From Armatimonadota bacterium (GTDB lineage Bacteria; Armatimonadota; HRBIN16): 64,000 nucleotides of DNA. The notes beneath the pieces are model-generated. The model searched no databases. It was not told the DNA's origin and was given only the letters and a program-made list of their open reading frames with translations. Each line of letters begins with the position of its first letter. Position 1 is the first letter of the stretch. Below are positions 1 to 64,000 of the stretch, one piece after another. The stretch is taken from contig PSLZ01000006.1 in the NCBI GenBank assembly GCA_040289885.1, positions 37,211 to 101,210 on the forward strand, given 5' to 3'. The position numbers were made by a program, and so were the translations under genes.

Positions 1-355
1 TCAGCGTGTAGTTGGGGATCATGGTCACCACGCCGGGGATCATCAGGGTGGCAAGGTAAAGGCGAAATATGGTATCGCGCCCCTTCCACCGCAGCCGCGC
101 GAACGCATAAGCAGCCATGGCGCTGGTGAGGCACTGCAGAAAGGTCACCCACGCGGCGATAAACACGCTGTTGAAGTAGTATCGGGCAAAGGGGATCTGC
201 TCGAACACCCGTGCATAGTTTTCAGGATGCCACACGGTGGGCAGAGGGTTGATCTGCTCGACCTCCTCCAGCGGCTTGAAGCTTGCCAGCACCATCCAGA
301 CGAAGGGCGCAAGCGAGGTTAGCGCCATCATCGTTAGCACGAGATGGCTGAACAT
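1..355 (-). CDS. ABC transporter permease, MalG/UgpE-like, partial. The C-terminus runs off the window start.
   Basis: Reverse-strand reading from the ATG at 353-355 gives MFSHLVLTMMALTSLAPFVWMVLASFKPLEEVEQINPLPTVWHPENYARVFEQIPFARYYFNSVFIAAWVTFLQCLTSAMAAYAFARL... This is the typical N-terminus and first transmembrane helix of a binding-protein-dependent permease. The frame stays open past position 1. An in-frame upstream GTG at about 440-442 is an alternative start. It lies immediately downstream of, and co-oriented with, the permease at 571-1542. Confidence 0.65.
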   Translation of the reverse strand, partial: MFSHLVLTMMALTSLAPFVWMVLASFKPLEEVEQINPLPTVWHPENYARVFEQIPFARYYFNSVFIAAWVTFLQCLTSAMAAYAFARLRWKGRDTIFRLYLATLMIPGVVTMIPNYTL

Positions 356-454
356 GCCCTTCAACAAGGAACGCCCACCCCGCCTGCCGGTCGGAGCGAC
401 CTCTGCTCTGCCGAAAACTGCTTGCTGTGCTTCCTCTACCACTTCAGCCTCCGG

Positions 455-560
455 GTAAGAGATTCTTCGCCTTACGGCTCAGAATGATGTCTTTTGTTGT
501 CATGCTGAACGCTAACCCTATTGTCATGCTGAGCGCCAGCTCTGCATCTCGTTTTTGAGA
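455..560. repeat. Copy of an intergenic hairpin-forming repeat family, with units TTCGCCTTACGGCTCAGAATGA / TGTCATGCTGA(A/G)CGC / GCATCTCGTTTTTG.
   Basis: The sequence cttcgccttacggctcagaatgatgtcttttgttgtcatgctgaacgctaaccctattgtcatgctgagcgccagctctgcatctcgtttttgag lies between two permease genes. The same units recur at 2225-2395 and, in inverted orientation, at 63518-63655. There, ctcaaaaacgagatgcagagctggcgctcagcatgac is the exact reverse complement of 519-557. Confidence 0.6.
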
Positions 561-570
561 CTCCTCTCGT

Positions 571-1542
571 CTAGTAGCTGACCTCTTTTACCCCGAACCT
601 CCAGTTGACCAACGTGACCACGAAAATAATGGCGAACAGAATCCACGAAATGGCGGAAGCGTAGCCGATCTGGAACTCCTCGAACGCTTTGGTGTAAATA
701 TAGTAGGTCAACGTGGTCGTGGTGCCGGCGGGACCGCCGCCGGTCATCACCCTCGCCTGCTCGAACCCGCCCTGTAGTCCGCCGATGAAGCTCATTACCA
801 CGATGAAGAAGGTAGTCGGCGCGAGCTGGGGCCAGGTGACATGGCGGAAGACCGACCATTTGCCTGCGCCGTCCAATTGCGCGGCTTCAATCAGCTCCTG
901 TGGCACGTTGGTCAATGCCGCCAGGTACAACAGCATGTTGTTGCCGCCGATGGCGATCCAGATGCCCATGATAATCAGCGCATCGCGGGCACCCAGCCCA
1001 AACTGCTTCATGCTCAGGCGCACCTGCTCCACCTCCAAGCCCAGCAGGTTGGCGGTAGAGAGGAGCCATTCGGGGGCTTTTACCTTCAGCCCCAGTGCCT
1101 CGCTGACCGCGTGGATGGTGGCGTTGATGGGACCGAAATCGGGATTGTACAGCGCCTTCCACAGAATCATCAGCGCCACCCCGCTGGTGATACTTGGCAG
1201 ATAGAACAGCGTGCGGTAGACCACAATGCCCCGCAACCGCTGGCTGAGCAGAACTGCCAGTGCTAGCGAGCCCGCGATGGCTATCGGCATTCCCAGCATC
1301 AGATACAGTGTGTTGATGAAATAGAGCCAGAACTGCTGGTCGCGCATCAGCTCGAGGTAGTTGCCGAAGCCGATCCACTGGAAGGGCACGGTGCGCTGGA
1401 GGTTCCAGTTGGAGAAGCTGACCACCAGCGAGAACAGCACCGGACCCGCCGTAAACACCGCGAAGCCCGCAAAGTTGGGCAGAAGAAACAGCCACGCGAT
1501 GGCACGCTCGTCCGTCGCCTGGCGTCTGGATAGAACGCTCAT
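571..1542 (-). CDS. ABC transporter permease, MalF/UgpA-like.
   Basis: From the ATG at 1540-1542 the translation is MSVLSRRQATDERAIAWLFLLPNFAGFAVFTAGPVLFSLVVSFSNW..., multi-TM, with the EAA-loop signature IEAAQLDGAGKWSVFRHVTWPQLAP. The ORF-track extension to 1710 is an Arg/Gly-rich upstream read-through that overlaps the next gene. The ATG overlaps the stop of the upstream gene (ATGA). Confidence 0.8.
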   Translation of the reverse strand: MSVLSRRQATDERAIAWLFLLPNFAGFAVFTAGPVLFSLVVSFSNWNLQRTVPFQWIGFGNYLELMRDQQFWLYFINTLYLMLGMPIAIAGSLALAVLLSQRLRGIVVYRTLFYLPSITSGVALMILWKALYNPDFGPINATIHAVSEALGLKVKAPEWLLSTANLLGLEVEQVRLSMKQFGLGARDALIIMGIWIAIGGNNMLLYLAALTNVPQELIEAAQLDGAGKWSVFRHVTWPQLAPTTFFIVVMSFIGGLQGGFEQARVMTGGGPAGTTTTLTYYIYTKAFEEFQIGYASAISWILFAIIFVVTLVNWRFGVKEVSY

Positions 1543-2021
1543 AGTTTGTAGCCGAACCGGCGCAGGAGCTGCTTGCGTTCCTGAATGTCCTGCTCGGTCT
1601 CCACCCCTTTGGTCTTGATCCCGTCGATCACGCCCAGCACACCGCGCCCCTGCTCGGTTTCGGCGATGACCACCTGTAAAGGGTTCGCGGTCGCGCAGAA
1701 GACGCGGCACACTTCGGGTACAGCCTTCACCGCATTGAGCACGTTGATGGGGAAACCGTCCTTCAGGAAGATAATGAACACATGCCCTGCCGATAGCAGA
1801 AGGGCATTCTTCTTGGCGAGCTCTATCAGCTCGGCATCGTTGCCGCTATAGCGTACCAACGCGGGTCCCGACGACTCACAGAACGCCAGTCCGAACTTCA
1901 GCGATGGCGCGGAGCCTGCCAGCACCTCGTGCAGGTCCTCCACCGTCTTGATGAAGTGTGACTGCCCCAGGATTAGGTTATAGGCGTTAGGGTTCTCGAT
2001 CTGCACGACATGCAGTTGCAT
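1539..2021 (-). CDS. Adenosine-specific kinase family protein (PF04008-like).
   Basis: 160 aa: MQLHVVQIENPNAYNLILGQSHFIKTVEDLHEVL...GFPINVLNAVKAVPEVCRVFCATANPLQVVIAETEQGRGVLGVIDG...RKQLLRRFGYKL. This matches my recollection of the highly conserved adenosine-specific kinase family. The stop overlaps the permease start. Confidence 0.55.
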   Translation of the reverse strand: MQLHVVQIENPNAYNLILGQSHFIKTVEDLHEVLAGSAPSLKFGLAFCESSGPALVRYSGNDAELIELAKKNALLLSAGHVFIIFLKDGFPINVLNAVKAVPEVCRVFCATANPLQVVIAETEQGRGVLGVIDGIKTKGVETEQDIQERKQLLRRFGYKL

Positions 2022-2224
2022 AACCAGCCCTCCCCTCCTACTGTGAGATGATACCCCTTTTTCGATTCGCGCGGGGTAAGGGGAGTCCTGCTATTCGCTT
2101 GAATAAGCCAGACGTTGACATCATATGCCAGATTGTGATATGGTAAGTCAATCAAGTTGTTTGGAAAAGCCCAGAGTAAACTTCTCTTGCTGATAAAAAG
2201 GCAATACTCGTCATCTCGAAGAGG

Positions 2225-2395
2225 CTCGTTTGGGATCCTTCGCCTTGCGGCTCAGAATGACAGGAAGAGGCGGCTCAGAAGGACGCCATTATTGTCATGC
2301 TGAACGCAGTGAAGCATCTCGTTTTTGTTTGTTGTCATGCTGAGCGCTAGCGAAGCATCTCGTTTGGGGTTCTTCGCCTTACGGCTCAGCACAGT
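2225..2395. repeat. Second and largest copy of the hairpin repeat family, with about 5 units in 170 nt.
   Basis: tccttcgccttgcggctcagaatgacagg...ggcggctcagaagg...tgtcatgctgaacgcagtgaagcatctcgtttttg...tgtcatgctgagcgctagcgaagcatctcgtttgggg...ttcttcgccttacggctcagcacag. It lies between the adenosine-kinase-like gene and the solute-binding protein gene. Confidence 0.6.
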
Positions 2396-3762
2396 TACTG
2401 GGGAACGCGGGCACTTCTGTTGTGAGCTTGCACTAGCGCCTCGTAACGTTTGCGCAGTTCGGGGTCGCGCTGAATCGTCTTCTGAATCTCCGCATTGATC
2501 TGGCGGGCTGCGGTGCGCAGGGCGTCTGCCGCCGACTTCTGATTACTCTTTACCAGGTCCAACTGCTTGTTCAGGATGCGCATGGCGGTCTGCCCGTTCA
2601 CGAAAGGACTGACCTCGTCCGGCACGGCATAGTTCATCGCGTCACGCCAGACGGCGTTAAAGTCCTCTTCGGGGGAGTCGGGGTCGTGCAAGTATCTTTC
2701 AGTGTAGGAGTATTTTTTCACCGGCGCCAGAGCATCCGCCTGATGGTTGATCAGCTCGTTGTACTCTTTGCTAGCGAGGTAGAGCAGAAACTTCAGCGCA
2801 TGCTGTCGGCGGGGGCTGTTGCGGTTGATCAGTGAGGCACGCCCATAACCCCGAAAGAGGCGATAGGGTCCATGCGGCGACTCCACCGCGCCGAGCCTTA
2901 GCCCCTTGTAATTGCGCAGGGTACACAACCACCACCGCCCGCCCAGTGCCATCGCGCCCTTCTTCATGCCGAAGAAGGTGATGGTGCCCGAACCCCATCC
3001 GCCCTGCGTCGCCATCGCCGCCTCTTCCACCGGGCTGGGCATCACCCGGTACTTGTAGATGAGGTCCTGCATGAACTGCACCGCCGAGATCGCCTGGGGG
3101 CTATCGATGATGCACCGCGTCCCGTCGGGGGTGTACAGCCTGCCGCCCCACTGCAGGACAAAGTGATACCAATTCCACCAGTCCATCAGCAAGCCAAACT
3201 GCAGGGTTCTGCCGTTGCGGTCGCGGATGGTCAGCTTTTTCGCCACTTCCAGAAACTCCTGCCAGGTCCAGGGTCCCTTTGGGTAGGGCACACCGTATTT
3301 GTCGAAGATGTCTTTGTGGAACCAGATGGCGTTCACCGCCGCGTTGGTGGGGAAACCGTACACGCGTCCCTCGTGGATGATGTTGGGGTGTACCGCCCGC
3401 CAGACATCGTTTTCGACATCGATGCCCGCTTTTTCCAGCGCGTCGGTCACATCCCACGCAATGCCTGAGCGCACGTAGGCGGATAGCTGGAAGCCGTCAT
3501 AGCAGTCGAAGATGTCCGGTCCCACCCCTGCCAGCGACTGCACGATCACCTTCTCCATGCCCGTGTTGCTGGGGTCCAGCCTCAGGTCGTATTCAGGATG
3601 CAGTTTGTTGAAGAGGGCGATCTGCTCGCGGCGGGCGGGGTTGTCGTCGCTGACCCACACGAGCGGGATTTTACCCTGTGCCGTGTCGCGCGGCTGGATG
3701 CGCCACGCAACCAGCGACAACAGCACCAACACGATGAATGCGCCAGCAAAGAAGTACTTCAT
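2395..3762 (-). CDS. ABC transporter substrate-binding protein (sugar, family 1).
   Basis: 455 aa. N-terminal signal/anchor MKYFFAGAFIVLVLLSLVAW. The overall composition is typical of extracellular solute-binding proteins (W/Y-rich, e.g. LLMDWWNWYHFVLQWGG). An RBS aggag lies upstream. It sits upstream of and co-oriented with the two permeases. Confidence 0.75.
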   Translation of the reverse strand: MKYFFAGAFIVLVLLSLVAWRIQPRDTAQGKIPLVWVSDDNPARREQIALFNKLHPEYDLRLDPSNTGMEKVIVQSLAGVGPDIFDCYDGFQLSAYVRSGIAWDVTDALEKAGIDVENDVWRAVHPNIIHEGRVYGFPTNAAVNAIWFHKDIFDKYGVPYPKGPWTWQEFLEVAKKLTIRDRNGRTLQFGLLMDWWNWYHFVLQWGGRLYTPDGTRCIIDSPQAISAVQFMQDLIYKYRVMPSPVEEAAMATQGGWGSGTITFFGMKKGAMALGGRWWLCTLRNYKGLRLGAVESPHGPYRLFRGYGRASLINRNSPRRQHALKFLLYLASKEYNELINHQADALAPVKKYSYTERYLHDPDSPEEDFNAVWRDAMNYAVPDEVSPFVNGQTAMRILNKQLDLVKSNQKSAADALRTAARQINAEIQKTIQRDPELRKRYEALVQAHNRSARVPQ

Positions 3763-3975
3763 GCTGAGACTCCTGAGGGCATCAGCCGATATACTATTTG
3801 CACTAAGCCTCCGCCATTCCTGTTTCTAGGGATATACTTGGGGGTTCTTGGCTTCGTTCAGAACGTCAGCCCCCGCTCAGCACTCAAGAGCCTCTGGGTT
3901 CCATGAATCGCTTGCTCGTCGCACAGGAAGTGCACCGCTCCGGCGCGAAGATTGTTCCCAACAGGAGGGGAAGGG

Positions 3976-6900
3976 ATGCGACATCTTGGGTGGTGCACCA
4001 TCATGGTTTGTCTGTTTGCCGTGAGCGCGTGTGCGGAACCGACGATCGGCATCCTGCATTTTAGCGAACGACAGCCCACTAACCTCCAACAGGCTATTCG
4101 GGATGCGGTGCCCAGGGCGCAGGTGGTGCTTGTCTCGGTGGATGCGTTCGCGAGCGGTCGTCTGCCTCAAGGGGTATCCCTGCTGGTAGTGCCGGAGGCG
4201 CACCGGCTACCTGCGATGGTGGGCGAACCGCTGCAGGCATGGATTCGCGCGCGCAAAGGGGTGTTGTTCGTTAGCGATGCGATTCCTCTGCAGACATGGC
4301 TCTATCGCGCAAAGACACGCTGGGTAGAGCGACAAGAGGCTCTGCTGGAGCTGGCAACCTGGCGTCCGCTGTGGCAGGGGCAATTCCCGCCCGTCTCCGC
4401 CTGGCTACGCGCGACCAACGCTCCGCACATCGCCACCTCGTGGTCACGGGTGGACACACCGCACGGCACCGGATGGCGCATCACTGTGCCCCAGCTGTCC
4501 GGCTGGTGTACCTACAACCTGCGGATGGAACCGCCGTTCCGCGAGGGCGAAACGCTGATGAGCTTCTGGGCGAAGGGTGACGCCAACACACGTGCCCTGT
4601 CGATAGAGTGGCAGGAGCGGGATGGCTCGCGATGGGTGGCTACCGTTGCGCTGTCTACCGCTTGGCAACGGTTCGCGCTCTCAGCGAGCGACTTTGCCTA
4701 TTGGCCCGATAACCCCTCCAAGGGGCGCGGTGCACCGGGTGACCACCTCCAGCCCCAAAATGCCGTTGGGCTCTCGATTGGGCTGGCGCAAAGCTTTGCC
4801 TCTTACCCGCCGAACACCCCGCTGGAAGCCACGATCGCCGACATCCGCATCGGCAAGATCGCGCAGGTACTACCCGAACCGCCCCGCTTTGTGCTGGAAG
4901 GGATCGCACCGGCATACAAGTTCTATACCGACTCGCGTGGGCGTCCGCGCAGTGTGATGCGCTATTGCGGAGCTGGCATCGGCGGCGAGGCACCCGGCAG
5001 GCGCATCCTCACTCCGCTGGGCGAACGCTGTTGCCTGTTCCTCAGCGCGCAGGGCGATACAGCAGGCGGCTTGTGGGGATGGATCCCCGCATCCGAGGCG
5101 AACGCCCGCAAGCTGGCAACCCTGTTGCACCCCGCGCTGAGAGGTTGGCATCTCCTGCGTGCTGGCACCGCCCAGTTTGGCTTCTGGCTGGGTGAGCCGG
5201 TGCAGTATGGGGCAGAGGTTGCCAACCGGAGCACGCAACCGGTCCACCTGCGCCTGACCGCGCGCCTCTCCTCCCCTGCCAAGCCCGCTATGACCCGAAC
5301 CCTTTCCGTGCACCTGCAGGCTGGTGAACGTCGCCGGGTGCTTTTCCCACCGGGCGCACTGTCCGAAGGCGAGTGGCGCATCGCGGTAACCGCCACAGCG
5401 GATAATGGCGCGCGGGATTCCATCGAGCATTCCTTCCACGTTGTCGGGAGACCGCCGGAGATGCCGTTGATCGAGGTGCGGGAGGGACGGTTCTATCGGG
5501 CTGGCAAGCCGTTCTATGCGCACGGCATCAACTTCTGGCCGCTGTGGATCGCCGGGCAGGAGGAGCCCGGCGAGTACTGGCAATATTGGCTCAGCCCGGG
5601 GCAATATGACCCGTCTGCGGTTGAACGCGCCCTGCGTATCGCCAAGCAGGTGGGGTTTAACGTGCTTTCCGTGCAGTACACGCACCTGTCGCAGGCACCT
5701 CAGCTGGTGGATTTCCTATACCGCGCCAGCCGGCTGGGTATATACGTCAACCTGTTCATCACCGCAGGGCATCCGTTCGGCTTCGATGCCGACACCCTGA
5801 AAGCGCTTATTCAGACAGCGCGCCTTCCGCAATGGGGCAACCTCTTCGCCTACGACATCGCCTGGGAACCCGTCTGGGGCACGCACGCCGAGCGCAAGCG
5901 TTTTGATTCCGCCTGGCGCGCGTGGATTGTCGAGCAGTACGGCTCGATTGAGAACGCGGAGCGGGACTGGGGCTATCACCTACCCCGCGAAGACGGCGAG
6001 GTCACCAATCCGACCGACGAGCAGATACTCAACGATGGCGCGTGGCAAGGCATGGTAGCCGCCTACCGGCGGTTCCTGGATGACCACGTGAACCGGGCTT
6101 ACTGGCGCGTGGTGCGCTTCATCCGGAGCATAGACCCGAGTAGGCTCATCGGCGCACGCACGGGCTACGGCGGCAACGGCAACCCATGGGCAGACATCCG
6201 AATACCCTACGACCTACTAGCGGGCGCGCCGTTTCTGGATTTCGTCTCTCCGGAGGGCTATTCGCTGGCTGAAAACTGGCAGAACTTCCGGGCAGGGGGG
6301 TTCATCACCGCCTACGCCCGCTGGGCAGGCCACGGCAAACCCGTCTTCTGGGCGGAGTTCGGCGCGTCCATCTATCCGCAGACCACCCCCGAGCGCATCG
6401 CCTACCAGCGCAACGTGTACGAGTGGATGTACCGCATGATTGAGGAATCGCGGGCGGATGGCAGTGCGGGCTGGTGGTTCCCGGGCGGATTGCGCGTGGA
6501 CGAGAACAGCGATTTCGGCATCGTCCACCCCGATGGCACCCTGCGCCCCGCGGCGAAGGTCGCTCAACAGTGGGCACAGCGACTGGCACAGATACCCCAA
6601 CAGCCCGACACGCGCGACGTGCACGTGATCACCTTCGACCGCGACCTGCACCCGCGAGGCTTCTCGCAGGTGTGGGCACGCCACCGGCAGGAGTATCTGC
6701 AGGCGGTAGCAGGAGGCAAGCGGGTAGTACTGCGTACCGCGGGCACAGGCACGACCAGCGAGAACGTGCCTCTGGTCGCAGTTGGCGAGGTAGCCTGTAA
6801 CGGCAGTAACCCGCCCAAGTATCTGAACGCGCAAATCCTGCGCATTGAAGCGGTGCACGCGAACGGTGAAACACGCGAAATCGGGCCGGACCAGCCGTTG

Positions 6901-7173
6901 CCTGCAGATACCCTCAGCCTGCGCGTGACCGTCATGAACACCGGGGAAGCGACCTGGCTACCGGCAGGCAAACGCGAGGTAAGCCTGCACACCTCTTGGG
7001 GAGCAGAGGCGCGAATCGAGCAAGCTGTGGCGCGTTACGAACAGGTATCTCTGCAGGTGCCTTTGGCGTCTGGTGCACAAAGCCCCGCGCGGATGCGGAT
7101 GGCGCTGAAGACCGAGGAGGGCAAGATTCTGGGCTTTGGGGAGCAGTGCCTCTTGAAAATAGTATACAAATAA
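3976..7173 (+). CDS. Secreted glycoside hydrolase, clan GH-A (GH5-like TIM barrel), with an N-terminal signal peptide.
   Basis: An ATG at 3976 with RBS aggagggg at 3963-3970 gives MRHLGWCTIMVCLFAVSACAEP (signal). The ORF-track start at 3952 is a TTG. Catalytic-core motifs: GINFWPLW, FNVLSVQYTH, and KPVFWAEFGAS, where the EFG motif is nucleophile-like as in GH5. About 1065 aa. Confidence 0.7.
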   Translation: MRHLGWCTIMVCLFAVSACAEPTIGILHFSERQPTNLQQAIRDAVPRAQVVLVSVDAFASGRLPQGVSLLVVPEAHRLPAMVGEPLQAWIRARKGVLFVSDAIPLQTWLYRAKTRWVERQEALLELATWRPLWQGQFPPVSAWLRATNAPHIATSWSRVDTPHGTGWRITVPQLSGWCTYNLRMEPPFREGETLMSFWAKGDANTRALSIEWQERDGSRWVATVALSTAWQRFALSASDFAYWPDNPSKGRGAPGDHLQPQNAVGLSIGLAQSFASYPPNTPLEATIADIRIGKIAQVLPEPPRFVLEGIAPAYKFYTDSRGRPRSVMRYCGAGIGGEAPGRRILTPLGERCCLFLSAQGDTAGGLWGWIPASEANARKLATLLHPALRGWHLLRAGTAQFGFWLGEPVQYGAEVANRSTQPVHLRLTARLSSPAKPAMTRTLSVHLQAGERRRVLFPPGALSEGEWRIAVTATADNGARDSIEHSFHVVGRPPEMPLIEVREGRFYRAGKPFYAHGINFWPLWIAGQEEPGEYWQYWLSPGQYDPSAVERALRIAKQVGFNVLSVQYTHLSQAPQLVDFLYRASRLGIYVNLFITAGHPFGFDADTLKALIQTARLPQWGNLFAYDIAWEPVWGTHAERKRFDSAWRAWIVEQYGSIENAERDWGYHLPREDGEVTNPTDEQILNDGAWQGMVAAYRRFLDDHVNRAYWRVVRFIRSIDPSRLIGARTGYGGNGNPWADIRIPYDLLAGAPFLDFVSPEGYSLAENWQNFRAGGFITAYARWAGHGKPVFWAEFGASIYPQTTPERIAYQRNVYEWMYRMIEESRADGSAGWWFPGGLRVDENSDFGIVHPDGTLRPAAKVAQQWAQRLAQIPQQPDTRDVHVITFDRDLHPRGFSQVWARHRQEYLQAVAGGKRVVLRTAGTGTTSENVPLVAVGEVACNGSNPPKYLNAQILRIEAVHANGETREIGPDQPLPADTLSLRVTVMNTGEATWLPAGKREVSLHTSWGAEARIEQAVARYEQVSLQVPLASGAQSPARMRMALKTEEGKILGFGEQCLLKIVYK

Positions 7174-7305
7174 TGGTATACTTTATGTGGTATGTCTACA
7201 CGACATGCATCAGTACTGGCGGAGACATGCTGTTGCGGGGCGGCGCGATGGTATCCGCCCCGCTGGGGAGGACTGTTCAGCTTGATACAGGAGGGAGAAA
7301 CGACG

Positions 7306-7824
7306 ATGGCATTCAACTTTAAACGCTACCTGATCAAGGTGCAGGGTGGACGCTACTATCTGCCCGTTTCCGCGCGGCTGGTATGGTTTCGTGAGGAGCA
7401 TCCGAGCTGGCGTGTTGAGACCGAGCCGCTGGAGCTGGACGTGGAGCACGGTATCGCCATCTTTCGGGCGCGGGTGATGGACGAGGACGGCAACGTACTC
7501 GCTACCGGCACCAAGATGGAGACGCGCGAGGGCTTTCCCGACTTCATCGAAAAGGCGGAGACGGGCGCTATCGGTCGTGCGCTGGCGGTTGCGGGTTTTG
7601 GCACACAGTTTGCGCCCGAGCTATCGGAAGGCGGTGTGGCACATCCGGTAGATTCCCCGGTAGGCGCCCTGCGTGAGCGGGAAAAGCCTCGTGACCTGCG
7701 CTGTTCCGACTGCGGCGCGGTCATCACGGAGGGCGTGTACAAGCTTTCGGAAGACCGCTTTGGCCGCCCCCTATGTGCGAACTGTCAGAAGAAGCACACC
7801 CCGCTACCCCAGCAGAAGGTGTAG
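7306..7824 (+). CDS. Rad52/DdrA/Sak-family single-strand annealing protein homolog with a C-terminal topoisomerase-type C4 zinc ribbon.
   Basis: ATG at 7306 with RBS ggaggga: MAFNFKRYLIKVQGGRYYLPVSARLVWFREEHPSWRVETEPL...FIEKAETGAIGRALAVAGFGTQF. The pattern EKAe.gAi.RAL...FG corresponds to the conserved EKArKEAVTDGLKRALRSFG segment of Rad52 and to EAEKGAFSDALKRAAVQFGIG of Deinococcus DdrA. The C-terminus CSDCGAVITEGVYKLSEDRFGRPLCANC is a zinc ribbon. Confidence 0.5.
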   Translation: MAFNFKRYLIKVQGGRYYLPVSARLVWFREEHPSWRVETEPLELDVEHGIAIFRARVMDEDGNVLATGTKMETREGFPDFIEKAETGAIGRALAVAGFGTQFAPELSEGGVAHPVDSPVGALREREKPRDLRCSDCGAVITEGVYKLSEDRFGRPLCANCQKKHTPLPQQKV

Positions 7825-7837
7825 GGTTGGGTCGGTT

Positions 7838-7865
7838 CCCCTCTCCCGCCGCGGCGGGAGAGGGG
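7838..7865. terminator. Bidirectional GC-rich hairpin between convergent genes.
   Basis: cccctctcccgcc gc ggcgggagagggg is a perfect 13-bp stem with a 2-nt loop. It lies between the stop of the Rad52-like gene (7824) and the stop of the 2277-aa gene (7880). Confidence 0.6.
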
Positions 7866-7879
7866 CAAGGCTATAACCG

Positions 7880-10800
7880 CTACGGCACCACTACGTCCGA
7901 GTACAACCTCGGACTAAACGCCTCGAAGAACAGATCGCTGGTACCGCCGCGGGTGCTGTTCCAGAACAGCCATACCTTCGGTTCGAACTCGTCCTTCAGC
8001 GCGAACAGGTTGCTTTCGCTGGTTGCACCGACCAGCGGCACCAATGCCTGCGAGCCTTCAGTGGCTTCGGAGGTCTCATCGATCCAGCGCACCACGCCCA
8101 CTACCGTGCGCGGGTTGGGCTCAGGATTGCCCTGCGCGTCCACACCGACGTAGGTGATGCCGACCAGCTTGCCCTCATCCGCTTCGGTGAAGTAGATGCG
8201 CCCGCGGGCGAAGTCTACCTCCACCGGTCCGACCTCTGCGCTGATACCGTTCACCACCACTCCCGACACATCGGGGCGTCGCTCGCCCTGTCCGTCGGTG
8301 ATGACCGGCGTGTAGACAGGTGTTGGCAGTTGCACCCCCAGGCGCATGGTCTTCGCCACAAACACCTCAGCAGGGGCAGAGCCAGTGGACTTGCGGTAGA
8401 ACAACCACAACCGGTCCACAGGCGGCGACTGGGTCGGGTTATTCAGCGCGGGCAGGATGTACTTCCAGCGCGGGTTCTGCGATTTTTCCAGCCCGCCGGT
8501 GGGTGCACTGTTTGCACCGGCGTAGAAGGCAATGGGTTGTGGCACCGGCACGCCGTCGTTGGGCACGAGCGAGTTCCAGCCGTGGTTAGCTGTCAGGCGC
8601 ATGGCGCGCGGCGTGTAGTCGGCGAAAACCACATCGGTGCGAGCTGGCGCACGGTACGGGAAGGTCACCGTTCCCGCCGATAGGTCGATGACCGCCTGCC
8701 AGTCGATCTGCGTGCGCGCACTGTTGGTATAGCGGGTCAGGTAGAGGATGCCCGTGTTGGAGTCGAACCGCTGGTCGTACCAGTACACGGCGGGATTGCC
8801 TGATTGCTGGATGTCGTTCGCCGCCAGCGGATGCGGGTCGCCCACGCGCCAGATGCGGATGCGGTCGTTTCGCGCCCAGGAGAGGTCGCGCGACATCCAG
8901 ACGTTGGTCGTTCCGATGCGCTGGAGCACCTCTCCGCGTACCGGGGGCAGGTTGACCGGCACCAGCCTGCCGCCGCCTCCCAGCCTGAAGCGGGTGAGCA
9001 GAATCTCATTGGTCTGGCGCGTCTTGGTGGAAGCAGTATAAATGACGTCGATGGCGCCCTGGCGCGGGATGGCCATCGGCTCGAAGGCGTTGGTCACCAC
9101 AGCGGGCACGGGCAACTGCTGATCGCGCGTCCATGCGCTGGGGCTCAGCGGGTTGCCGAGGCAGGCGTTATAGTATATCGTGTAGCGTCCGCTGGCACCG
9201 CTGTACCAGAACATCACGGGCACGCCGCCAACCACCGTGACGCGCGGCTGGAATCGCGGCAGCGCCGCATCGTTGCCCAGCGCAAAGGGCGTTCCGGGCA
9301 CGCCATTCACTATCGGCGCAACGAAGGTCACGTTCTCCACGAGGACGGAGCCATCGCTCTGACGCTTCGCCGCTTGCCCCTGCCACAGCAGGTAGGGCTG
9401 TCCACCCGTCACAAAGAAGGTGGGCGCATAGTGCTTGATGGAGGACGGGATGACCGTGCCCGGCAGGGTGGTAAACAGTTGGCCGTATTTGTCGCGCACC
9501 GCGCTGTTGGTGGGGTCGCGAGGATACTCCACACTGCGTCCGCTCCACCACTGCGTGGGCGAGGCAGGAACCCAGACGCCGCGCTGGGCGTCCCGCGGCA
9601 GAACCGCCACCTGCAGGAACCAGGCGTTACTGCCGGATGGTTGAGTCTCGCGGTAGCTGCCGGTTCCGTCTTCCACCACGCGGTTCCGGCTCCAGTTACT
9701 GCTCCACGCCAGAAGCATGCTGTCCGCGCTCATCAGCGCAGAGGGTTGCACGTTCGCTGCGAGGTAACCCGGCTGTCCGGGCTGAGGCGGAATGCCCTGC
9801 CAGACTGTATCCACCTGTGGCAGAGAGCCGCTGGACGGGGCATTGGTCAGGCGGGACTCGGTGACCGTTACCTTCACCCGCATGGTCGGCTCACTGACCG
9901 GCTGTGCAGGCTCGTTGTTCGCCAGAACGCCGAGTACGTAGGGGTTCCAAGACGCCGCCTCGAAGACGCGAATCAGGTTGCTGTAAGTTCCCGCCGGTGT
10001 GCCCAACGGAACCTGCACGCTGACCAGCGGTTTGGTAGTTGGCACATCGTCGAACGCGCCCCCCGCGGCTTTCGGATAGGGTTTATCGGGGATAGACAGC
10101 ACGGTGGGACTGCTATCCGGGCGTGGTTTGTGCAGGGTATGCATGCCTGGGAAGCCGTTATACTGGGGCGGTCGCATGGTCAGCCACATCGGGTCGTAAA
10201 CGGCGTCGATAGAGGTGAACACGTTCTGCTGGACCACGCTACCGTCCGACCGGCGCACCCAGCCGGCGGTCAGCGCAGGCTTGTGGAAGGTGAAAGTTGG
10301 GTCGCCGATGGGGCTGACCTCCCAGTAGAACGGGTTCACTTGGTCGCTCCTCAGCGTGACGGGCAGAGGGTTCTGGAAGACCGGGTTGCCCCCCGCATCC
10401 AGATAGTCCACCGAGCCGACGGCGCGCACGTTGAGCAGGTTGACGTTACTGAGACTGCGCACCGTGAACGGCTTCCAGAACGGCTTCAGCGCGCGGTACC
10501 ACGGGTCGTTCTGGTAGACGGGGTCGCTGTCCGAGATGGGCGGACGGAATGGGTGCGTTGCTGGGTCGGAATGGATGCCGAAGCCGTGTGGCACCGCTCC
10601 GATATCGATGGTATCCTCCTCCACCCGCAGGCGCATGTCCGGGGGTATCCCCAGCGTCACGCGGAACTCGCGATACGGTTCCTCACGGGTAACCGGCGGC
10701 GTCTGGCGCAGTCCCGGGCCTCCGGGCAGGTCGAGCTGACCGTTGTTGTTCACATCCACGTAGATGCGGATGGGGGTTCGGAAGCGAGTGGCGTATCCGC

Positions 10801-13800
10801 GCGCCGTGAGCGGATTGGTGCCGTCAAAGCCCACCAGGTTAGCGGGCTGGAAACGCGGTACCTGCACCATCACCTCGCTGGTGGTGGGTACCAGCGTCCA
10901 GCTTGTCCAGTCGGGAGCGACACCCACCGGGTCGGTTGGCGGAGCCAGTGCGGCGCCGCGCGAGGAAGCGTAGAGGTCCACTCCGCCTGCCGACACTCGC
11001 ATTGCCCGCTCTGGGATGTCCGGGTAGTCTACGCTGGTGTTAGGAATACTCACCGGCAGGTCGTCCCAGGGCAGGGGGTTAATCACCGCCAGCGAGCCGT
11101 CGTCGTTGTTGTGCCAGGCGAGGTTTGCTCGCGCAACGCGCACCCGGAGCGGGTCTCCACCCAGCAAGGCGACCTTCGAGCGGTCGGCGATCTGGATCAG
11201 CCTGCTACCGCTTGCCCCGTGAGGCACCAGTCCCATCACCACCCAGGCGAGGTTTTTGCCCGCGTTGCCGTTCATGCTCAGCTCTTGCGGCACCGAACTG
11301 CCCACCACAGTCTGCCCGATCCATCCCACTTCGAAGGCGGGGTTGGGGTTGATAGTGCCGTCGGGGTTGAGGACGCGCAGTGCCAGCGGGTGAGCGATGG
11401 TGAACTCGAAATAGGGGTCAGGCGTGCGCTCCAGGGTCATGGTCGCCTGCTGTTGCCCGCCGCCGGTGGTGGTTGTAGCGGTCACGCGCACCGCGGCGGC
11501 GTAGCGTGCGCCGGGCGTCCAGGCATCGCCGTCCTGCGTCGGGACGATGCGGAAGGCATGATACGCCATCCACTTCTGGTTGACGCCCACATCGGTTCCG
11601 TAGGGCACTACGCCCACCGTACGGTTCACCGTGGCGGCGCGACTGCGCAGGCTCAGGGTGACGGAGCGCGCAGGTGGCACCAGCCCCTGCATCCCGTAGG
11701 CGATGACGTAGACCGTATCGCCCCACTCGTAGCCGATTTTGCGCGTGTGCCCTCCCGCGACCACCTCTTCAGGGGTGCGGGTGCGGCGTTGAACGATGTC
11801 GGCATACTCCTCCGCCGTAAAGACCTCCACCTTCAGGTTGGTCAGTTCCGGCGACAGCGAAGCATCCACCAGTTCCGCCCCCGGCGGCTCGCCGGGCGTC
11901 AGGTAGCCGCCCGTTGGTGAGAAGGCGTAAATAATGCCATCGTCTCCAGCGAAATACATCCAGTCGTTTGCCACGGCGGGCGAGGCAAACACCGCCTCTC
12001 CCAGCGTCTGCCAGCCCCAGAGCACGTCGCCGCGCACGTTCAGCAGATTGCCGTTATTGTCCAGTACCTGCCGGAAGGTTCCCGGTCCGCTGTTAAAGGC
12101 ATTGAGCGCGATCACCTTACCGTCCATCAAGCCGAACACGATAGCGGGCAAGGGGAGTGTGCCGGTAGCCGAGCGGCTGGGGATGATCTGGGTGTAGGTG
12201 ATGGACGAGTAGATGGGCGCACCCATCGAGCCGCTGGGGGATGCGACGGGGTTCATCGGGTCGGTGACATCCTGCCACACCAGCACCGTCTTGCCGTCGC
12301 CGGTGCCTTGCGCGTCCAGCGCGTAGACGGTACCGCCCCTGTCGCCAATGAACACCACATCGCGCACGCCCGTAATTGTGTTGACCTGGGGCGCGACCGT
12401 CGGCGAGGAGTAGAGGAAAGGCGCTACCGGGCTCTCATCGCCGGCGGTGCTGACGGGCGGGTTAGCAGCATAGGGCCACACCCACACGCGCTCGGTGCGC
12501 CGGCGTCCGGTGCCCCTCTCCCTCACACAGTATACCCGTCCGTCGGAGGCGGCGAAGTAGACCTTACCGTCGAAGATGGCAGGCGTGGTGGAGATGGGGT
12601 CCAGAGGCAGTTGCTCGTTTAACGCGGGGTCGTTACCCGAAGCAGGCTCGTATTTGCCCGGGTAAATCCAGCGCTCGGTGGTCGTGCCGCCCGAGCCTTC
12701 GGCATCCAGCGCGTACAGGCGTCCGTCCAGGCCGCCGACGAAGATGGTCGGGCCAACGCCGCTGGTGCGGTTATAGGCGGGCGAAGAGACGAAGCCGTTC
12801 ACGATGGCTGGTTTGTCGGCAGAGGGATATATCCAGATTCGGTCGGTCGTGCCGGCATCGTTCGCGTTGAAATCGCCGTTTCCGCTGGCGTCCAGACAGT
12901 ACACACGCCCGTTGGAGTTGGCCACATACACCCGCCAGTCGGGTGAGCCGCTCGTAGCGATGTTGACCACCAACGGCGAGGAGTAGCCAAACGAGCCAAC
13001 GACGGGTCTTTCGTTCAGTGGCTCTTCCGGATACACCCAGTAGGAGAAGGTAGTGCCATCGCCGTTGCCCACCGCGTCCAGCGCGTAGACTTTGCCATCG
13101 TTCGCTGTGAAGAAGACCACCTGTCTGTCGGCAACGGTTCCGCCCGGTAGGCGCATCGGCACGGTTTGCACCACGGGTGTGGAGAAGATGCCGCTGGCGC
13201 CGGTTCCCTGCTCCACAAATCGCACCGCATCGGCGATCACCACGCGCCCTTCGGTGACCTCGCTGGCTTTACGGCAGTAGTTGACCAGTTCCACGTAGTT
13301 GCTCGTGCCCTGCCGCATCCGGTAAGTGCCGAGGCTGAACCACTGTCCACCGGCGGTGTTCTGCGTCTGGTCCAGTTCCACCACCGTGTCGCCGTCTTCG
13401 TGGTGCACGATGTAGCGGGCGACCGTTGTTCGGTTCACGCTACCATCGCTCTGCGGCAGCCAGACGTAGACCGTATATTGTGCCGTTGTTGCGCCGTCAG
13501 AGGGCTGGAGGTCGGGTTGCCAGCGCACGCGCAGCCAGGTGGTGGGATCGGTGCCTCCGGTGACCGTCGCTTGCAGATAGCTGGTGCCGAAGGGATCGGG
13601 CTGGGGGGCAGGTGGAGCGGACCATCCCGGGTCTGCCTGAAAGGTTGGGGCACCGTCGGCGTTGTCCACCGTGACCGCACGTTGACCGGTGACGTTCAGC
13701 GGATAGCGCCAGACCACTCGCCCTGCGTTGTCAAAGCAGTACATCACGCCGATCTCTATGCTAGCGGTGGGGTCATCGGTATCTGGCACGCGCTCGATGC

Positions 13801-14713
13801 GCCCAATGTACACCCTCTGCACCAACTGTCCGGGCGCAACCTGTATCGTCGCCGCGACGGGCGAGGAGTAGAACGCGCCGAGGTCGGGCATGAAGCGCAC
13901 ACCGTCGAACACCACCAGCCGCCCGGCGTCGTCGAAGTGGCCGTCCTCATCGGTGTGGGTGGAGGTGTTGTAGGCGTAGACCTCTACGGGACGACGCCCG
14001 TCAAAGGGAAAGGTCAGGTCACGGCGCAGTTGCGTGCGCTCCCACTTGTTGGTAGTCGAGTTGAAGAGATACGCTGCGCTTCCTGCGCTTCCGAGGCGGA
14101 CCCATCGCCCGCCAGCGGTCTGGTTTATGACTAGGATCACCTCGCCGTAGGTGTTCGTGCCCGTCGGATAGCGCACTTTATAAACCGCTTCGCGCACGTT
14201 GCGGTTGCCTGCCGTGCCGCTGGAGGGGAACCACACGGCGATTTGATAGCGGGTGGGTTTGGCAACAAGCGGGTTGTAGGCGGGGTCGTTGGGATCCAGC
14301 TCGTTCGGGGTGGCGTTGCGCCATCGGACGGTCACCGTTGCGCCGCTGGTGGGGTCATCGGCGTTGCTGGGGTTGACCGCCGTGGCGTAGTCGTAGGAGT
14401 CGCGGAAACCGTCGGTAATGGCGTTGGCATCGGTGATGTTGATAGTGGTCACCGCGCCTTGCAGGACGGTATAATCCCCCGCGCGGTTCAGTCCGTCCCG
14501 GTCTATCTCCAGCGTAATGCCTCTATCTTGCTGGGCGGGCCACCACCAGCGCAGGTATGCCCTGCCCGGACCGGGCTCGGTGCTGAGGTTTGTCGCACCC
14601 GTACGCTGGGGATTGAGGCGGAACATCGGAAAGTCGTCCGCCCACACGATGCCCTGTGTCAATAGCACGCTTCCGATAAGCCATGCCACGAACCAGTTTT
14701 TTGCTATTGCCAT
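7880..14713 (-). CDS. Giant secreted protein (2277 aa) with a PQQ-like seven-bladed beta-propeller. Candidate PilY1-like pilus-associated adhesin.
   Basis: Signal peptide MAIAKNWFVAWLIGSVLLTQGIVWADD. Repeated blade motifs: DGKVYALDAVGNGDGTTFSYWVYP, NGRVYCLDASGNGDFNANDAGTTDRIWIYP, DGRLYALDAEGSGGTTTERWIYP, DGRVYCVRERGTG...VWVWP, GGTVYALDAQGTGDG, DGKVIALNAFNSG, DGIIYAFSPTGG. It is the last gene of the co-directional pilin-like operon. Confidence 0.75.
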   Translation of the reverse strand: MAIAKNWFVAWLIGSVLLTQGIVWADDFPMFRLNPQRTGATNLSTEPGPGRAYLRWWWPAQQDRGITLEIDRDGLNRAGDYTVLQGAVTTINITDANAITDGFRDSYDYATAVNPSNADDPTSGATVTVRWRNATPNELDPNDPAYNPLVAKPTRYQIAVWFPSSGTAGNRNVREAVYKVRYPTGTNTYGEVILVINQTAGGRWVRLGSAGSAAYLFNSTTNKWERTQLRRDLTFPFDGRRPVEVYAYNTSTHTDEDGHFDDAGRLVVFDGVRFMPDLGAFYSSPVAATIQVAPGQLVQRVYIGRIERVPDTDDPTASIEIGVMYCFDNAGRVVWRYPLNVTGQRAVTVDNADGAPTFQADPGWSAPPAPQPDPFGTSYLQATVTGGTDPTTWLRVRWQPDLQPSDGATTAQYTVYVWLPQSDGSVNRTTVARYIVHHEDGDTVVELDQTQNTAGGQWFSLGTYRMRQGTSNYVELVNYCRKASEVTEGRVVIADAVRFVEQGTGASGIFSTPVVQTVPMRLPGGTVADRQVVFFTANDGKVYALDAVGNGDGTTFSYWVYPEEPLNERPVVGSFGYSSPLVVNIATSGSPDWRVYVANSNGRVYCLDASGNGDFNANDAGTTDRIWIYPSADKPAIVNGFVSSPAYNRTSGVGPTIFVGGLDGRLYALDAEGSGGTTTERWIYPGKYEPASGNDPALNEQLPLDPISTTPAIFDGKVYFAASDGRVYCVRERGTGRRRTERVWVWPYAANPPVSTAGDESPVAPFLYSSPTVAPQVNTITGVRDVVFIGDRGGTVYALDAQGTGDGKTVLVWQDVTDPMNPVASPSGSMGAPIYSSITYTQIIPSRSATGTLPLPAIVFGLMDGKVIALNAFNSGPGTFRQVLDNNGNLLNVRGDVLWGWQTLGEAVFASPAVANDWMYFAGDDGIIYAFSPTGGYLTPGEPPGAELVDASLSPELTNLKVEVFTAEEYADIVQRRTRTPEEVVAGGHTRKIGYEWGDTVYVIAYGMQGLVPPARSVTLSLRSRAATVNRTVGVVPYGTDVGVNQKWMAYHAFRIVPTQDGDAWTPGARYAAAVRVTATTTTGGGQQQATMTLERTPDPYFEFTIAHPLALRVLNPDGTINPNPAFEVGWIGQTVVGSSVPQELSMNGNAGKNLAWVVMGLVPHGASGSRLIQIADRSKVALLGGDPLRVRVARANLAWHNNDDGSLAVINPLPWDDLPVSIPNTSVDYPDIPERAMRVSAGGVDLYASSRGAALAPPTDPVGVAPDWTSWTLVPTTSEVMVQVPRFQPANLVGFDGTNPLTARGYATRFRTPIRIYVDVNNNGQLDLPGGPGLRQTPPVTREEPYREFRVTLGIPPDMRLRVEEDTIDIGAVPHGFGIHSDPATHPFRPPISDSDPVYQNDPWYRALKPFWKPFTVRSLSNVNLLNVRAVGSVDYLDAGGNPVFQNPLPVTLRSDQVNPFYWEVSPIGDPTFTFHKPALTAGWVRRSDGSVVQQNVFTSIDAVYDPMWLTMRPPQYNGFPGMHTLHKPRPDSSPTVLSIPDKPYPKAAGGAFDDVPTTKPLVSVQVPLGTPAGTYSNLIRVFEAASWNPYVLGVLANNEPAQPVSEPTMRVKVTVTESRLTNAPSSGSLPQVDTVWQGIPPQPGQPGYLAANVQPSALMSADSMLLAWSSNWSRNRVVEDGTGSYRETQPSGSNAWFLQVAVLPRDAQRGVWVPASPTQWWSGRSVEYPRDPTNSAVRDKYGQLFTTLPGTVIPSSIKHYAPTFFVTGGQPYLLWQGQAAKRQSDGSVLVENVTFVAPIVNGVPGTPFALGNDAALPRFQPRVTVVGGVPVMFWYSGASGRYTIYYNACLGNPLSPSAWTRDQQLPVPAVVTNAFEPMAIPRQGAIDVIYTASTKTRQTNEILLTRFRLGGGGRLVPVNLPPVRGEVLQRIGTTNVWMSRDLSWARNDRIRIWRVGDPHPLAANDIQQSGNPAVYWYDQRFDSNTGILYLTRYTNSARTQIDWQAVIDLSAGTVTFPYRAPARTDVVFADYTPRAMRLTANHGWNSLVPNDGVPVPQPIAFYAGANSAPTGGLEKSQNPRWKYILPALNNPTQSPPVDRLWLFYRKSTGSAPAEVFVAKTMRLGVQLPTPVYTPVITDGQGERRPDVSGVVVNGISAEVGPVEVDFARGRIYFTEADEGKLVGITYVGVDAQGNPEPNPRTVVGVVRWIDETSEATEGSQALVPLVGATSESNLFALKDEFEPKVWLFWNSTRGGTSDLFFEAFSPRLYSDVVVP

Positions 14714-14812
14714 ATGGTCTCCACCCTCACTTCACTCGGCAGTGTGCTCTACATCTTGTTTGACGAAGCGGTTCAGGGATTCGTTCGTGTCGCTCCGCTA
14801 TGCTATCGCCCG

Positions 14813-17800
14813 CTAAAACGGTCTATCCGCGTAGAAGGGCGCGTCGATTCGGTAGGAATCACTGCTGATGACCTCATTGACGTTCGCCCAGCTTTTCACC
14901 CGTCGCGGTGTCCACCACACGATGTCTTCGGGGCTCATGCCATCGGTCAGATAGGTGTGCGGTCCGTCGATCTCGTTCACCACCTGCGTTGCGCCGGGGT
15001 TGTAGTTGCGGGGGTCTATCTCGAATACCTCTCCGCTGAACCGTCCGCTGTCAGGCAAGAGCCCGCGGTAGGCGTTGGTTATCAGGTAGTGCCCGTTTGG
15101 CAGGCGCACTGCGCTCACAGCCCAAAGCGGGATCGCCCGGCTGATGTAAGTATCCACAGGCTGAGGTCCGGTGATGCGGTCACGCAGATGTGTGAGACTG
15201 CGGTAGACCTCATCGGTCAGCCGCCACTTGATGCGCCACTGGTTGGGCGCGAGCCGCTCGAGGTCGAACACGCCTTTATCGGTGGCGAGTACGATGTTAT
15301 AGACGACGGTTCCCGTGGCGCTATCATAGCGCACCGGATACACCTGCACGCTGTTAGGACTGCCGATGGGCACTCGCCTGTTGGAGCCGATGGGTTCGTT
15401 GGGCAGGAGCACCTCGCTGAACGCCTCGGTGATGTCTAGTCCTGCGCCGATGGTACGCACCATCACCGTGCCCCCGACGCCTTCCTCACCGGTGCCGTCC
15501 GGACGCACACGATAGTTCGCCACCGTCGCCACCAGCGTGAACACCGGCGCGCCACCACTGTAACCCGACACGATGCGCTGGATGCCCGTGTAGCGATACT
15601 TGCGCCTCTCCGCACCGCTTGCGCTCGTCCAGAACAGCTGTCGCGCGGCAATGAGCGGTCCAACTGCTCCGGTGGTGGGGTCGGCGACGTAGCGGTCGAT
15701 AACGTCAATCAGCCGCCCGTTGCCCGTGTCGGCAATCAGGTAGTGCACCCAGAACTCCAGGTCCTGCGCGTCCTCGAAGGGATTGAGGCGGTTGCCTCCC
15801 GAGGACTGCTTGGGCACATATTCGGTGTAGACACTCACGTCCTGCGGCTCGCGCAGTTCGTGTGGGTCACCCGGCGTCAGCGGTGCCGGTGGCTTGGTGG
15901 GGTCGGCCAGGTCGAGGCGCGGCGGGTTTTCAAACCGGCGCAGTTCCGCGGTGACGTTGCCGGACCTGTCCACCCACACGATGCGGTTGTTGCCGGTATC
16001 CACCACAAGCATCTCGTTCGCGCTGGTACGGTATACCCTTGCGGGGCGCGCCACAGAAGTGGGCGTGACGCTTATCACCGGCGCGGAGCCACCCGACGCG
16101 GTTCCCCACAGCCTGCTAGCGTCCATGCTCCACGCCACCTTGCCGCCCGGATCCATCTCCAACAAGCGATGGCTATCGGCGATGAGGGTCATCTGGCGTT
16201 CGAACACCTTGATACCCGTGTCGCCTACCGCCGCGAGCAGACCGTTGGATACCGCGACCGCCGCGATGCCCTGGGTGCCCACCTGCGACCGACGCAGTTC
16301 GTTCAACGTGGTAGTTAGCAGGTTCATCAGCGCGGGTCCCCACGTTGCCGGGTTGTTCGGGTCGTAGCCGTAATCGGCGGGCTTGCCCAGAGCGGGCCAC
16401 AGCACGTGGTTCGGCTTATCCGAATCCTGGGTGATAAGGGGCACGTCATCACCCTGCTGGATGCTGGGGTCGGTGGCGGTGGGGTCCGCCGAAACTGCGA
16501 TCACCGTGGAAACCTGCACCCCCGGCGCATCGACCTGGGCAGACAGATAGACCACATTGCCCGCCACCACCGGCGACGCCTTCACCCGCACCGCCGGGAG
16601 GAACATAAACCACTTCAGGTTGCTGTATTGTGAAGGCTGGATAAAGTACTGGCGCGGGGGCTCGCTACCGGCGGTCACTACCACCAGCGTGGGCTGCGAC
16701 AGGCTGAAGGCGAATATCGCGCCGCCACCACCTGAACCGGGCATCATGTTGTTGATGGTAATCACCCCAGCCGGTCGGTTCACGGAGTACTGCGCTGGCT
16801 GGACGTAGGTGTATTGCGATGTGCCTCCTGCACTGCGTATCACGTCCACCTGCCGAATCTGCAGGGTAGCGTTGTTCGGGATGCCAACAGGGTTGCCGTT
16901 TTCATCTCGCAGGCGCAGTTCCACGCGCGGGTTGTTGCTGAACGCCATCAGCACCGTGCCGGGGATCTCCCCGACAGGCGGACCGAAGTTCGCCCGTGCC
17001 TCGGCGACGGCGTAGGTGGTATCGCCGAACACGGCGGGCGGCGCGGTGAACCCGCCCGGATTGATGCCGATATACTCACTGGGGTTCCTCAATGGCGTGC
17101 CAAAGAGCGTGTGCTTGAGCTGCAAAGAGGGTGGCGCTGGCTTAAAATCCGGATATCCGCCATGTAGTTGCCAGCGCCAGCGCATCACCGTCCGGTTGCC
17201 CGGCTGTTCTAGGATAGCGTAGATACTGCCATTATCGGTGGTGTAGATGACGTTATCGGCGGCGTCCAACGCGGGCTGTTCGATGATGGTCTTGCTAGGG
17301 TTGGGCACGATGTCCGCGATGCCCACGCTGGTGCGTACAGGAGTGCCCGGCGACTTGCCCCAGTCGATGAAGTAGTTCATGATGACCACGGGACTGGTTG
17401 CCGGCGGATTGGTGAACTGGATGGTTCCCGCGTTGACCGTCACGCGCGAGTCGGGCAGGTTATACCGGTCTACCAGCGCGAGCGAGCCGTCCGTCTGGCG
17501 ATTGTAGACCCACACCACTGGGTTCAGCGCGGTGTAGGGGCTCGATGGGTCTGCCAGGAAGATATGCAGTTGCCGTCCTTGCGCCCGGGTGACGAAGGTG
17601 CGCTTGTCGTTGTTCGGGTTGCTCAACACCTCGCCTTTTGTGCCCAGCCAGAAGGCGTAGACCGCACTGGTGAGCGTGCCCGTAGTGGAGCTGGGCGCGG
17701 TGGAAACATATGCCATCAGGTCAGAGGCGATGGACCCTTCGCCCGTCTGCCCCCTATCCTGCACATAACCAAGGGTGACACCGCCACGTATCGGTGGGAG

Positions 17801-19351
17801 GTTTGTTCGGGGTTGTATCCAGTCCTGTCCCGAGCTGCCGGAGTTCATCACGTCGCCTGTAGCCGCCCACAGCACGTACAGCCTTCCGTTGTTACCGCCC
17901 GTGCCCGCTTGCAGAGCCGGCACCACGAGCAGTCCTTCCGCCGAAGCGGGAACTGGGACGGTGTCGGTGTCAAACGTGACGGCGTTGGGCAGGGTGCGCT
18001 CCCAGACGAGGTTCGAGCCGTCCGAGAGCCCTGCGATGGGCGAGTTGATGCCGCCGGTGCGAGGAAAGGCGCGATATGCCTGAACCGTGCCGTTTTTCAG
18101 CGTCACCACAACCAGCGCACGCTGGAGCGGGTCGTTGCTGGTGGTAGGGATTTCCACGATCTGCGGGGTGGAAACCGGCTCCGACCCCAGCGGAGCCTCC
18201 CAGATTTCATCGTAGGGCGTGCCTCTTTGCCACAGGTCGGGCAAGCCATCGTCTTCGTTGCCGTCGCCGTCGATATCGCGGCGCGGGTTGGCGTCAAAGC
18301 AGTAGAGGCGCAGTCCACCCAGCGGCGAGGAACCGACCACGAACAGCGCACCGTTGTAAAACACCGGGGCGGAGGCGAACGTGCCCACCGCCTGCAGTCC
18401 GGTCAATCCCCATTTCTCCACCAGAGGCGCGCCGATGTCCTCGAAAGTGCCGGAGCCACGGCGTGCGTTCTTGCGTTGGGCGGTGAACGCCGACGCCCAC
18501 TGCACCACATTGTAGCCAAACTTCAGGTTCGGGGGCGCCGCCGCGGCGAAGTTATCGCTGGCTACAGGCACACCCGGCGGTGCAACCGCTTGACTGAGCG
18601 CGTAGGCGATACCGATGGAGGAGACCACCACCGCGCTGCTCCCGTATTGTCCCGCCACGAGCACCGGTCGGCGATTATCCTGTCGCACCGCGATGGGAGC
18701 CAAGATACCCGGCGCAGGGGGAGCGTTGAGATCCGCGCCAACAGCACTCAGCGAGCCGCGAACGCCCGCTCCCATCTGGTTCAGCTCGCCCACGCGAATC
18801 GGGTAAGGAGCGTTCACCAATGGGTGGGTGGGATAGACCAGCAGACCGTTCGTCAAGCCTTCATTATTGAACTGCAGGTCTAGGAAGAGCGGGGCGCGTG
18901 GGTCGAGGGTATAAGCTGTCTGGTTATCGATCCAGAGCAGACCGCCGGCGTCCACAAACTTGCGCAGTTTTTCGCGCTGTTCGGGGGTAAAGGCAATGGC
19001 ACTGCCCTGTGTGGCGACGACTGCGGCATCGAACTGGCGCAGGTCTTCCATCGAGACCGTGTCTAAGTTGACCACCCAGTAGGGCGCCGTGTTCTTGCGG
19101 CTACCCGGTGCTGCCAGCGGGTTCACAAAATCCCAGCCGGCGGGCTTATAGTCCGTTCGCCGGTCCAGCACATACCACACGAAGGGCGTCAGCACTGGGT
19201 TATTGCCGATTTGTAGCACGCAGACGCGGATCTGCTTGCGCACGGCGGTGTAAGTATAGGCATCGCCCTGGGCGGTGCGCACCAGCCCCAACCAGATGGC
19301 GAAGACGCCAAGCCATATCAGCACAAACGGTCGGTTTCGCATAGCCATCAC
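14813..19351 (-). CDS. Giant secreted protein (1512 aa) with a beta-propeller and a DxDxDG calcium-binding-like loop. Candidate PilY1-like protein.
   Basis: Signal peptide MMAMRNRPFVLIWLGVFAIWLGLVRTAQG. Propeller-like repeats (GALFVVGSSPLGGLRLYCFDA..., GRLYVLWAATGDVMNSG). An acidic loop DIDGDGNEDDGLPD resembles the Ca-binding loop described in PilY1. It sits 99 nt upstream of the 2277-aa gene and 72 nt downstream of the GspK-like gene. Confidence 0.7.
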   Translation of the reverse strand: MMAMRNRPFVLIWLGVFAIWLGLVRTAQGDAYTYTAVRKQIRVCVLQIGNNPVLTPFVWYVLDRRTDYKPAGWDFVNPLAAPGSRKNTAPYWVVNLDTVSMEDLRQFDAAVVATQGSAIAFTPEQREKLRKFVDAGGLLWIDNQTAYTLDPRAPLFLDLQFNNEGLTNGLLVYPTHPLVNAPYPIRVGELNQMGAGVRGSLSAVGADLNAPPAPGILAPIAVRQDNRRPVLVAGQYGSSAVVVSSIGIAYALSQAVAPPGVPVASDNFAAAAPPNLKFGYNVVQWASAFTAQRKNARRGSGTFEDIGAPLVEKWGLTGLQAVGTFASAPVFYNGALFVVGSSPLGGLRLYCFDANPRRDIDGDGNEDDGLPDLWQRGTPYDEIWEAPLGSEPVSTPQIVEIPTTSNDPLQRALVVVTLKNGTVQAYRAFPRTGGINSPIAGLSDGSNLVWERTLPNAVTFDTDTVPVPASAEGLLVVPALQAGTGGNNGRLYVLWAATGDVMNSGSSGQDWIQPRTNLPPIRGGVTLGYVQDRGQTGEGSIASDLMAYVSTAPSSTTGTLTSAVYAFWLGTKGEVLSNPNNDKRTFVTRAQGRQLHIFLADPSSPYTALNPVVWVYNRQTDGSLALVDRYNLPDSRVTVNAGTIQFTNPPATSPVVIMNYFIDWGKSPGTPVRTSVGIADIVPNPSKTIIEQPALDAADNVIYTTDNGSIYAILEQPGNRTVMRWRWQLHGGYPDFKPAPPSLQLKHTLFGTPLRNPSEYIGINPGGFTAPPAVFGDTTYAVAEARANFGPPVGEIPGTVLMAFSNNPRVELRLRDENGNPVGIPNNATLQIRQVDVIRSAGGTSQYTYVQPAQYSVNRPAGVITINNMMPGSGGGGAIFAFSLSQPTLVVVTAGSEPPRQYFIQPSQYSNLKWFMFLPAVRVKASPVVAGNVVYLSAQVDAPGVQVSTVIAVSADPTATDPSIQQGDDVPLITQDSDKPNHVLWPALGKPADYGYDPNNPATWGPALMNLLTTTLNELRRSQVGTQGIAAVAVSNGLLAAVGDTGIKVFERQMTLIADSHRLLEMDPGGKVAWSMDASRLWGTASGGSAPVISVTPTSVARPARVYRTSANEMLVVDTGNNRIVWVDRSGNVTAELRRFENPPRLDLADPTKPPAPLTPGDPHELREPQDVSVYTEYVPKQSSGGNRLNPFEDAQDLEFWVHYLIADTGNGRLIDVIDRYVADPTTGAVGPLIAARQLFWTSASGAERRKYRYTGIQRIVSGYSGGAPVFTLVATVANYRVRPDGTGEEGVGGTVMVRTIGAGLDITEAFSEVLLPNEPIGSNRRVPIGSPNSVQVYPVRYDSATGTVVYNIVLATDKGVFDLERLAPNQWRIKWRLTDEVYRSLTHLRDRITGPQPVDTYISRAIPLWAVSAVRLPNGHYLITNAYRGLLPDSGRFSGEVFEIDPRNYNPGATQVVNEIDGPHTYLTDGMSPEDIVWWTPRRVKSWANVNEVISSDSYRIDAPFYADRPF

Positions 19352-19423
19352 CCTTCTCTCGGCTCAAATCTGCTCGGGATCGATTCCCCGTTCACGCAAG
19401 CGGTGCTAAGGCGGAAAGCCATC

Positions 19424-22120
19424 TCACCTCATCTCCCCCATGTAGAGCAGTCCCGGGCAGACCGGCAGGCGCGGCATCGGGGGCAGTCGCCGCCCGTATT
19501 GATCGACGCGCACCATCCCTGCCGCGGTGAACACCGGGTCGTACTCCATCACCAGGTTATAGCCCATGGGCAGGTTGCGCGTCGGGTCGCGCGGGTCGCG
19601 CAGGTGGAAGGGCGGGATCGGGATACCGGAGTTGCCGAACTGGGGCGGTATCCAGCCCCACTTCTTCAGCCACTCGCCCTGGTCCTGGATTGCCCATGGC
19701 AGGTTTTCGGCTATCGCGCCTCGGATGGTGATGCGGATGTCCAGCGGTTGTCCGTAGAACGGATACATCGGTGTCAGCACGTTGTACATCTGCCGGCGCA
19801 GGTTCTGGTCTACCGAGGACGGGCTGGTGCCGACGGGGAAGGTGTCGCGCGGGTCGGTGTTGAACCACTCGCCGGGCAGAACCACGAACGAGCCCTCCTG
19901 CGCGTACATCAGCGCTTCGATGGCGATGTCCAAGGGCACCACCGCCACCCGGCTCAGATGGTACTCGTTGGCGGGAGCATTGCCCCATCCGCTGTTGACC
20001 TCGAAGGTCAATCGGTTTTCCGCCCCCGGTTGCACGTTCAGCGTGTAATCACTGCGCGGGTTGGTGGGGTGCGTGGGCGGGTTGGTGTTGAAGGGCGCCA
20101 TATTGCGCAGGAGTTCCAGCCCCAGGTGCTCGTAGTTCACGCCCGAAGCGTTGACCAGATAGATGGTCGGCAGTCCCAGCGCATCCGCCAGACCGCCTGG
20201 GAAGCGGTACAGGTCCTCGTCCAGAACGCCGTTGCCGTTGGTATCGTTCACCGGGTAGTTGACATGCAGGAAGATGCTGGTCTGTTCGTTTTCGATAGCC
20301 GCGTGGCGCACCAGCAGTTTCAAGCCGTGCGGCCAGGTGTTGCTGTAGTAGTTGTACAGCGCGATGGCGGACGAGAAGACAAAGGATTGCCGCTGGGTGG
20401 GCAGTAGCGCACGATGCCACGATGGGAACTTCAGAGGCGCGTCCTGCTCGTTCCAGCTGCCTGCCTCCGTGCCCAGTTCGGGGTCGATAAACAGGGTGGT
20501 GTTGAGCACCACGTTCTTTTTCGCCAGCAAGGCAATGGCGCTGGTGTTATCGGGCTGACCGTTCGGCAGGCGTGGCTTCATCAGGTTGCCCTCGATGAAG
20601 ATGTCGCCTCCGGAGACCACTGTCAGCTGTTTGCCCAAGGGGATTATGCCGCGTATGCGCACGTTACCCTCGGCGTAGATGACCCCCGAGAACGGCGTCA
20701 CGAAGGGCAAGCCCACCGCCGGTTTGTTCAGCGACGGGTCCAGCAGGTCTTGCGACAACCGCCCATCCGGCAGATAGGTGCACACCATGGTGACCGCATT
20801 GGTTGGCGCACCGTTGGGAGCACGCCATCGCCCGCGCGTGAGCTGGATGGTAAAGCCAGTGGGGTTCAGGCGGATGATCGCCCCTGGTGGCACGTAGTAG
20901 GGTCCCTGCCAGTTGCGCGAGTCTATCAGTCGCAGGAACTCACTGCGCACGGTGGGACCGCCGAACAGTCCCGGTTCACGCAGGAGGTCGGCGCGGTTGT
21001 TGATGTAGATACCTCTGCCGAAGCCGAACAGCCCGCTATTGCGCCCGCCAACCAGCGCGCCCGAGTTGCGCGTCATGCTCCAGTAGCGGTTGACGTTGGT
21101 GGCAGGGTCGGGCAGGTCGATAACCGGCGGTTCGAGGCGTGTGATAGAGCGTCCGCCGCCGTCCACGCCGACGCCCGTGCGTCCGTCGCGCACGATCCCG
21201 CCATAGGTGTTGAAGGTGACGCTGTTGCTGGGCAGGAGGGGATTATTGTTCACGGTTACCTGCGCTCTGGGCGCGAGCAAGATATCTCCCGCTACCTCCA
21301 GCCGGTCACCGTTTTGCGGGTTCAAGGTAAGCTCCACCCCGCCGTGCCATCGCACGTTGCCGTTGATTCGGATAGGGGCACCGCTGGTGTTACTGCCCCA
21401 TATCAACCGGACGGGCAGGGGGTTGCCGTTGACGTCATGTCCGACGATACCCTCCGGCACGCCCAGTTCCACCACCGCGTTGGCGCGATTGTCCAGATTG
21501 GTCACGAAGCGCAGGTAATCGGTGATTCCCATGGCTTTGTAGGCGACCATCTCGCGCTTCAGCCCGGTGGCGGCGCTGGTGAGCATCGTTGGGTCGTTAG
21601 GGTCAATTCTGCCCACACGCCCGATGGATTCGATCTTTATGAACCGCGAGAGGGGACCCGATTCGGGGTCGTTCGGGTTATAGGGGCGCGGGTTGTAGCT
21701 GACTCGGATCAGCGCACGCCCGTTTTCGAACAGCACCCGGCTGTAGCCCCCACTGGGTCCCGCGGTGGGTGTGCCGCACGGGTTGAGTGTGGTGGACTCG
21801 GTGGGGGCGTACGGGCGGAGCCACGGATAATCCGGGTCGCGGCACTGGTCGGGAGGCAGGTTCGCTGGCACCGGGCGCCAGTCTGCGCCTTCCTCGCTGT
21901 AGGTCAGCTGTTGGTCGGCGTACTGGATGCCTGCTTCCGCGAAGTATTGTGCGTCGGTCACCCTGCCACTGCGTGCGGCGTTTTCCAGGTTGCGCCCGAT
22001 AATCGCCACGAACAGCGCACCCATGAACATCATCACGAACATGACCACCACCGCCACAATCAGCGTTTGACCACGCTGTGTGTGAGTGGAACAGGGTTGT
22101 AACCGTACTGGGCTGTTCAT
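19424..22120 (-). CDS. GspK/PilX-like minor pseudopilin, unusually large (898 aa).
   Basis: N-terminus ...QRGQTLIVAVVVMFVMMFMGALFVAIIGRNLENAARSGRVTDAQYFAEAGIQYAD. It resembles the GspK N-terminal segment (QRG + hydrophobic helix, no Glu+5) followed by A..AEAG. It lies 22 nt downstream of the previous pseudopilin gene. Confidence 0.55.
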   Translation of the reverse strand: MNSPVRLQPCSTHTQRGQTLIVAVVVMFVMMFMGALFVAIIGRNLENAARSGRVTDAQYFAEAGIQYADQQLTYSEEGADWRPVPANLPPDQCRDPDYPWLRPYAPTESTTLNPCGTPTAGPSGGYSRVLFENGRALIRVSYNPRPYNPNDPESGPLSRFIKIESIGRVGRIDPNDPTMLTSAATGLKREMVAYKAMGITDYLRFVTNLDNRANAVVELGVPEGIVGHDVNGNPLPVRLIWGSNTSGAPIRINGNVRWHGGVELTLNPQNGDRLEVAGDILLAPRAQVTVNNNPLLPSNSVTFNTYGGIVRDGRTGVGVDGGGRSITRLEPPVIDLPDPATNVNRYWSMTRNSGALVGGRNSGLFGFGRGIYINNRADLLREPGLFGGPTVRSEFLRLIDSRNWQGPYYVPPGAIIRLNPTGFTIQLTRGRWRAPNGAPTNAVTMVCTYLPDGRLSQDLLDPSLNKPAVGLPFVTPFSGVIYAEGNVRIRGIIPLGKQLTVVSGGDIFIEGNLMKPRLPNGQPDNTSAIALLAKKNVVLNTTLFIDPELGTEAGSWNEQDAPLKFPSWHRALLPTQRQSFVFSSAIALYNYYSNTWPHGLKLLVRHAAIENEQTSIFLHVNYPVNDTNGNGVLDEDLYRFPGGLADALGLPTIYLVNASGVNYEHLGLELLRNMAPFNTNPPTHPTNPRSDYTLNVQPGAENRLTFEVNSGWGNAPANEYHLSRVAVVPLDIAIEALMYAQEGSFVVLPGEWFNTDPRDTFPVGTSPSSVDQNLRRQMYNVLTPMYPFYGQPLDIRITIRGAIAENLPWAIQDQGEWLKKWGWIPPQFGNSGIPIPPFHLRDPRDPTRNLPMGYNLVMEYDPVFTAAGMVRVDQYGRRLPPMPRLPVCPGLLYMGEMR

Positions 22121-22142
22121 TTTGCGTACTCCCCTCCCGCTC

Positions 22143-24002
22143 TCATCGTAACAGGTTGCGCACCCGCACCTGTGTGGTTAGCGACATCAACAGCGGGTCG
22201 CCCGTTGTTGGGTCATACAGCTTGATGCTGATCGCCAGCGTGTATTGCGAGCGCGTCATGTAATCGACCTTCACCACATCGCTTTCGGTGTTCGCCTGCA
22301 CCGCGTAGGTGACGCGCAGAAGGTCGTAGGGTGTGCCATCACCGCGTGTGCCCGACGGTATCTGCCACAGTGCCCAGAACTCCACATAGCCCGTCTGCAG
22401 GGTCGGGTGTCCACTGCTGGGGCCCCGATAGTTGATGCGGTACTGGTTGGCCCCCGGCGTGACGTTCCATGGCACTCGGGTATACGGCACCAGGCGTGGC
22501 TCGGTGCCGGGCGGGGCGGTCTGGTCTGGTCCCCAGATTCGCTCCGAGCCGGGCACGATGGAAACCGACGCCAGCAGTTTCAAGGGGCTTTGCCGGTTGT
22601 TGGACGCGGTGTTATTGATGTCGGGTTCCGACAGGAGCAGGTATCGCCGTCCGCTCTCGTCCACCTGGGTGTTGCGGGCGAGATATTCGAACACCGGTCG
22701 TTCGCCGGGTCGGAACACCGCCACCGCTGGGATGGCGAAGTTAATTGTGCCCGAGCGCGGGTCGATGGTAAACGGCAGGTACGGATAGGGCGCGTCCAGA
22801 GAGCCGGGGTTGCGCTCCCACGAGCCATCCCCCTGCATCCACGGGTCGGGCAGGTTCGAGCAGACTCCTGGGTCCCACGTGCCCTCTTCGTAGCATCCTG
22901 CCGACTGCATCCGCTGATAGGCGGTTATATTGAACCGATAGGCATCGGCCGCGCCGCGTGCAACCACCAGTTCACCACCGAGATTGCCCGTCATATACAC
23001 GGAGGCGAACCCATTGCGGTAGACGGTGACCACGAACGGATAGCTCCATCCGCCCTTCTTGGTGGTATAGGCGGTGGGGACGGCATTGGGCACCTCGTTA
23101 ACTGCGTCGCCCAGTGTGGTGGGCACCGCCGGGTCGTCCGTGACCAGCCCGGGCAGGAACTGGATGAGCGGGGTGACCTGTACGATCTGCCCCTGTTGGT
23201 TATACTGCACGTTCACTAGGTCGATATCTTCCACTTCGGTGACTGGGCGGCTGACCTCCAGCCAGTTCTGCATGTAGGACTTGCCGTTTGGGGCGGGGCT
23301 GGTGTCGTAGAAGAAGCCCGGCTCGTCGATGATCGGCTGTCCGTTCGCATCCAGTTTGAACAATCGGGTGTTGGGCACAAACGCTCCGTTGCCATTGCGC
23401 TCGTACAACACGAACTGGGCGCGCCACAGGATATATGGGTTATCCACCGCCGCGGCGAGCAGTTGCTCGTTGCGGTTGCTGTAGGGCTTGCTGGGGTCGC
23501 GCCGGGCGATGAAGTAGCGCACGATCGTTCGCCCTGCCAGCACCGGCAGAGAAGGCGGTTTGCCCGTTCTGTAGTCTGGCGGCACGTAGTCACTGCCGTC
23601 GGTTGGGTCGGTAACGCCGGTGGCGTTCGGCGTGACACGCTCTGGTGGCACGAAGTCGATCTTGGTATAGGGCAGGTAGAAGGTGACCGGGCTTCCCTGT
23701 CGGTCCACTAAATCGAAGCGCAGGGTAGCGTCGTTCACGGGAGTGCTGGTGGTCAGGGGGTTCAGCACCCGCGAGTTGTCGAACACATAGGCGGCGTCGG
23801 CGATTTCGCGCGCGATGGTTTCCATCAGGTCGCGAGCGGTATCCTGCGCCTGCGCCACCCGCTGGACGCGCCGCGTGAAGTTAAAGCTCTGCAGCATGGG
23901 GCCCAGCAGTAGCCCCAGCATGATGGCGGTAATCGCCATCACCACCAGCAGTTCCACCAGTGTAAACCCTGCCCGGAACCTCATGTTGCCCGTGTCTTTC
24001 AT
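22143..24002 (-). CDS. Prepilin-type N-terminal cleavage/methylation domain protein (pseudopilin-like, 619 aa).
   Basis: ATG at 24000-24002 with RBS aggag: MKDTGNMRFRAG|FTLVELLVVMAITAIMLGLLLGP. This is a class III signal with Gly-1, Phe+1 and Glu+5. The ORF-track start at 24011 is a GTG three codons upstream. The rest is a large Thr/Pro/Asn-rich secreted domain. Confidence 0.75.
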   Translation of the reverse strand: MKDTGNMRFRAGFTLVELLVVMAITAIMLGLLLGPMLQSFNFTRRVQRVAQAQDTARDLMETIAREIADAAYVFDNSRVLNPLTTSTPVNDATLRFDLVDRQGSPVTFYLPYTKIDFVPPERVTPNATGVTDPTDGSDYVPPDYRTGKPPSLPVLAGRTIVRYFIARRDPSKPYSNRNEQLLAAAVDNPYILWRAQFVLYERNGNGAFVPNTRLFKLDANGQPIIDEPGFFYDTSPAPNGKSYMQNWLEVSRPVTEVEDIDLVNVQYNQQGQIVQVTPLIQFLPGLVTDDPAVPTTLGDAVNEVPNAVPTAYTTKKGGWSYPFVVTVYRNGFASVYMTGNLGGELVVARGAADAYRFNITAYQRMQSAGCYEEGTWDPGVCSNLPDPWMQGDGSWERNPGSLDAPYPYLPFTIDPRSGTINFAIPAVAVFRPGERPVFEYLARNTQVDESGRRYLLLSEPDINNTASNNRQSPLKLLASVSIVPGSERIWGPDQTAPPGTEPRLVPYTRVPWNVTPGANQYRINYRGPSSGHPTLQTGYVEFWALWQIPSGTRGDGTPYDLLRVTYAVQANTESDVVKVDYMTRSQYTLAISIKLYDPTTGDPLLMSLTTQVRVRNLLR

Positions 24003-24045
24003 CGGTGCCACTCCTATTTCACCCCTGATATGCTTTCCATTTCTG

Positions 24046-25881
24046 TTATTCCGCTTCGCGCGTCAGAATAGTTTCCACCTCATAGCGTTGCCAGCGATTG
24101 TTCTCCTTCCAGACCACACGAGCCTTAAACGAAGCCCCTTTCACCCCGCGCACCACATAGCCATAACTGTTGTAGGCAGACAGGTCCAGCGAAACCGCTG
24201 TAGGTTTCACGTCGCGAATATCCACATAGCACAGCGGTCGTCCCCCCACGTTCTCGGTACGAGTACTGATGCGCGCTAGCACCCCTCGCATGACGTCCTT
24301 GCCTAGCACGCTGTCGTTATAGAACACCTCGCCGAGGATGACCTGCTTGCCCGCATCGCACACGGGGAAGTAGATGCGCGAGGGAGAGCCGCCGTCCGCG
24401 CCGCCGCCGACGTAAAACTCGCGGTAGCTGAGCAGGTTGCCGTATCGCTCCCGGTACAGCTCGTAGGGCTTCAGCACCTGCACACCCCAGTCGCCGTCCG
24501 CTTGGTAGTAGAAGCGCAGAGTATGCCCCGCCAGCGTGGGGTCCACCACGTTCACGATACCATTACGGTAGTCCACCTGATACGAGCCGGTATCGTCTTG
24601 CCCCACGATGGGGTCGATGATTTGTCCGGTTTGCAGGTCCACCGCCACGAAGTCCGGTTGCTGGCGCACTGGGTCGCCCTGGGGCAGAGCGTTCCAGTTC
24701 ACCCCGCGAATAAGCCCTTCGTAGGTAGTCTGGTCATCCAGTTTATCGCCGCGCTTGCGCAGGAAGCGCAGGTTGAGTTTGACCTCGGTGGGCACGGTAG
24801 GCACTAATCGGTCTTCGCGGATGATGTGCCAGTCCAGCACAGTGTAATCGATATGCGCGGTCAACGGCACCACACCGCGAGCGGTGCGCTCGGTATAGTC
24901 GCGTCCCGCCGGGTTGAACAGGAGCACCCCCACATTGGCGTAGGGACCGATGTTGCCGTAAAGGATTTTGAACTCATAGGGGTCTTGCGACCACGCCTGC
25001 CCCAGCGGGATCAGGCGGAACTCACGGCTGACCAGCTCACTGCCCGGTCGCATCCGCCATCCCGATTCCAGGATGGGCTTGCCATCTGGTCCCGTGTAAC
25101 TACGCAGTTCGATCCGGACTGGCTCTCCCGTCAGCCCCACGACGTTGGGGATGGTCTTGGATACCGATTTGAGCTTCCACCCATCGTTGCCGTCGTAGTA
25201 GTCGTAAGAGATGGTGAAGTCGCGCGCATAGGGCGTCGGGTAGAACCAGAGGACCACGTCATCGAACGCGCCATCGTCGCTGGCATCGTAGTCGATGGCG
25301 TATTGATGTGGACCGCGCAGGGGTGGCGGGGCATCTTCTTGAGCGTTCCACAGCATTCGCACCATCGGTGAGCCGTAGACGTTGAGGTTGTTCAGCCGCC
25401 ACACCTGCGAGACCGGGTCGTAAAGCGGCTGGTCGACAAAGGGACCTGCGCTCAACACGTATACCGAGCCTTGTCCGACCATGGTGGGCACGGGGATAGG
25501 GATACGCACTTTCTCACCAACCACCCGGCGCCAGCGGTTAATGTCTGAGTAGTAATAGGCATCGATTCCCGGAGGCAGTGCGGGCGGCGCCAGGTTATCG
25601 GGGTGTGCGCCAACGTCGATCGCTTCGCCGGTGGTGCCGCCGTCGGAATAGGGCGCCAGCGCGAGGATGCCCGACGGCAGTGCGGTGGCGTTATTCTTCC
25701 ACCGTTCGATCTCCTGCTGAGCCAATCGGCTAGCGAACGAGCGGTTCTCCGCGGCGCGGGTGACAAAGAACCCGCCCGGGAACAGCTTCAGAATCACCAG
25801 AATACCGATGGTCAGCACGGCGATCGCCGCCAGCACCTCGATTAGCGAAAACGCGTAGATGTTTTGTTTTCTACCCATCAT
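24046..25881 (-). CDS. Prepilin-type N-terminal domain protein (pseudopilin-like, 611 aa) with Ala at -1.
   Basis: MMGRKQNIYA|FSLIEVLAAIAVLTIGILVIL has Phe+1 and Glu+5, but Ala rather than Gly before the cleavage site. It lies 34 nt downstream of the pilin-like gene. Confidence 0.7.
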   Translation of the reverse strand: MMGRKQNIYAFSLIEVLAAIAVLTIGILVILKLFPGGFFVTRAAENRSFASRLAQQEIERWKNNATALPSGILALAPYSDGGTTGEAIDVGAHPDNLAPPALPPGIDAYYYSDINRWRRVVGEKVRIPIPVPTMVGQGSVYVLSAGPFVDQPLYDPVSQVWRLNNLNVYGSPMVRMLWNAQEDAPPPLRGPHQYAIDYDASDDGAFDDVVLWFYPTPYARDFTISYDYYDGNDGWKLKSVSKTIPNVVGLTGEPVRIELRSYTGPDGKPILESGWRMRPGSELVSREFRLIPLGQAWSQDPYEFKILYGNIGPYANVGVLLFNPAGRDYTERTARGVVPLTAHIDYTVLDWHIIREDRLVPTVPTEVKLNLRFLRKRGDKLDDQTTYEGLIRGVNWNALPQGDPVRQQPDFVAVDLQTGQIIDPIVGQDDTGSYQVDYRNGIVNVVDPTLAGHTLRFYYQADGDWGVQVLKPYELYRERYGNLLSYREFYVGGGADGGSPSRIYFPVCDAGKQVILGEVFYNDSVLGKDVMRGVLARISTRTENVGGRPLCYVDIRDVKPTAVSLDLSAYNSYGYVVRGVKGASFKARVVWKENNRWQRYEVETILTREAE

Positions 25882-25914
25882 GCCTCCACCGCCTTTCGCC
25901 AGGTGGGTTGGTTG

Positions 25915-26700
25915 TTAGTCCAGGCACCAGAACTTGTTCTGTCCCGCGTTGCTAAAGTTGGGGTCATTGCCCGTCATTTTCTGCTTGATGATGCGCGAGT
26001 CCACCGGTCTAGCCGTTCCGCTGAGTAGAAGCACAATGTCTTTACTGCCCGTGGTGGGTTGACCCGCGCTATCGCAACTGCGGTGGTCGGAGACCCAGGT
26101 CACGATCGTGTTCTCCGGCGGCAGGTTATACTGCAGTTGGCACATATCGTCTAGCGGTCCAGCGGTATTGTTGGTGGGCACGTACGGACGGTACAGGCTG
26201 TAGTGTTGCTCGTACACTCCGCTTCCGGGACAGGTTGTGCCGATGTCCATACTATCGAACAGGTAGTATGGGCGCGTGACCAGGATGCCGTTGATCTCGT
26301 TGACGCGCTGGTTGGGGTTGTTCGGATCAGGCAGTAGCACTTCCACATTCTTCCAGCTCACTTTGTCGTTTATTGGGTTGTTGGGGCTGCGGAAGATATT
26401 GATGTCGCGGATGTACGCCTGATACAGGAAGCTACCTCTGATCCTGTCCGCTGGCACAGGAGCGTTGTTACTGAACTCCACGTAGCCCAACAGCACCTCG
26501 GGATACACGCGGTTGTCCTGTTTGTACATCTTCAGTGCCACCTGTATCTGGTGCAGGTTGGACATTGTGGTGGTGCGGCGTGCCTGTTCGCGCACGGTTG
26601 CCGCTACCGGAAAGATGATGGCGGCGAGCACGGCGATAATGGCTATCACCGTGAGCATCTCCACCATCGTAAACGCGCTGGTGTAAATCCGGTCTCGCAT
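25915..26700 (-). CDS. Pilin-like protein (261 aa) with a prepilin-type N-terminus. Candidate major subunit or first gene of the pilin operon.
   Basis: MRDRIYTSA|FTMVEMLTVIAIIAVLAAIIFPVAATVREQARRTTTMSNLHQIQVALKMYKQD. The N-terminal approximately 60 aa resemble the DUF1559-type prepilin N-terminus of the genes at 35870 and 39892, but no H-X9-DG C-terminus is present. RBS ggaacgagg. Confidence 0.7.
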   Translation of the reverse strand: MRDRIYTSAFTMVEMLTVIAIIAVLAAIIFPVAATVREQARRTTTMSNLHQIQVALKMYKQDNRVYPEVLLGYVEFSNNAPVPADRIRGSFLYQAYIRDINIFRSPNNPINDKVSWKNVEVLLPDPNNPNQRVNEINGILVTRPYYLFDSMDIGTTCPGSGVYEQHYSLYRPYVPTNNTAGPLDDMCQLQYNLPPENTIVTWVSDHRSCDSAGQPTTGSKDIVLLLSGTARPVDSRIIKQKMTGNDPNFSNAGQNKFWCLD

Positions 26701-26719
26701 AGTCGGTCACCTCGTTCCT

Positions 26720-26966
26720 TTCCTGTCGGTTTTGACGACTCCTTTAAGAGCTTTGTTCCCCCTGCTTAAACAGGCTGTCGGTCGGGATCTGCAGTTCTGG
26801 TAATACTTCCGAGCGCACAGTGTCGCCTCTGCCGTAAAGCCCTATCCGTTCCTAGTGCAGGGCTCATGACCGGTTCCCCGTCGATGACTGCACAGGGTTG
26901 GTTGGTCTCCGGCAGGCGGAGCCATTCTTTATATGTCAGCCGTTTTACTGGAGAAGGTAGCGCCAT
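26720..26966 (-). pseudogene. Uma2-family (DUF820) endonuclease remnant. The N-terminal and C-terminal fragments are in different frames.
   Basis: MALPSPVKRLTYKEWLRLPETNQPCAVIDGEPVMSPAL matches the Uma2 N-terminal signature (TyeEyl.LPe....ElIdGel.vMSPa). A +1 frame downstream reads ...GDTVRSEVLPELQIPTDSLFKQ, the typical Uma2 C-terminus. The whole is only about 80 codons, against about 190 aa for intact members. This indicates an internal deletion with a frameshift. Confidence 0.5.
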
Positions 26967-26977
26967 CGGTACGCCTC

Positions 26978-28003
26978 CTATCCTCCTCCTGTAGCCCAAC
27001 GCCAGTAGGCTTCCCACAAACCCAGCACATAGGGCTTACCAATGAGTGCGAGAAGGGTGGAAGCCACGATATAGGGACCGAAGGGAATGGTAGTGATACC
27101 GGGAACGAACTCCTCTTCCTCAAGTGGGGATGCGCTTTTTTTCTGTGGGAAAAGCCACCCCCGCACCCCATCCACCACGAACAGCACCACGTCCAGCGCC
27201 ACCAGCAAAGCCAGGCTGTAGAGTAGCATCTGCGCGAGCGGCTCCGGGGATGCCAATGGAGCCGTGTCAGAAGGTGCGGGTTCAGCGACAGGGTGTTGTT
27301 TGAGGGTAAGCACGACCAGAAGCCCTCCTACCACCGCTCCCAGCGCCACCGCACCCGCGAAAGCCAGCAGAGCGAGCTTGAGCGGAATCATCGCGCCGAT
27401 CGCTCGCGCCAGTTTCACATCTCCAAATCCCAGCGCATCCTTTCGAAACATCACTCGCCCCATCAATGCGATGGTTGCAAACACTGCCGTACACACCACT
27501 GCCCCCACGAGGGCATAGGGCAATCTCCAACCGCCCACCAGCACCCACGCTTGCGGGTCCCCTTCTGCGATGAGCATCAGGTTGCGGGCGATGCCCAACA
27601 CCAGCATAAAAACGTTTAAGCCATCAGGTATCAAGAGATGTTCCAGATCGATGAAAAAGGCAGCGATCAGCGCCGCGGCGAACAGCACGTAGAACAGGGT
27701 ATCCCAGCTCCAGCCGTAGCGCCAGTAAATCCCCCAAAAGAGCAATCCGGTAGTCAGTTCCACCCAGAAATAGCGCCACGAGATGCGCGCTCCGCAGTAA
27801 CGACATCTGCCCCTTTGCCACAAGAAGCTCAGCAGGGGCACCAGGTCTTTTGCGCCCAGCTCGGTCTTGCAGTTCGGGCAGTGGGAGCGTGGTTTGACTA
27901 TCGATAAACCACGCGGGAGGCGGTAGATGAGCACGTTCAGGAAACTGCCTACCACCGCCCCATAGAGAAACACCACCAGCCCGATGTACCAATCTGGCAT
28001 CAC
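26978..28003 (-). CDS. pilD: Prepilin peptidase (A24 family) PilD.
   Basis: An N-terminal zinc-binding CPNC...CRYCG tetra-Cys precedes the multi-TM A24 domain (IDLEHLLIPDGLNVFMLVLGIA, GFGDVKLARAIGAMI). Confidence 0.85.
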   Translation of the reverse strand: MMPDWYIGLVVFLYGAVVGSFLNVLIYRLPRGLSIVKPRSHCPNCKTELGAKDLVPLLSFLWQRGRCRYCGARISWRYFWVELTTGLLFWGIYWRYGWSWDTLFYVLFAAALIAAFFIDLEHLLIPDGLNVFMLVLGIARNLMLIAEGDPQAWVLVGGWRLPYALVGAVVCTAVFATIALMGRVMFRKDALGFGDVKLARAIGAMIPLKLALLAFAGAVALGAVVGGLLVVLTLKQHPVAEPAPSDTAPLASPEPLAQMLLYSLALLVALDVVLFVVDGVRGWLFPQKKSASPLEEEEFVPGITTIPFGPYIVASTLLALIGKPYVLGLWEAYWRWATGGG

Positions 28004-28056
28004 GCGTTGGCTTCTGTCCTCCGCTCTGGCTGGGGGGCGAAACCGCCCCCCAGCGA

Positions 28057-29292
28057 TTATTGTCCGCCAGCGCCGCCTTCCTGCTGGCCGCCCGCAAGGC
28101 TCTGCACCGCGGTAACCAGCGGCAACAGCAAGGAGATGACGATGAAGCCCACCATACCGCCCAGCAGAACGATGAGCACGGGTTCAATCGCGGAGGTGAG
28201 CGCTTGTACGGTGGACTCCACCTCGGACTCGTAGAAGTCCGCCACTTTGGACAGCATCTGGTCGAGCGCACCCGATTCCTCACCGATGGAGATCATATGC
28301 ACCACCATCGGCGGGAACATACCGCTCTTTTCCAATGGCGGTCCGATGCGGTCACCCTCGCGGATGCGGGCACGGGCTTCCATCACCGCCTCGGCGATAA
28401 TCTCGTTCGCCACGGTGCCAGCGACCGTCTCCAGCGCCTGCAGGATGGGCACGCCGGAGCTAAGCAGGGTGCTCAGCGTGCGCGAGAACCGCGCCAGAGC
28501 GATCTTGTGGTTGAGCGGACCGAACACCGGCAGTTTCAGTTTCAGGCGGTCATAGAGTCTGCGTCCGATGCGCGTGCGCACGAACATCCGGAAGGCGATG
28601 ACCACGAGTACCACGACGGCGATCATGACGTACCATCGGCTGGTGAGGAAGTTGCTGAAGTCCATCAGCATCCGCGTCATCACTGGGAACTCTTTGATGC
28701 GCAGGTCTTTATACACGTCAAAGAACTTGGGCAGGATGAAAGTCACCAGCCCGATAACGACCACCAGCGCGACGATCACCACGATGGCGGGGTAGACCAT
28801 CGCGGCGCGCACCTTACGGCGCAGGGCAACGTCGGCTTCGAGGAACGCTGCCAGACGCTGAAGGCTCTCTTCCAGAACGCCGCCCACTTCTCCAGCGCGG
28901 ATCAAGCCGATGAACAGGTTGGAGAACACGTTGGGGTATTTGCTCATCGCCTTGGACAGGGTTTGACCAGCTTCCACTTCCGCCTGGATGTCAACCAGGA
29001 TGCGGCGCAGTTTGGGGCTTTGTGTCTGCTGAGCCAGCACGTCCAGACTGCGCACGATCGAGACGCCCGCATCCTGCATGGTCGAGAACTGGCGGCAGAA
29101 GATCGCCAGGTCGCTGAGTTTAACGCGCCCCCAACCGCCACCGGGTCGCTGAGCACGAATCTGGCGCACTTCGGTGACGGTGAAGCCCTGTTCCTGCAGT
29201 CGCTTGCGCAGGATTTCCGCGCTTTCCGCCTCCGAAGTGCCCGAACGCACCGTGCCCATCGAGTCACGGAAGGTGTAGGCAAAAGTTGGCAT
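28057..29292 (-). CDS. pilC: Type IV pilus assembly platform protein PilC/GspF.
   Basis: 411 aa with a duplicated GspF domain (LAIFCRQFSTMQDAGVSIVRSLDVLAQQT..., ...ARFSRTLSTLLSSGVPILQALETVAGTV...). Confidence 0.85.
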   Translation of the reverse strand: MPTFAYTFRDSMGTVRSGTSEAESAEILRKRLQEQGFTVTEVRQIRAQRPGGGWGRVKLSDLAIFCRQFSTMQDAGVSIVRSLDVLAQQTQSPKLRRILVDIQAEVEAGQTLSKAMSKYPNVFSNLFIGLIRAGEVGGVLEESLQRLAAFLEADVALRRKVRAAMVYPAIVVIVALVVVIGLVTFILPKFFDVYKDLRIKEFPVMTRMLMDFSNFLTSRWYVMIAVVVLVVIAFRMFVRTRIGRRLYDRLKLKLPVFGPLNHKIALARFSRTLSTLLSSGVPILQALETVAGTVANEIIAEAVMEARARIREGDRIGPPLEKSGMFPPMVVHMISIGEESGALDQMLSKVADFYESEVESTVQALTSAIEPVLIVLLGGMVGFIVISLLLPLVTAVQSLAGGQQEGGAGGQ

Positions 29293-29375
29293 TAAGCATC
29301 CCTCCTCTACGAGTAGCGGGTTACGTGTCCGTCACCCTTTACTGACGCACCGCAAGCGGACGCCTGCGGGTCTAT

Positions 29376-30566
29376 TTATCGCCCACGGGCAACCACCGTG
29401 CCCTCGGTCACGGTGGGCGTAATGAGCTTCTTGAGCTCATCGGAGTTCATTGCCCGCGACAGTGCCTCTTCGAGTGTAATCCAGCCCTTCATGTACAGGT
29501 CGCGCAGGGACTGGTCCATCGTTTGCATCCCCACGTTCGCGCTGGTCTGGATGACCGAGGTGATCTGGTGTGCCTTGTTTTCGCGGATGAGGTTTCGGAT
29601 CGCCGGGGTAGCGATCATCACCTCAACGGCGGGCACACGTCCCGGTTGTCCCGCGCGCGGCAACAGTTGCTGGCAGATAACCGCCTGGATGCTGTTGGAC
29701 AGTTGGATACGGATCTGCTCCTGCTGTCCGGGCGGGAACACGTCCACTATCCGGTCGATGGTGGTAGCGGCGCTGTTGGTGTGCAGGGTTGCCAGCACCA
29801 GGTGTCCGGTTTCCGCCGCGGTGATTGCCAGCGCGATAGTTTCGGGGTCCCGCATTTCGCCCACAAGGATCACGTCCGGGTCTTCGCGCAGGACCGCCCG
29901 CAGGGCGTTGTGGAACGATTTGGTATCCTGCCCCAGTTCGCGCTGGTTAATGATGCTGAAGCGGTGCGTGTGCAGGTATTCGATAGGGTCTTCGATGGTG
30001 ACGATATGCACGCTCCGCTCCATATTGATCTGGTTAATCATCGCCGCCTGGGTGGTGGATTTACCCGAGCCGGTGGGACCGGTCACGATGATCAGTCCGC
30101 GAGGCAGGCGGGTAAGCTCTTCCAGCACCGGGGGCAGGTTCAGTTCGCGAATAGTGGGGATGCGGGTCGGAATCAGTCGGAACGCTGCGGCGACCGCTCC
30201 CCTATCGCGGTATACGTTCACACGGAACCGCGCCATTTTGCCCAGCGAGTAGGAGAAGTCCAGCTCCAAAGTGCTCTCGAACCGCTGGATCTGTTCGTCG
30301 GTCAGGATATCGTACATCAACCGCTGGGTATCCTGCGGGGTCGCTTTTTCATAATTGGTGGGGATTAACCTGCCGTCCACGCGGATAACGGGCGGTATGC
30401 CTGCGCACAGATGCAGGTCGGACGCTCCTTTTTCCACGACGATGCGCAGGAGGTCATCGATATGGGCATCTTCCAGACTGCGCGGGCGCACTGCTGCCGC
30501 CGCGGAGGTGGCGGATGGTTGCCCCCCGATGGTTGGTTCGATATCGAACTGCGTCGTCTGCTCCAC
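29376..30566 (-). CDS. pilT: Twitching-motility retraction ATPase PilT.
   Basis: ASDLHL..., Walker A GPTGSGKST, and a PilT-type signature around VAAQRLLP; here LATLHTNSAATTIDRIVDVFPP...AVICQQLLP. Confidence 0.85.
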   Translation of the reverse strand: MEQTTQFDIEPTIGGQPSATSAAAAVRPRSLEDAHIDDLLRIVVEKGASDLHLCAGIPPVIRVDGRLIPTNYEKATPQDTQRLMYDILTDEQIQRFESTLELDFSYSLGKMARFRVNVYRDRGAVAAAFRLIPTRIPTIRELNLPPVLEELTRLPRGLIIVTGPTGSGKSTTQAAMINQINMERSVHIVTIEDPIEYLHTHRFSIINQRELGQDTKSFHNALRAVLREDPDVILVGEMRDPETIALAITAAETGHLVLATLHTNSAATTIDRIVDVFPPGQQEQIRIQLSNSIQAVICQQLLPRAGQPGRVPAVEVMIATPAIRNLIRENKAHQITSVIQTSANVGMQTMDQSLRDLYMKGWITLEEALSRAMNSDELKKLITPTVTEGTVVARGR

Positions 30567-30591
30567 GGAAACTTCTGCCTCCTTTGAGTGA

Positions 30592-32361
30592 TTAGTGTCC
30601 TGCGGTGAAGACCACGCGCATCACTTCGTCCGGCGTGGTAACGCCTTCGAGCACCTTCAGCAAGCCGTCTTCGCGCAGTTCATGCATACCGTTCGCCTTA
30701 GCGGCGTCGCGGATGTCTGCCAGAGGCGCACGTCGGACGATCAGCTCCGCGATTTCGTCGTTCACGCGCATCAGTTCGAAGATACCGATACGTCCGCGGA
30801 AGCCGGTGTATCGGCACGCTTCACAGCCTCGCCCGCGCCACAGGGTGACCATCTGGTTGGGATGTTCGGGACGGAAGCCGAAGCGCCTCAGGTCCGCGGC
30901 AGGCACTTCATAAGGCTCTTTGCAGTGCGGGCAGAGGCGTCGTGCCAGACGCTGTGCCAACACGCCGATGACGGTCGCCGAGATCAGGTAAGGCTCCACG
31001 CCCATATCCACCATACGGATCGCCGCAGACGGGGCGTCGTTTGTGTGCAGGGTGGTCAAGACCAGGTGTCCCGTCAGCGAGGCTTCGATGGCGATTTCGG
31101 CGGTTTCCAAGTCGCGCATCTCACCGACCATGATGATGTCCGGGTCCTGGCGCAGGAAGGAGCGGAGAGCGTTGGCGAAGGTTAAGCCCGCTTTACGGTT
31201 GACCTGCACCTGGCTGATGCCCGGCAGTTGGTACTCCACCGGATCCTCAATGGTGATGATGTTCTTCTCGATGGAGTTCAGTTTGTGCAGGACGGAGTAC
31301 TGGGTGGTGGTCTTGCCCGAACCGGTTGGACCGGTAGAGAGCACCATGCCGTTGGGCTGAACCACCAGTTCCTCGAGTTGCGCCTGCACTTCGGGGGTGA
31401 ATCCCAGTTTCTCCAGGCCGATGAGGATGCTGGTCTTGTCCAGGATGCGCATCACGATCTTCTCGCCCATGCCGGAGCTCAGGTGCACCGGGATGGAGGA
31501 GACGCGCAGGTCGTAGTCTTTGCCTTCCACCCGGATAGGGATACGCCCATCCTGCGGGAGGCGTCGCTCGGCGATGTTCATCTCCGCCATGATCTTGTAG
31601 CGCGAGATGAGCGGAGCCTGGATGTATTTGGGCAGGGTCATGATTTCGTGGAGCACGCCGTCAATGCGGTAGCGGATGCGCACGCCGCGCTCTTGGGGTT
31701 CGACATGAATATCGGAGGCGCGCTCCTTCACCGCCTGCTGGATGATCGTATTGGCGATGCGCACGATGGGCGCCTCTTCCGCCACGCGGGCGGCGCTTTC
31801 CACATCCTCCTCGTCCACGTTCATGCCCACACCGACTTGCGCGATGTCGGCTTTGATTTGCGCCATCATTCCCCCGCCCACCGGTGCGGCAGCTGCTTGC
31901 GTCTCCTGTTCGGGCGCCCTGCCTACCACCGACTGGTAGGCGCGGTTAATGGCATCCTCGATGGCGTCTGCTGCTGCCAGTGCGGGGCGAATCGTGCACC
32001 GCGACACCAGCCGCAGGTCATCGAACGCCAACACGTTGTTCACGTCCGCCATCGCCACGGTCAGCACGTTGCCGTCTTTGAGGATGGGCACGACCTTGTG
32101 CTGGCGAGCAATTCGCTCAGGGACAACATTCACCGCGCTGGGGTCAATGGTGAAGGTGTTGAGGTCCACAAAGGGAACCCCCAGCTCCTGCGCACGCGCT
32201 TCTGCCACCTGTGCAGGCGTTGCCCACTGGTTCTCGACGAGTATCCTGCCCAGCTCTCCGCCCGAACTGCGGTGGATTTTCTGTGCCTGCTCCAGCTGTT
32301 CGCGCGTGATGTAGCCTCGCTCGACCAGGTATTCGCCTAGGCTTTTTCTTACCGTTGCCAT
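30592..32361 (-). CDS. pilB: Type IV pilus assembly ATPase PilB/GspE.
   Basis: 589 aa. N-terminal GSPII domain (MATVRKSLGEYLVERGYITREQLEQAQ), Walker A GPTGSGKTTT, and a tetra-Cys CPHC...CEAC. Confidence 0.85.
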   Translation of the reverse strand: MATVRKSLGEYLVERGYITREQLEQAQKIHRSSGGELGRILVENQWATPAQVAEARAQELGVPFVDLNTFTIDPSAVNVVPERIARQHKVVPILKDGNVLTVAMADVNNVLAFDDLRLVSRCTIRPALAAADAIEDAINRAYQSVVGRAPEQETQAAAAPVGGGMMAQIKADIAQVGVGMNVDEEDVESAARVAEEAPIVRIANTIIQQAVKERASDIHVEPQERGVRIRYRIDGVLHEIMTLPKYIQAPLISRYKIMAEMNIAERRLPQDGRIPIRVEGKDYDLRVSSIPVHLSSGMGEKIVMRILDKTSILIGLEKLGFTPEVQAQLEELVVQPNGMVLSTGPTGSGKTTTQYSVLHKLNSIEKNIITIEDPVEYQLPGISQVQVNRKAGLTFANALRSFLRQDPDIIMVGEMRDLETAEIAIEASLTGHLVLTTLHTNDAPSAAIRMVDMGVEPYLISATVIGVLAQRLARRLCPHCKEPYEVPAADLRRFGFRPEHPNQMVTLWRGRGCEACRYTGFRGRIGIFELMRVNDEIAELIVRRAPLADIRDAAKANGMHELREDGLLKVLEGVTTPDEVMRVVFTAGH

Positions 32362-32491
32362 CGCTCTCTCACCCCGTCTCGTCGTTTCGGTCCCACTTGG
32401 TGCTTCTCGCGCCAGAAGCGGGTGTGCCTTGAATGATTCCTCAATTCACCAGACAAGCGATTATAGCACGATCGCGCAAGACTCGCAACCT

Positions 32492-33367
32492 CTACACCAC
32501 CTGTTCTGCAAACTCCATGCCAAGCGCTTTACGCACCACTTGTTCCATCACATCCACTGGAGGATATTGTCCCGTCCACAACCGAAACGATTCCGCGCCC
32601 TGATACACCAGCATCTTTACGCCGTTGATGGTGCTACATCCTCTTTTTTGCGCTTCGCGCAGTAACCGGCTGACCGGCGGATTGTAAATCAGGTCATACA
32701 CCAGCATATCCGGGTGCAGTCCCTCCAGCGGGATGGGTGGCATCTCTTCCACGCGAGGGTACAGCCCCAGTGGGGTGGTGTTCACCAGCACCCGCGCCCT
32801 CTGCATGGCGTGTACCACCGCGGGGTCGGTGTACTGCAGGGCATGTGCTTCCGCTCCCAGTTCCCACAACATCTGCGCCGCCCGGTCGCGGTGGCGGCTG
32901 ACGACTGTCACCTTTGCGCCAGCCTGAATGAGCGCGTTGGCTACCGCCCGTGCCGACCCGCCCGTGCCCAGCACCACCACTTCTAAATCCTCATCGATGG
33001 ACAAACGCTCTGACTCCAGCGAGCGCAGGAATCCGATGCCGTCGGTGCTGGTGCCGTAGAGTGTACCGTCCTCGCGGCGGCACACGGTATTGACCGCGCC
33101 GATCTGTTTAGCCACCTCGCTCAGGTCATCCATCAGCGGGGGGATGAGCTCTTTCAGCGGTACCGTGATGTTGGCGCCGCGAAAGCTCATGGCACGCAGT
33201 CCAGCCACCGCCTCCTGCACGTACTCGGGTGGGGTGAGCAGGGGCACGTAGATCCAGTCCATATTCAACGCTTCGAACGCCGCGTTGTGCATGGCTGGCG
33301 AGAGGCTATGCTCTACCGGATAGCCCATCACACCCACCACCTGTGTCCGCCCAGTAATTACCCTCAC
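32492..33367 (-). CDS. aroE: Shikimate dehydrogenase.
   Basis: VVGVMGYPVEHSLSPAMHNAAFEALNMDWIYVPL... and VVLGTGGSARAV. Confidence 0.85.
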   Translation of the reverse strand: MRVITGRTQVVGVMGYPVEHSLSPAMHNAAFEALNMDWIYVPLLTPPEYVQEAVAGLRAMSFRGANITVPLKELIPPLMDDLSEVAKQIGAVNTVCRREDGTLYGTSTDGIGFLRSLESERLSIDEDLEVVVLGTGGSARAVANALIQAGAKVTVVSRHRDRAAQMLWELGAEAHALQYTDPAVVHAMQRARVLVNTTPLGLYPRVEEMPPIPLEGLHPDMLVYDLIYNPPVSRLLREAQKRGCSTINGVKMLVYQGAESFRLWTGQYPPVDVMEQVVRKALGMEFAEQVV

Positions 33368-33382
33368 GAACCGACCCCCCCT

Positions 33383-33946
33383 TTATTTCTTTGACGTCAG
33401 GACAGTTCCTGCGGTTCCCGCGCTCTGTGTTAACACACCAGCCCGTCGATAGAGCCATAGTAAAGTTCGCTCTAAAAGGCGGCTTACCTTCGTACCGAGG
33501 AACTCGTGCCGTGCCATCGGCGCGACTAGGATGGTGCGCATACCCATCCGGTTGCCGCCCCAAACGTCGGTGAATATCTGGTCGCCGATCATGACCGCCT
33601 GTTGGGCTGTTGCGTTCAGCCGTTGCAGTGCCTGGCGCAACCCATATCGGCGCGGTTTAAAGGCTTTGGGCACGTAGGCGATGTCCAGTTCCTTTGCCAG
33701 TATCTCCAGCCTGCGCCGGCGGCGGGTATTGGACACCAGGCACAGGCGCAAGCCCGCTCCCTTCATCGCCTGAATCCACCGGCGCACCGGCTCGGGCACG
33801 TCTAGTTTCTGCCAAGGCACCAGGGTGTTGTCCAGGTCCAGTAGAACCGCCTGAATGCCCTGTTGTTTCAGGCTTGCCGGGTCAATATCGGTCACGCTGG
33901 AGACGACCTCATCGGGGCACCAGCGTAGCCAGCCTTGTTTGTTCAT
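33383..33946 (-). CDS. YqeG-family HAD phosphatase.
   Basis: VLLDLDNTLVPW (the HAD DxD motif), ...LVSN..., ...MIGDQIFTDVWGGN. Confidence 0.7.
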   Translation of the reverse strand: MNKQGWLRWCPDEVVSSVTDIDPASLKQQGIQAVLLDLDNTLVPWQKLDVPEPVRRWIQAMKGAGLRLCLVSNTRRRRRLEILAKELDIAYVPKAFKPRRYGLRQALQRLNATAQQAVMIGDQIFTDVWGGNRMGMRTILVAPMARHEFLGTKVSRLLERTLLWLYRRAGVLTQSAGTAGTVLTSKK

Positions 33947-34965
33947 GGTATCGCTCGCGCTCGCTCTGCGCGCGCCCGTGCCACAGCCATATGATGCTCC
34001 TGTAAGGTGCGCGTGAAGATGTGACTGCCGTCTGGACGCGCGACGTAATACAGATAGTCTACTTTCGCCGGGCGAAGCGCCGCTTCGATACAGGCGATTC
34101 CCGGATTGGCAATCGGTCCCGGCGGTAGCCCTCTGCGTCTGTATGTATTATAATCGGAATCTACTTGCAAGTCACGATATAGCACGCGCGGCTTGTGTCT
34201 GCCCAGCGCGTAGAGCACGGTAGCGTCGATCTCCAGGTTCATGCCCCGCTTCAAGCGGTTGTGGATGACGGCGGAGATTAGGGGGCGGTCTTCGGGTACT
34301 TTCGCCTCGCGCTCGATGAGGGAAGCAATGGTCAGAATCTGGTGAAAACGGAAGCCCGACCGTTCGATTTCGGCACGATATTTCTGGTAGACCTCTCGTT
34401 CCAGCAGGGAGAGCATGCTCTGGATCGCTTGGCGTGCGCCGGTGCCTCTGGGAAAGCGATAGGTGTTGGGGAAGAGGTAGCCTTCCAGATTCTTGGGCAG
34501 GGGGAAGGCAGCTCGGAACGAGTCGCCTTCGGCGGTTGCCAAGCGCAGGAACTCTTCCGAGCGCGCCACACCGCGCTCTTGTAGCACGCGCGCAATCTGG
34601 CGAAGGGTGTAACCCTCTGGGATGGTGACCCAGCTGGTTGCCACGCGTCCTTCGGCGATGGTTCGCGCGATCTGCAAAGGGGACATGCTCGGGCGCAGTT
34701 CATACTGTCCCGGCTGGAGGCGGTCGCCCCAGCCCTTCCAGCGCACCACCCATTCGAACGCCCACGCCCGGCGGATGATGCCCATCTGCTGGAGTTTGTG
34801 TGCTATCTGACGGGCGTTCATGCCCGGCGTGATGCGCACCAACTGCAGTGCGCCCCTACCCACAGGCTGAAACTGCCACCAGAGCCATCCACCGGCTATC
34901 AGCAGTATCAGCACTACCACCCCGACAACGACCAGCCATTTAACCCGAATCCAACTGGGCATCAC
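33943..34965 (-). CDS. mltG: Endolytic murein transglycosylase MltG (YceG family).
   Basis: N-terminal TM WLVVVGVVVLILLIAGGWLWW, and the YceG core EGYLFPNTYRF..., IASLIEREAKVPEDRPLISAVIHNRLKRGMNLEIDATV. Confidence 0.8.
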   Translation of the reverse strand: MMPSWIRVKWLVVVGVVVLILLIAGGWLWWQFQPVGRGALQLVRITPGMNARQIAHKLQQMGIIRRAWAFEWVVRWKGWGDRLQPGQYELRPSMSPLQIARTIAEGRVATSWVTIPEGYTLRQIARVLQERGVARSEEFLRLATAEGDSFRAAFPLPKNLEGYLFPNTYRFPRGTGARQAIQSMLSLLEREVYQKYRAEIERSGFRFHQILTIASLIEREAKVPEDRPLISAVIHNRLKRGMNLEIDATVLYALGRHKPRVLYRDLQVDSDYNTYRRRGLPPGPIANPGIACIEAALRPAKVDYLYYVARPDGSHIFTRTLQEHHMAVARARAERARAIP

Positions 34966-35389
34966 GGTTCTCCTTCGCGCCGCGCTGAGCGAGGTATCTT
35001 TCTAGTATCAGCGCCGCTGCAACCGCATCGACCTTCTGCCGACGCCGTTCGCGCCGCACCTCCGCCTCCCTCATGCGCCGATCCGCCTCCACCGTGCTGA
35101 GTCGCTCGTCCATCAGCGCAATTGGCACGTTCAACACGGCGCGTAGGTGCGCCACGAAAGCCTGTACTTTGTGCACCGCCTGCGCCTGCTCGCCGCGCAA
35201 AGTGCGGGGCTGTCCCACCACCACTTCGCCGGCCGCATGCTGACGTAGCATCTGCGCGATGCGCTCCACGTCTTTGGCGATGCTCTCGCGCTCGATGACG
35301 GTCAACGGCTGGGCGATGGTTGCGGTTTCGTCGCTGAGCGCTACGCCGATGCGTCGTTCTCCGATATCCAGTGCCAGTATCCGTGTCAT
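34940..35389 (-). CDS. ruvX: Putative pre-16S rRNA nuclease / Holliday-junction resolvase-like RuvX (YqgF).
   Basis: MTRILALDIGERRIGVALSDETATIAQPLTVI... It overlaps the mltG start by 26 nt. Confidence 0.8.
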   Translation of the reverse strand: MTRILALDIGERRIGVALSDETATIAQPLTVIERESIAKDVERIAQMLRQHAAGEVVVGQPRTLRGEQAQAVHKVQAFVAHLRAVLNVPIALMDERLSTVEADRRMREAEVRRERRRQKVDAVAAALILERYLAQRGAKENRDAQLDSG

Positions 35390-35705
35390 TAGTTCTCTGT
35401 CGTATTGTACCGCACGGGGATCGGGATAGCAACAGCGGTCAGGCGGGGGAATGGGGGGTTGACAGGCAGGGGGCGAGTGTTATCGTGAATGTGGCTTCTT
35501 GAAGCCAGAGGTTACTCAACAAGGCAGAATATACTTAACTTAAAAATGACGCCTAGGGAAGCACGTCGTTGTGTATGGGTTCAGTTGTTGTTGTGGAATG
35601 TGGGTATGGCGGTGTGTTTTTGTGTATGGTATGTGCTGGGGGTAAGTGATGGGTCGCTGGTGGGCAGTTCAAGAATTTTTTTCTCGAACACCCTCGAAAG
35701 TGCTT

Positions 35706-35735
35706 GACACCCTCAGCCGAGCGGAGTATACTTAG
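35706..35735 (+). promoter_or_regulatory. Sigma70-type promoter upstream of the H-X9-DG prepilin-like gene.
   Basis: cTTGACAccctcagccgagcggagTATACTta is a consensus -35, a 17-nt spacer and a near-consensus -10. It lies about 135 nt upstream of the ATG at 35870. Confidence 0.4.
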
Positions 35736-35869
35736 GCTAAATATCTATGCAAAAGGAGGTGGTGTGGGTTACAGGATAAGTAGGTGTCCGCATGAGATTT
35801 ACTTTTTTCCATGGCGCAACGGTTCGTAAACCAATTTCATCACTTTACAAACAAGAAGGAGGGTGCCAC

Positions 35870-36718
35870 ATGAAACGACATGGTTTTACGCTCATCGAGC
35901 TGCTGGTGGTTATCGCGATCATCGCGATCCTGGCGGCGATTCTGTTCCCGGTGTTCGCACAGGCACGCGAGAAGGCGCGACAGGCAAGCTGTCTCAGCAA
36001 CACCAAACAGCTAGGGCTTGCGTGGGCGATGTACGTGCAGGACTACGACGAGCGCACCACACCCGCAAAGGTTTGTAATCACACGTACTCGGGTGCCAAT
36101 CCGGTTCCCGGACGTTACCTGTGCTGGGGGGCGCGAACAGACTACAACTGGAACTGGGATTGTGGGGCGCCATATGCTGGCTGGTACGACTTGCTGGCAC
36201 CCTACATGAAGAACTACGGCATCCTGCGCTGTCCCTCCAACCCGAACCGTGGCTACTATCCTTATGACAGCGCAGGTAACCCTACCGCCGAGACCGCACC
36301 TGGGGGCAGTTGGGAAAACTTGAGGAATACCTACGCGGTGAACTTCTATGCGGTGGCGACGAATATCATCTGGAACCTCGCGTCCACCAGGAGCTGCTAT
36401 GCCAACTGGGACGGCCGGGGTGCGAACATCGCGAAGTTCTCCGCTCCCGCCAGCCTCATCGCTATCGTGGAGGCGTACGGCACCTGCCCGGATATCCGCA
36501 ACGTGGTTACCAATGTGGACTGCTCCGCGCACAACCGAGGCTCCAACTACATCTTCGCAGATGGGCACGCCAAGTGGATGCGGATCGTCGCCACGCTGGC
36601 ACCGGAGAACCTTTGGGTGGATGCTTCTGAGCCGGATGGGCGCGCCTGTGTGGCTAACGCCTATATGAATCGGCTGACCTCCGACTCCCGTACCAGCACC
36701 CAGTGCCTCGGTCAGTGA
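35870..36718 (+). CDS. DUF1559 'H-X9-DG' protein with a prepilin-type N-terminal cleavage/methylation domain.
   Basis: RBS ggaggg then ATG: MKRHG|[57 protein letters not shown]-terminus [16 protein letters not shown] (H-X9-DG). It is paralogous to 39071-39892. Confidence 0.85.
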
Positions 36719-36728
36719 GGGGGCAGGG

Positions 36729-36941
36729 ATGAGCAAGCGGGCTGTTTCGTTTCCGTCTGGCGTCTGGGTTGCGCTCATCGTCGTCTGCGTGCTCATCGTC
36801 GTCGGTCTGCTGTGGCTGTATCAGGAGCGCTCCTCAAGGTTGGCGACGGAAGCCTTCCGGCGCGGGGCGGAGGAAGAGTCCTATCGGGAAGGCGAACTGG
36901 GGCATCTGCCGGGACAGGTACCCGTTCGCACTGCGCGGTAG
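36729..36941 (+). CDS. Small membrane protein (70 aa), hypothetical.
   Basis: It starts 11 nt after the preceding stop with RBS gggggcaggg: MSKRAVSFPSGVWVALIVVCVLIVVGLLWLYQE..., a single TM. Confidence 0.35.
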   Translation: MSKRAVSFPSGVWVALIVVCVLIVVGLLWLYQERSSRLATEAFRRGAEEESYREGELGHLPGQVPVRTAR

Positions 36942-37129
36942 CATTGACTGGGCGGCTCTCTCTTCACATTCTGGCGAAGAGGGAGTCGCCTGCTGTGAAT
37001 GTTTTTCGATCCCACCTCAAAATCGCTTGACAAACTGGTAGCAAGCACAGTCCGAGAGGAGAAACGACACGGCGCGGAGAAGAATAACCACACAGAGACT
37101 CGCGCGCGTTCGCCGATGGAGGGATCTCA

Positions 37130-38572
37130 ATGCACAAAATCTCACGACGCCGTTTTCTGCAAGATTCGTTAGCACTGCTCACGGTCACCGCGCTTCCCCT
37201 GCCAGTGCACGCTTCTGTGCAGGTCGCCCGCAGGCAAAGCGGTCCGAACGACCGGATCGGCGCTGCGGTCATCGGCTTCAATGGGCAGGGCAAAAGCCAC
37301 ATCCGGCAACTGCTCGCCCAACCCGATGTGGACCTGGTGGCGCTGTGCGACGTGGATGAAGCGGTCTGGCCTATCGGCTTGAAGATGGTGGAAGATGCCG
37401 GCAGCCCCAAACCCAAAACCTATCAGGACCTGCGCAAACTGCTGGAGGACAAGGACGTAGACGTGGTGACCATCGCCACGCCCAACCACTGGCACGCGCT
37501 GGCAGCCATCTGGGCGATGATGGCGGGCAAGGACGTTTACGTGGAGAAGCCCACCAGTCATAACGTCTGGGAAGGGCGGCGCACCGTGCAAATCGCCCGG
37601 CAACTGGGGCGCATCTGCCAGAGTGGCACACAAATCCGCTCCTCCGAGGGCATCCGGCAAGCCATGCAGTATCTGCACGAGGGCAAGCTGGGCAAAGTGT
37701 ACCTGGCGCGCGGACTGTGTTACAAGCGACGCGATTCCATCGGCAAAGTGCCCGCTTCGCCAGAGCCACCGGCTACGGTGGACTACGACATCTGGCTGGG
37801 ACCCGCGCCCAAAAAGCCGGTCATGCGCCAGCGGTTCCACTACGATTGGCACTGGTTCTGGGACTATGGCAACGGCGACCTGGGCAACCAGGGTGTGCAT
37901 CAGATGGACATCGCGCGTTGGGGGCTGAACAAGAACACTTTACCCAACAAGGTACTGGGGCTGGGCGGAAGGTTCGGCTACGAGGATGATGGCGAGACGC
38001 CCAACACCGAACTCGTCTTCTGCGACTACGGCGACTGCCAGCTGATTTTTGAGGTGCGCGGGCTGGAGACTCCAGACCTGAAGGGCGTGAAGGTGGGTAA
38101 CATCTTCTACGGCGAGAAGGGCATTATGGTCATCCCCAGCTACAGCCAGGCGATCGTGTTTGACAACGATGGCAACAAGGTCGCCGAGTTTAGCGCGGGA
38201 GGCGACCACATGCGCAACTTCCTGGATGCCGTGCGCAGCCGCAAATACACCGACCTACACGCTGACATCGAAGAAGGGCATCTGTCCAGCGCGCTATGCC
38301 ATCTGGGTAACGTTTCCTACCGGCTGGGCGATCTGGTGCCCTTTGACAAGCAGACCAAAGCCTTTGGGGACAACAAGGAAGCATACGAGACCTTTGCCCG
38401 CTTCGAGGAGCATCTTGCCGCGAACAACGTGGTGCTGAAAGAGACAAAATATCGGCTGGGGCGCGAACTACACCTCGACACCACCCATGAGACCTGCGAA
38501 CACAATTCGCAGGCGAACCGGCTTCTCACTCGCGAATACCGCAAGCCCTATGTGGTGCCGGAGAAGGTGTAA
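37130..38572 (+). CDS. Gfo/Idh/MocA-family NAD(P)-dependent oxidoreductase with a TAT signal (GH109-like architecture).
   Basis: MHKISRRRFLQDSLALLTVTALPLPVHA is a twin-arginine signal. Rossmann motif IGAAVIGFNGQGKSH and ...VYVEKP. Confidence 0.8.
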   Translation: MHKISRRRFLQDSLALLTVTALPLPVHASVQVARRQSGPNDRIGAAVIGFNGQGKSHIRQLLAQPDVDLVALCDVDEAVWPIGLKMVEDAGSPKPKTYQDLRKLLEDKDVDVVTIATPNHWHALAAIWAMMAGKDVYVEKPTSHNVWEGRRTVQIARQLGRICQSGTQIRSSEGIRQAMQYLHEGKLGKVYLARGLCYKRRDSIGKVPASPEPPATVDYDIWLGPAPKKPVMRQRFHYDWHWFWDYGNGDLGNQGVHQMDIARWGLNKNTLPNKVLGLGGRFGYEDDGETPNTELVFCDYGDCQLIFEVRGLETPDLKGVKVGNIFYGEKGIMVIPSYSQAIVFDNDGNKVAEFSAGGDHMRNFLDAVRSRKYTDLHADIEEGHLSSALCHLGNVSYRLGDLVPFDKQTKAFGDNKEAYETFARFEEHLAANNVVLKETKYRLGRELHLDTTHETCEHNSQANRLLTREYRKPYVVPEKV

Positions 38573-38607
38573 ACGGCACTTCCCTGCTCTCTCTACGGAC
38601 GGGGTGG

Positions 38608-38823
38608 TCAGCGGGCGGTCTGTCCACTGCCCGTGGAGGGGGCAGGAGTGCCTCCGCCAGGCGGTCCCATTCGCTGGGACTTGGGGAGCATGTACCCCGT
38701 GTAGTAGCCAGGGGGTGGAGGCTCCTCCCGTTGAACCTGGTGGCGGAGGAACAGCGCCACACCAACCAACACCAGCCCCACAAGGAGCAGGATAGCGATG
38801 TTTTTGCTGTTGGTGCCTGACAT
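38608..38823 (-). CDS. Small membrane-anchored protein (71 aa), paralog of 38884-39066.
   Basis: MSGTNSKNIAILLLVGLVLVGVALFL...PPPPGYYTGYMLPKSQRMGPPGGG. It shares the motif GYY.G.MLPKSQR.GP with the upstream small lipoprotein. Confidence 0.45.
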   Translation of the reverse strand: MSGTNSKNIAILLLVGLVLVGVALFLRHQVQREEPPPPGYYTGYMLPKSQRMGPPGGGTPAPSTGSGQTAR

Positions 38824-38883
38824 CTCTACTCCCCGAGAGATAGGTTTGCACCCCGTAGGGTAACCTGCGGGGTGCTGGTGAGT

Positions 38884-39066
38884 CTACTGCGTAGCCCCTT
38901 GAGCGGGGCCTCCAGTTCGCTGACTCTTCGGAAGCATGGGTCCCTCGTAATACCCCTGGGCTTGAGGCTCCTCTTTCTTGCCGCAGGCACTTAGACCCAC
39001 CGCCAGAGGAACCAGCCACAGCAGGCTAAGCACGAGCAGAACCCTTTTCGCGATGCCTCTTCGCAT
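38884..39066 (-). CDS. Small lipoprotein (61 aa).
   Basis: MRRGIAKRVLLVLSLLWLVPLAVGLSAC|GKKEEPQAQGYYEGPMLPKSQRTGGPAQGATQ has a lipobox LSAC. It starts 5 nt after the stop of the H-X9-DG gene. The ORF-track ORF 38884-39285 is an over-extension into the upstream gene. Confidence 0.5.
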   Translation of the reverse strand: MRRGIAKRVLLVLSLLWLVPLAVGLSACGKKEEPQAQGYYEGPMLPKSQRTGGPAQGATQ

Positions 39067-39070
39067 GAGA

Positions 39071-39892
39071 TTACTCCATCGAGAAGGTGAAGTAGCGCTC
39101 GTAGTACACGGTCTGCCCGTTCTCGACGGTGGTTGCCAGATAGCGCTCCGGGTTGCGCTTGATGTTCTTGGCGTGACCATCCAGGAAGGTGAAGTTCGCG
39201 CCGTCCTGGTGGATCTTTTGCGACTCGCAACCGATGGTGATGACCACGTAGGTCGGACCCTTGTCCAGGAACGTGATGCCATCACCGATCAGGATGGTCT
39301 CTGCGGGCCGCTTGATCTCGGGCATGTAGCGGGTCAGCCCACCCCTGTCTGGCGGATAGCAGAGGCTACCAGCGAAGTGGTAGTAGGGGTTCTCCGGCGT
39401 GCCCGCACCGTCGCGTGTTGCCTGATGGAACACGATGCCGTAATGCGCGAACACCTGGGTGGGGGGCCAGTAAGGATCCATCTCACCCGGATAGCAGTCG
39501 GGCATGTTCACGCCTTCCATGTAGCGTTCCTGGCTCCACGAAGGACATCGGTGCAAGCCCTGCGGCTGACCACCCACGGTGTAGGTTCTGCCGGCGTCTG
39601 GCGGCACCAGGGTGCTCTTGATGTAGGGATGAAGCAGTCCAAACCAGAACCGCTCGTTGAGGGGCTGCCCGGGATACTCACGGATCTTGTACCAGGGTAC
39701 GATGGCTTCATCGTAGTCCTGGGCGTACATCAGGATCGCCGTGCCGAACTGCTTGGAGTTGGACAGGCACGACGATTTGCGCGCAGCTTCCCGCGCCTGA
39801 GAGAAAACAGGGAACAGGATCGCTGCCAGAATGGCGATAATCGCTATCACCACCAGCAGCTCGATGAGTGTGAAAGCATGTCGCTTCATCAC
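39071..39892 (-). CDS. DUF1559 'H-X9-DG' protein with a prepilin-type N-terminus, paralog of 35870-36718.
   Basis: MMKRHA|[57 protein letters not shown]-terminus [16 protein letters not shown]. Confidence 0.85.
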
Positions 39893-40128
39893 TGGTTTTT
39901 CCCTCCTGACCTTGGATTGGATTTATGTTAAACGCTTATGCGTCTAACATTCTCTGCTTACGTATTCCCAAATGGGAATAGGATTACTTTTTATGCGCAG
40001 ATTGCCTGCTATCGCTACTTCCCATCTGTTAAGTGTATTTTATCCTGTGGCGCCGACATTGTCAAGACTTTAACCCCGCCTCCACGCTGTTTTTTCGAAA
40101 TTTGCTTGCAGATTCCAGCAAGAATCAG

Positions 40129-40155
40129 GGGCATGGTGGATACGCCATGCCCCCG
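40129..40155. terminator. GC-rich hairpin downstream of the dockerin-protein gene.
   Basis: ggggcatgg tggatacgc catgcccc is a 9-bp perfect stem. It sits immediately 3' of the minus-strand stop at 40167. No U-tract is present. Confidence 0.35.
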
Positions 40156-40166
40156 TGGTTACAAAC

Positions 40167-41348
40167 TTACTCGTCACCGATAGCGCCAAAGTTCCGGACA
40201 AGGATGCCGAAGTCGAACAGGGTCACCTCTTCATCCCCGTCCAGGTCGGCATCGGGGTTCCAGTTCCCATCCCCAGGTATACTGCCAAACGCGGACACCA
40301 ACCGCCCAAAGTCAAACAGGGTCACCTCGTTATCGCCGTCGATGTCGCCGTTGGTCAGCACCACGTCCACGCCAGTAACATCTGCATTGGGAACCGTCAC
40401 CGGGGTAACAACCCTCAGCCAGTGGCTGGCTTTGAAGGCGAACTCATAGTCCCCCGGCTCGACATCGTTGAGCACATAGCGTCCCTCGCTGTCCAGGTTC
40501 ACGCTCTCGGAGCGCACGACGTTTCCGCCCCGGCGCAGTTCCACGGTCACCGGCACCTGAGTGATGTCGCCTTGGAAATCGCTCAGCGTCACGGTTCCGC
40601 TAACTGCAAAGCCTGGCGGCAGAATGTCATGAAGCACACCCACGTATACGATGTCGGCATCGTAGCGGGTGGTCTGATAGGGCTGGTTGGGCGTGTCGGA
40701 AAGCGGTCCTTGCAGGGGCACGAAGCCGCTACCGCCCCCCAAAATCACGTTACCTTGCCCGCTGGGGTTGTTAACGCGGTCGACTTCGATCAGGTTCGCG
40801 ATGAGGATGGCGTCGATGCTCTCCCCCTCTGCAATCCCAAAGTCGTCCAGATTGAAGGCGGTGGCAAAGACCAGGTAGCTCATGGTGTAGGTATCGGCGA
40901 ACTCATAGCGCCATGGGCTGAACGTGGTGGAGCCCTTCTTGCGCACCGCCACCATGAAGCCCTCGGGCGCGTAGATCGAGCCGACCTCGTAGACCACGAG
41001 ATCCTCGCCGGGCAGGTTGGGCAGGCGCATTCCCTCCCAGTCCACCAGGATTATCTTTCGCGTGATGGAATCGCCCAACTGCACATAGCGGGGATTACCG
41101 GTCGGGTTGGAGCCGGTTATCAACCAGCCGATCGTCTTGGTTCGGTCGAAGTCGGTGTCCCTCAGGAACTCCGAGTCGCCGAAGCTAAACTGGGTCACCT
41201 GCGGTGGGTCAAAGGGCAGTGCGCGCTTGGCCCCGTTGCTGGCGTTCCAGGTGTATCCGCCCACGCTGTAGGTCTGCGCAAAGACGGGTTGCAAAGCCAC
41301 AAGCGCCACCAGCGCGAATACCGTCATCCATCGGGATGAAAACATCAT
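40167..41348 (-). CDS. Secreted protein with a C-terminal type I dockerin repeat pair.
   Basis: RBS aggagg then MMFSSRWMTVFALVALVALQPVFAQ (signal). C-terminus TNGDIDGDNEVTLFDFGRLVSAFG...NPDADLDGDEEVTLFDFGILVRNFG is two dockerin Ca-binding repeats. The ORF-track extension to 41528 is upstream read-through. Confidence 0.7.
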   Translation of the reverse strand: MMFSSRWMTVFALVALVALQPVFAQTYSVGGYTWNASNGAKRALPFDPPQVTQFSFGDSEFLRDTDFDRTKTIGWLITGSNPTGNPRYVQLGDSITRKIILVDWEGMRLPNLPGEDLVVYEVGSIYAPEGFMVAVRKKGSTTFSPWRYEFADTYTMSYLVFATAFNLDDFGIAEGESIDAILIANLIEVDRVNNPSGQGNVILGGGSGFVPLQGPLSDTPNQPYQTTRYDADIVYVGVLHDILPPGFAVSGTVTLSDFQGDITQVPVTVELRRGGNVVRSESVNLDSEGRYVLNDVEPGDYEFAFKASHWLRVVTPVTVPNADVTGVDVVLTNGDIDGDNEVTLFDFGRLVSAFGSIPGDGNWNPDADLDGDEEVTLFDFGILVRNFGAIGDE

Positions 41349-41546
41349 GATGTACCTCCTTTCGCGTATGCAAGAGCTCTCCATCACACCTATTATGCAA
41401 GAATCGTGCCAAAACCCTGCCTTTTGCGGATTTCGGCGAAAACAATGGTAATAATAACGGTTTTGAAAACGAAGATACAATCCTGCGAGATGTCCGGTGT
41501 ACGCTCCGGTTCCGAGTGGTAAATGCATACGTACCCGAACAAAGTA

Positions 41547-41555
41547 TGCTATACT
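41547..41555 (+). promoter_or_regulatory. Extended -10 element (TGcTATACT) upstream of hslVU.
   Basis: tatgcTATACTaag lies 35 nt upstream of the hslV ATG. No convincing -35 is present. Confidence 0.3.
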
Positions 41556-41589
41556 AAGAGATGGGGGAGACCTCCGCAGGAGAGATACT

Positions 41590-42123
41590 ATGACCTGGCA
41601 TCATACCACCGTCGTTGCCGTGCGCCGCGATGGACAGGTTGCCATCGCCGCCGACGGGCAGGTAACCTACAGCGACACCATACTAAAGCACACCGCGCGC
41701 AAAATCCGTCGCATGTACCACGACAGGGTTATAGCGGGTTTCGCGGGTGCGGTTGCGGACGCTCAGGCACTTGCCGACCGTTTTGAGGCGAAGCTGGAAG
41801 CTACCAGCGGCAACCTGCGCCGCGCCGCCGTCGAGTTCGCCAAAGAGTGGCGTACCGACCGCATCCTGCGACGCCTCGAGGCGATGATGATTGTGGCGGA
41901 CCACGAAGACCTCCTGCTCGTGTCCGGCGATGGCAACGTCATCGAGCCTGACGATAACGTGCTTGCGATCGGCAGTGGTGGTCCATATGCCGCGGCGGCA
42001 GCACGCGCGTTGATGCGCCATACGCCGCTGAGCGCTAAAGAGATCGCCATGGAAGCCATGCGTATCGCGGCGGAGCTGTGCGTGTATACCAACGACCGAA
42101 TACAGTACGAGTGCATCGAATGA
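41590..42123 (+). CDS. hslV: ATP-dependent protease subunit HslV.
   Basis: [61 protein letters not shown]..., with the N-terminal catalytic Thr. Confidence 0.85.
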
Positions 42124-42140
42124 GCGCGCTAAAGGAGCAT

Positions 42141-43577
42141 ATGATGGAAGAGCACCTCACCCCTCAGCGGATTGTGGAGGAGCTGGACAGGTATATCATC
42201 GGTCAGCAGAAAGCGAAGCGGGCGGTAGCGATCGCCCTGCGCAACCGGTATCGGCGCAGACAACTGCCAGAAGACCTGCGCGAGGAGGTCATCCCCAAAA
42301 ACATCCTGATGATCGGTCCCACCGGGGTGGGCAAGACCGAGATCGCTCGGCGTATCGCTCTGCTCGTGAAAGCCCCCTTCCTGAAGGTGGAGGCGACCAA
42401 GTTCACGGAGGTGGGCTACGTCGGGCGGGACGTGGACTCGATGATTCGCGACTTGGTGCGGACCGCGGTGCGGATGGTGGAAGCGGAAAAGATGCAGGAG
42501 GTGCAGGAGCGTGCTCAGGAGCTCGCGCTAGAGCGTATCGTAGACCGCCTGATGCCCCGGCGTACCCGCCGCCCGATACGAGGGGGCACCGGCACCCCGT
42601 TCGAATCGCTCCTGCGCGCCCTCTATGAGGAAGATGAAGAGGAAGAGGAGGAGCCCACCTCGCTGGCGGAAAAGGAGCGACGCGAACGCGAGAACCGCAT
42701 GCGCGCGAAACTGCTGGAGCGCGTCCGCAGCGGCGCCATGGACGACGTAAAGATAGAGATAGAGGTCGACCAGTCCGCTCCGCCCATGCCGTTCGTGCAG
42801 GTGTTTGGTCCTCAGGGCATGGAGGAGATGGGGTTAGACCTGCCCGACATGCTGAGGGGCATGATGGGCGGACGCCGGCGCACCACGCAGGTCACCATCC
42901 GCGAGGCGAAGCAGACACTCGCGCAGGAGGTCGCCCGCGAACTGATTGACCGCGAGCAGGTGATCAGCGAAGCCATTCGTCGTACGGAGGAGAGCGGGAT
43001 CATCTTTCTGGACGAGCTGGACAAGATCGCCGGTCGCGAGCAGGGGCACGGTCCCGATGTGTCCCGCGAAGGCGTCCAGCGTGACCTCCTGCCCATCATC
43101 GAAGGCTCGACGGTCATGACCAAGTTCGGCGCGGTGCGCACCAACCATATTCTGTTCATCGCGGCGGGTGCGTTTCACGTCTCCAAGCCCAGCGACCTGA
43201 TCCCCGAACTACAAGGGCGTCTGCCCATCCGCGTGGAGCTGGACAGTCTGACCGAGCACGATTTCGTGCGCATTCTCACCGAGCCGCAGAACGCGCTGGT
43301 GAAACAATACAAGGCACTGCTGGCGACGGAAGGGGTACAGTTAGAGTTCACCGAGCACGCCATCCGTGAAGTGGCGGCGGTGGCTGCCCAGGTGAATGCC
43401 ACCAGTGAGAACATCGGTGCCCGCCGCCTACACACGATCATGGAGCGCGTGCTAGAAGACATCTCCTTCCGCGCCACCGAGCTGAGCGGTCAAACGGTGA
43501 CCATTACCGCCGAGTACGTGCGCGAACGGTTGGCGGACATCTTGCGTAGCGAGGACCTAAGCCGGTATATCCTGTAA
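42141..43577 (+). CDS. hslU: ATP-dependent protease ATPase subunit HslU.
   Basis: RBS aaaggag. [42 protein letters not shown]. Walker [14 protein letters not shown]. Acidic I-domain. Confidence 0.85.
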
Positions 43578-43614
43578 AAAACCTCAACGACGAGGATAGA
43601 GGGAGGAGACAACG

Positions 43615-44541
43615 ATGAAAGTCAGTGTCATTGGTGGAGGTGGGCGTGTCGGTTCGAACACGCTGTACGCTTTGCAGTTGGGCGGGATCGCCAAGGAGCT
43701 CGTGGTCGTGGACGTTGCCCGTGAGCTCGCGGAAGGCGAAGCGCTGGACCTGCGTCATGGAGCCTCGTTGACGGCATCCCAGAAGATTTACGCCGGTGGG
43801 ATGGATGCGGTCGCCGGCTCCGACATCGTGATCATCACCGCGGGACTGCGCCGCAAACCCGATGAGAGCCGTCTCGAGCTGATCAATCGCAACGTCTCCC
43901 TGTTCCGCGGCATCCTGCAGGAACTGCGTGCGATTTCCCTGCCGGAACATGCAGTGCTGCTAGTGGTGTCTAATCCGGTGGATATCCTCACCTACATTGC
44001 GGTCAAGGAGTTCACCTTGCCCGCGCGCCAGATTATCGGACTGGGTACGGTGCTGGATACCACGCGGTTCCGCTCCTTGCTGGCGGAGCACTTTGGCGTT
44101 GCCGCCACCGACGTAAAGGCGTTGATACTGGGCGAGCACGGCGACAGCATGGTGCCGATATGGTCTACCGCAACCGCCAACGGCGTGCCCTTGCAAAGCC
44201 TGCCAAACTACAGCGCCGAGAAGATGCAGGAGATTTTCGAGTTCACTAAAAAGAGCGGCGCAGAGGTGATTCGGCTCAAGGGTGGCGCAGGCTATGCGGT
44301 AGGCATCGCCATTCGCGAGGTGGTTCATGCGCTGTTGCTCGACACCCGGCAGATACTGCCTGTTTCCACCCTGCAGACGGGGCTGTACGGCATCGAGGAT
44401 GTATGCCTGAGCGTGCCCACCGTGGTGGGACGCGTCGGGGTGGAGAAGCAGATTGAGATGAAACTGGCTGACGAAGAATTGCAGGCATTGCGTCGGTCGG
44501 CGCAGGTGCTCAAAGAGACGCTGGCGCAGGTGATGGCATAA
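43615..44541 (+). CDS. mdh: LDH-family malate dehydrogenase (lactate/malate dehydrogenase superfamily).
   Basis: MKVSVIGGGGRVGSNTLYAL..., catalytic LGEHGDS. The substrate-specificity position in ITAGLRRKPDESR is Arg, which is MDH-like; LDH has Gln there. Confidence 0.7.
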   Translation: MKVSVIGGGGRVGSNTLYALQLGGIAKELVVVDVARELAEGEALDLRHGASLTASQKIYAGGMDAVAGSDIVIITAGLRRKPDESRLELINRNVSLFRGILQELRAISLPEHAVLLVVSNPVDILTYIAVKEFTLPARQIIGLGTVLDTTRFRSLLAEHFGVAATDVKALILGEHGDSMVPIWSTATANGVPLQSLPNYSAEKMQEIFEFTKKSGAEVIRLKGGAGYAVGIAIREVVHALLLDTRQILPVSTLQTGLYGIEDVCLSVPTVVGRVGVEKQIEMKLADEELQALRRSAQVLKETLAQVMA

Positions 44542-44652
44542 ACGACGCTACCTTGGAGGGCGAGAAGATTGACTCGCCCTCCCGACAAAAAATTAGTATC
44601 GGTAAACGGTGCAAACGCTTCTGCCGATAATGTCTTTGGTAATGATTGCAAG

Positions 44653-45426
44653 ATGAGCAGGCTTTTGATGAGCATCAATGAGGTCAAACAGCTCGTTATC
44701 GAGGCAGGTAGACTGGCTCAGCGTCTGGCTGAGGACTTTACGCTGGAAACCAAGAGTGACTCCTCTTTTGTAACCAACGCCGATCGCGCGGTGGAAAGCT
44801 ACTTGCGCGAACATTTGGCACAACTTCTGCCCGAGGCGGGCTTCTTCGGCGAGGAAGAAGGGTTCACCAACCGCCATGCACGCCTCCTGTGGGCGATTGA
44901 CCCCATCGATGGAACCAGCAACTTCGTGTTCGGCATCCCGCTATGGGGGGTTTCGGTGGCGCTGATAGAGGACGAGAGTATCCGGCTAGGCGTGATCTTC
45001 CTGCCCGTGCTGAACGAGGTCTACTGGGCAGAAAAGGGCGCGGGAGCATACCTGAACGACCAGCCCATCAGAGCGGTGGATAGCGAGGAGTTCACTTCTG
45101 AGGACGTCATCTGTTACGCTAGCGATGCGGTCGACGCGGACCTCCTGCGCATCATGCCTGGCAGACCGCGTTGTTTCGGCAGTGCGGTGGTGAAGCTGGC
45201 GTGGACGGCGGCCGGGCGCGTGCGAGGTGCACTCTCGCTGGGCAGGTTGTACGACCTGGCGGCGGGGCTGTTGATATGCCACGAAGCGGGTTGCCAAACG
45301 CGCTACCTGTCGGGCGAAGAGTGGTACCTGAAACACCTAACTGGCGGAGCGGCTCTGCGCGAGCCGATTCTCACCGCGCCACCACGCACCATGCAGGCAA
45401 TCTTCCGCCTGCTACACAAGGTATAA
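44653..45426 (+). CDS. Inositol monophosphatase family protein.
   Basis: WAIDPIDGTSNFVFGIPLWGVSVAL is the IMPase motif. The start is uncertain; the ORF is open from 44569. Confidence 0.65.
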   Translation: MSRLLMSINEVKQLVIEAGRLAQRLAEDFTLETKSDSSFVTNADRAVESYLREHLAQLLPEAGFFGEEEGFTNRHARLLWAIDPIDGTSNFVFGIPLWGVSVALIEDESIRLGVIFLPVLNEVYWAEKGAGAYLNDQPIRAVDSEEFTSEDVICYASDAVDADLLRIMPGRPRCFGSAVVKLAWTAAGRVRGALSLGRLYDLAAGLLICHEAGCQTRYLSGEEWYLKHLTGGAALREPILTAPPRTMQAIFRLLHKV

Positions 45427-45437
45427 AAAGGGGACAA

Positions 45438-47906
45438 ATGATGGGTTGTGAAGAACTGAAGCAGACTTTTGAGAATACCCCCGATGTCCAACGCTCGCTG
45501 TGCTGGCACATTCGGTATTCGCTGGGCAAGCCCGGCGACGACCTTTGTATGCATGATCTGTTCACCGCCGTCGCGCTGACGGTGCGCAACCGTATCCTCG
45601 ACCTGATGCTGGAAACCGAAAATCGCTATCAACAGCAGGACGCCAAGCGATTATACTACCTCTCGCTGGAGTACCTCATCGGGCGTTCGCTGACCAACAA
45701 CCTGATCAACCTGGGGCTATACGACCTGTTCCGGGATGCCTTGCTGGAACAGGGTATCGACCTGGAGGAGCTGGAGGAGTACGAGAGCGATGCCGCGCTG
45801 GGCAACGGTGGATTGGGTAGGCTCGCTGCCTGTTTCCTCGACTCGCTAGCGACCCTGGGCATGCCCGGCTATGGATACGGCATTAACTATGAGTACGGCA
45901 TCTTCAAGCAGGAGATCCATCATGGCTATCAGCACGAAAAGCCCGACAAGTGGCTCAAGGGGATGTCGCCCTGGCTCATCGAGCGATACGACGAGCGTTG
46001 CTTCATCCCCGTTTACGGGCGCATCGAGCACTCGGTGGACAGCAACGGGCACTATCAGCCCCGCTGGGTGGATTGGAAGTTGATCGTGGGTGTGCCGTAC
46101 GATATGCCCATCGTGGGATACGGTGGGAGAACGGTCAACGTCCTGCGTCTCTTTTCGGCGCGATCGTATCACGAGTTTGACATGCAGATATTCAACAGCG
46201 GTGATTACATCAGCGCGGTAGAGCAAAAGATCGCCTCGGAGACCATTTCCAAAGTGCTATATCCTTCGGACTCGGTGGCGGTGGGGAAGGAACTGCGCCT
46301 GACACAGGAGTACTTTCTGGTCGCCTGTGCCCTGCGCGACGTGGTACGCCGCTACATCAAACAGCACGAGACCTTCGACGCCTTCCCTCAAAAGGCGGCG
46401 ATCCAGCTCAACGACACACATCCCGCCCTTGCCATCGCGGAGCTGATGCGCATTCTGGTGGACGAGAACCGCCTTCCCTGGGAACAGGCGTGGCAGATCA
46501 CCGAGCAGACCTTCGGCTACACCAACCACACGCTGATGCCTGAGGCCCTGGAGAAGTGGCCCGTGCACCTGATGGAACGGCTTCTGCCACGCCACCTGCA
46601 GATCATCTACGAAATTAACCGGCGGTTCCTGGAGCATGTGGCATGGCTTTACCCGGGCGATCACGAGAAACTGCGCCGCGTTTCCATCATCGAAGAGGGT
46701 GAGCACAAGCAGGTGCGTATGGCAAATCTTGCCATCGTTGGCAGTCATTCGGTGAACGGTGTCTCCGAACTGCACAGCCGCCTGATCACCACCTCGCTCG
46801 TGCCTGAGTTCTACGAGCTGTTCCCCCACAAGTTCAACAATAAAACCAATGGCGTGACCCCGCGACGCTGGCTCAAACAGGCAAACCCGCGGCTGAGCCA
46901 GCTGATCGACGCAACCATCGGCGAGGGGTGGGTGACCAATCTGCAGGAACTGCACGCTCTGGAGCCTTTTGCTGAGGACGCCGGGTTCCAGCACGCCTTT
47001 CGCCAGGTCAAACAGATCAACAAACTGCGTCTAGCCCATCTTATCCGTGAAACCACAGGGCTACAAGTACCAGCAGACAGCCTGTTCGACGTGCAGGTGA
47101 AGCGCATTCATGAGTACAAGCGCCAGCTGCTGAACGTGCTCCACATCATCTACAACTACCTGCGCATTGTGGAGGACCATGAGTACCCCCTCGTGCCGCG
47201 CACGTTCATCTTTGCTGGTAAAGCCGCCCCCGGCTACTGGGCGGCGAAGAGCATCATCAAGTTGATTAACAACGTTGCAACCGTTATCAACCATGACCAC
47301 CGTGCCCGCGACTACCTGCACGTGGTGTTCCTGCCCGACTATCGCGTGTCGCTGGCGGAGGTCATTATTCCTTCTGCCGACTTAAGCGAGCAGATCTCCA
47401 CCGCAGGCATGGAGGCATCGGGAACTGGCTGTATGAAGTTCGCATTGAACGGCGCGCTGACCATCGGCACGCTGGACGGGGCAAACATCGAAATTCGCGA
47501 GGAGGTAGGCGCGGAGAACATCTACATCTTCGGACACACCGCCGAGCAGATCCGTGAGATGCGCCGCAACGGCAGTTACGACCCCCGAGCCCTCTACGAA
47601 GCGAACCCCGACATCAAGCGCGTGATGGATACTTTTTTGACCGACCTGTTCTGCCCCCACGAGCCGGGATTGTTCCGCTGGATTTTCGATAGCTTGGTGC
47701 ATCACGGGGATTACTACCTCCACCTAGCAGACCTGCCGTCCTACATCCAGACCCAGCAACGGGCTTCGCAGGAGTACCGTCAGCCGGAAGTCTGGACGCG
47801 CAAGGCGATTTTGAGCGTGGCACGCATGGGCAAGTTCTCCAGCGACCGCACGGTCAGCGAATACGCGCGCGACATCTGGCACATCCGACCGGTGCCCCGC
47901 AAATAG
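45438..47906 (+). CDS. glgP: Glycogen/starch phosphorylase.
   Basis: About 822 aa. LSLEYLIGRSL, GNGGLGRLAACFLDS, and the PLP site EISTAGMEASGTGCMKFALNGALTIGTLDGANIEI. Confidence 0.9.
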   Translation: MMGCEELKQTFENTPDVQRSLCWHIRYSLGKPGDDLCMHDLFTAVALTVRNRILDLMLETENRYQQQDAKRLYYLSLEYLIGRSLTNNLINLGLYDLFRDALLEQGIDLEELEEYESDAALGNGGLGRLAACFLDSLATLGMPGYGYGINYEYGIFKQEIHHGYQHEKPDKWLKGMSPWLIERYDERCFIPVYGRIEHSVDSNGHYQPRWVDWKLIVGVPYDMPIVGYGGRTVNVLRLFSARSYHEFDMQIFNSGDYISAVEQKIASETISKVLYPSDSVAVGKELRLTQEYFLVACALRDVVRRYIKQHETFDAFPQKAAIQLNDTHPALAIAELMRILVDENRLPWEQAWQITEQTFGYTNHTLMPEALEKWPVHLMERLLPRHLQIIYEINRRFLEHVAWLYPGDHEKLRRVSIIEEGEHKQVRMANLAIVGSHSVNGVSELHSRLITTSLVPEFYELFPHKFNNKTNGVTPRRWLKQANPRLSQLIDATIGEGWVTNLQELHALEPFAEDAGFQHAFRQVKQINKLRLAHLIRETTGLQVPADSLFDVQVKRIHEYKRQLLNVLHIIYNYLRIVEDHEYPLVPRTFIFAGKAAPGYWAAKSIIKLINNVATVINHDHRARDYLHVVFLPDYRVSLAEVIIPSADLSEQISTAGMEASGTGCMKFALNGALTIGTLDGANIEIREEVGAENIYIFGHTAEQIREMRRNGSYDPRALYEANPDIKRVMDTFLTDLFCPHEPGLFRWIFDSLVHHGDYYLHLADLPSYIQTQQRASQEYRQPEVWTRKAILSVARMGKFSSDRTVSEYARDIWHIRPVPRK

Positions 47907-47922
47907 CCCCGCCGAAAATCGC

Positions 47923-48669
47923 TTACAGGTCGTAGGAGTAGTAGAGCGCTACGCCAACCTTGCGGGCGTAGGCTTCGGCGTCGGGCTCGGAGATCATGTG
48001 CGTGACCAGCACGGGAAACAGCCGGGGATACACTCCCTCCAGCGCGCTCAGCGTGCGCCGCAAGAAACGAGCGATATCGTTCTTGGAGAGTTGCGCCTTG
48101 CTCTCTCCTACAATGGCCACCGTCTCGCCGTCGCGTGTGCCCGTGCCAAACAGGTTGACCTCGATATCGCGTCCCGTTCTGTCGCGCACGAACTGGCGCT
48201 TCAGTTTGCCCTGCACCTGGATGCCGTAATCGTGAAGCAGGAGCTGCGGCAGCTTCTTGAGTGCTTCGTTCTCCAGCACATACCCGAAGGATTGCGACAT
48301 CCCGCCAACCTGCTTCTGCAGGTCTTTGTGCGATTTTGCCAGCTCCTGCACCTCTTTTGCCAGTCTAGTGACCTGCTCTTCGGTGCGGCGTTGCGCCTCT
48401 GCCAGTTCGCGGAAGCGCGCATCGGTCTCTAAGCGGCTTTCTGCCAACTGCTCCTCGATACGCCGAGCGAACTGGCGCCATTCGTCCGCCAGGTTGTCGA
48501 TCCTGCGCTCCAGCAGGTCCAGCCTTTGCAAAACGAGGCTCTCGTGCAGGCGTTCGTAAACCGATAGCATCACCTGCCCCAGCTTCTCGGCTACCGGCTT
48601 TTCGAACACACTGCTCAGTTCCTCAATCACTTCTCTCAGGTCGAGCATACACCGCACCTCTCTCTGCAC
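47923..48669 (-). CDS. Hypothetical protein with an N-terminal coiled coil and a C-terminal PD-(D/E)xK-like domain.
   Basis: Heptad-rich N-terminus (LQRLDLLERRIDNLADEWRQFARRIEEQ...). C-terminus RDIEVNLFG...IVGESK...D fits a D-x(n)-E-x-K nuclease-fold pattern. Confidence 0.4.
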   Translation of the reverse strand: MQREVRCMLDLREVIEELSSVFEKPVAEKLGQVMLSVYERLHESLVLQRLDLLERRIDNLADEWRQFARRIEEQLAESRLETDARFRELAEAQRRTEEQVTRLAKEVQELAKSHKDLQKQVGGMSQSFGYVLENEALKKLPQLLLHDYGIQVQGKLKRQFVRDRTGRDIEVNLFGTGTRDGETVAIVGESKAQLSKNDIARFLRRTLSALEGVYPRLFPVLVTHMISEPDAEAYARKVGVALYYSYDL

Positions 48670-48708
48670 TCATTATACCGCCGGAGATACAGGGGCAGCA
48701 ACGGGCAC

Positions 48709-50166
48709 TTACTCCACGCGCAGTTCCGTTCCGCCGAAGCGCAGGATATCTCCTACCTGTACCGCCCTTTGCTGAACGGGTTGTCCGTTGACGAAACTGC
48801 CGTTCCGGGAGCCTTCGTCGATGAGCACCCACTGCGTGCCCTGACGCTCCAGCCGCGCGTGCCGACGGCTGACGGTGGGGTCAAAATCTATCAGCACATC
48901 GCGCCCCACCTCCCTGCCGATGGTAACGACGTCGCCGCGCAGGGGGAACACCGCGCCCGCCTTCGCCCCACTCAACATCACCAGCCGCGAGGGCATCGTG
49001 CCAGGGGCAGGCGAGACAGCTGGCGGTGGCGATGCCGTAGAGGATGGTAACGCAATGGGCTGTGGCGATACACCCGACACCACACTGCAGGCGCATTGCC
49101 CCGTTACGGGGTCCTTCCGCTCACCGCAGTAGGGGCACAGGTAGTCGGGCATCGGTGGACGAGACAAGAGCTTCTCCTCTCGCTCCATTGCCTCACGCAC
49201 GAGCGAGCGTGTGGCTTTCTCGAAGAATTGCAGGCGCATGGAGCCGATCTGGATGAGGTCACTATCCTTCAGCTTCGCCTGGCGGACAGGTTGACCGTTC
49301 AGCAGGACGCCCGCCGGCGTCCCCAGGTCCTGCAAGTAGTAGCCATCTTGCATCCGGACGATTCGGGCATGTTGCGGGGCGATCTGCGGGTCGCCAAACA
49401 GGGGGATGTCGGCGTACTCGTCGCTTCCAATGAGGCACACCGGCTTGTCCACCGGGTACTCTTTGCCCTCGTTACGCCCCAGGATCATCCGCACCCATGC
49501 CGCCTTCAACGCCTCCTGCACCAGCGCGATAAAGAACCCGATGCTTGCTCCCAGCACGGGAAAACCCACCGCTCGTCCGGGCGCACCGACCTCCACGCGC
49601 CCGTCTTGTCCAGCCGCCGCCAAGTACATCGGGGCAAAGAGCAGGGTGAAAATCTGGAAGGCGATGCCTCCTAGCGCACCGCCGATGGTGCCCCCGATGG
49701 TGCTGTGCCACCAGCGTTTCACCGACCCTGTGACCACGCCCACCGCCGCGCCGATGCCCGCTCCGAAAAACATCCAGCCCAGCGTGCGCGGCACGATGTC
49801 GGTTACAAAACCTATCGGTGTCGGTTGACTGCCCGCGCCCACAGGGTTGCCCAACAGCATGCTCAGCGAGCCATACACAAGGTTGCCGAGGAACAACGCA
49901 ATCATCGCGCCGGGCAGACCGATCAGCGCAGACAACAGCCCCCTGCGCACCGCCTGAGCCGGCAGTCCTCGTGTCAGGCTGTCTGCCATGCCCAGCCAGA
50001 AGCCATAACACGCGCCCAGAATCAACGACAGCCACACGGTCTGCCGGACGGTCTCCGCCGGGTTGAGCAACATCGCCTGATGGTCGATCACTGGCTCCTG
50101 GATCACAAAGGCGATCGCCCCGCCAATGCCACCCAGCAATAAGCCCAGCAGAAGCTTGCCAAACAT
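48709..50166 (-). CDS. Polytopic membrane protein with two FHA domains and a zinc ribbon.
   Basis: N-terminal multi-TM Gly-rich domain. FHA domain 1 (...KPVCLIGSDEYADIPL...HARIVRMQDGYYLQDLGTPAGVLLNGQPV). CPYCGERKDPVTGQCACS. C-terminal FHA domain (VVTIGREVGRDVLIDFDPTVSRRHARLERQGTQWVLIDEGSRNGSFVNGQPV). Confidence 0.7.
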   Translation of the reverse strand: MFGKLLLGLLLGGIGGAIAFVIQEPVIDHQAMLLNPAETVRQTVWLSLILGACYGFWLGMADSLTRGLPAQAVRRGLLSALIGLPGAMIALFLGNLVYGSLSMLLGNPVGAGSQPTPIGFVTDIVPRTLGWMFFGAGIGAAVGVVTGSVKRWWHSTIGGTIGGALGGIAFQIFTLLFAPMYLAAAGQDGRVEVGAPGRAVGFPVLGASIGFFIALVQEALKAAWVRMILGRNEGKEYPVDKPVCLIGSDEYADIPLFGDPQIAPQHARIVRMQDGYYLQDLGTPAGVLLNGQPVRQAKLKDSDLIQIGSMRLQFFEKATRSLVREAMEREEKLLSRPPMPDYLCPYCGERKDPVTGQCACSVVSGVSPQPIALPSSTASPPPAVSPAPGTMPSRLVMLSGAKAGAVFPLRGDVVTIGREVGRDVLIDFDPTVSRRHARLERQGTQWVLIDEGSRNGSFVNGQPVQQRAVQVGDILRFGGTELRVE

Positions 50167-50169
50167 GGC

Positions 50170-51456
50170 TCACACTTCCCATCGGAAGAAGGTGGCGCCG
50201 ATCTGTATCTCGTCGCCCGGACGCAGAGCCTGTTCGGTGACACGCACCCCGTTCACCCACGTGCCGTTCGAAGAGCCTTCGTCGCGGATGACCCACTGGT
50301 CACCCTGCTTTAGCAGGCGGGCATGCCGACGGCTGACGGTGTTATCCCGGTCCAACTGCACCGTATTACCCACCTCGCGCCCGATGCTTGCCTCTGCGCC
50401 AGCGATTTCGAAGATGGTGCCGCCGTACGCGCCGCGCGCCCCTACCAGGCGCGGGTTGGTTGCTACTGCGGTCGCCGTTGGAGCCGATGCCCCTGCGGAT
50501 GCAGGAGCCACCGAGCAGGCGCAACTCCCCGTGACGGGGTCTATTGGCTGACCGCAGAAGGGGCAATGCCCTTCGGGGACCTGCACCGGAGGTTTGGCGG
50601 AGGCGGGCTTCGCTGGCTCGGGTATGGGAGGCTGTTGTGCCATTTCGATGCCCAACTTCTTCAGCGCATCGGGAATGGTCAACTGCTTGCGCTTCCAGAT
50701 GCGATATCCGCTATAGATCAGCCCTGCCAGCACCAGAAGACCGAGCAAAGTGTTCACCACAGGAAACGGACGCGACACCGGGGCGGGGGTCGGCTTCACA
50801 GGTTGCGTGGCGGATGTGGGCGTGAGGGGAGCGGTCTCCAGCACCGGCGCACCGCTGGAGATGACCATCGTCAGGGTTACAACTGGGTTGGCACGCTCTG
50901 CCTTGATCTCCGCCTCCTGCGAGGCAGTGAGGTTGTTGCCGTAGTTCACCAACACGCTGACCTTACCCAGTTTCACCCGCTCCAGCGACACGATGCCGTT
51001 CTGCGACGGCTCTAGCAGGGCAGTGTGGATGGTATTGTTGGCATCGGTGAGCATCACAAACGCCGCGGCGATGGGCTTGTCCTCTGGCGTCTGCAGTCTC
51101 ACCTGCACGCGCATGGCATACTGGAACGCATCAGGCGTTACGGTGACGGTGGTGTCGTTGGGCTTGAGGGTAATCAGCGCCAGGTTGCCGTATTTGGTAT
51201 CGTACACACCCACTCGCGCGCCTTCCAGCGTTTTATCGGCGGTGTCGGCAAATCGCTTCTTCAGGGAGCCGATGTCCAGCTCCACTTTCCCCGCCACGCT
51301 CTCGTTGGGCGGCAAGAAGACGGTTCGTCCGTTCGCCGACTCCAGCCACACCAGATATTTGCCTTCGCTGGGTACGTTCACCGTGACCTTGTCGGGCAAA
51401 GACCACGCCGCGGTGGTGATGAAGAACAGGCAGACCAACCATGCATATCGCCTCAT
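50170..51456 (-). CDS. Secreted/membrane protein with a zinc ribbon and a C-terminal FHA domain, paralog of 48709-50166.
   Basis: RBS aggaggaggg then MRRYAWLVCLFFITTAAWS (signal). TM LLGLLVLAGLIYSGY. HCPFCGQPIDPVTGSCACS. FHA domain EASIGREVGNTVQLDRDNTVSRRHARLLKQGDQWVIRDEGSSNGTWVNG. Confidence 0.7.
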   Translation of the reverse strand: MRRYAWLVCLFFITTAAWSLPDKVTVNVPSEGKYLVWLESANGRTVFLPPNESVAGKVELDIGSLKKRFADTADKTLEGARVGVYDTKYGNLALITLKPNDTTVTVTPDAFQYAMRVQVRLQTPEDKPIAAAFVMLTDANNTIHTALLEPSQNGIVSLERVKLGKVSVLVNYGNNLTASQEAEIKAERANPVVTLTMVISSGAPVLETAPLTPTSATQPVKPTPAPVSRPFPVVNTLLGLLVLAGLIYSGYRIWKRKQLTIPDALKKLGIEMAQQPPIPEPAKPASAKPPVQVPEGHCPFCGQPIDPVTGSCACSVAPASAGASAPTATAVATNPRLVGARGAYGGTIFEIAGAEASIGREVGNTVQLDRDNTVSRRHARLLKQGDQWVIRDEGSSNGTWVNGVRVTEQALRPGDEIQIGATFFRWEV

Positions 51457-51467
51457 GTTTCCCTCCT

Positions 51468-51521
51468 CCTGTGCCAAGCTATGCCTCTAACATTCCTGTG
51501 CCAAGCTATGCCTCTAACATT
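51468..51521. repeat. Perfect tandem duplication of a 27-nt unit (cctgtgccaagctatgcctctaacatt x2).
   Basis: It spans the junction between the nnr stop codon (inside unit 2) and the RBS of the FHA gene. Confidence 0.8.
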
Positions 51522-53058
51522 GTTGTATCGCCTTCGGCAGGTAGCGAATGATGTCACCCGCGATCAAGCCCGCCTGACCGGTCTCCTCTACCGCGAGGTC
51601 GCCCGCCAACCCATGTAGATATACGCCAGCCACCGCGCCCTGTTCGCCGTCCAGACCCTGCGCCAGCAGTCCAGCGATGGTACCTGTCAGGGCATCCCCG
51701 CTACCGCCGGTTGCCATCCCCGCGTTGCCGGTGGGGTTCACCCAGATTCTGCCCTCTGGAGTGGCGACTACCGTGCGCGCGCCCTTCAGCACCACCACCG
51801 CACCGAACCGATCCGCCGCGCAACGCGCCATCTCTAGCCGGTTCGCCTGCACGTCTGCCGTACTGGTGTTCATCAGTCGTGCCATCTCGCCCGGATGCGG
51901 GGTCAGCACCAGTGGCGTCTGCTGTAAGGGAAGGATGTCCGGTTCCTGGGCGATGCAGTTCAGTGCGTCGGCGTCGATCACGCACGGCACCCGCGCCTCC
52001 TTGAGCAGTTCCCGTAGAGCCTCGCGAGCAGGCAGGCGGGTGCTCCAGCCCGGCCCGATAGCCAGCACGTTCGCGCGCTCCAGAAGCGGCTTCAATCGGC
52101 TGACGGATTGCCTGCACAGACACCCCTCTGGTGCCTCGGGCAGAGGATGTACCATCGCTTCGCGCAGGCTACCTGCCGCGGCGGTGTAGATGCTATGCGG
52201 AACCGCCACGGAACAGAGCCCCGCTCCTACCCGCAGGGCGGATTCCGCCGCCATCATCGGTGCGCCTGCCAGCCCTACCGAACCACCTATCACCAGCACA
52301 TGCCCGAAGTGCCCTTTGTGCGCATGGGGCGGGCGGGCAGGTAGCCACCGGCGTATCTGCTCCCGTGTTATCAGACGCCGGGCAATGTTCGCGCGTTCCA
52401 CCTCCACCGCAGGGATGCCGATGTCTGCCACCACCAGTTCACCCGCGTACTCCGCGCCGGGATGAACCGCCAGCCCGACCTTCATCGCGCCGAAGGTGAT
52501 CGTGAGCGTGGCACGGATGGCACGACCGCACACCGCGCCGGTATCGGCGTCGATGCCCGAAGGCACGTCTACCGCCACCACCGGCACCGGACAACTCTGG
52601 AAGAATCCGATGACCTCCCCGATAAGGCCTCGCACTTCGCCCGTGACGCCGATGCCCAACAGGGCGTCCACGACCAGGTCCCAATCGGCTCTGCCCCAGA
52701 GGTGAGCGAGGTCTTCCGCGTTCTGCAGGGGACGAACGATGCCCAGCTTCTGTGCGATGTGCAGATTGGTTCGGGCGTCGCCGGTCACCTTTTCGGGGTC
52801 GCCAGCCAGCGCCACCAGCACCTCTGCACCCCGTTGCATGGCGTGACGCGCCACCACCATGCCGTCGCCGCCGTTGTTGCCCGTGCCGCACAGCACCAGC
52901 ACCCGCTTGCCCTGCCACCCGCCAAACCGCTGTTCGGCGTGATTGACCACCTGCAGGCCCGCGTTTTCCATCAGGAGCAAGCCGGGAATGCCGTACTGCT
53001 CGATGGCGATGCGGTCCATCTGGCGCATTTGCTCGGCGGTTACCAGCACCGGTAGCAT
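51514..53058 (-). CDS. nnr: Bifunctional NAD(P)H-hydrate epimerase / ADP-dependent dehydratase.
   Basis: YjeF N-terminus (LVLCGTGNNGGDGMVVARH) plus a C-terminal carbohydrate-kinase domain (HKGHFGHVLVIGGS..., ...LKGARTVVA). Confidence 0.85.
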   Translation of the reverse strand: MLPVLVTAEQMRQMDRIAIEQYGIPGLLLMENAGLQVVNHAEQRFGGWQGKRVLVLCGTGNNGGDGMVVARHAMQRGAEVLVALAGDPEKVTGDARTNLHIAQKLGIVRPLQNAEDLAHLWGRADWDLVVDALLGIGVTGEVRGLIGEVIGFFQSCPVPVVAVDVPSGIDADTGAVCGRAIRATLTITFGAMKVGLAVHPGAEYAGELVVADIGIPAVEVERANIARRLITREQIRRWLPARPPHAHKGHFGHVLVIGGSVGLAGAPMMAAESALRVGAGLCSVAVPHSIYTAAAGSLREAMVHPLPEAPEGCLCRQSVSRLKPLLERANVLAIGPGWSTRLPAREALRELLKEARVPCVIDADALNCIAQEPDILPLQQTPLVLTPHPGEMARLMNTSTADVQANRLEMARCAADRFGAVVVLKGARTVVATPEGRIWVNPTGNAGMATGGSGDALTGTIAGLLAQGLDGEQGAVAGVYLHGLAGDLAVEETGQAGLIAGDIIRYLPKAIQQC

Positions 53059-53061
53059 CGC

Positions 53062-53796
53062 TTACCCCTCCTGGCGCCGGGCGATGATGGTTCGCACCCG
53101 CTCGAGGTCTTCTTCGGTGTCCACGCCGATAGATGTCTGCTCCACGCGCACCATGCGGATGCGGTAGCCGTTCTCCAGCACACGCAGTTGTTCCAGCATC
53201 TCCATCTGCTCGAGTGGGGTCGGCTCCCACGAGGCGTACTGCAGAAGGAACTCGCGCCGGTAGGCGTAGATGCCCAGATGCTTATACACGATGGCGGGGG
53301 CAGATGGGTCACGCGGATAGGGAATGCGCGCGCGTGAAAAGTAGAGGGCATTGCCCACTTTGTCGACCACCACCTTCACCGCCGTGGGTTTGTCTTTCTC
53401 CTCCTCAGTGGCAGGGCACATCAGACTGCCCATGGGGAGCGAAGGGTCTTCCATCAGCGGGCGCACCACGGCATCGATGTTCTCTGGCGGCATCAGCGGT
53501 TCGTCGCCCTGGATGTTGACGATAACCTCTGCGTTCAGTGATTGCGCGACCTCTGCCAGTCGCTCGGTGCCGGAGCGGTGTCGCGGCGACGTAAGCACGG
53601 CGATGCCGCCAAAACCGCGTACCACCTCCGCGATTTGTTCATCGGGGGTGGCAACCAACACCTCGCTAAGTGTCTTTGCCTGTTTGGCATTGTGCCACAC
53701 CCACCATATCATCGGCTTGCCCACGATATCCAGCAGTGGCTTGTTGGGTAGACGAACCGCCGCCAGGCGCGCGGGAATGATGCCGACAACCTCCAT
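53062..53796 (-). CDS. kdsB: 3-deoxy-manno-octulosonate cytidylyltransferase (CMP-Kdo synthetase).
   Basis: RBS ggaggg then MEVVGIIPARLAAVRLPNKPLLDIVGKPMI... and IVNIQGDEPL. Confidence 0.8.
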   Translation of the reverse strand: MEVVGIIPARLAAVRLPNKPLLDIVGKPMIWWVWHNAKQAKTLSEVLVATPDEQIAEVVRGFGGIAVLTSPRHRSGTERLAEVAQSLNAEVIVNIQGDEPLMPPENIDAVVRPLMEDPSLPMGSLMCPATEEEKDKPTAVKVVVDKVGNALYFSRARIPYPRDPSAPAIVYKHLGIYAYRREFLLQYASWEPTPLEQMEMLEQLRVLENGYRIRMVRVEQTSIGVDTEEDLERVRTIIARRQEG

Positions 53797-53954
53797 GTGC
53801 CTGTGCCTCCCTCCTGCGTCTGGGTATATGCTTCTCACAGCAATCATTCGCCAGACAGCACACGCTCACCTTGCGAGGCACGTAGGTCGCTTCTCTGCGG
53901 GGGATAGTGCACAGAAAAAGCGGGAACTTTTTGAACAGCGAAAATCGTCTTATT

Positions 53955-53986
53955 ATTTGAAAGTTATCAAATTATGGAAATATCAT
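53955..53986 (+). promoter_or_regulatory. AT-rich promoter/operator for the arsR-merA operon.
   Basis: TTGAAA-18 nt-TATCAT is sigma70-like. It overlaps an imperfect palindrome atttgaaagttatcaaat, a candidate ArsR/SmtB operator. It lies 15 nt upstream of the RBS ggaggtg. Confidence 0.4.
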
Positions 53987-54000
53987 ATGGAGGTGCAAAG

Positions 54001-54453
54001 ATGAGCAAGATGAAAGCACAAAACCAGCGAAGCCGTCAAATCCCGCTTTGCGAAATCTACAACCCGGATACTCGCAGGGCTGAGCGGGTTCGCGCCCTTT
54101 TGCCTGATGAAGAAAGTCTTCACGACACAGCACGTGTGCTCAAAGCCTGTGCCGATCCGGCACGTGTGAAAATCCTCTACGCGCTAGGGGAGTCGGAGCT
54201 ATGCGTGTGTGAGCTAGCGCATCTATTGGGGCTTTCTATGCCCACAGTTTCTTATCACTTGCGGATACTAGACCAGGCGAAACTCATCGAGTATCGCAAG
54301 CAAGGCAGACTGGTCTTTTATCGCTTGCGGGATGAGTGCCTGACCCAGCGCGTGCAGCAACTAGTGGAGCTTTTTCGGAAAGACAGATCACCAGAGCAAC
54401 CCCAAATACTCCAGGAATCTCAAATCACTGAGCAGCCCATCTTGAGGAGGTAG
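54001..54453 (+). CDS. ArsR/SmtB-family metalloregulator.
   Basis: ARVKILYALGESELCVCELAHLLGLSMPTVSYHLRILDQAKLIEYRKQGRLVFYRL is a winged helix-turn-helix with a CVC metal site. Confidence 0.8.
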   Translation: MSKMKAQNQRSRQIPLCEIYNPDTRRAERVRALLPDEESLHDTARVLKACADPARVKILYALGESELCVCELAHLLGLSMPTVSYHLRILDQAKLIEYRKQGRLVFYRLRDECLTQRVQQLVELFRKDRSPEQPQILQESQITEQPILRR

Positions 54454-54460
54454 CACAAAG

Positions 54461-56494
54461 ATGTTCAAGAGGCTGTTTTCCCTTCGCCGGAGCGTCTGGT
54501 CCGGAACATGGGCAGGATTGGGTGCAGTAGGGTCGGCTCTGCTCGCGTCGAGCTGCTGCACTCTGCCCATGTTATTGGGTCTGTTAGGGGCAGGGAGTGT
54601 AAGCATCAGCAACACTCTACTTCCGTACCGTCCTTACTTCATCGGGCCGACCCTTGTTTTGCTATCGGTCGCTTTCTACCTGACCTATCGTAAACCTCGA
54701 AAGACGCCGAACCCGGGGCAGGCAGCGGACGACAGTTGCGGTTGCGAGTCCGTGGAAGTTTGTTGCACGAGGAGTACAGGGGTTACTCGCCTCAGCAGAG
54801 CCGTTCTCTGGACAGCGACCGCTGTGGTGCTGGCTTCGCTCCTGTATCCCTATTACCCCTATCTTAAGAAGGGCTGGCAACCTACCATCAAGAAGCCAAT
54901 AAGTTCCGCTGCCTCGCGGCACACCCTCTCATTTCGCATTGAGGGCATGGATTGTGCCGCCTGCGCTTCTCATATCGAGCAAGCTCTGCGGCAGGTGCCG
55001 GGTGTGGAGAACGCCCAGGTGGACTTTGAATCGGGCATCGCATCAGTGGAATGGAGTGCTAGACCTCAGTCTCGTGTGATACCGGCAGAAAAAGAAACGG
55101 AGTTCGACCTGATGGTGATCGGGGGCGGTTCGGCAGGGTTCGAGGCTGCCATCAAAGCGGCAGAACTGGGCGCTCGAGTTGCTCTTGTTGAGGCGGGGAC
55201 TATTGGAGGTACCTGCGTGAACATCGGTTGTGTACCCTCCAAGACCCTGATCAAGGCGGCCGAAGTCTGCTATCGCGCGGCTTATCCGCACTTCGAAGGC
55301 TTGCCCATTTGCCCGACCCCAACCGACTGGCCGCGCGTGGTGCAACAGAAAGACGCTCTGGTAACCGCCCTTCGAGAGGATAAATATGTCCATGTGCTGG
55401 ATATTTATCCGGCCATCCGTTTGCTTCGTGGCAGGGCGCGCCTGACCAGCGAACGCACTGTCGAGGTCGACGGTGTTGCCTACCATCCTGACAAGATTAT
55501 CCTAGCAACCGGTTCCCATCCTTGGGTGCCACCGATCCCCGGCTTGAACGAGGCGGGGTATCTAGATAGCACTGATGTACTCAGCCTATCCACCCTGCCT
55601 GAATCCATGATAGTTGTTGGTGGAGGGGCTATCGGGCTAGAGCTGGAGCAACTTCTACACCGCTTTGGAGTGCAGGTGACAATCTTGGAGGGGCTTCCCT
55701 TCGTGGCGGGATTCACAGAACCAGAGATTAGCGAAGCGTTGACGCTTTATTTAGAAGAGGAAGGCATTCGCATCTGCACTAACGTGCGGATTCAACACGT
55801 CGAGCGCAAAGAGGGACGCTATTACGTCAAGACCCTCAGAGACGGTGAAACAGAGGTGTGTACCGCCGAGCAACTGCTAGTTGCAACGGGGCGACGCCCT
55901 ACTACCACAGGGCTCGGGCTGGAGAACGCCGGGGTGCAGATAGGGCAACGGGGGGAGATCCTCGTTAACGAATACCTGCAAACGAACAATCCCCATATCT
56001 ACGCCGCGGGCGATTGTATCGGCGACCCGATGTATGTTTATGTGGCGGCATACGCGGGTGGTTTAGCCGCTGAAAACGCCTTAACTGGAGCAGGGCGTGT
56101 ATATGACCTGAGCGCATTGCCTCACGTGGTTTTCACCGACCCTCAGGTTGCCAGCGTAGGGCTGACGGAAAGACAAGCGCAAGACAAGGGCTATCGGGTC
56201 AAGACTTCGACCCTACCTCTCAAGAATGTACCGCGCGCCATTGTGTCGCGGGATACCCGCGGGCTAATCAAACTGGTTGCCGAGGCGGACACGGAACGCC
56301 TTCTCGGGGCACACATACTCAGCGTTGAAGCAGGCGAGGTTGTGCAGGAAGCGGTGCTAGCAGTTCGCTTCCGTCTGAGCCTCAAGGACATCGTGGAGAC
56401 GTTCCATCCCTATCTGACTATGGTGGAAGGTATCAAACTGGCAGCCCTCACTTTCGAGAAAGATGTGTCCCGACTGTCTTGCTGTGCTACATAG
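54461..56494 (+). CDS. merA: Mercuric reductase fused to an N-terminal MerT-like membrane transporter domain and an HMA (MerP/NmerA-like) domain.
   Basis: Residues 1-140 carry three TM helices, with a vicinal Cys pair in TM1 (SSCCTLPMLLGLL) and a Cys cluster in the TM2-TM3 loop (DDSCGCESVEVCC), the MerT arrangement. Then an HMA domain LSFRIEGMDCAACASHIEQAL. Then FAD/NAD oxidoreductase with redox-active GGTCVNIGCVPSK and the C-terminal Cys pair ...SCCAT. Confidence 0.8.
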   Translation: MFKRLFSLRRSVWSGTWAGLGAVGSALLASSCCTLPMLLGLLGAGSVSISNTLLPYRPYFIGPTLVLLSVAFYLTYRKPRKTPNPGQAADDSCGCESVEVCCTRSTGVTRLSRAVLWTATAVVLASLLYPYYPYLKKGWQPTIKKPISSAASRHTLSFRIEGMDCAACASHIEQALRQVPGVENAQVDFESGIASVEWSARPQSRVIPAEKETEFDLMVIGGGSAGFEAAIKAAELGARVALVEAGTIGGTCVNIGCVPSKTLIKAAEVCYRAAYPHFEGLPICPTPTDWPRVVQQKDALVTALREDKYVHVLDIYPAIRLLRGRARLTSERTVEVDGVAYHPDKIILATGSHPWVPPIPGLNEAGYLDSTDVLSLSTLPESMIVVGGGAIGLELEQLLHRFGVQVTILEGLPFVAGFTEPEISEALTLYLEEEGIRICTNVRIQHVERKEGRYYVKTLRDGETEVCTAEQLLVATGRRPTTTGLGLENAGVQIGQRGEILVNEYLQTNNPHIYAAGDCIGDPMYVYVAAYAGGLAAENALTGAGRVYDLSALPHVVFTDPQVASVGLTERQAQDKGYRVKTSTLPLKNVPRAIVSRDTRGLIKLVAEADTERLLGAHILSVEAGEVVQEAVLAVRFRLSLKDIVETFHPYLTMVEGIKLAALTFEKDVSRLSCCAT

Positions 56495-56613
56495 GTCTCG
56501 GCACGGTGTTTGGGAAAACGCGCCATTGGGCGTTATATGGAGCCTAGCGGTGTCAGCACGCAGTGCGGCAAACAGCCGGCACGCGGGCAACTGCCCAAGA
56601 CGACCACAGCCGG

Positions 56614-58086
56614 CTACAGACTGCGGATAAACCGCTCCGCTTCTTTCTCGTAGGTGCGGAAGGGGTTGCGCAGTTCCAGCTGCCGCCCCTTGTCCACGTA
56701 GACCATATCCCAGTCCACGATATACGCCCGGTTGCGCGAGGCAAGCAGGTGCTGAATCGCTCGGCTACGCCCATAGGCGCGCGTGTTGTCTGGCGGGTTG
56801 ATGGTGGCGTTCTGGATGTCCTCGTCGGTGACGAGGCGTTGAATCAGCCCCGCCTCCACCAGCCCGTAGTATAGCCCGCGTGACGGGTCGGTGTTGTGGT
56901 ACTCCATGTCGAGGCTGAACATGATGTCGTCGTGCCAGCTCAGCCCCTCTTGCTGACGGAAGGTATCCAGCAGTTTGCGCTTCGCCACCCAGTCTAGGCG
57001 GTCATCCAGGCTCATGGGGTCCAGCTCCAGCGCATCCAGCACATATTCCCACTCACGCAGGGTCCAGTCGGTATCCGCATCGCGCCCGGCGAGGTGCTCC
57101 TTGGCGGTCTGCAGGTAGATACGCTGGAGGTCTACCGCGCGGATGGTGGAGCCGTCGTGCCGGCGCACCACCCATTTCCATTTCGGGTCGCGGCTCACGG
57201 AGCGCAGAGCCTCCAGCGGGTCGGCAAGGCGCACATCGGGCTTAATGAGATTGCGCTCCAGCAGGTCAAGCACCAGGCTGGTGGTGCCGATCTTGAGTGC
57301 AGTAGCGTATTCGCTCATGTTGCCCTCGCCGAACAGGATGTGCAGGCGATGCATGCTGTTATACGAATAGTAGCTGTCCCACTTGGGGTTGATGATGGCG
57401 CGGTTAAAGCGCACGCGCGAGGAGATGGTCTTCACGATGTGGTCAGCGCGTTGGGAGAGCTGGAAATCCACCGTAGGGTCGATCTCCACCGCGTAGAACC
57501 GGCTGACCCACACGTAGTCCATCTCGTGCTCACCGAGGTCCATGATGTTGTTAGAGAAGTCGTTGTAGTTGAGGCGATGTCCGCCCACGCGCCCCGACCC
57601 GGCGAAAATCTGTCGCGTGACCAGAAACGGCAGAAGGTTATACAGGGAGTCCAGGAAGTAGCGGTCTTCGATGCTGACCAGGTAGTTCTCGTGACAGCCG
57701 AAGGTGTGCCCGCCGAAGTGGTCTACCGCATTGTTATAGAACGAGACCCTGTCCTGCCATCCCAAAGCCTGCAGGGCTTCCTGCAGGATGCGTTGACCGG
57801 CTTTCTCATGCGCCACGATGTCGGCGAGGCGCGAGCACTCGGGGGTGGCGTACTCCTCGTGGTCTCCCACAGCGTCGATGTACAGTCGCCCCCCATTGAC
57901 CAGGAAGCCACCGCCGCGTGCTGGCTCGAAGGCAAAATCCCGGCTGTGCAGGTCAATCAGCCCCCGGCGCAGGCGGTAGAACACGCAGTCCTTGACCTTT
58001 TCCACCACCCGCTCGGGTCTGCCCACGCTCTCGTCTCGCACGAGGCATCCGAACTCTGTTTCAATACCGAAGATACGGTTTTCCAT
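56614..58086 (-). CDS. pafA: Pup--protein ligase PafA.
   Basis: MENRIFGIETEFG...NGGRLYIDAVGDHEEYATPECSRLADIVAHEKAG... is the PafA/Dop carboxylate-amine ligase fold. It is shorter than the dop paralog and lacks the WDY...DARGF Dop loop. It sits in the canonical position downstream of prcA. Confidence 0.75.
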   Translation of the reverse strand: MENRIFGIETEFGCLVRDESVGRPERVVEKVKDCVFYRLRRGLIDLHSRDFAFEPARGGGFLVNGGRLYIDAVGDHEEYATPECSRLADIVAHEKAGQRILQEALQALGWQDRVSFYNNAVDHFGGHTFGCHENYLVSIEDRYFLDSLYNLLPFLVTRQIFAGSGRVGGHRLNYNDFSNNIMDLGEHEMDYVWVSRFYAVEIDPTVDFQLSQRADHIVKTISSRVRFNRAIINPKWDSYYSYNSMHRLHILFGEGNMSEYATALKIGTTSLVLDLLERNLIKPDVRLADPLEALRSVSRDPKWKWVVRRHDGSTIRAVDLQRIYLQTAKEHLAGRDADTDWTLREWEYVLDALELDPMSLDDRLDWVAKRKLLDTFRQQEGLSWHDDIMFSLDMEYHNTDPSRGLYYGLVEAGLIQRLVTDEDIQNATINPPDNTRAYGRSRAIQHLLASRNRAYIVDWDMVYVDKGRQLELRNPFRTYEKEAERFIRSL

Positions 58087-58165
58087 AGACCTGCACCTCC
58101 GCGATAGCGATTTCCGAATAGGTTTCGTCAAGTATGACGTCGCGAGCCGCCGCCCCCACCTCCAT

Positions 58166-58185
58166 CCTCCCCGCGGGCGGGGAGG
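58166..58185. other. Perfect 9-bp GC hairpin in the prcA-pafA spacer.
   Basis: cctccccgc gg gcggggagg. It lies between the prcA stop (58237) and the pafA start (58086). Confidence 0.5.
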
Positions 58186-58236
58186 AGGTTTTGGGCTCGG
58201 TATCTGCCTTGCCCTCCGGCTCCGTCGTTGGGCGCA

Positions 58237-59007
58237 TCATACTGGCAGAGCGGGACGGACTTCCTCTTCCTTCAGCAAACGGAACTTGCGCTCCCGCTTG
58301 GTGAAGCGGTCCAGAATCGCCGCCTCGACCTGCAGTTCCTCCATCTGTTCTTTCAGGAAGGCTACGATGCGTTCCTCGCTCAGGCTGTGCGCTCCCTCTT
58401 CCTCTATCTGCGCCTCGGTTGCCCACAATCTGCCAACCGCCCACGCACGCAGGGCACGCTGTATCGCCGTCTGTAGGTCGGGCATGCCTTCGGCATCTTC
58501 GGGAACGAGCTGGCGCACCATCTGCTCTTCGGCTTCGGGAGTGCCTGCCAATGCCGCTGCCCAGTTGAGCGACACGAACTCGCCGTCGTAATTCAGCGTG
58601 TAGAACAGGTCCTCTTCGGGCTTTCTGCCCATCTCGGCGAACAGCGCACGCACCACAAACGGCGCATTCAGCACGTCCCCAAACGCCCGCTTCACCCCCG
58701 GGCTGATAGCGAAACCGACCACCCGCTGGATGGTCACATCATCGGGACTGCGGGCGTAACCCTCCTGATGCGCGAAATCGATCGCCCCCACGCGGATGAT
58801 CTCCAGGTCGCTCTGGTTGCCCAGCCCCGCGAACATCAGCCGGTCGTAAATCTCGAATATCTTGCGCTGGGTGCGGCGGAGCGTTAGAAGCAGTACCCCG
58901 CCGTCGTAGCTGATGCCGGCGACGGGACTACCGTCTCTGAGCCGCTCCTCGATATATTCCGTGCGATGGCGCACGCTTTCGTTGAAATCGTAAGGGGTAT
59001 AAACCAT
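58237..59007 (-). CDS. prcA: Proteasome alpha subunit.
   Basis: MVYTPYDFNESVRHRTEYIEERLRDGSPVAGISYDGGVLLLTLRR... Confidence 0.85.
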   Translation of the reverse strand: MVYTPYDFNESVRHRTEYIEERLRDGSPVAGISYDGGVLLLTLRRTQRKIFEIYDRLMFAGLGNQSDLEIIRVGAIDFAHQEGYARSPDDVTIQRVVGFAISPGVKRAFGDVLNAPFVVRALFAEMGRKPEEDLFYTLNYDGEFVSLNWAAALAGTPEAEEQMVRQLVPEDAEGMPDLQTAIQRALRAWAVGRLWATEAQIEEEGAHSLSEERIVAFLKEQMEELQVEAAILDRFTKRERKFRLLKEEEVRPALPV

Positions 59008-59112
59008 TCTCCGGTTCTTCCTCCCGACCTCTGCCCCGTCTCTTCCGCCTAAAGCGGAAGGAAGCCCCTTGCTTGCGGTAGGAACGGGGGAGGTGCTGTT
59101 GTCAAGGGTGGT

Positions 59113-59895
59113 TTACAGTTTCAGGTTCTTTCTGATTTCAGCCAGTTGCTCTTCGCTGATTTCCAATATTCCATCGGCGGTAACGGCTCGCGCGATGGGC
59201 AGTACCTTCTCGATGCCCGCCGTTGCCGAGTCGAGGTCGGCGGCGATGTCCAGCAACAGCAAAGACTCGCGCAGAGCCTCTTCTATCGTCATCTCGTGGA
59301 AGGGTCCCTTCGTCTTCAGGATATAGTCGAACACGCCCCGGATACGCTCGGAGCCAGAGCCAGCCGCGCCGAACTCCACGCTCTCGAAGCGCGCGCCCAT
59401 GCCGTCGTAGAAGAAGATGCGCCCTTCGCCGCGCTCGAGGTCATAAGCGGAGACCACTGGGATGAACATGCCGATCCCTTGCAGAGCCATGCTGAGGTTG
59501 CCCGCCAACGCGCGCGATACCTCCGCCAGTTTGCCCTCCAGGCTCATCTCCTGCAGTTGGGTGCGTGCATAGTATTTGAACGAGTGCTGGAGGTAACGCA
59601 CAATCTCCATCGCCCGCGCGTAGGAGCCTGCGATGGCGATCAGCGTGTAGTCGTCCAGGGGCAGAATCTTCTCCGCGCGGTCGTACATAATGGCGTTGGC
59701 TGAGGTGGCGCGCCGGTCACCGACGTTGAGCACCCCCTCCCGGTACTTCAGCGCGATGACGGTGGTACCATGCGTTTCGCGCAAAGATACCTGAGCGTGT
59801 TGCGCGGGAACAGGTTCCGGTTCCCGCCACAGCCCGCGCGCCCGCAACAGCGTCATGAAGTCGCCGCTGGTGTTAGCGTTCAGAGGTTCACCCAC
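59113..59895 (-). CDS. prcB: Proteasome beta subunit with propeptide.
   Basis: GTG start. The propeptide ends ...RETHG|TTVIALKYREGVLNVGDRRATS, with the catalytic Thr. Confidence 0.85.
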   Translation of the reverse strand: MGEPLNANTSGDFMTLLRARGLWREPEPVPAQHAQVSLRETHGTTVIALKYREGVLNVGDRRATSANAIMYDRAEKILPLDDYTLIAIAGSYARAMEIVRYLQHSFKYYARTQLQEMSLEGKLAEVSRALAGNLSMALQGIGMFIPVVSAYDLERGEGRIFFYDGMGARFESVEFGAAGSGSERIRGVFDYILKTKGPFHEMTIEEALRESLLLLDIAADLDSATAGIEKVLPIARAVTADGILEISEEQLAEIRKNLKL

Positions 59896-59898
59896 GGT

Positions 59899-60087
59899 CT
59901 ACTCTCCACTACGCTGGCGATATCGTCGCGCCTGGTCGGGGTCCACCCGCTTCATCCGCTTCAGCAGGTCGTTGACGTCCGGTCGGCTGACCTTCGGCGT
60001 GGTGGGTCCCCCTTCCTCGCCGCCCTTGCGGGTGATCGGGTCGGAAGGAATGGTTCGGGTTAATCGGTCATCTGCTTGCCACTGCAT
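59899..60087 (-). CDS. pup: Prokaryotic ubiquitin-like protein Pup, an atypical variant ending -SGE.
   Basis: 62 aa, low-complexity: MQWQADDRLTRTIPSDPITRKGGEEGGPTTPKVSRPDVNDLLKRMKRVDPDQARRYRQRSGE. It has a DDLL..M helix-like segment and a C-terminal Glu, and sits exactly between dop and prcB. Its first 28 nt overlap the dop 3' end. Confidence 0.6.
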   Translation of the reverse strand: MQWQADDRLTRTIPSDPITRKGGEEGGPTTPKVSRPDVNDLLKRMKRVDPDQARRYRQRSGE

Positions 60088-61631
60088 GGCTGGTTTCCTC
60101 CTTCTGCTTCATGCTTGCGCGAGGCGTGCAGTTCGCGAAAGGTGTTGACGAACTCGGTGAGATTGTGCACCTTCGCTAGTTTCTGGATCTTTTGCGGCAC
60201 GCGCTGGGTCACCCACTCGCGCAGGTCTAAGGTAACCACCTGCTCGCCGAAGGTGAGTATCACCCGGCTCCAGGTGATACCGCTGATCGCCTGCGCGTAG
60301 CGCTCCACCAGCGTGCCCCGCACCCACGCCCGGGTGCTGGTCGGCGGATGAAGCATCGCGCGCTCGATATCTTTATCTGTTACTACGCGCCTCACCGCTC
60401 CCATTTGTTCCAGACCCGCGAACAGCCCGTCTTGCGGGTCTATACTATGATACGCCAAATCCAGGCTTTGCACAAGAGGTTCTTTCCATGTGACGCCCTC
60501 GCTTTGGATGAACTGCTCCAGCAAGAGCCGCTTGGCGACCCAGTCCAGGCTATCCGCCAACGCTTGCGGGTCGCGCTCGAGGGCGTCCAAAGTGCTCTCC
60601 CACGCCAGCAACAGCCACTGCGTTTCGGTGTTAGTGTGTGCAAACCTCTGCTGGGCTTCGCGCAGGTACAGACGCTGTATCTCGACAGCAGGCACTCTGC
60701 GTCCATCCTCTAGCTCCACTTCCCACTTCCAGTCGGGGTCGCGCGAGAGCCGGCGGATGGTTTCCACCGGGTTGCGAACGGCGATGCCCGGTTGCCAGCC
60801 CGTTTCGATTATCTCTGTCACAAGGCGGGTTGCACCCACCTTCAGTGCGGTGGCGTACTCGCTCATGTTGGCGTCGCCGCAGATCACGTGTAGTCTACGG
60901 TAGCGTGAAGGGGTGGCATGAGGTTCGTCGCGCGTGTTGATAATCGGTCGCTGGTAGAGGGTGTCCACGCTCGCTTCCACCGAGAAGAAGTCCGCCCGTT
61001 GGGAGATCTGGTAGGGCACATCGCCGAAAACGCCGGGGGTTTCCACCCCCACCTTGCCTGCCCCCGCATACAGGATGCGCGTGACGAAGAAGGGCATCAT
61101 GCCGCGGATGATCTGCTCGAAGGGCACACTGCGGCGCATCAGGTAGCCCTCATGACAGCCGTAGCTGGCGCCGTGGAAATCGGTGTTGTTCTTGTAGATA
61201 TGCACCTTCAGCCCTGTGCGCTTCATGTACTCTTGCGCGCAGTGCCAGACGATGCGCTCGCCTGCACGGTCATGTGCCACCAGCTCGCGCAGGCTGACGC
61301 ATTCGGGGGTGGAGTACTCAGGATGCCCGTGGTCGTTGTAGAGGCGCGCGCCGTTGGGTAGCACACGGTCACTACGGGTCTCTCCCGACAGGTTCGCGGT
61401 GGAGGTTCCTTCAGCGTCGTACTGAGCGTCCACGGGGTCGGTCTGCAGGTACTCCACGTGGAAGCCGCGAGCGTCCTTGCGCGGGTCCTCCCGCCGATAG
61501 TCCCAAGAGGTGGCAAAGGCAGAGGCGGAGTAGCCGCGCACCACCTCTGCCGCTTCGAACACCAGCTCTGAGGGGTTTTTGCCCTCGATATACAGTCCGT
61601 ATTCCGTCTCCAGCCCAACCAGACGCTGCAT
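60060..61631 (-). CDS. dop: Depupylase/deamidase Dop.
   Basis: MQRLVGLETEYG. A Dop-specific loop SWDYRREDPRKDARGFHVEY matches, from my recollection of the Mtb sequence, Dop WDYEVESPLRDARGF. LPNGARLYNDHGHPEYSTPEC and YKNNTDFHGASYGCHEGYLM. Confidence 0.8.
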   Translation of the reverse strand: MQRLVGLETEYGLYIEGKNPSELVFEAAEVVRGYSASAFATSWDYRREDPRKDARGFHVEYLQTDPVDAQYDAEGTSTANLSGETRSDRVLPNGARLYNDHGHPEYSTPECVSLRELVAHDRAGERIVWHCAQEYMKRTGLKVHIYKNNTDFHGASYGCHEGYLMRRSVPFEQIIRGMMPFFVTRILYAGAGKVGVETPGVFGDVPYQISQRADFFSVEASVDTLYQRPIINTRDEPHATPSRYRRLHVICGDANMSEYATALKVGATRLVTEIIETGWQPGIAVRNPVETIRRLSRDPDWKWEVELEDGRRVPAVEIQRLYLREAQQRFAHTNTETQWLLLAWESTLDALERDPQALADSLDWVAKRLLLEQFIQSEGVTWKEPLVQSLDLAYHSIDPQDGLFAGLEQMGAVRRVVTDKDIERAMLHPPTSTRAWVRGTLVERYAQAISGITWSRVILTFGEQVVTLDLREWVTQRVPQKIQKLAKVHNLTEFVNTFRELHASRKHEAEGGNQPCSGKQMTD

Positions 61632-61641
61632 GGGTTACCGC

Positions 61642-63342
61642 CTAGACGATGTTGCGTCGGCTTGCAGATTGCCGTTCGCGGTCCTGCGGGCGAATGGGGC
61701 GTACGTCCGCCACGTTGTCCGGCTCGTAGTCCAGCAGTTTCAGCCAGTCCTCCTGCGAGTCGGACTTGGGGAAGATTTCGCTCTCCTTGTACTCCGTGCG
61801 GATAGCCATCTGCAGGTCCGCTAGCGAGATACCGCTGTCCTCGGCGCACTCGATGGCGCGTTTGATGGCGTAGTCCTTCGCCCGGTCCACTACCGACTTC
61901 AGCAGGGCGCCGCTGACCAGGTCGCGCCAGTAAAGCGTCTCCACCGAGCCGTTGCGCAGATACACCTGCACGAACTCGGTTTCGGGATGCTTGCGCCACA
62001 GGTATTCGATGGCGCCCTCCAGCAGTGCCTCGCGCGCCGCCTCTTCCGAGCCGTGTTCGTGCACTGTCGCCGGGTCCAGCGGGATATTGGGATGCAGGTA
62101 GATCGCCAGAATGTCCCGCGATGCCCGCTTGTCCGGACGTGCCACCTTCACTTTGCGGTCGATGCGTCCGGGGCGCAGTACGGCGGGGTCGATGTAGTCA
62201 GGGCGGTTGGAGGTGAGCATCACCACCACGTTCTCCAGCGACACCAGCCCGTCCATCTCGGCGCAGAATTGCGGCACCACCGTGTTCGAGATGTGCGTGA
62301 ACCTGCCCGAGTTACGCACGCGCAGGATGGACTCGGCTTCGTCGATGAAGATGAAGACCAGATGCCCTTCGCGTGCCTTTTCGCGGGCGGCGGCGAAGAT
62401 TTCACGCACCATGCGCTCGCTCTCGCCCAGCCACATGTTCAATATCTTGGGACCGCTGATGTACATGAAGTACTCGCGCACATCGCGGTTGAGTTGCTTG
62501 CGGTATTCGTGGGTCAGATTGTAAGCGGTGGCTTTGCCGATCAGCGTCTTCCCACAGCCGGGGGGACCGTAGAGCAGGATGCCCTTGATCGGCTGTTTCT
62601 CGAACTTGCGGAACAGCTCGGGATGGAGCAGTGGCAGTTCGATAGTATCACGGATGACTCGGATGGCTTCTTCCTGCCCGCCGATGGCGCTCCAGGGGAT
62701 TTCGGGAACCTCTTCGAAGTAGTAGTCGCGTGCCTCACGCTGGGCGAAGTGCTCCAGAGCTACTTTCAAGTTCGGCTCCATGCGCACCTCATCGCCCGGC
62801 TTGATGGTCACGTCCGCCAGTTCGTGTCCGCGCAGGACCAGCCGTCCCGACATGCCCTGGGGGTCGGATGCCACGCGCAATCGCCCGTCCTCCAGGACCT
62901 CCTGCACTTTGACGATAGGTCCCTGGGGATGATACCCTAGGTCACCCACTACGGCGAAAGCCTCGTTGATGCGCACGCGTGTGCCCACCTTAAGCGTGCT
63001 GGCGTCCATTTGGGGATCGATGTTCGCATAGTACTCGGTGTCGCCAACTGCGATCATGGCAATGCCTTCGGCGGGCGAGCCTAAATACACGCCGATACGG
63101 TTCGCCGGAGAGGTGAGCTTTTCATAGACCTGCTCGTACTCCTGCAGTGCCTTTTGCGCCTCTTGAAACTGTTTCTCGTCCACCTCCAGCTGATGGCGTA
63201 ACAACAGCAGGTAGTTGAGGAGCCGAGCGTCCTGCGGTGGACGAGCGCGGAGGATTTCGTCAAGGAGCGTTAGCGCACGCAGGGAGGTCTCCGGCGGCTG
63301 GAACTCTGCGTATTTGTCTTCGTCATAGCGGTCGCGCTTCAT
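61642..63342 (-). CDS. arc: Proteasome-associated AAA ATPase ARC/Mpa.
   Basis: N-terminal coiled coil, OB-fold region, Walker A GPPGCGKTLIGKA, ...IFIDEAE... The C-terminus ends ...RERQSASRRNIV, with no GQYL. Confidence 0.85.
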   Translation of the reverse strand: MKRDRYDEDKYAEFQPPETSLRALTLLDEILRARPPQDARLLNYLLLLRHQLEVDEKQFQEAQKALQEYEQVYEKLTSPANRIGVYLGSPAEGIAMIAVGDTEYYANIDPQMDASTLKVGTRVRINEAFAVVGDLGYHPQGPIVKVQEVLEDGRLRVASDPQGMSGRLVLRGHELADVTIKPGDEVRMEPNLKVALEHFAQREARDYYFEEVPEIPWSAIGGQEEAIRVIRDTIELPLLHPELFRKFEKQPIKGILLYGPPGCGKTLIGKATAYNLTHEYRKQLNRDVREYFMYISGPKILNMWLGESERMVREIFAAAREKAREGHLVFIFIDEAESILRVRNSGRFTHISNTVVPQFCAEMDGLVSLENVVVMLTSNRPDYIDPAVLRPGRIDRKVKVARPDKRASRDILAIYLHPNIPLDPATVHEHGSEEAAREALLEGAIEYLWRKHPETEFVQVYLRNGSVETLYWRDLVSGALLKSVVDRAKDYAIKRAIECAEDSGISLADLQMAIRTEYKESEIFPKSDSQEDWLKLLDYEPDNVADVRPIRPQDRERQSASRRNIV

Positions 63343-63517
63343 CTGTCATCCTCCCCTGCCACCCGACGCGAGTCGATAGCCGTCAGGTGCGTATTGATTA
63401 TACCCGAACGGTACATCTTTCGGAAGCCCTTTTTGCCCGCAGAAAACAGAGAATCGCTAAATGACTGGAAAAATTGGCGTGTGCCGGCTCGGCATCCGCC
63501 TCGCCCTCCAGTTTCTC

Positions 63518-63655
63518 GTCACCCTGATCGTCAGCGAAGGGTCTCTTTCTTTCGTCACCCTGAGCGCCAGCGAAGGGTCTCTTTCTTTCGTCACCCTGAG
63601 CGCCAGCGAAGGGGCTCAAAAACGAGATGCAGAGCTGGCGCTCAGCATGACGTGA
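63518..63655. repeat. Three tandem copies of a 36-nt unit (gtcaccctgagcgccagcgaagggtctctttctttc; the first copy is degenerate), followed by the inverted-orientation copy of the hairpin repeat family.
   Basis: Copies at 63518-63553 (gtcaccctgatcgtcagc... variant), 63554-63589 and 63590-63615 (truncated). Then ctcaaaaacgagatgcagagctggcgctcagcatgac, the reverse complement of 519-557. No spacers separate the units, so this is not a CRISPR array. Confidence 0.75.
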
Positions 63656-63768
63656 TGAGCCGTTACCCCGCGGGCGCGCAGAGGGCACGGACACCGGGCA
63701 CAGGCAATGCGTCCTAGGCTCCAAACCCCCGCCAGCCAAAATTTTTCAAAAAATTTTTCACCACACCC

Positions 63769-63798
63769 CCAAAACCCCTTGACAAATCCTCCTCACTA
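63769..63798 (+). promoter_or_regulatory. Sigma70-like promoter for the downstream secreted-protein gene.
   Basis: cTTGACAaatcctcctcactactgcTATCCTgtg has a consensus -35, an 18-nt spacer and a weak -10. Confidence 0.3.
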
Positions 63799-63893
63799 CT
63801 GCTATCCTGTGACTAACAGCACAGCTCCCGCACGAATGGGAAAGACCGTCAGCAAGGTTTCTCAACAATACCAACAGGAGGGTGCTACATACG

Positions 63894-64000
63894 ATGAAAC
63901 GAACGCGCTTTCTGCGCACGCTGGCAACGGTGTGCATGGTCAGCCTCACGGTGCAGAGGACTGCGCCGCTGTTCGCCTCTCCCGCTGTGCGGTGGGGGTG
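63894..64000 (+). CDS. Secreted protein, N-terminal fragment. It continues beyond the window.
   Basis: RBS caggaggg then MKRTRFLRTLATVCMVSLTVQRTAPLFASPAVRWG..., a signal-peptide-like sequence. Confidence 0.5.
   Translation, partial: MKRTRFLRTLATVCMVSLTVQRTAPLFASPAVRWG

What the first reader, a model, noticed from the sequence alone, without database searches (positions are those of the whole stretch)
56614..63342. Complete Pup-proteasome locus with atypical Pup C-terminus and an ARC lacking the GQYL docking motif
The order arc-dop-pup-prcB-prcA-pafA is canonical. Dop is identified by the WDYRREDPRKDARGF loop. The 62-aa Pup candidate ends ...RYRQRSGE, not GG(Q/E). The ARC/Mpa ATPase ends ...SASRRNIV, with no GQYL in any frame. 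In mycobacteria that motif is required for proteasome gate opening. A terminal Glu means no deamidation is needed, so Dop would act purely as depupylase. The Ser-Gly-Glu terminus and the GQYL-less ARC suggest this non-actinobacterial system engages its ligase and proteasome differently. The pup start lies 28 nt inside the dop 3' end, implying translational coupling.
Basis: partly seen in the sequence, partly recalled or inferred. Interest (0 to 1): 0.55.

Follow-up and report, generated by a model that had tools for sequence, protein, structure and literature searches.

The report
UBact-proteasome operon of an Armatimonadota bacterium
This is an ordinary, complete copy of the already described UBact-proteasome gene cluster (the Gram-negative counterpart of the mycobacterial Pup-proteasome system); the only point I could not find in the searchable literature is that its unfoldase carries a conserved tyrosine-free tail where mycobacteria have the GQYL docking motif.

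Summary
Six co-directional minus-strand genes at 56614-63342 encode an ARC/Mpa-like ATPase, a Dop-like enzyme, a 62-aa modifier ending RYRQRSGE, 20S beta, 20S alpha and a PafA-like enzyme. The modifier gene overlaps dop by 28 nt.

The "atypical Pup" is not atypical. It is a full-length member of the curated UBact family (Pfam PF20513, NCBIfam NF033388; Lehmann et al. 2017). All 120 homologues inspected end RSGE or RSGQ, and 478 species genomes encode a relative. The gene is under strong purifying selection.

The GQYL-less ARC end is neither an error nor unique to this window. All 120 closest ARC homologues, and those in the related loci of Armatimonadota and Latescibacterota, end in a conserved R-R-x-[I/V]-[I/V] pentapeptide after a variable linker. 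A Nitrospirota UBact operon has an ARC ending RTIE. The proteasome alpha-subunit lysine that binds activator C-termini is invariant.

The locus is a new member of a known kind. It most likely works like the Pup-proteasome system, with a Tyr-less tail possibly replacing GQYL. No step has been shown biochemically for UBact in the literature I could search.

The parts
61642..63342 (-). ARC/Mpa-like proteasomal AAA+ unfoldase, 566 aa: N-terminal long helix (39-77), two OB domains, an AAA module, a small C-terminal beta-grasp-like domain and a flexible tail
   Evidence: Pfam AAA, Prot_ATP_ID_OB_N and Prot_ATP_ID_OB_C. TIGR03689 scores 452 bits, below its 504.75 cut-off. Residues 59-550 align to M. 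tuberculosis Mpa 77-587, E 1e-97. AF2 model has mean pLDDT 77 and the tail 560-566 falls below 50.
61645..61659 (-). ARC C-terminal pentapeptide R-R-N-I-V, the conserved Tyr-less tail in the position of mycobacterial GQYL
   Evidence: In 120 homologues plus the window, the last five positions have entropy 0.6-1.8 bits and the preceding linker (-6 to -12) 2.6-3.0 bits. Tails seen: RTVI 53, RNII 15 and others, none with Tyr. The same holds in 36 loci with complete ARC genes.
60060..61631 (-). Dop-like deconjugase/deamidase, 523 aa, with a Dop-loop
   Evidence: Pup_ligase Pfam E 3.6e-161. TIGR03688 scores 479.7 bits (cut-off 492.3) against PafA model 370.9. Best PDB hit is Acidothermus Dop 4b0r, 387 bits, against PafA 255. 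It has 29 extra N-terminal residues relative to the paralogue.
61461..61505 (-). Start of the Dop-loop, WDYRREDPRKDARGF (Dop residues 43-57)
   Evidence: Aligns to WDFEEENPLRDARGF of Acidothermus Dop. A roughly 40-aa Dop-loop defines Dop against PafA (PMC7947786).
59899..60087 (-). UBact, 62-aa ubiquitin-like modifier ending RYRQRSGE; net basic C-terminal half
   Evidence: PF20513 E 2.6e-24, 85 bits (GA 27.8). NF033388 scores 89 bits (cut-off 35). 120 homologues all end RSG[EQ]. Purifying selection.
60096..60101 (-). GGAGGA Shine-Dalgarno for UBact, inside the 3' end of dop
   Evidence: Read directly from the sequence, 8 nt before ATG 60087.
59113..59895 (-). 20S proteasome beta subunit PrcB, 260 aa, with a 43-aa propeptide and catalytic Thr44 (codon 59764-59766)
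   Evidence: Pfam Proteasome E 1.2e-24. TIGR03690 scores 152 bits, cut-off 191.9. Residue 44 aligns to residue 1 of the mature Rhodococcus and M. tuberculosis beta chains.
58237..59007 (-). 20S proteasome alpha subunit PrcA, 256 aa; Lys49 (codon 58861-58863) is the activator-binding pocket lysine
   Evidence: TIGR03691 E 3.8e-22, below its cut-off. M. tuberculosis PrcA is the best PDB hit. K49 corresponds to Mtb K52 and is invariant in 71/71 related PrcA. Role of K52: bioRxiv 10.1101/249060.
56614..58086 (-). PafA-like enzyme, putative UBact ligase, 490 aa from ATG 58086 (the mechanical ORF starts at TTG 58131)
   Evidence: Pup_ligase Pfam E 2.4e-129. It lacks the Dop-loop and has the PafA-like 'DAVGDHEEYATPEC'. 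HMM assignment is ambiguous: PafA 313.6 vs Dop 302.4 bits, and PDB Dop 250 vs PafA 216 bits. Homologues align from residue 16.

Best explanation
The region is a complete UBact-proteasome operon of an uncultured Armatimonadota bacterium. By homology it should work like the actinobacterial Pup-proteasome system. The PafA-like enzyme (gene 6) would activate the gamma-carboxylate of UBact's terminal Glu with ATP and join it to substrate lysines. The ARC hexamer would bind the helical, basic C-terminal half of UBact with its acidic N-terminal coiled coil, unfold the conjugate and feed it into the 20S core (PrcA/PrcB). The Dop-like enzyme (gene 2) would remove UBact, and in SGQ-encoding relatives it would first deamidate it. 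Because UBact here already ends in Glu, no deamidation is needed. ARC most likely docks on the alpha ring by inserting its flexible C-terminal tail, with the terminal carboxylate on the invariant PrcA Lys49. The tail uses a conserved basic-aliphatic pentapeptide (R-R-x-I/V-I/V) instead of the Tyr-containing GQYL/HbYX motif. Shown here: gene identities, order, conservation, tail conservation and conservation of the pocket lysine. Inferred: conjugation chemistry, which paralogue is the ligase, and docking through the tail.
For: HMM identities of all six genes. UBact family membership above curated cut-offs. The RSG[EQ] end is present in 120/120 homologues. In the 80 loci, 78 end RSG[EQ] and the two Latescibacterota end RTG[EQ]. 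The same gene order is found in 32 related loci of Armatimonadota and Latescibacterota and in a Nitrospirota contig. UBact shows 13-27 nt differences but only 0-2 amino-acid changes against eight relatives. ARC aligns with Mpa over coiled coil, OB, AAA and beta-grasp, and the AF2 architecture has a low-confidence tail. The tail pentapeptide is conserved behind a variable linker. PrcA K52-equivalent is invariant and its role is established in M. tuberculosis. [quoted passage not shown] PrcB Thr44 aligns to the mature N-terminal Thr.
Against: No UBact conjugate, ligase activity or ARC-20S complex is reported in any paper the library search returned. The founding paper is not in the library. Every enzyme scores below the NCBIfam equivalog cut-off built on actinobacterial sequences. 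Gene 6 is as close to Dop as to PafA by score, so the ligase assignment rests on architecture and synteny. The tail lacks the penultimate Tyr that is central to HbYX/GQYL gate opening. The Nitrospirota UBact-locus ARC ends RTIE, which is not aliphatic, so no single tail motif covers all UBact lineages.
Confidence: 0.85

Rival explanations
1. The ARC does not dock on the 20S through its C-terminus. The conserved RRx[IV][IV] tail would have another role, such as autoinhibition, partner binding or oligomer stability. Degradation would use another activator or another ARC surface, or ARC would act as a stand-alone unfoldase, as in proteasome-less actinobacteria.
For: ARCs of actinobacteria without proteasome genes lack the docking motif (PMC3511204). 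In mycobacteria the beta-grasp domain also contacts the 20S, and Mpa alone is a poor activator in vitro (title and abstract of PMC9599533 as listed). The tail has no Tyr. In Armatimonadota the PrcA residue aligned with Mtb R26, the Tyr partner, is never Arg. Many Fimbriimonadales and Abditibacteria loci do not have ARC next to the proteasome genes.
Against: ARC is co-operonic with prcBA in 32 loci. The layout of folded domain, variable linker and conserved extreme C-terminus is the layout of known docking tails. The pocket lysine is invariant. No other ORF in the window carries such a tail.
Confidence: 0.3
2. The locus is a canonical Pup system, and the SGE and RRNIV ends result from sequencing or frame errors.
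For: None found.
Against: Both ends are reproduced in independent assemblies: 120/120 UBact homologues end RSG[EQ] and 120/120 ARC homologues lack GQYL. No alternative frame gives GG[EQ] or GQYL. The ORF gives no Pfam Pup hit at E <= 0.01.
Confidence: 0.01
3. UBact is not a covalently conjugated tag. It would be a small proteasome- or ARC-associated cofactor or regulator that merely occupies the pup position.
For: No conjugation has been demonstrated in the literature I could search. Its sequence is unrelated to Pup apart from the terminal G-[E/Q], and it is basic rather than acidic.
Against: The invariant terminal Gly-Glu/Gln, with E/Q interchange among close relatives, is exactly what a carboxylate-amine ligase/deamidase pair needs. 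It is strictly linked with two Pup_ligase-family paralogues.
Confidence: 0.07

Closest known systems
UBact conjugation-proteasome system of Gram-negative bacteria (Lehmann, Udasin, Livneh, Ciechanover 2017, BBRC 483:946; Pfam PF20513, NCBIfam NF033388)
   Same: The modifier matches the family model end to end. It has the signature ...RMKRVDP..A[RK][RK]YRQR[ST]G[EQ] end and the same operon (ARC, Dop-like, UBact, PrcB, PrcA, PafA-like). Relatives in the same phylum are annotated by NCBI as 'ubiquitin-like protein UBact'.
   Different: Nothing substantive. It is a further species, about 85-87% nucleotide identity to the nearest public MAGs. The 28-nt dop/UBact overlap is specific to this genus-level clade; other relatives overlap by 4-20 nt or are separated.
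Actinobacterial Pup-proteasome system (Mpa/ARC, Dop, Pup, PrcBA, PafA)
   Same: Same gene order and same enzyme families. Dop-loop in the upstream paralogue. ARC shares the coiled coil, double OB, AAA and beta-grasp domains. The beta subunit has a propeptide and Thr1. The alpha pocket lysine is conserved. The modifier's terminal Glu/Gln alternates as in PupE/PupQ.
   Different: The modifier has no Pup Pfam hit, ends SGE rather than GGE/GGQ, and is basic where Pup is acidic. The ARC ends RRNIV rather than GQYL. All enzymes fall below the NCBIfam equivalog cut-offs. The PafA-like protein is equidistant from Dop and PafA.
HbYX/GQYL C-terminal gate-opening motifs of proteasome activators (PAN, Rpt subunits, Mpa, Bpa/PafE)
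   Same: A flexible C-terminal tail follows a folded domain, the extreme C-terminus is conserved, and the alpha-subunit lysine that binds the terminal carboxylate is conserved.
   Different: The penultimate residue is Ile or Val rather than Tyr. Two conserved arginines sit at -5 and -4. In Armatimonadota the PrcA residue aligned with Mtb R26, the Tyr partner, is D/S/A/E/G. From my own memory, not tested here: the HslU C-terminus (...SRFIL), which activates HslV, is a closer look-alike.

Membership tests
UBact (PF20513 / NF033388) | Matches the family HMM above the curated cut-off | tested here: met
   PF20513 scores 85.2 bits against GA 27.8. NF033388 scores 89 bits against cut-off 35, covering model positions 3-54 of 54.
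UBact (PF20513 / NF033388) | C-terminus R-[S/T]-G-[E/Q] | tested here: met
   The protein ends RYRQRSGE. 120/120 homologues end RSGE or RSGQ. Latescibacterota and Nitrospirota end RTG[EQ].
UBact (PF20513 / NF033388) | Encoded between a Dop-like gene and the proteasome subunit genes, with a second Pup_ligase-family gene and an ARC | tested here: met
   Gene order in the window, in 32 related loci and in Nitrospirota L081.
UBact (PF20513 / NF033388) | Covalent conjugation to substrate lysines | not testable with these tools
   Needs biochemistry or proteomics. No such report appeared in the searched library.
Canonical Pup (Pfam Pup family) | HMM match and a GG[E/Q] C-terminus | tested here: not met
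   UBact is the only Pfam hit at E <= 0.01. The protein ends SGE.
Mpa/ARC proteasomal ATPase (TIGR03689) | Coiled coil, two OB domains, an AAA module and a C-terminal beta-grasp domain | tested here: met
   Pfam domains, alignment to Mpa 77-587 and the AF2 secondary structure.
Mpa/ARC proteasomal ATPase (TIGR03689) | Score above the equivalog cut-off | tested here: not met
   452.2 bits against cut-off 504.75.
Mpa/ARC proteasomal ATPase (TIGR03689) | C-terminal GQYL (HbYX-type) 20S docking motif | tested here: not met
   The protein ends RRNIV, and 120/120 close homologues have no Tyr-containing end.
Dop (TIGR03688) | Pup_ligase fold with the roughly 40-aa Dop-loop | tested here: met
   The WDYRREDPRKDARGF motif aligns to Acidothermus Dop. 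The protein has 29 extra residues relative to the paralogue. Definition from PMC7947786. Its score of 479.7 bits is just under the cut-off of 492.3.
PafA (TIGR03686) | Closer to PafA than to Dop, and above the equivalog cut-off | tested here: not met
   313.6 bits against cut-off 551.3, while the Dop model gives 302.4. PDB Dop 250 bits against PafA 216.
PafA (TIGR03686) | Absence of the Dop-loop | tested here: met
   Gene 6 has a short N-terminal region, and its 'YIDAVGDHEEYATPEC' resembles the PafA spacing.
PafA (TIGR03686) | Alpha-helical 'alpha-loop' region and ligase activity | not tested
   Gene 6 has a 29-residue insertion at about 172-200 relative to gene 2. I did not establish whether it corresponds to the alpha-loop.
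Bacterial 20S proteasome (TIGR03690 / TIGR03691) | Beta subunit with a propeptide and catalytic N-terminal Thr; alpha subunit with the activator-binding Lys | tested here: met
   Thr44 aligns to residue 1 of mature beta chains. K49 corresponds to Mtb K52 and is invariant in 71/71. Both HMM scores are below the equivalog cut-offs.

The most novel reading that the evidence does not exclude
In UBact-bearing Armatimonadota and Latescibacterota, and in other ARC-like ATPases ending x-[N/S/G]-[I/V]-[I/V], the conserved arginine-rich, aliphatic C-terminal pentapeptide is a tyrosine-free proteasome docking and gate-opening motif. It would functionally replace HbYX/GQYL and would have co-evolved with an alpha-ring pocket that has lost the Tyr-binding arginine.
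Probability: 0.4. Interest if true: 0.5.

Novelty: new member of a known kind. Interest (0 to 1): 0.25.

Why it matters
The value is mainly as a correction. The "atypical Pup" is UBact, a family described in 2017 and already built into Pfam and NCBI annotation, so the window adds one more species to at least 478 species genomes with the system. UBact systems still appear to be biochemically uncharacterised. Even so, the survey made here gives a concrete, cheap hypothesis for anyone who reconstitutes one. The ARC partner never carries GQYL but has its own conserved tail, and the alpha-ring lysine is retained. This predicts a Tyr-independent way of docking an unfoldase on a 20S core. If the relatives from hot-spring MAGs (Bacterium HR16) are thermophiles, their proteins could be good material for structural work.

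Tried and rejected
1. Frame or sequencing error as the source of the odd termini: rejected. All three frames at the ARC 3' end were read, and the only GQYL in 56-64 kb is internal to an antisense ORF. Independent assemblies give the same ends.

2. Strict co-variation between loss of the tail Tyr and loss of PrcA R26: only partly supported. The aligned residue is never Arg in 71 Armatimonadota, Abditibacteriota and Latescibacterota PrcA. The Nitrospirota PrcA keeps Arg although its ARC ends RTIE. In addition, a basic residue sits one position earlier in most Armatimonadota sequences, so the alignment could be off by one.

3. Other proteins in the window with the same tail, which would indicate extra activators sharing a docking motif as Mpa and Bpa share GQYL: none among 331 ORFs of at least 80 aa.

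4. Apparent run of five PafA paralogues in L042: these are consecutive fragments of one frameshifted gene.

5. Rfam scan of the window: no hits. The promoter and terminator scan gave nothing above shuffled expectation.

6. Literature on ARC tails in UBact or non-actinobacterial systems: nothing found. The founding UBact paper is not in the library, so I could not check whether it comments on the ATPase C-terminus.
Full report
**Observation**

The ORF map shows six co-directional minus-strand genes that fill 56614-63342 almost without gaps.
- A 566-aa AAA protein at 61642-63342, ending SASRRNIV.
- A 523-aa Pup_ligase-family protein at 60060-61631.
- A 62-aa ORF at 59899-60087, ending RYRQRSGE.
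- Two proteasome-family proteins at 59113-59895 and 58237-59007.
- A second Pup_ligase-family protein at 56614-58131.

Pfam and NCBIfam confirm each identity. The first protein has AAA plus both proteasomal-ATPase OB domains. The second scores best against the Dop model (479.7 bits, against 370.9 for PafA). The two proteasome proteins score best against the bacterial beta and alpha models. The last protein scores marginally better as PafA (313.6) than as Dop (302.4).

The small ORF starts at ATG 60087, 8 nt after a GGAGGA. It overlaps the dop stop codon (60062-60060) by 28 nt. None of the three frames at the ARC 3' end gives a GQYL or any x-Tyr-x terminus.

**What the small ORF is**

The 62-aa protein is not an aberrant Pup. 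Its only Pfam match at E <= 0.01 is PF20513 "Prokaryotic ubiquitin-like protein UBact" (E 2.6e-24, 85 bits, gathering score 27.8). It also matches the NCBIfam equivalog NF033388 "ubiquitin-like protein UBact" over the whole model (89 bits, cut-off 35). The family was named by Lehmann, Udasin, Livneh and Ciechanover in 2017. That reference is quoted in PMC5751360; the paper itself is not in the library.

A search of 5.8 billion proteins returned 266 relatives. The best 120 all carry the UBact Pfam domain, and several are labelled "ubiquitin-like protein UBact" from Armatimonadota or Chthonomonadales. All 120 end RSGE (83) or RSGQ (37). The preceding stretch DLLKRMKRVDPDQARRYRQR is nearly invariant.

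A scan of one genome per species found 478 genomes encoding a relative. Against the eight nearest genomes (locus 85-87% nucleotide identity), the gene differs at 13-27 of 189 nucleotides. Almost all of these are third-codon positions, with only 0-2 amino-acid changes. That is strong purifying selection on this frame.

**Source organism and locus conservation**

The nearest loci come from Armatimonadota MAGs: Bacterium HR16, a Chthonomonadia bacterium, and several labelled "Armatimonadota bacterium". Homology to them ends exactly at the pafA stop (56614) and about 120 nt upstream of ARC. The operon is thus a conserved block in variable surroundings.

Among the 80 fetched loci, 32 show the full order ARC-Dop-UBact-PrcB-PrcA-PafA, including two Latescibacterota. 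In the others, either the contig ends or, in Fimbriimonadales and Abditibacteria, ARC and sometimes Dop lie elsewhere. A Nitrospirota contig found through its ARC has the identical six-gene order, with a UBact ending RTGE.

The dop/UBact overlap is 28 nt only in the eight closest relatives. Other Armatimonadota overlap by 4, 17 or 20 nt or have short spacers. Tight coupling is common, but the exact overlap is clade-specific.

**The ARC C-terminus**

This is the one part of the finding that is not simply a known label.

The protein aligns with M. tuberculosis Mpa from the coiled coil through the OB domains, the AAA module and the C-terminal beta-grasp region (residues 59-550 against Mpa 77-587, E 1e-97). 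An AlphaFold model built on 35 homologues reproduces this layout: a long helix at 39-77, OB strands at 82-199, the AAA module, and a small C-terminal domain. The model ends in a low-confidence tail.

All 120 closest homologues (67-91% identity) lack GQYL. They end in R-R-[T/N/S]-[V/I]-[I/V/M]: RTVI in 53, RNII in 15, and so on. Counted from the C-terminus, the last five positions have entropies of 0.6-1.8 bits. The seven before them have 2.6-3.0 bits, and the conserved domain resumes at KLIDYEPENVxxVKPIRP. This arrangement of folded domain, variable linker and conserved extreme C-terminus is the same as that of Mpa and its GQYL.

The same tail class occurs in all 36 complete ARC genes in the related loci, including Latescibacterota (RQGVI). 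In an exhaustive search of 1.84 billion cluster representatives, ARC-like proteins fall into two groups. One ends G-[Q/H]-Y-[L/F]. The other ends x-[N/S/G]-[I/V]-[I/V]; one such protein sits next to proteasome genes, two Pup_ligase genes and an acidic Pup-like 69-aa ORF ending KKDAQ. The Nitrospirota UBact-locus ARC ends NLRTIE. Absence of GQYL therefore seems general for UBact loci, but there is no single replacement motif.

**The proteasome side**

PrcB has a 43-residue propeptide, and Thr44 aligns with residue 1 of the mature Rhodococcus and M. tuberculosis beta chains.

[quoted passage not shown] The motif is required for gate opening (PMC12288473). In this PrcA, K49 aligns with K52 and is invariant in 71 of 71 related PrcA sequences. 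The residue aligned with R26 is Asp here and is never Arg in those 71 (D 23, S 14, A 14, E 11, G 5).

That fits a pocket which still takes a C-terminal carboxylate but no longer needs a tyrosine. The evidence is weak for two reasons. A basic residue sits one position earlier in most sequences, and the Nitrospirota PrcA keeps the arginine.

**The two Pup_ligase paralogues**

Gene 2 carries the Dop-loop. Its WDYRREDPRKDARGF aligns to the Acidothermus Dop loop, and it has 29 extra residues in that region relative to gene 6. The loop is the accepted structural discriminator of Dop from PafA (PMC7947786).

Gene 6 lacks the loop and has a PafA-like DxVGxHxEY spacing. By score, however, it is as close to Dop as to PafA. 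Calling it the ligase is therefore an inference from architecture and position, not from orthology. Its real start is probably ATG 58086, since homologues align from residue 16.

**Mechanism**

I conclude that the locus works like the Pup-proteasome system, with UBact as the tag.
- The terminal Glu means the tag is ligation-ready.
- The frequent E/Q interchange among close relatives mirrors PupE/PupQ in actinobacteria (PMC3511204). It implies that the Dop-like enzyme of the lineage remains a deamidase as well as a deconjugase.
- UBact's C-terminal half is net basic, where Pup is acidic, and the ARC coiled coil here is rich in Glu and Gln (read). This suggests a charge-reversed recognition interface. 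That is inference only.
- The ARC tail most likely still docks in the alpha-ring pockets through its carboxylate.
- The main rival is that it does not dock, and that the tail serves another purpose, as in proteasome-less actinobacteria whose ARCs lack the motif.

**Novelty and score**

The system, its name, its signature terminus and its occurrence outside Actinobacteria are established. The earlier observation that the Pup of the second Leptospirillum system "even lacks the terminal GGE" dates from 2012. Pup_ligase homologues in Armatimonadetes are mentioned in PMC7947786.

This window is a further, unremarkable member. I found no paper in the searchable library that discusses the ATPase tail in these systems. 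I could not read the founding paper, so I treat the conserved Tyr-less tail as a modest, possibly unreported detail, not as a discovery. Interest is 0.25.

Noticed in passing
window 63516-63617: A 36-bp tandem repeat (2.8 copies, 95% match; unit TCGTCACCCTGAGCGCCAGCGAAGGGTCTCTTTCTT) lies in the intergenic region upstream of ARC. The core occurs nowhere else in the window.
   Followed up: partly
window 53974-56494 (+): An ArsR-family regulator is followed by a 677-aa single-ORF fusion of a MerT-like membrane domain, an HMA metal-binding domain and a MerA-type pyridine nucleotide-disulphide oxidoreductase. It converges on the pafA 3' end. This flank is not shared with the eight closest relatives.
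   Followed up: partly
window 7880-25881 (-): A run of very large ORFs (2277, 1512, 898, 622 and 611 aa) is mostly without Pfam hits. The first has a Golvesin_C domain and the 622-aa one an N-terminal prepilin-type methylation motif.
   Followed up: no
L086 2252-9307: A differently ordered proteasome locus: two proteasome-family genes, an ARC ending DDNII, two Pup_ligase genes, and a 69-aa acidic Pup-like ORF ending ...EEEKKDAQ with no Pfam hit. It looks like a third modifier variant with neither a GG[EQ] nor an SG[EQ] end.
   Followed up: partly
L009-L027, L036, L041, L055 and others: In Fimbriimonadales and Abditibacteria the ARC gene, and in some Abditibacteria also dop, is not adjacent to UBact-prcBA, although ARC homologues with the same tail exist in those groups.
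   Followed up: no
window 56614-58131: The mechanically listed PafA ORF starts at TTG 58131. The Pfam match and all homologues begin at MENRIFGIETEFG, so ATG 58086 is the likely start.
   Followed up: yes
L052: A contig labelled 'MAG: Janthinobacterium lividum' carries an Armatimonadota-type Dop-UBact-PrcB-PrcA-PafA block (68% UBact identity). This probably reflects a binning or labelling error, not a proteobacterial UBact.
   Followed up: no
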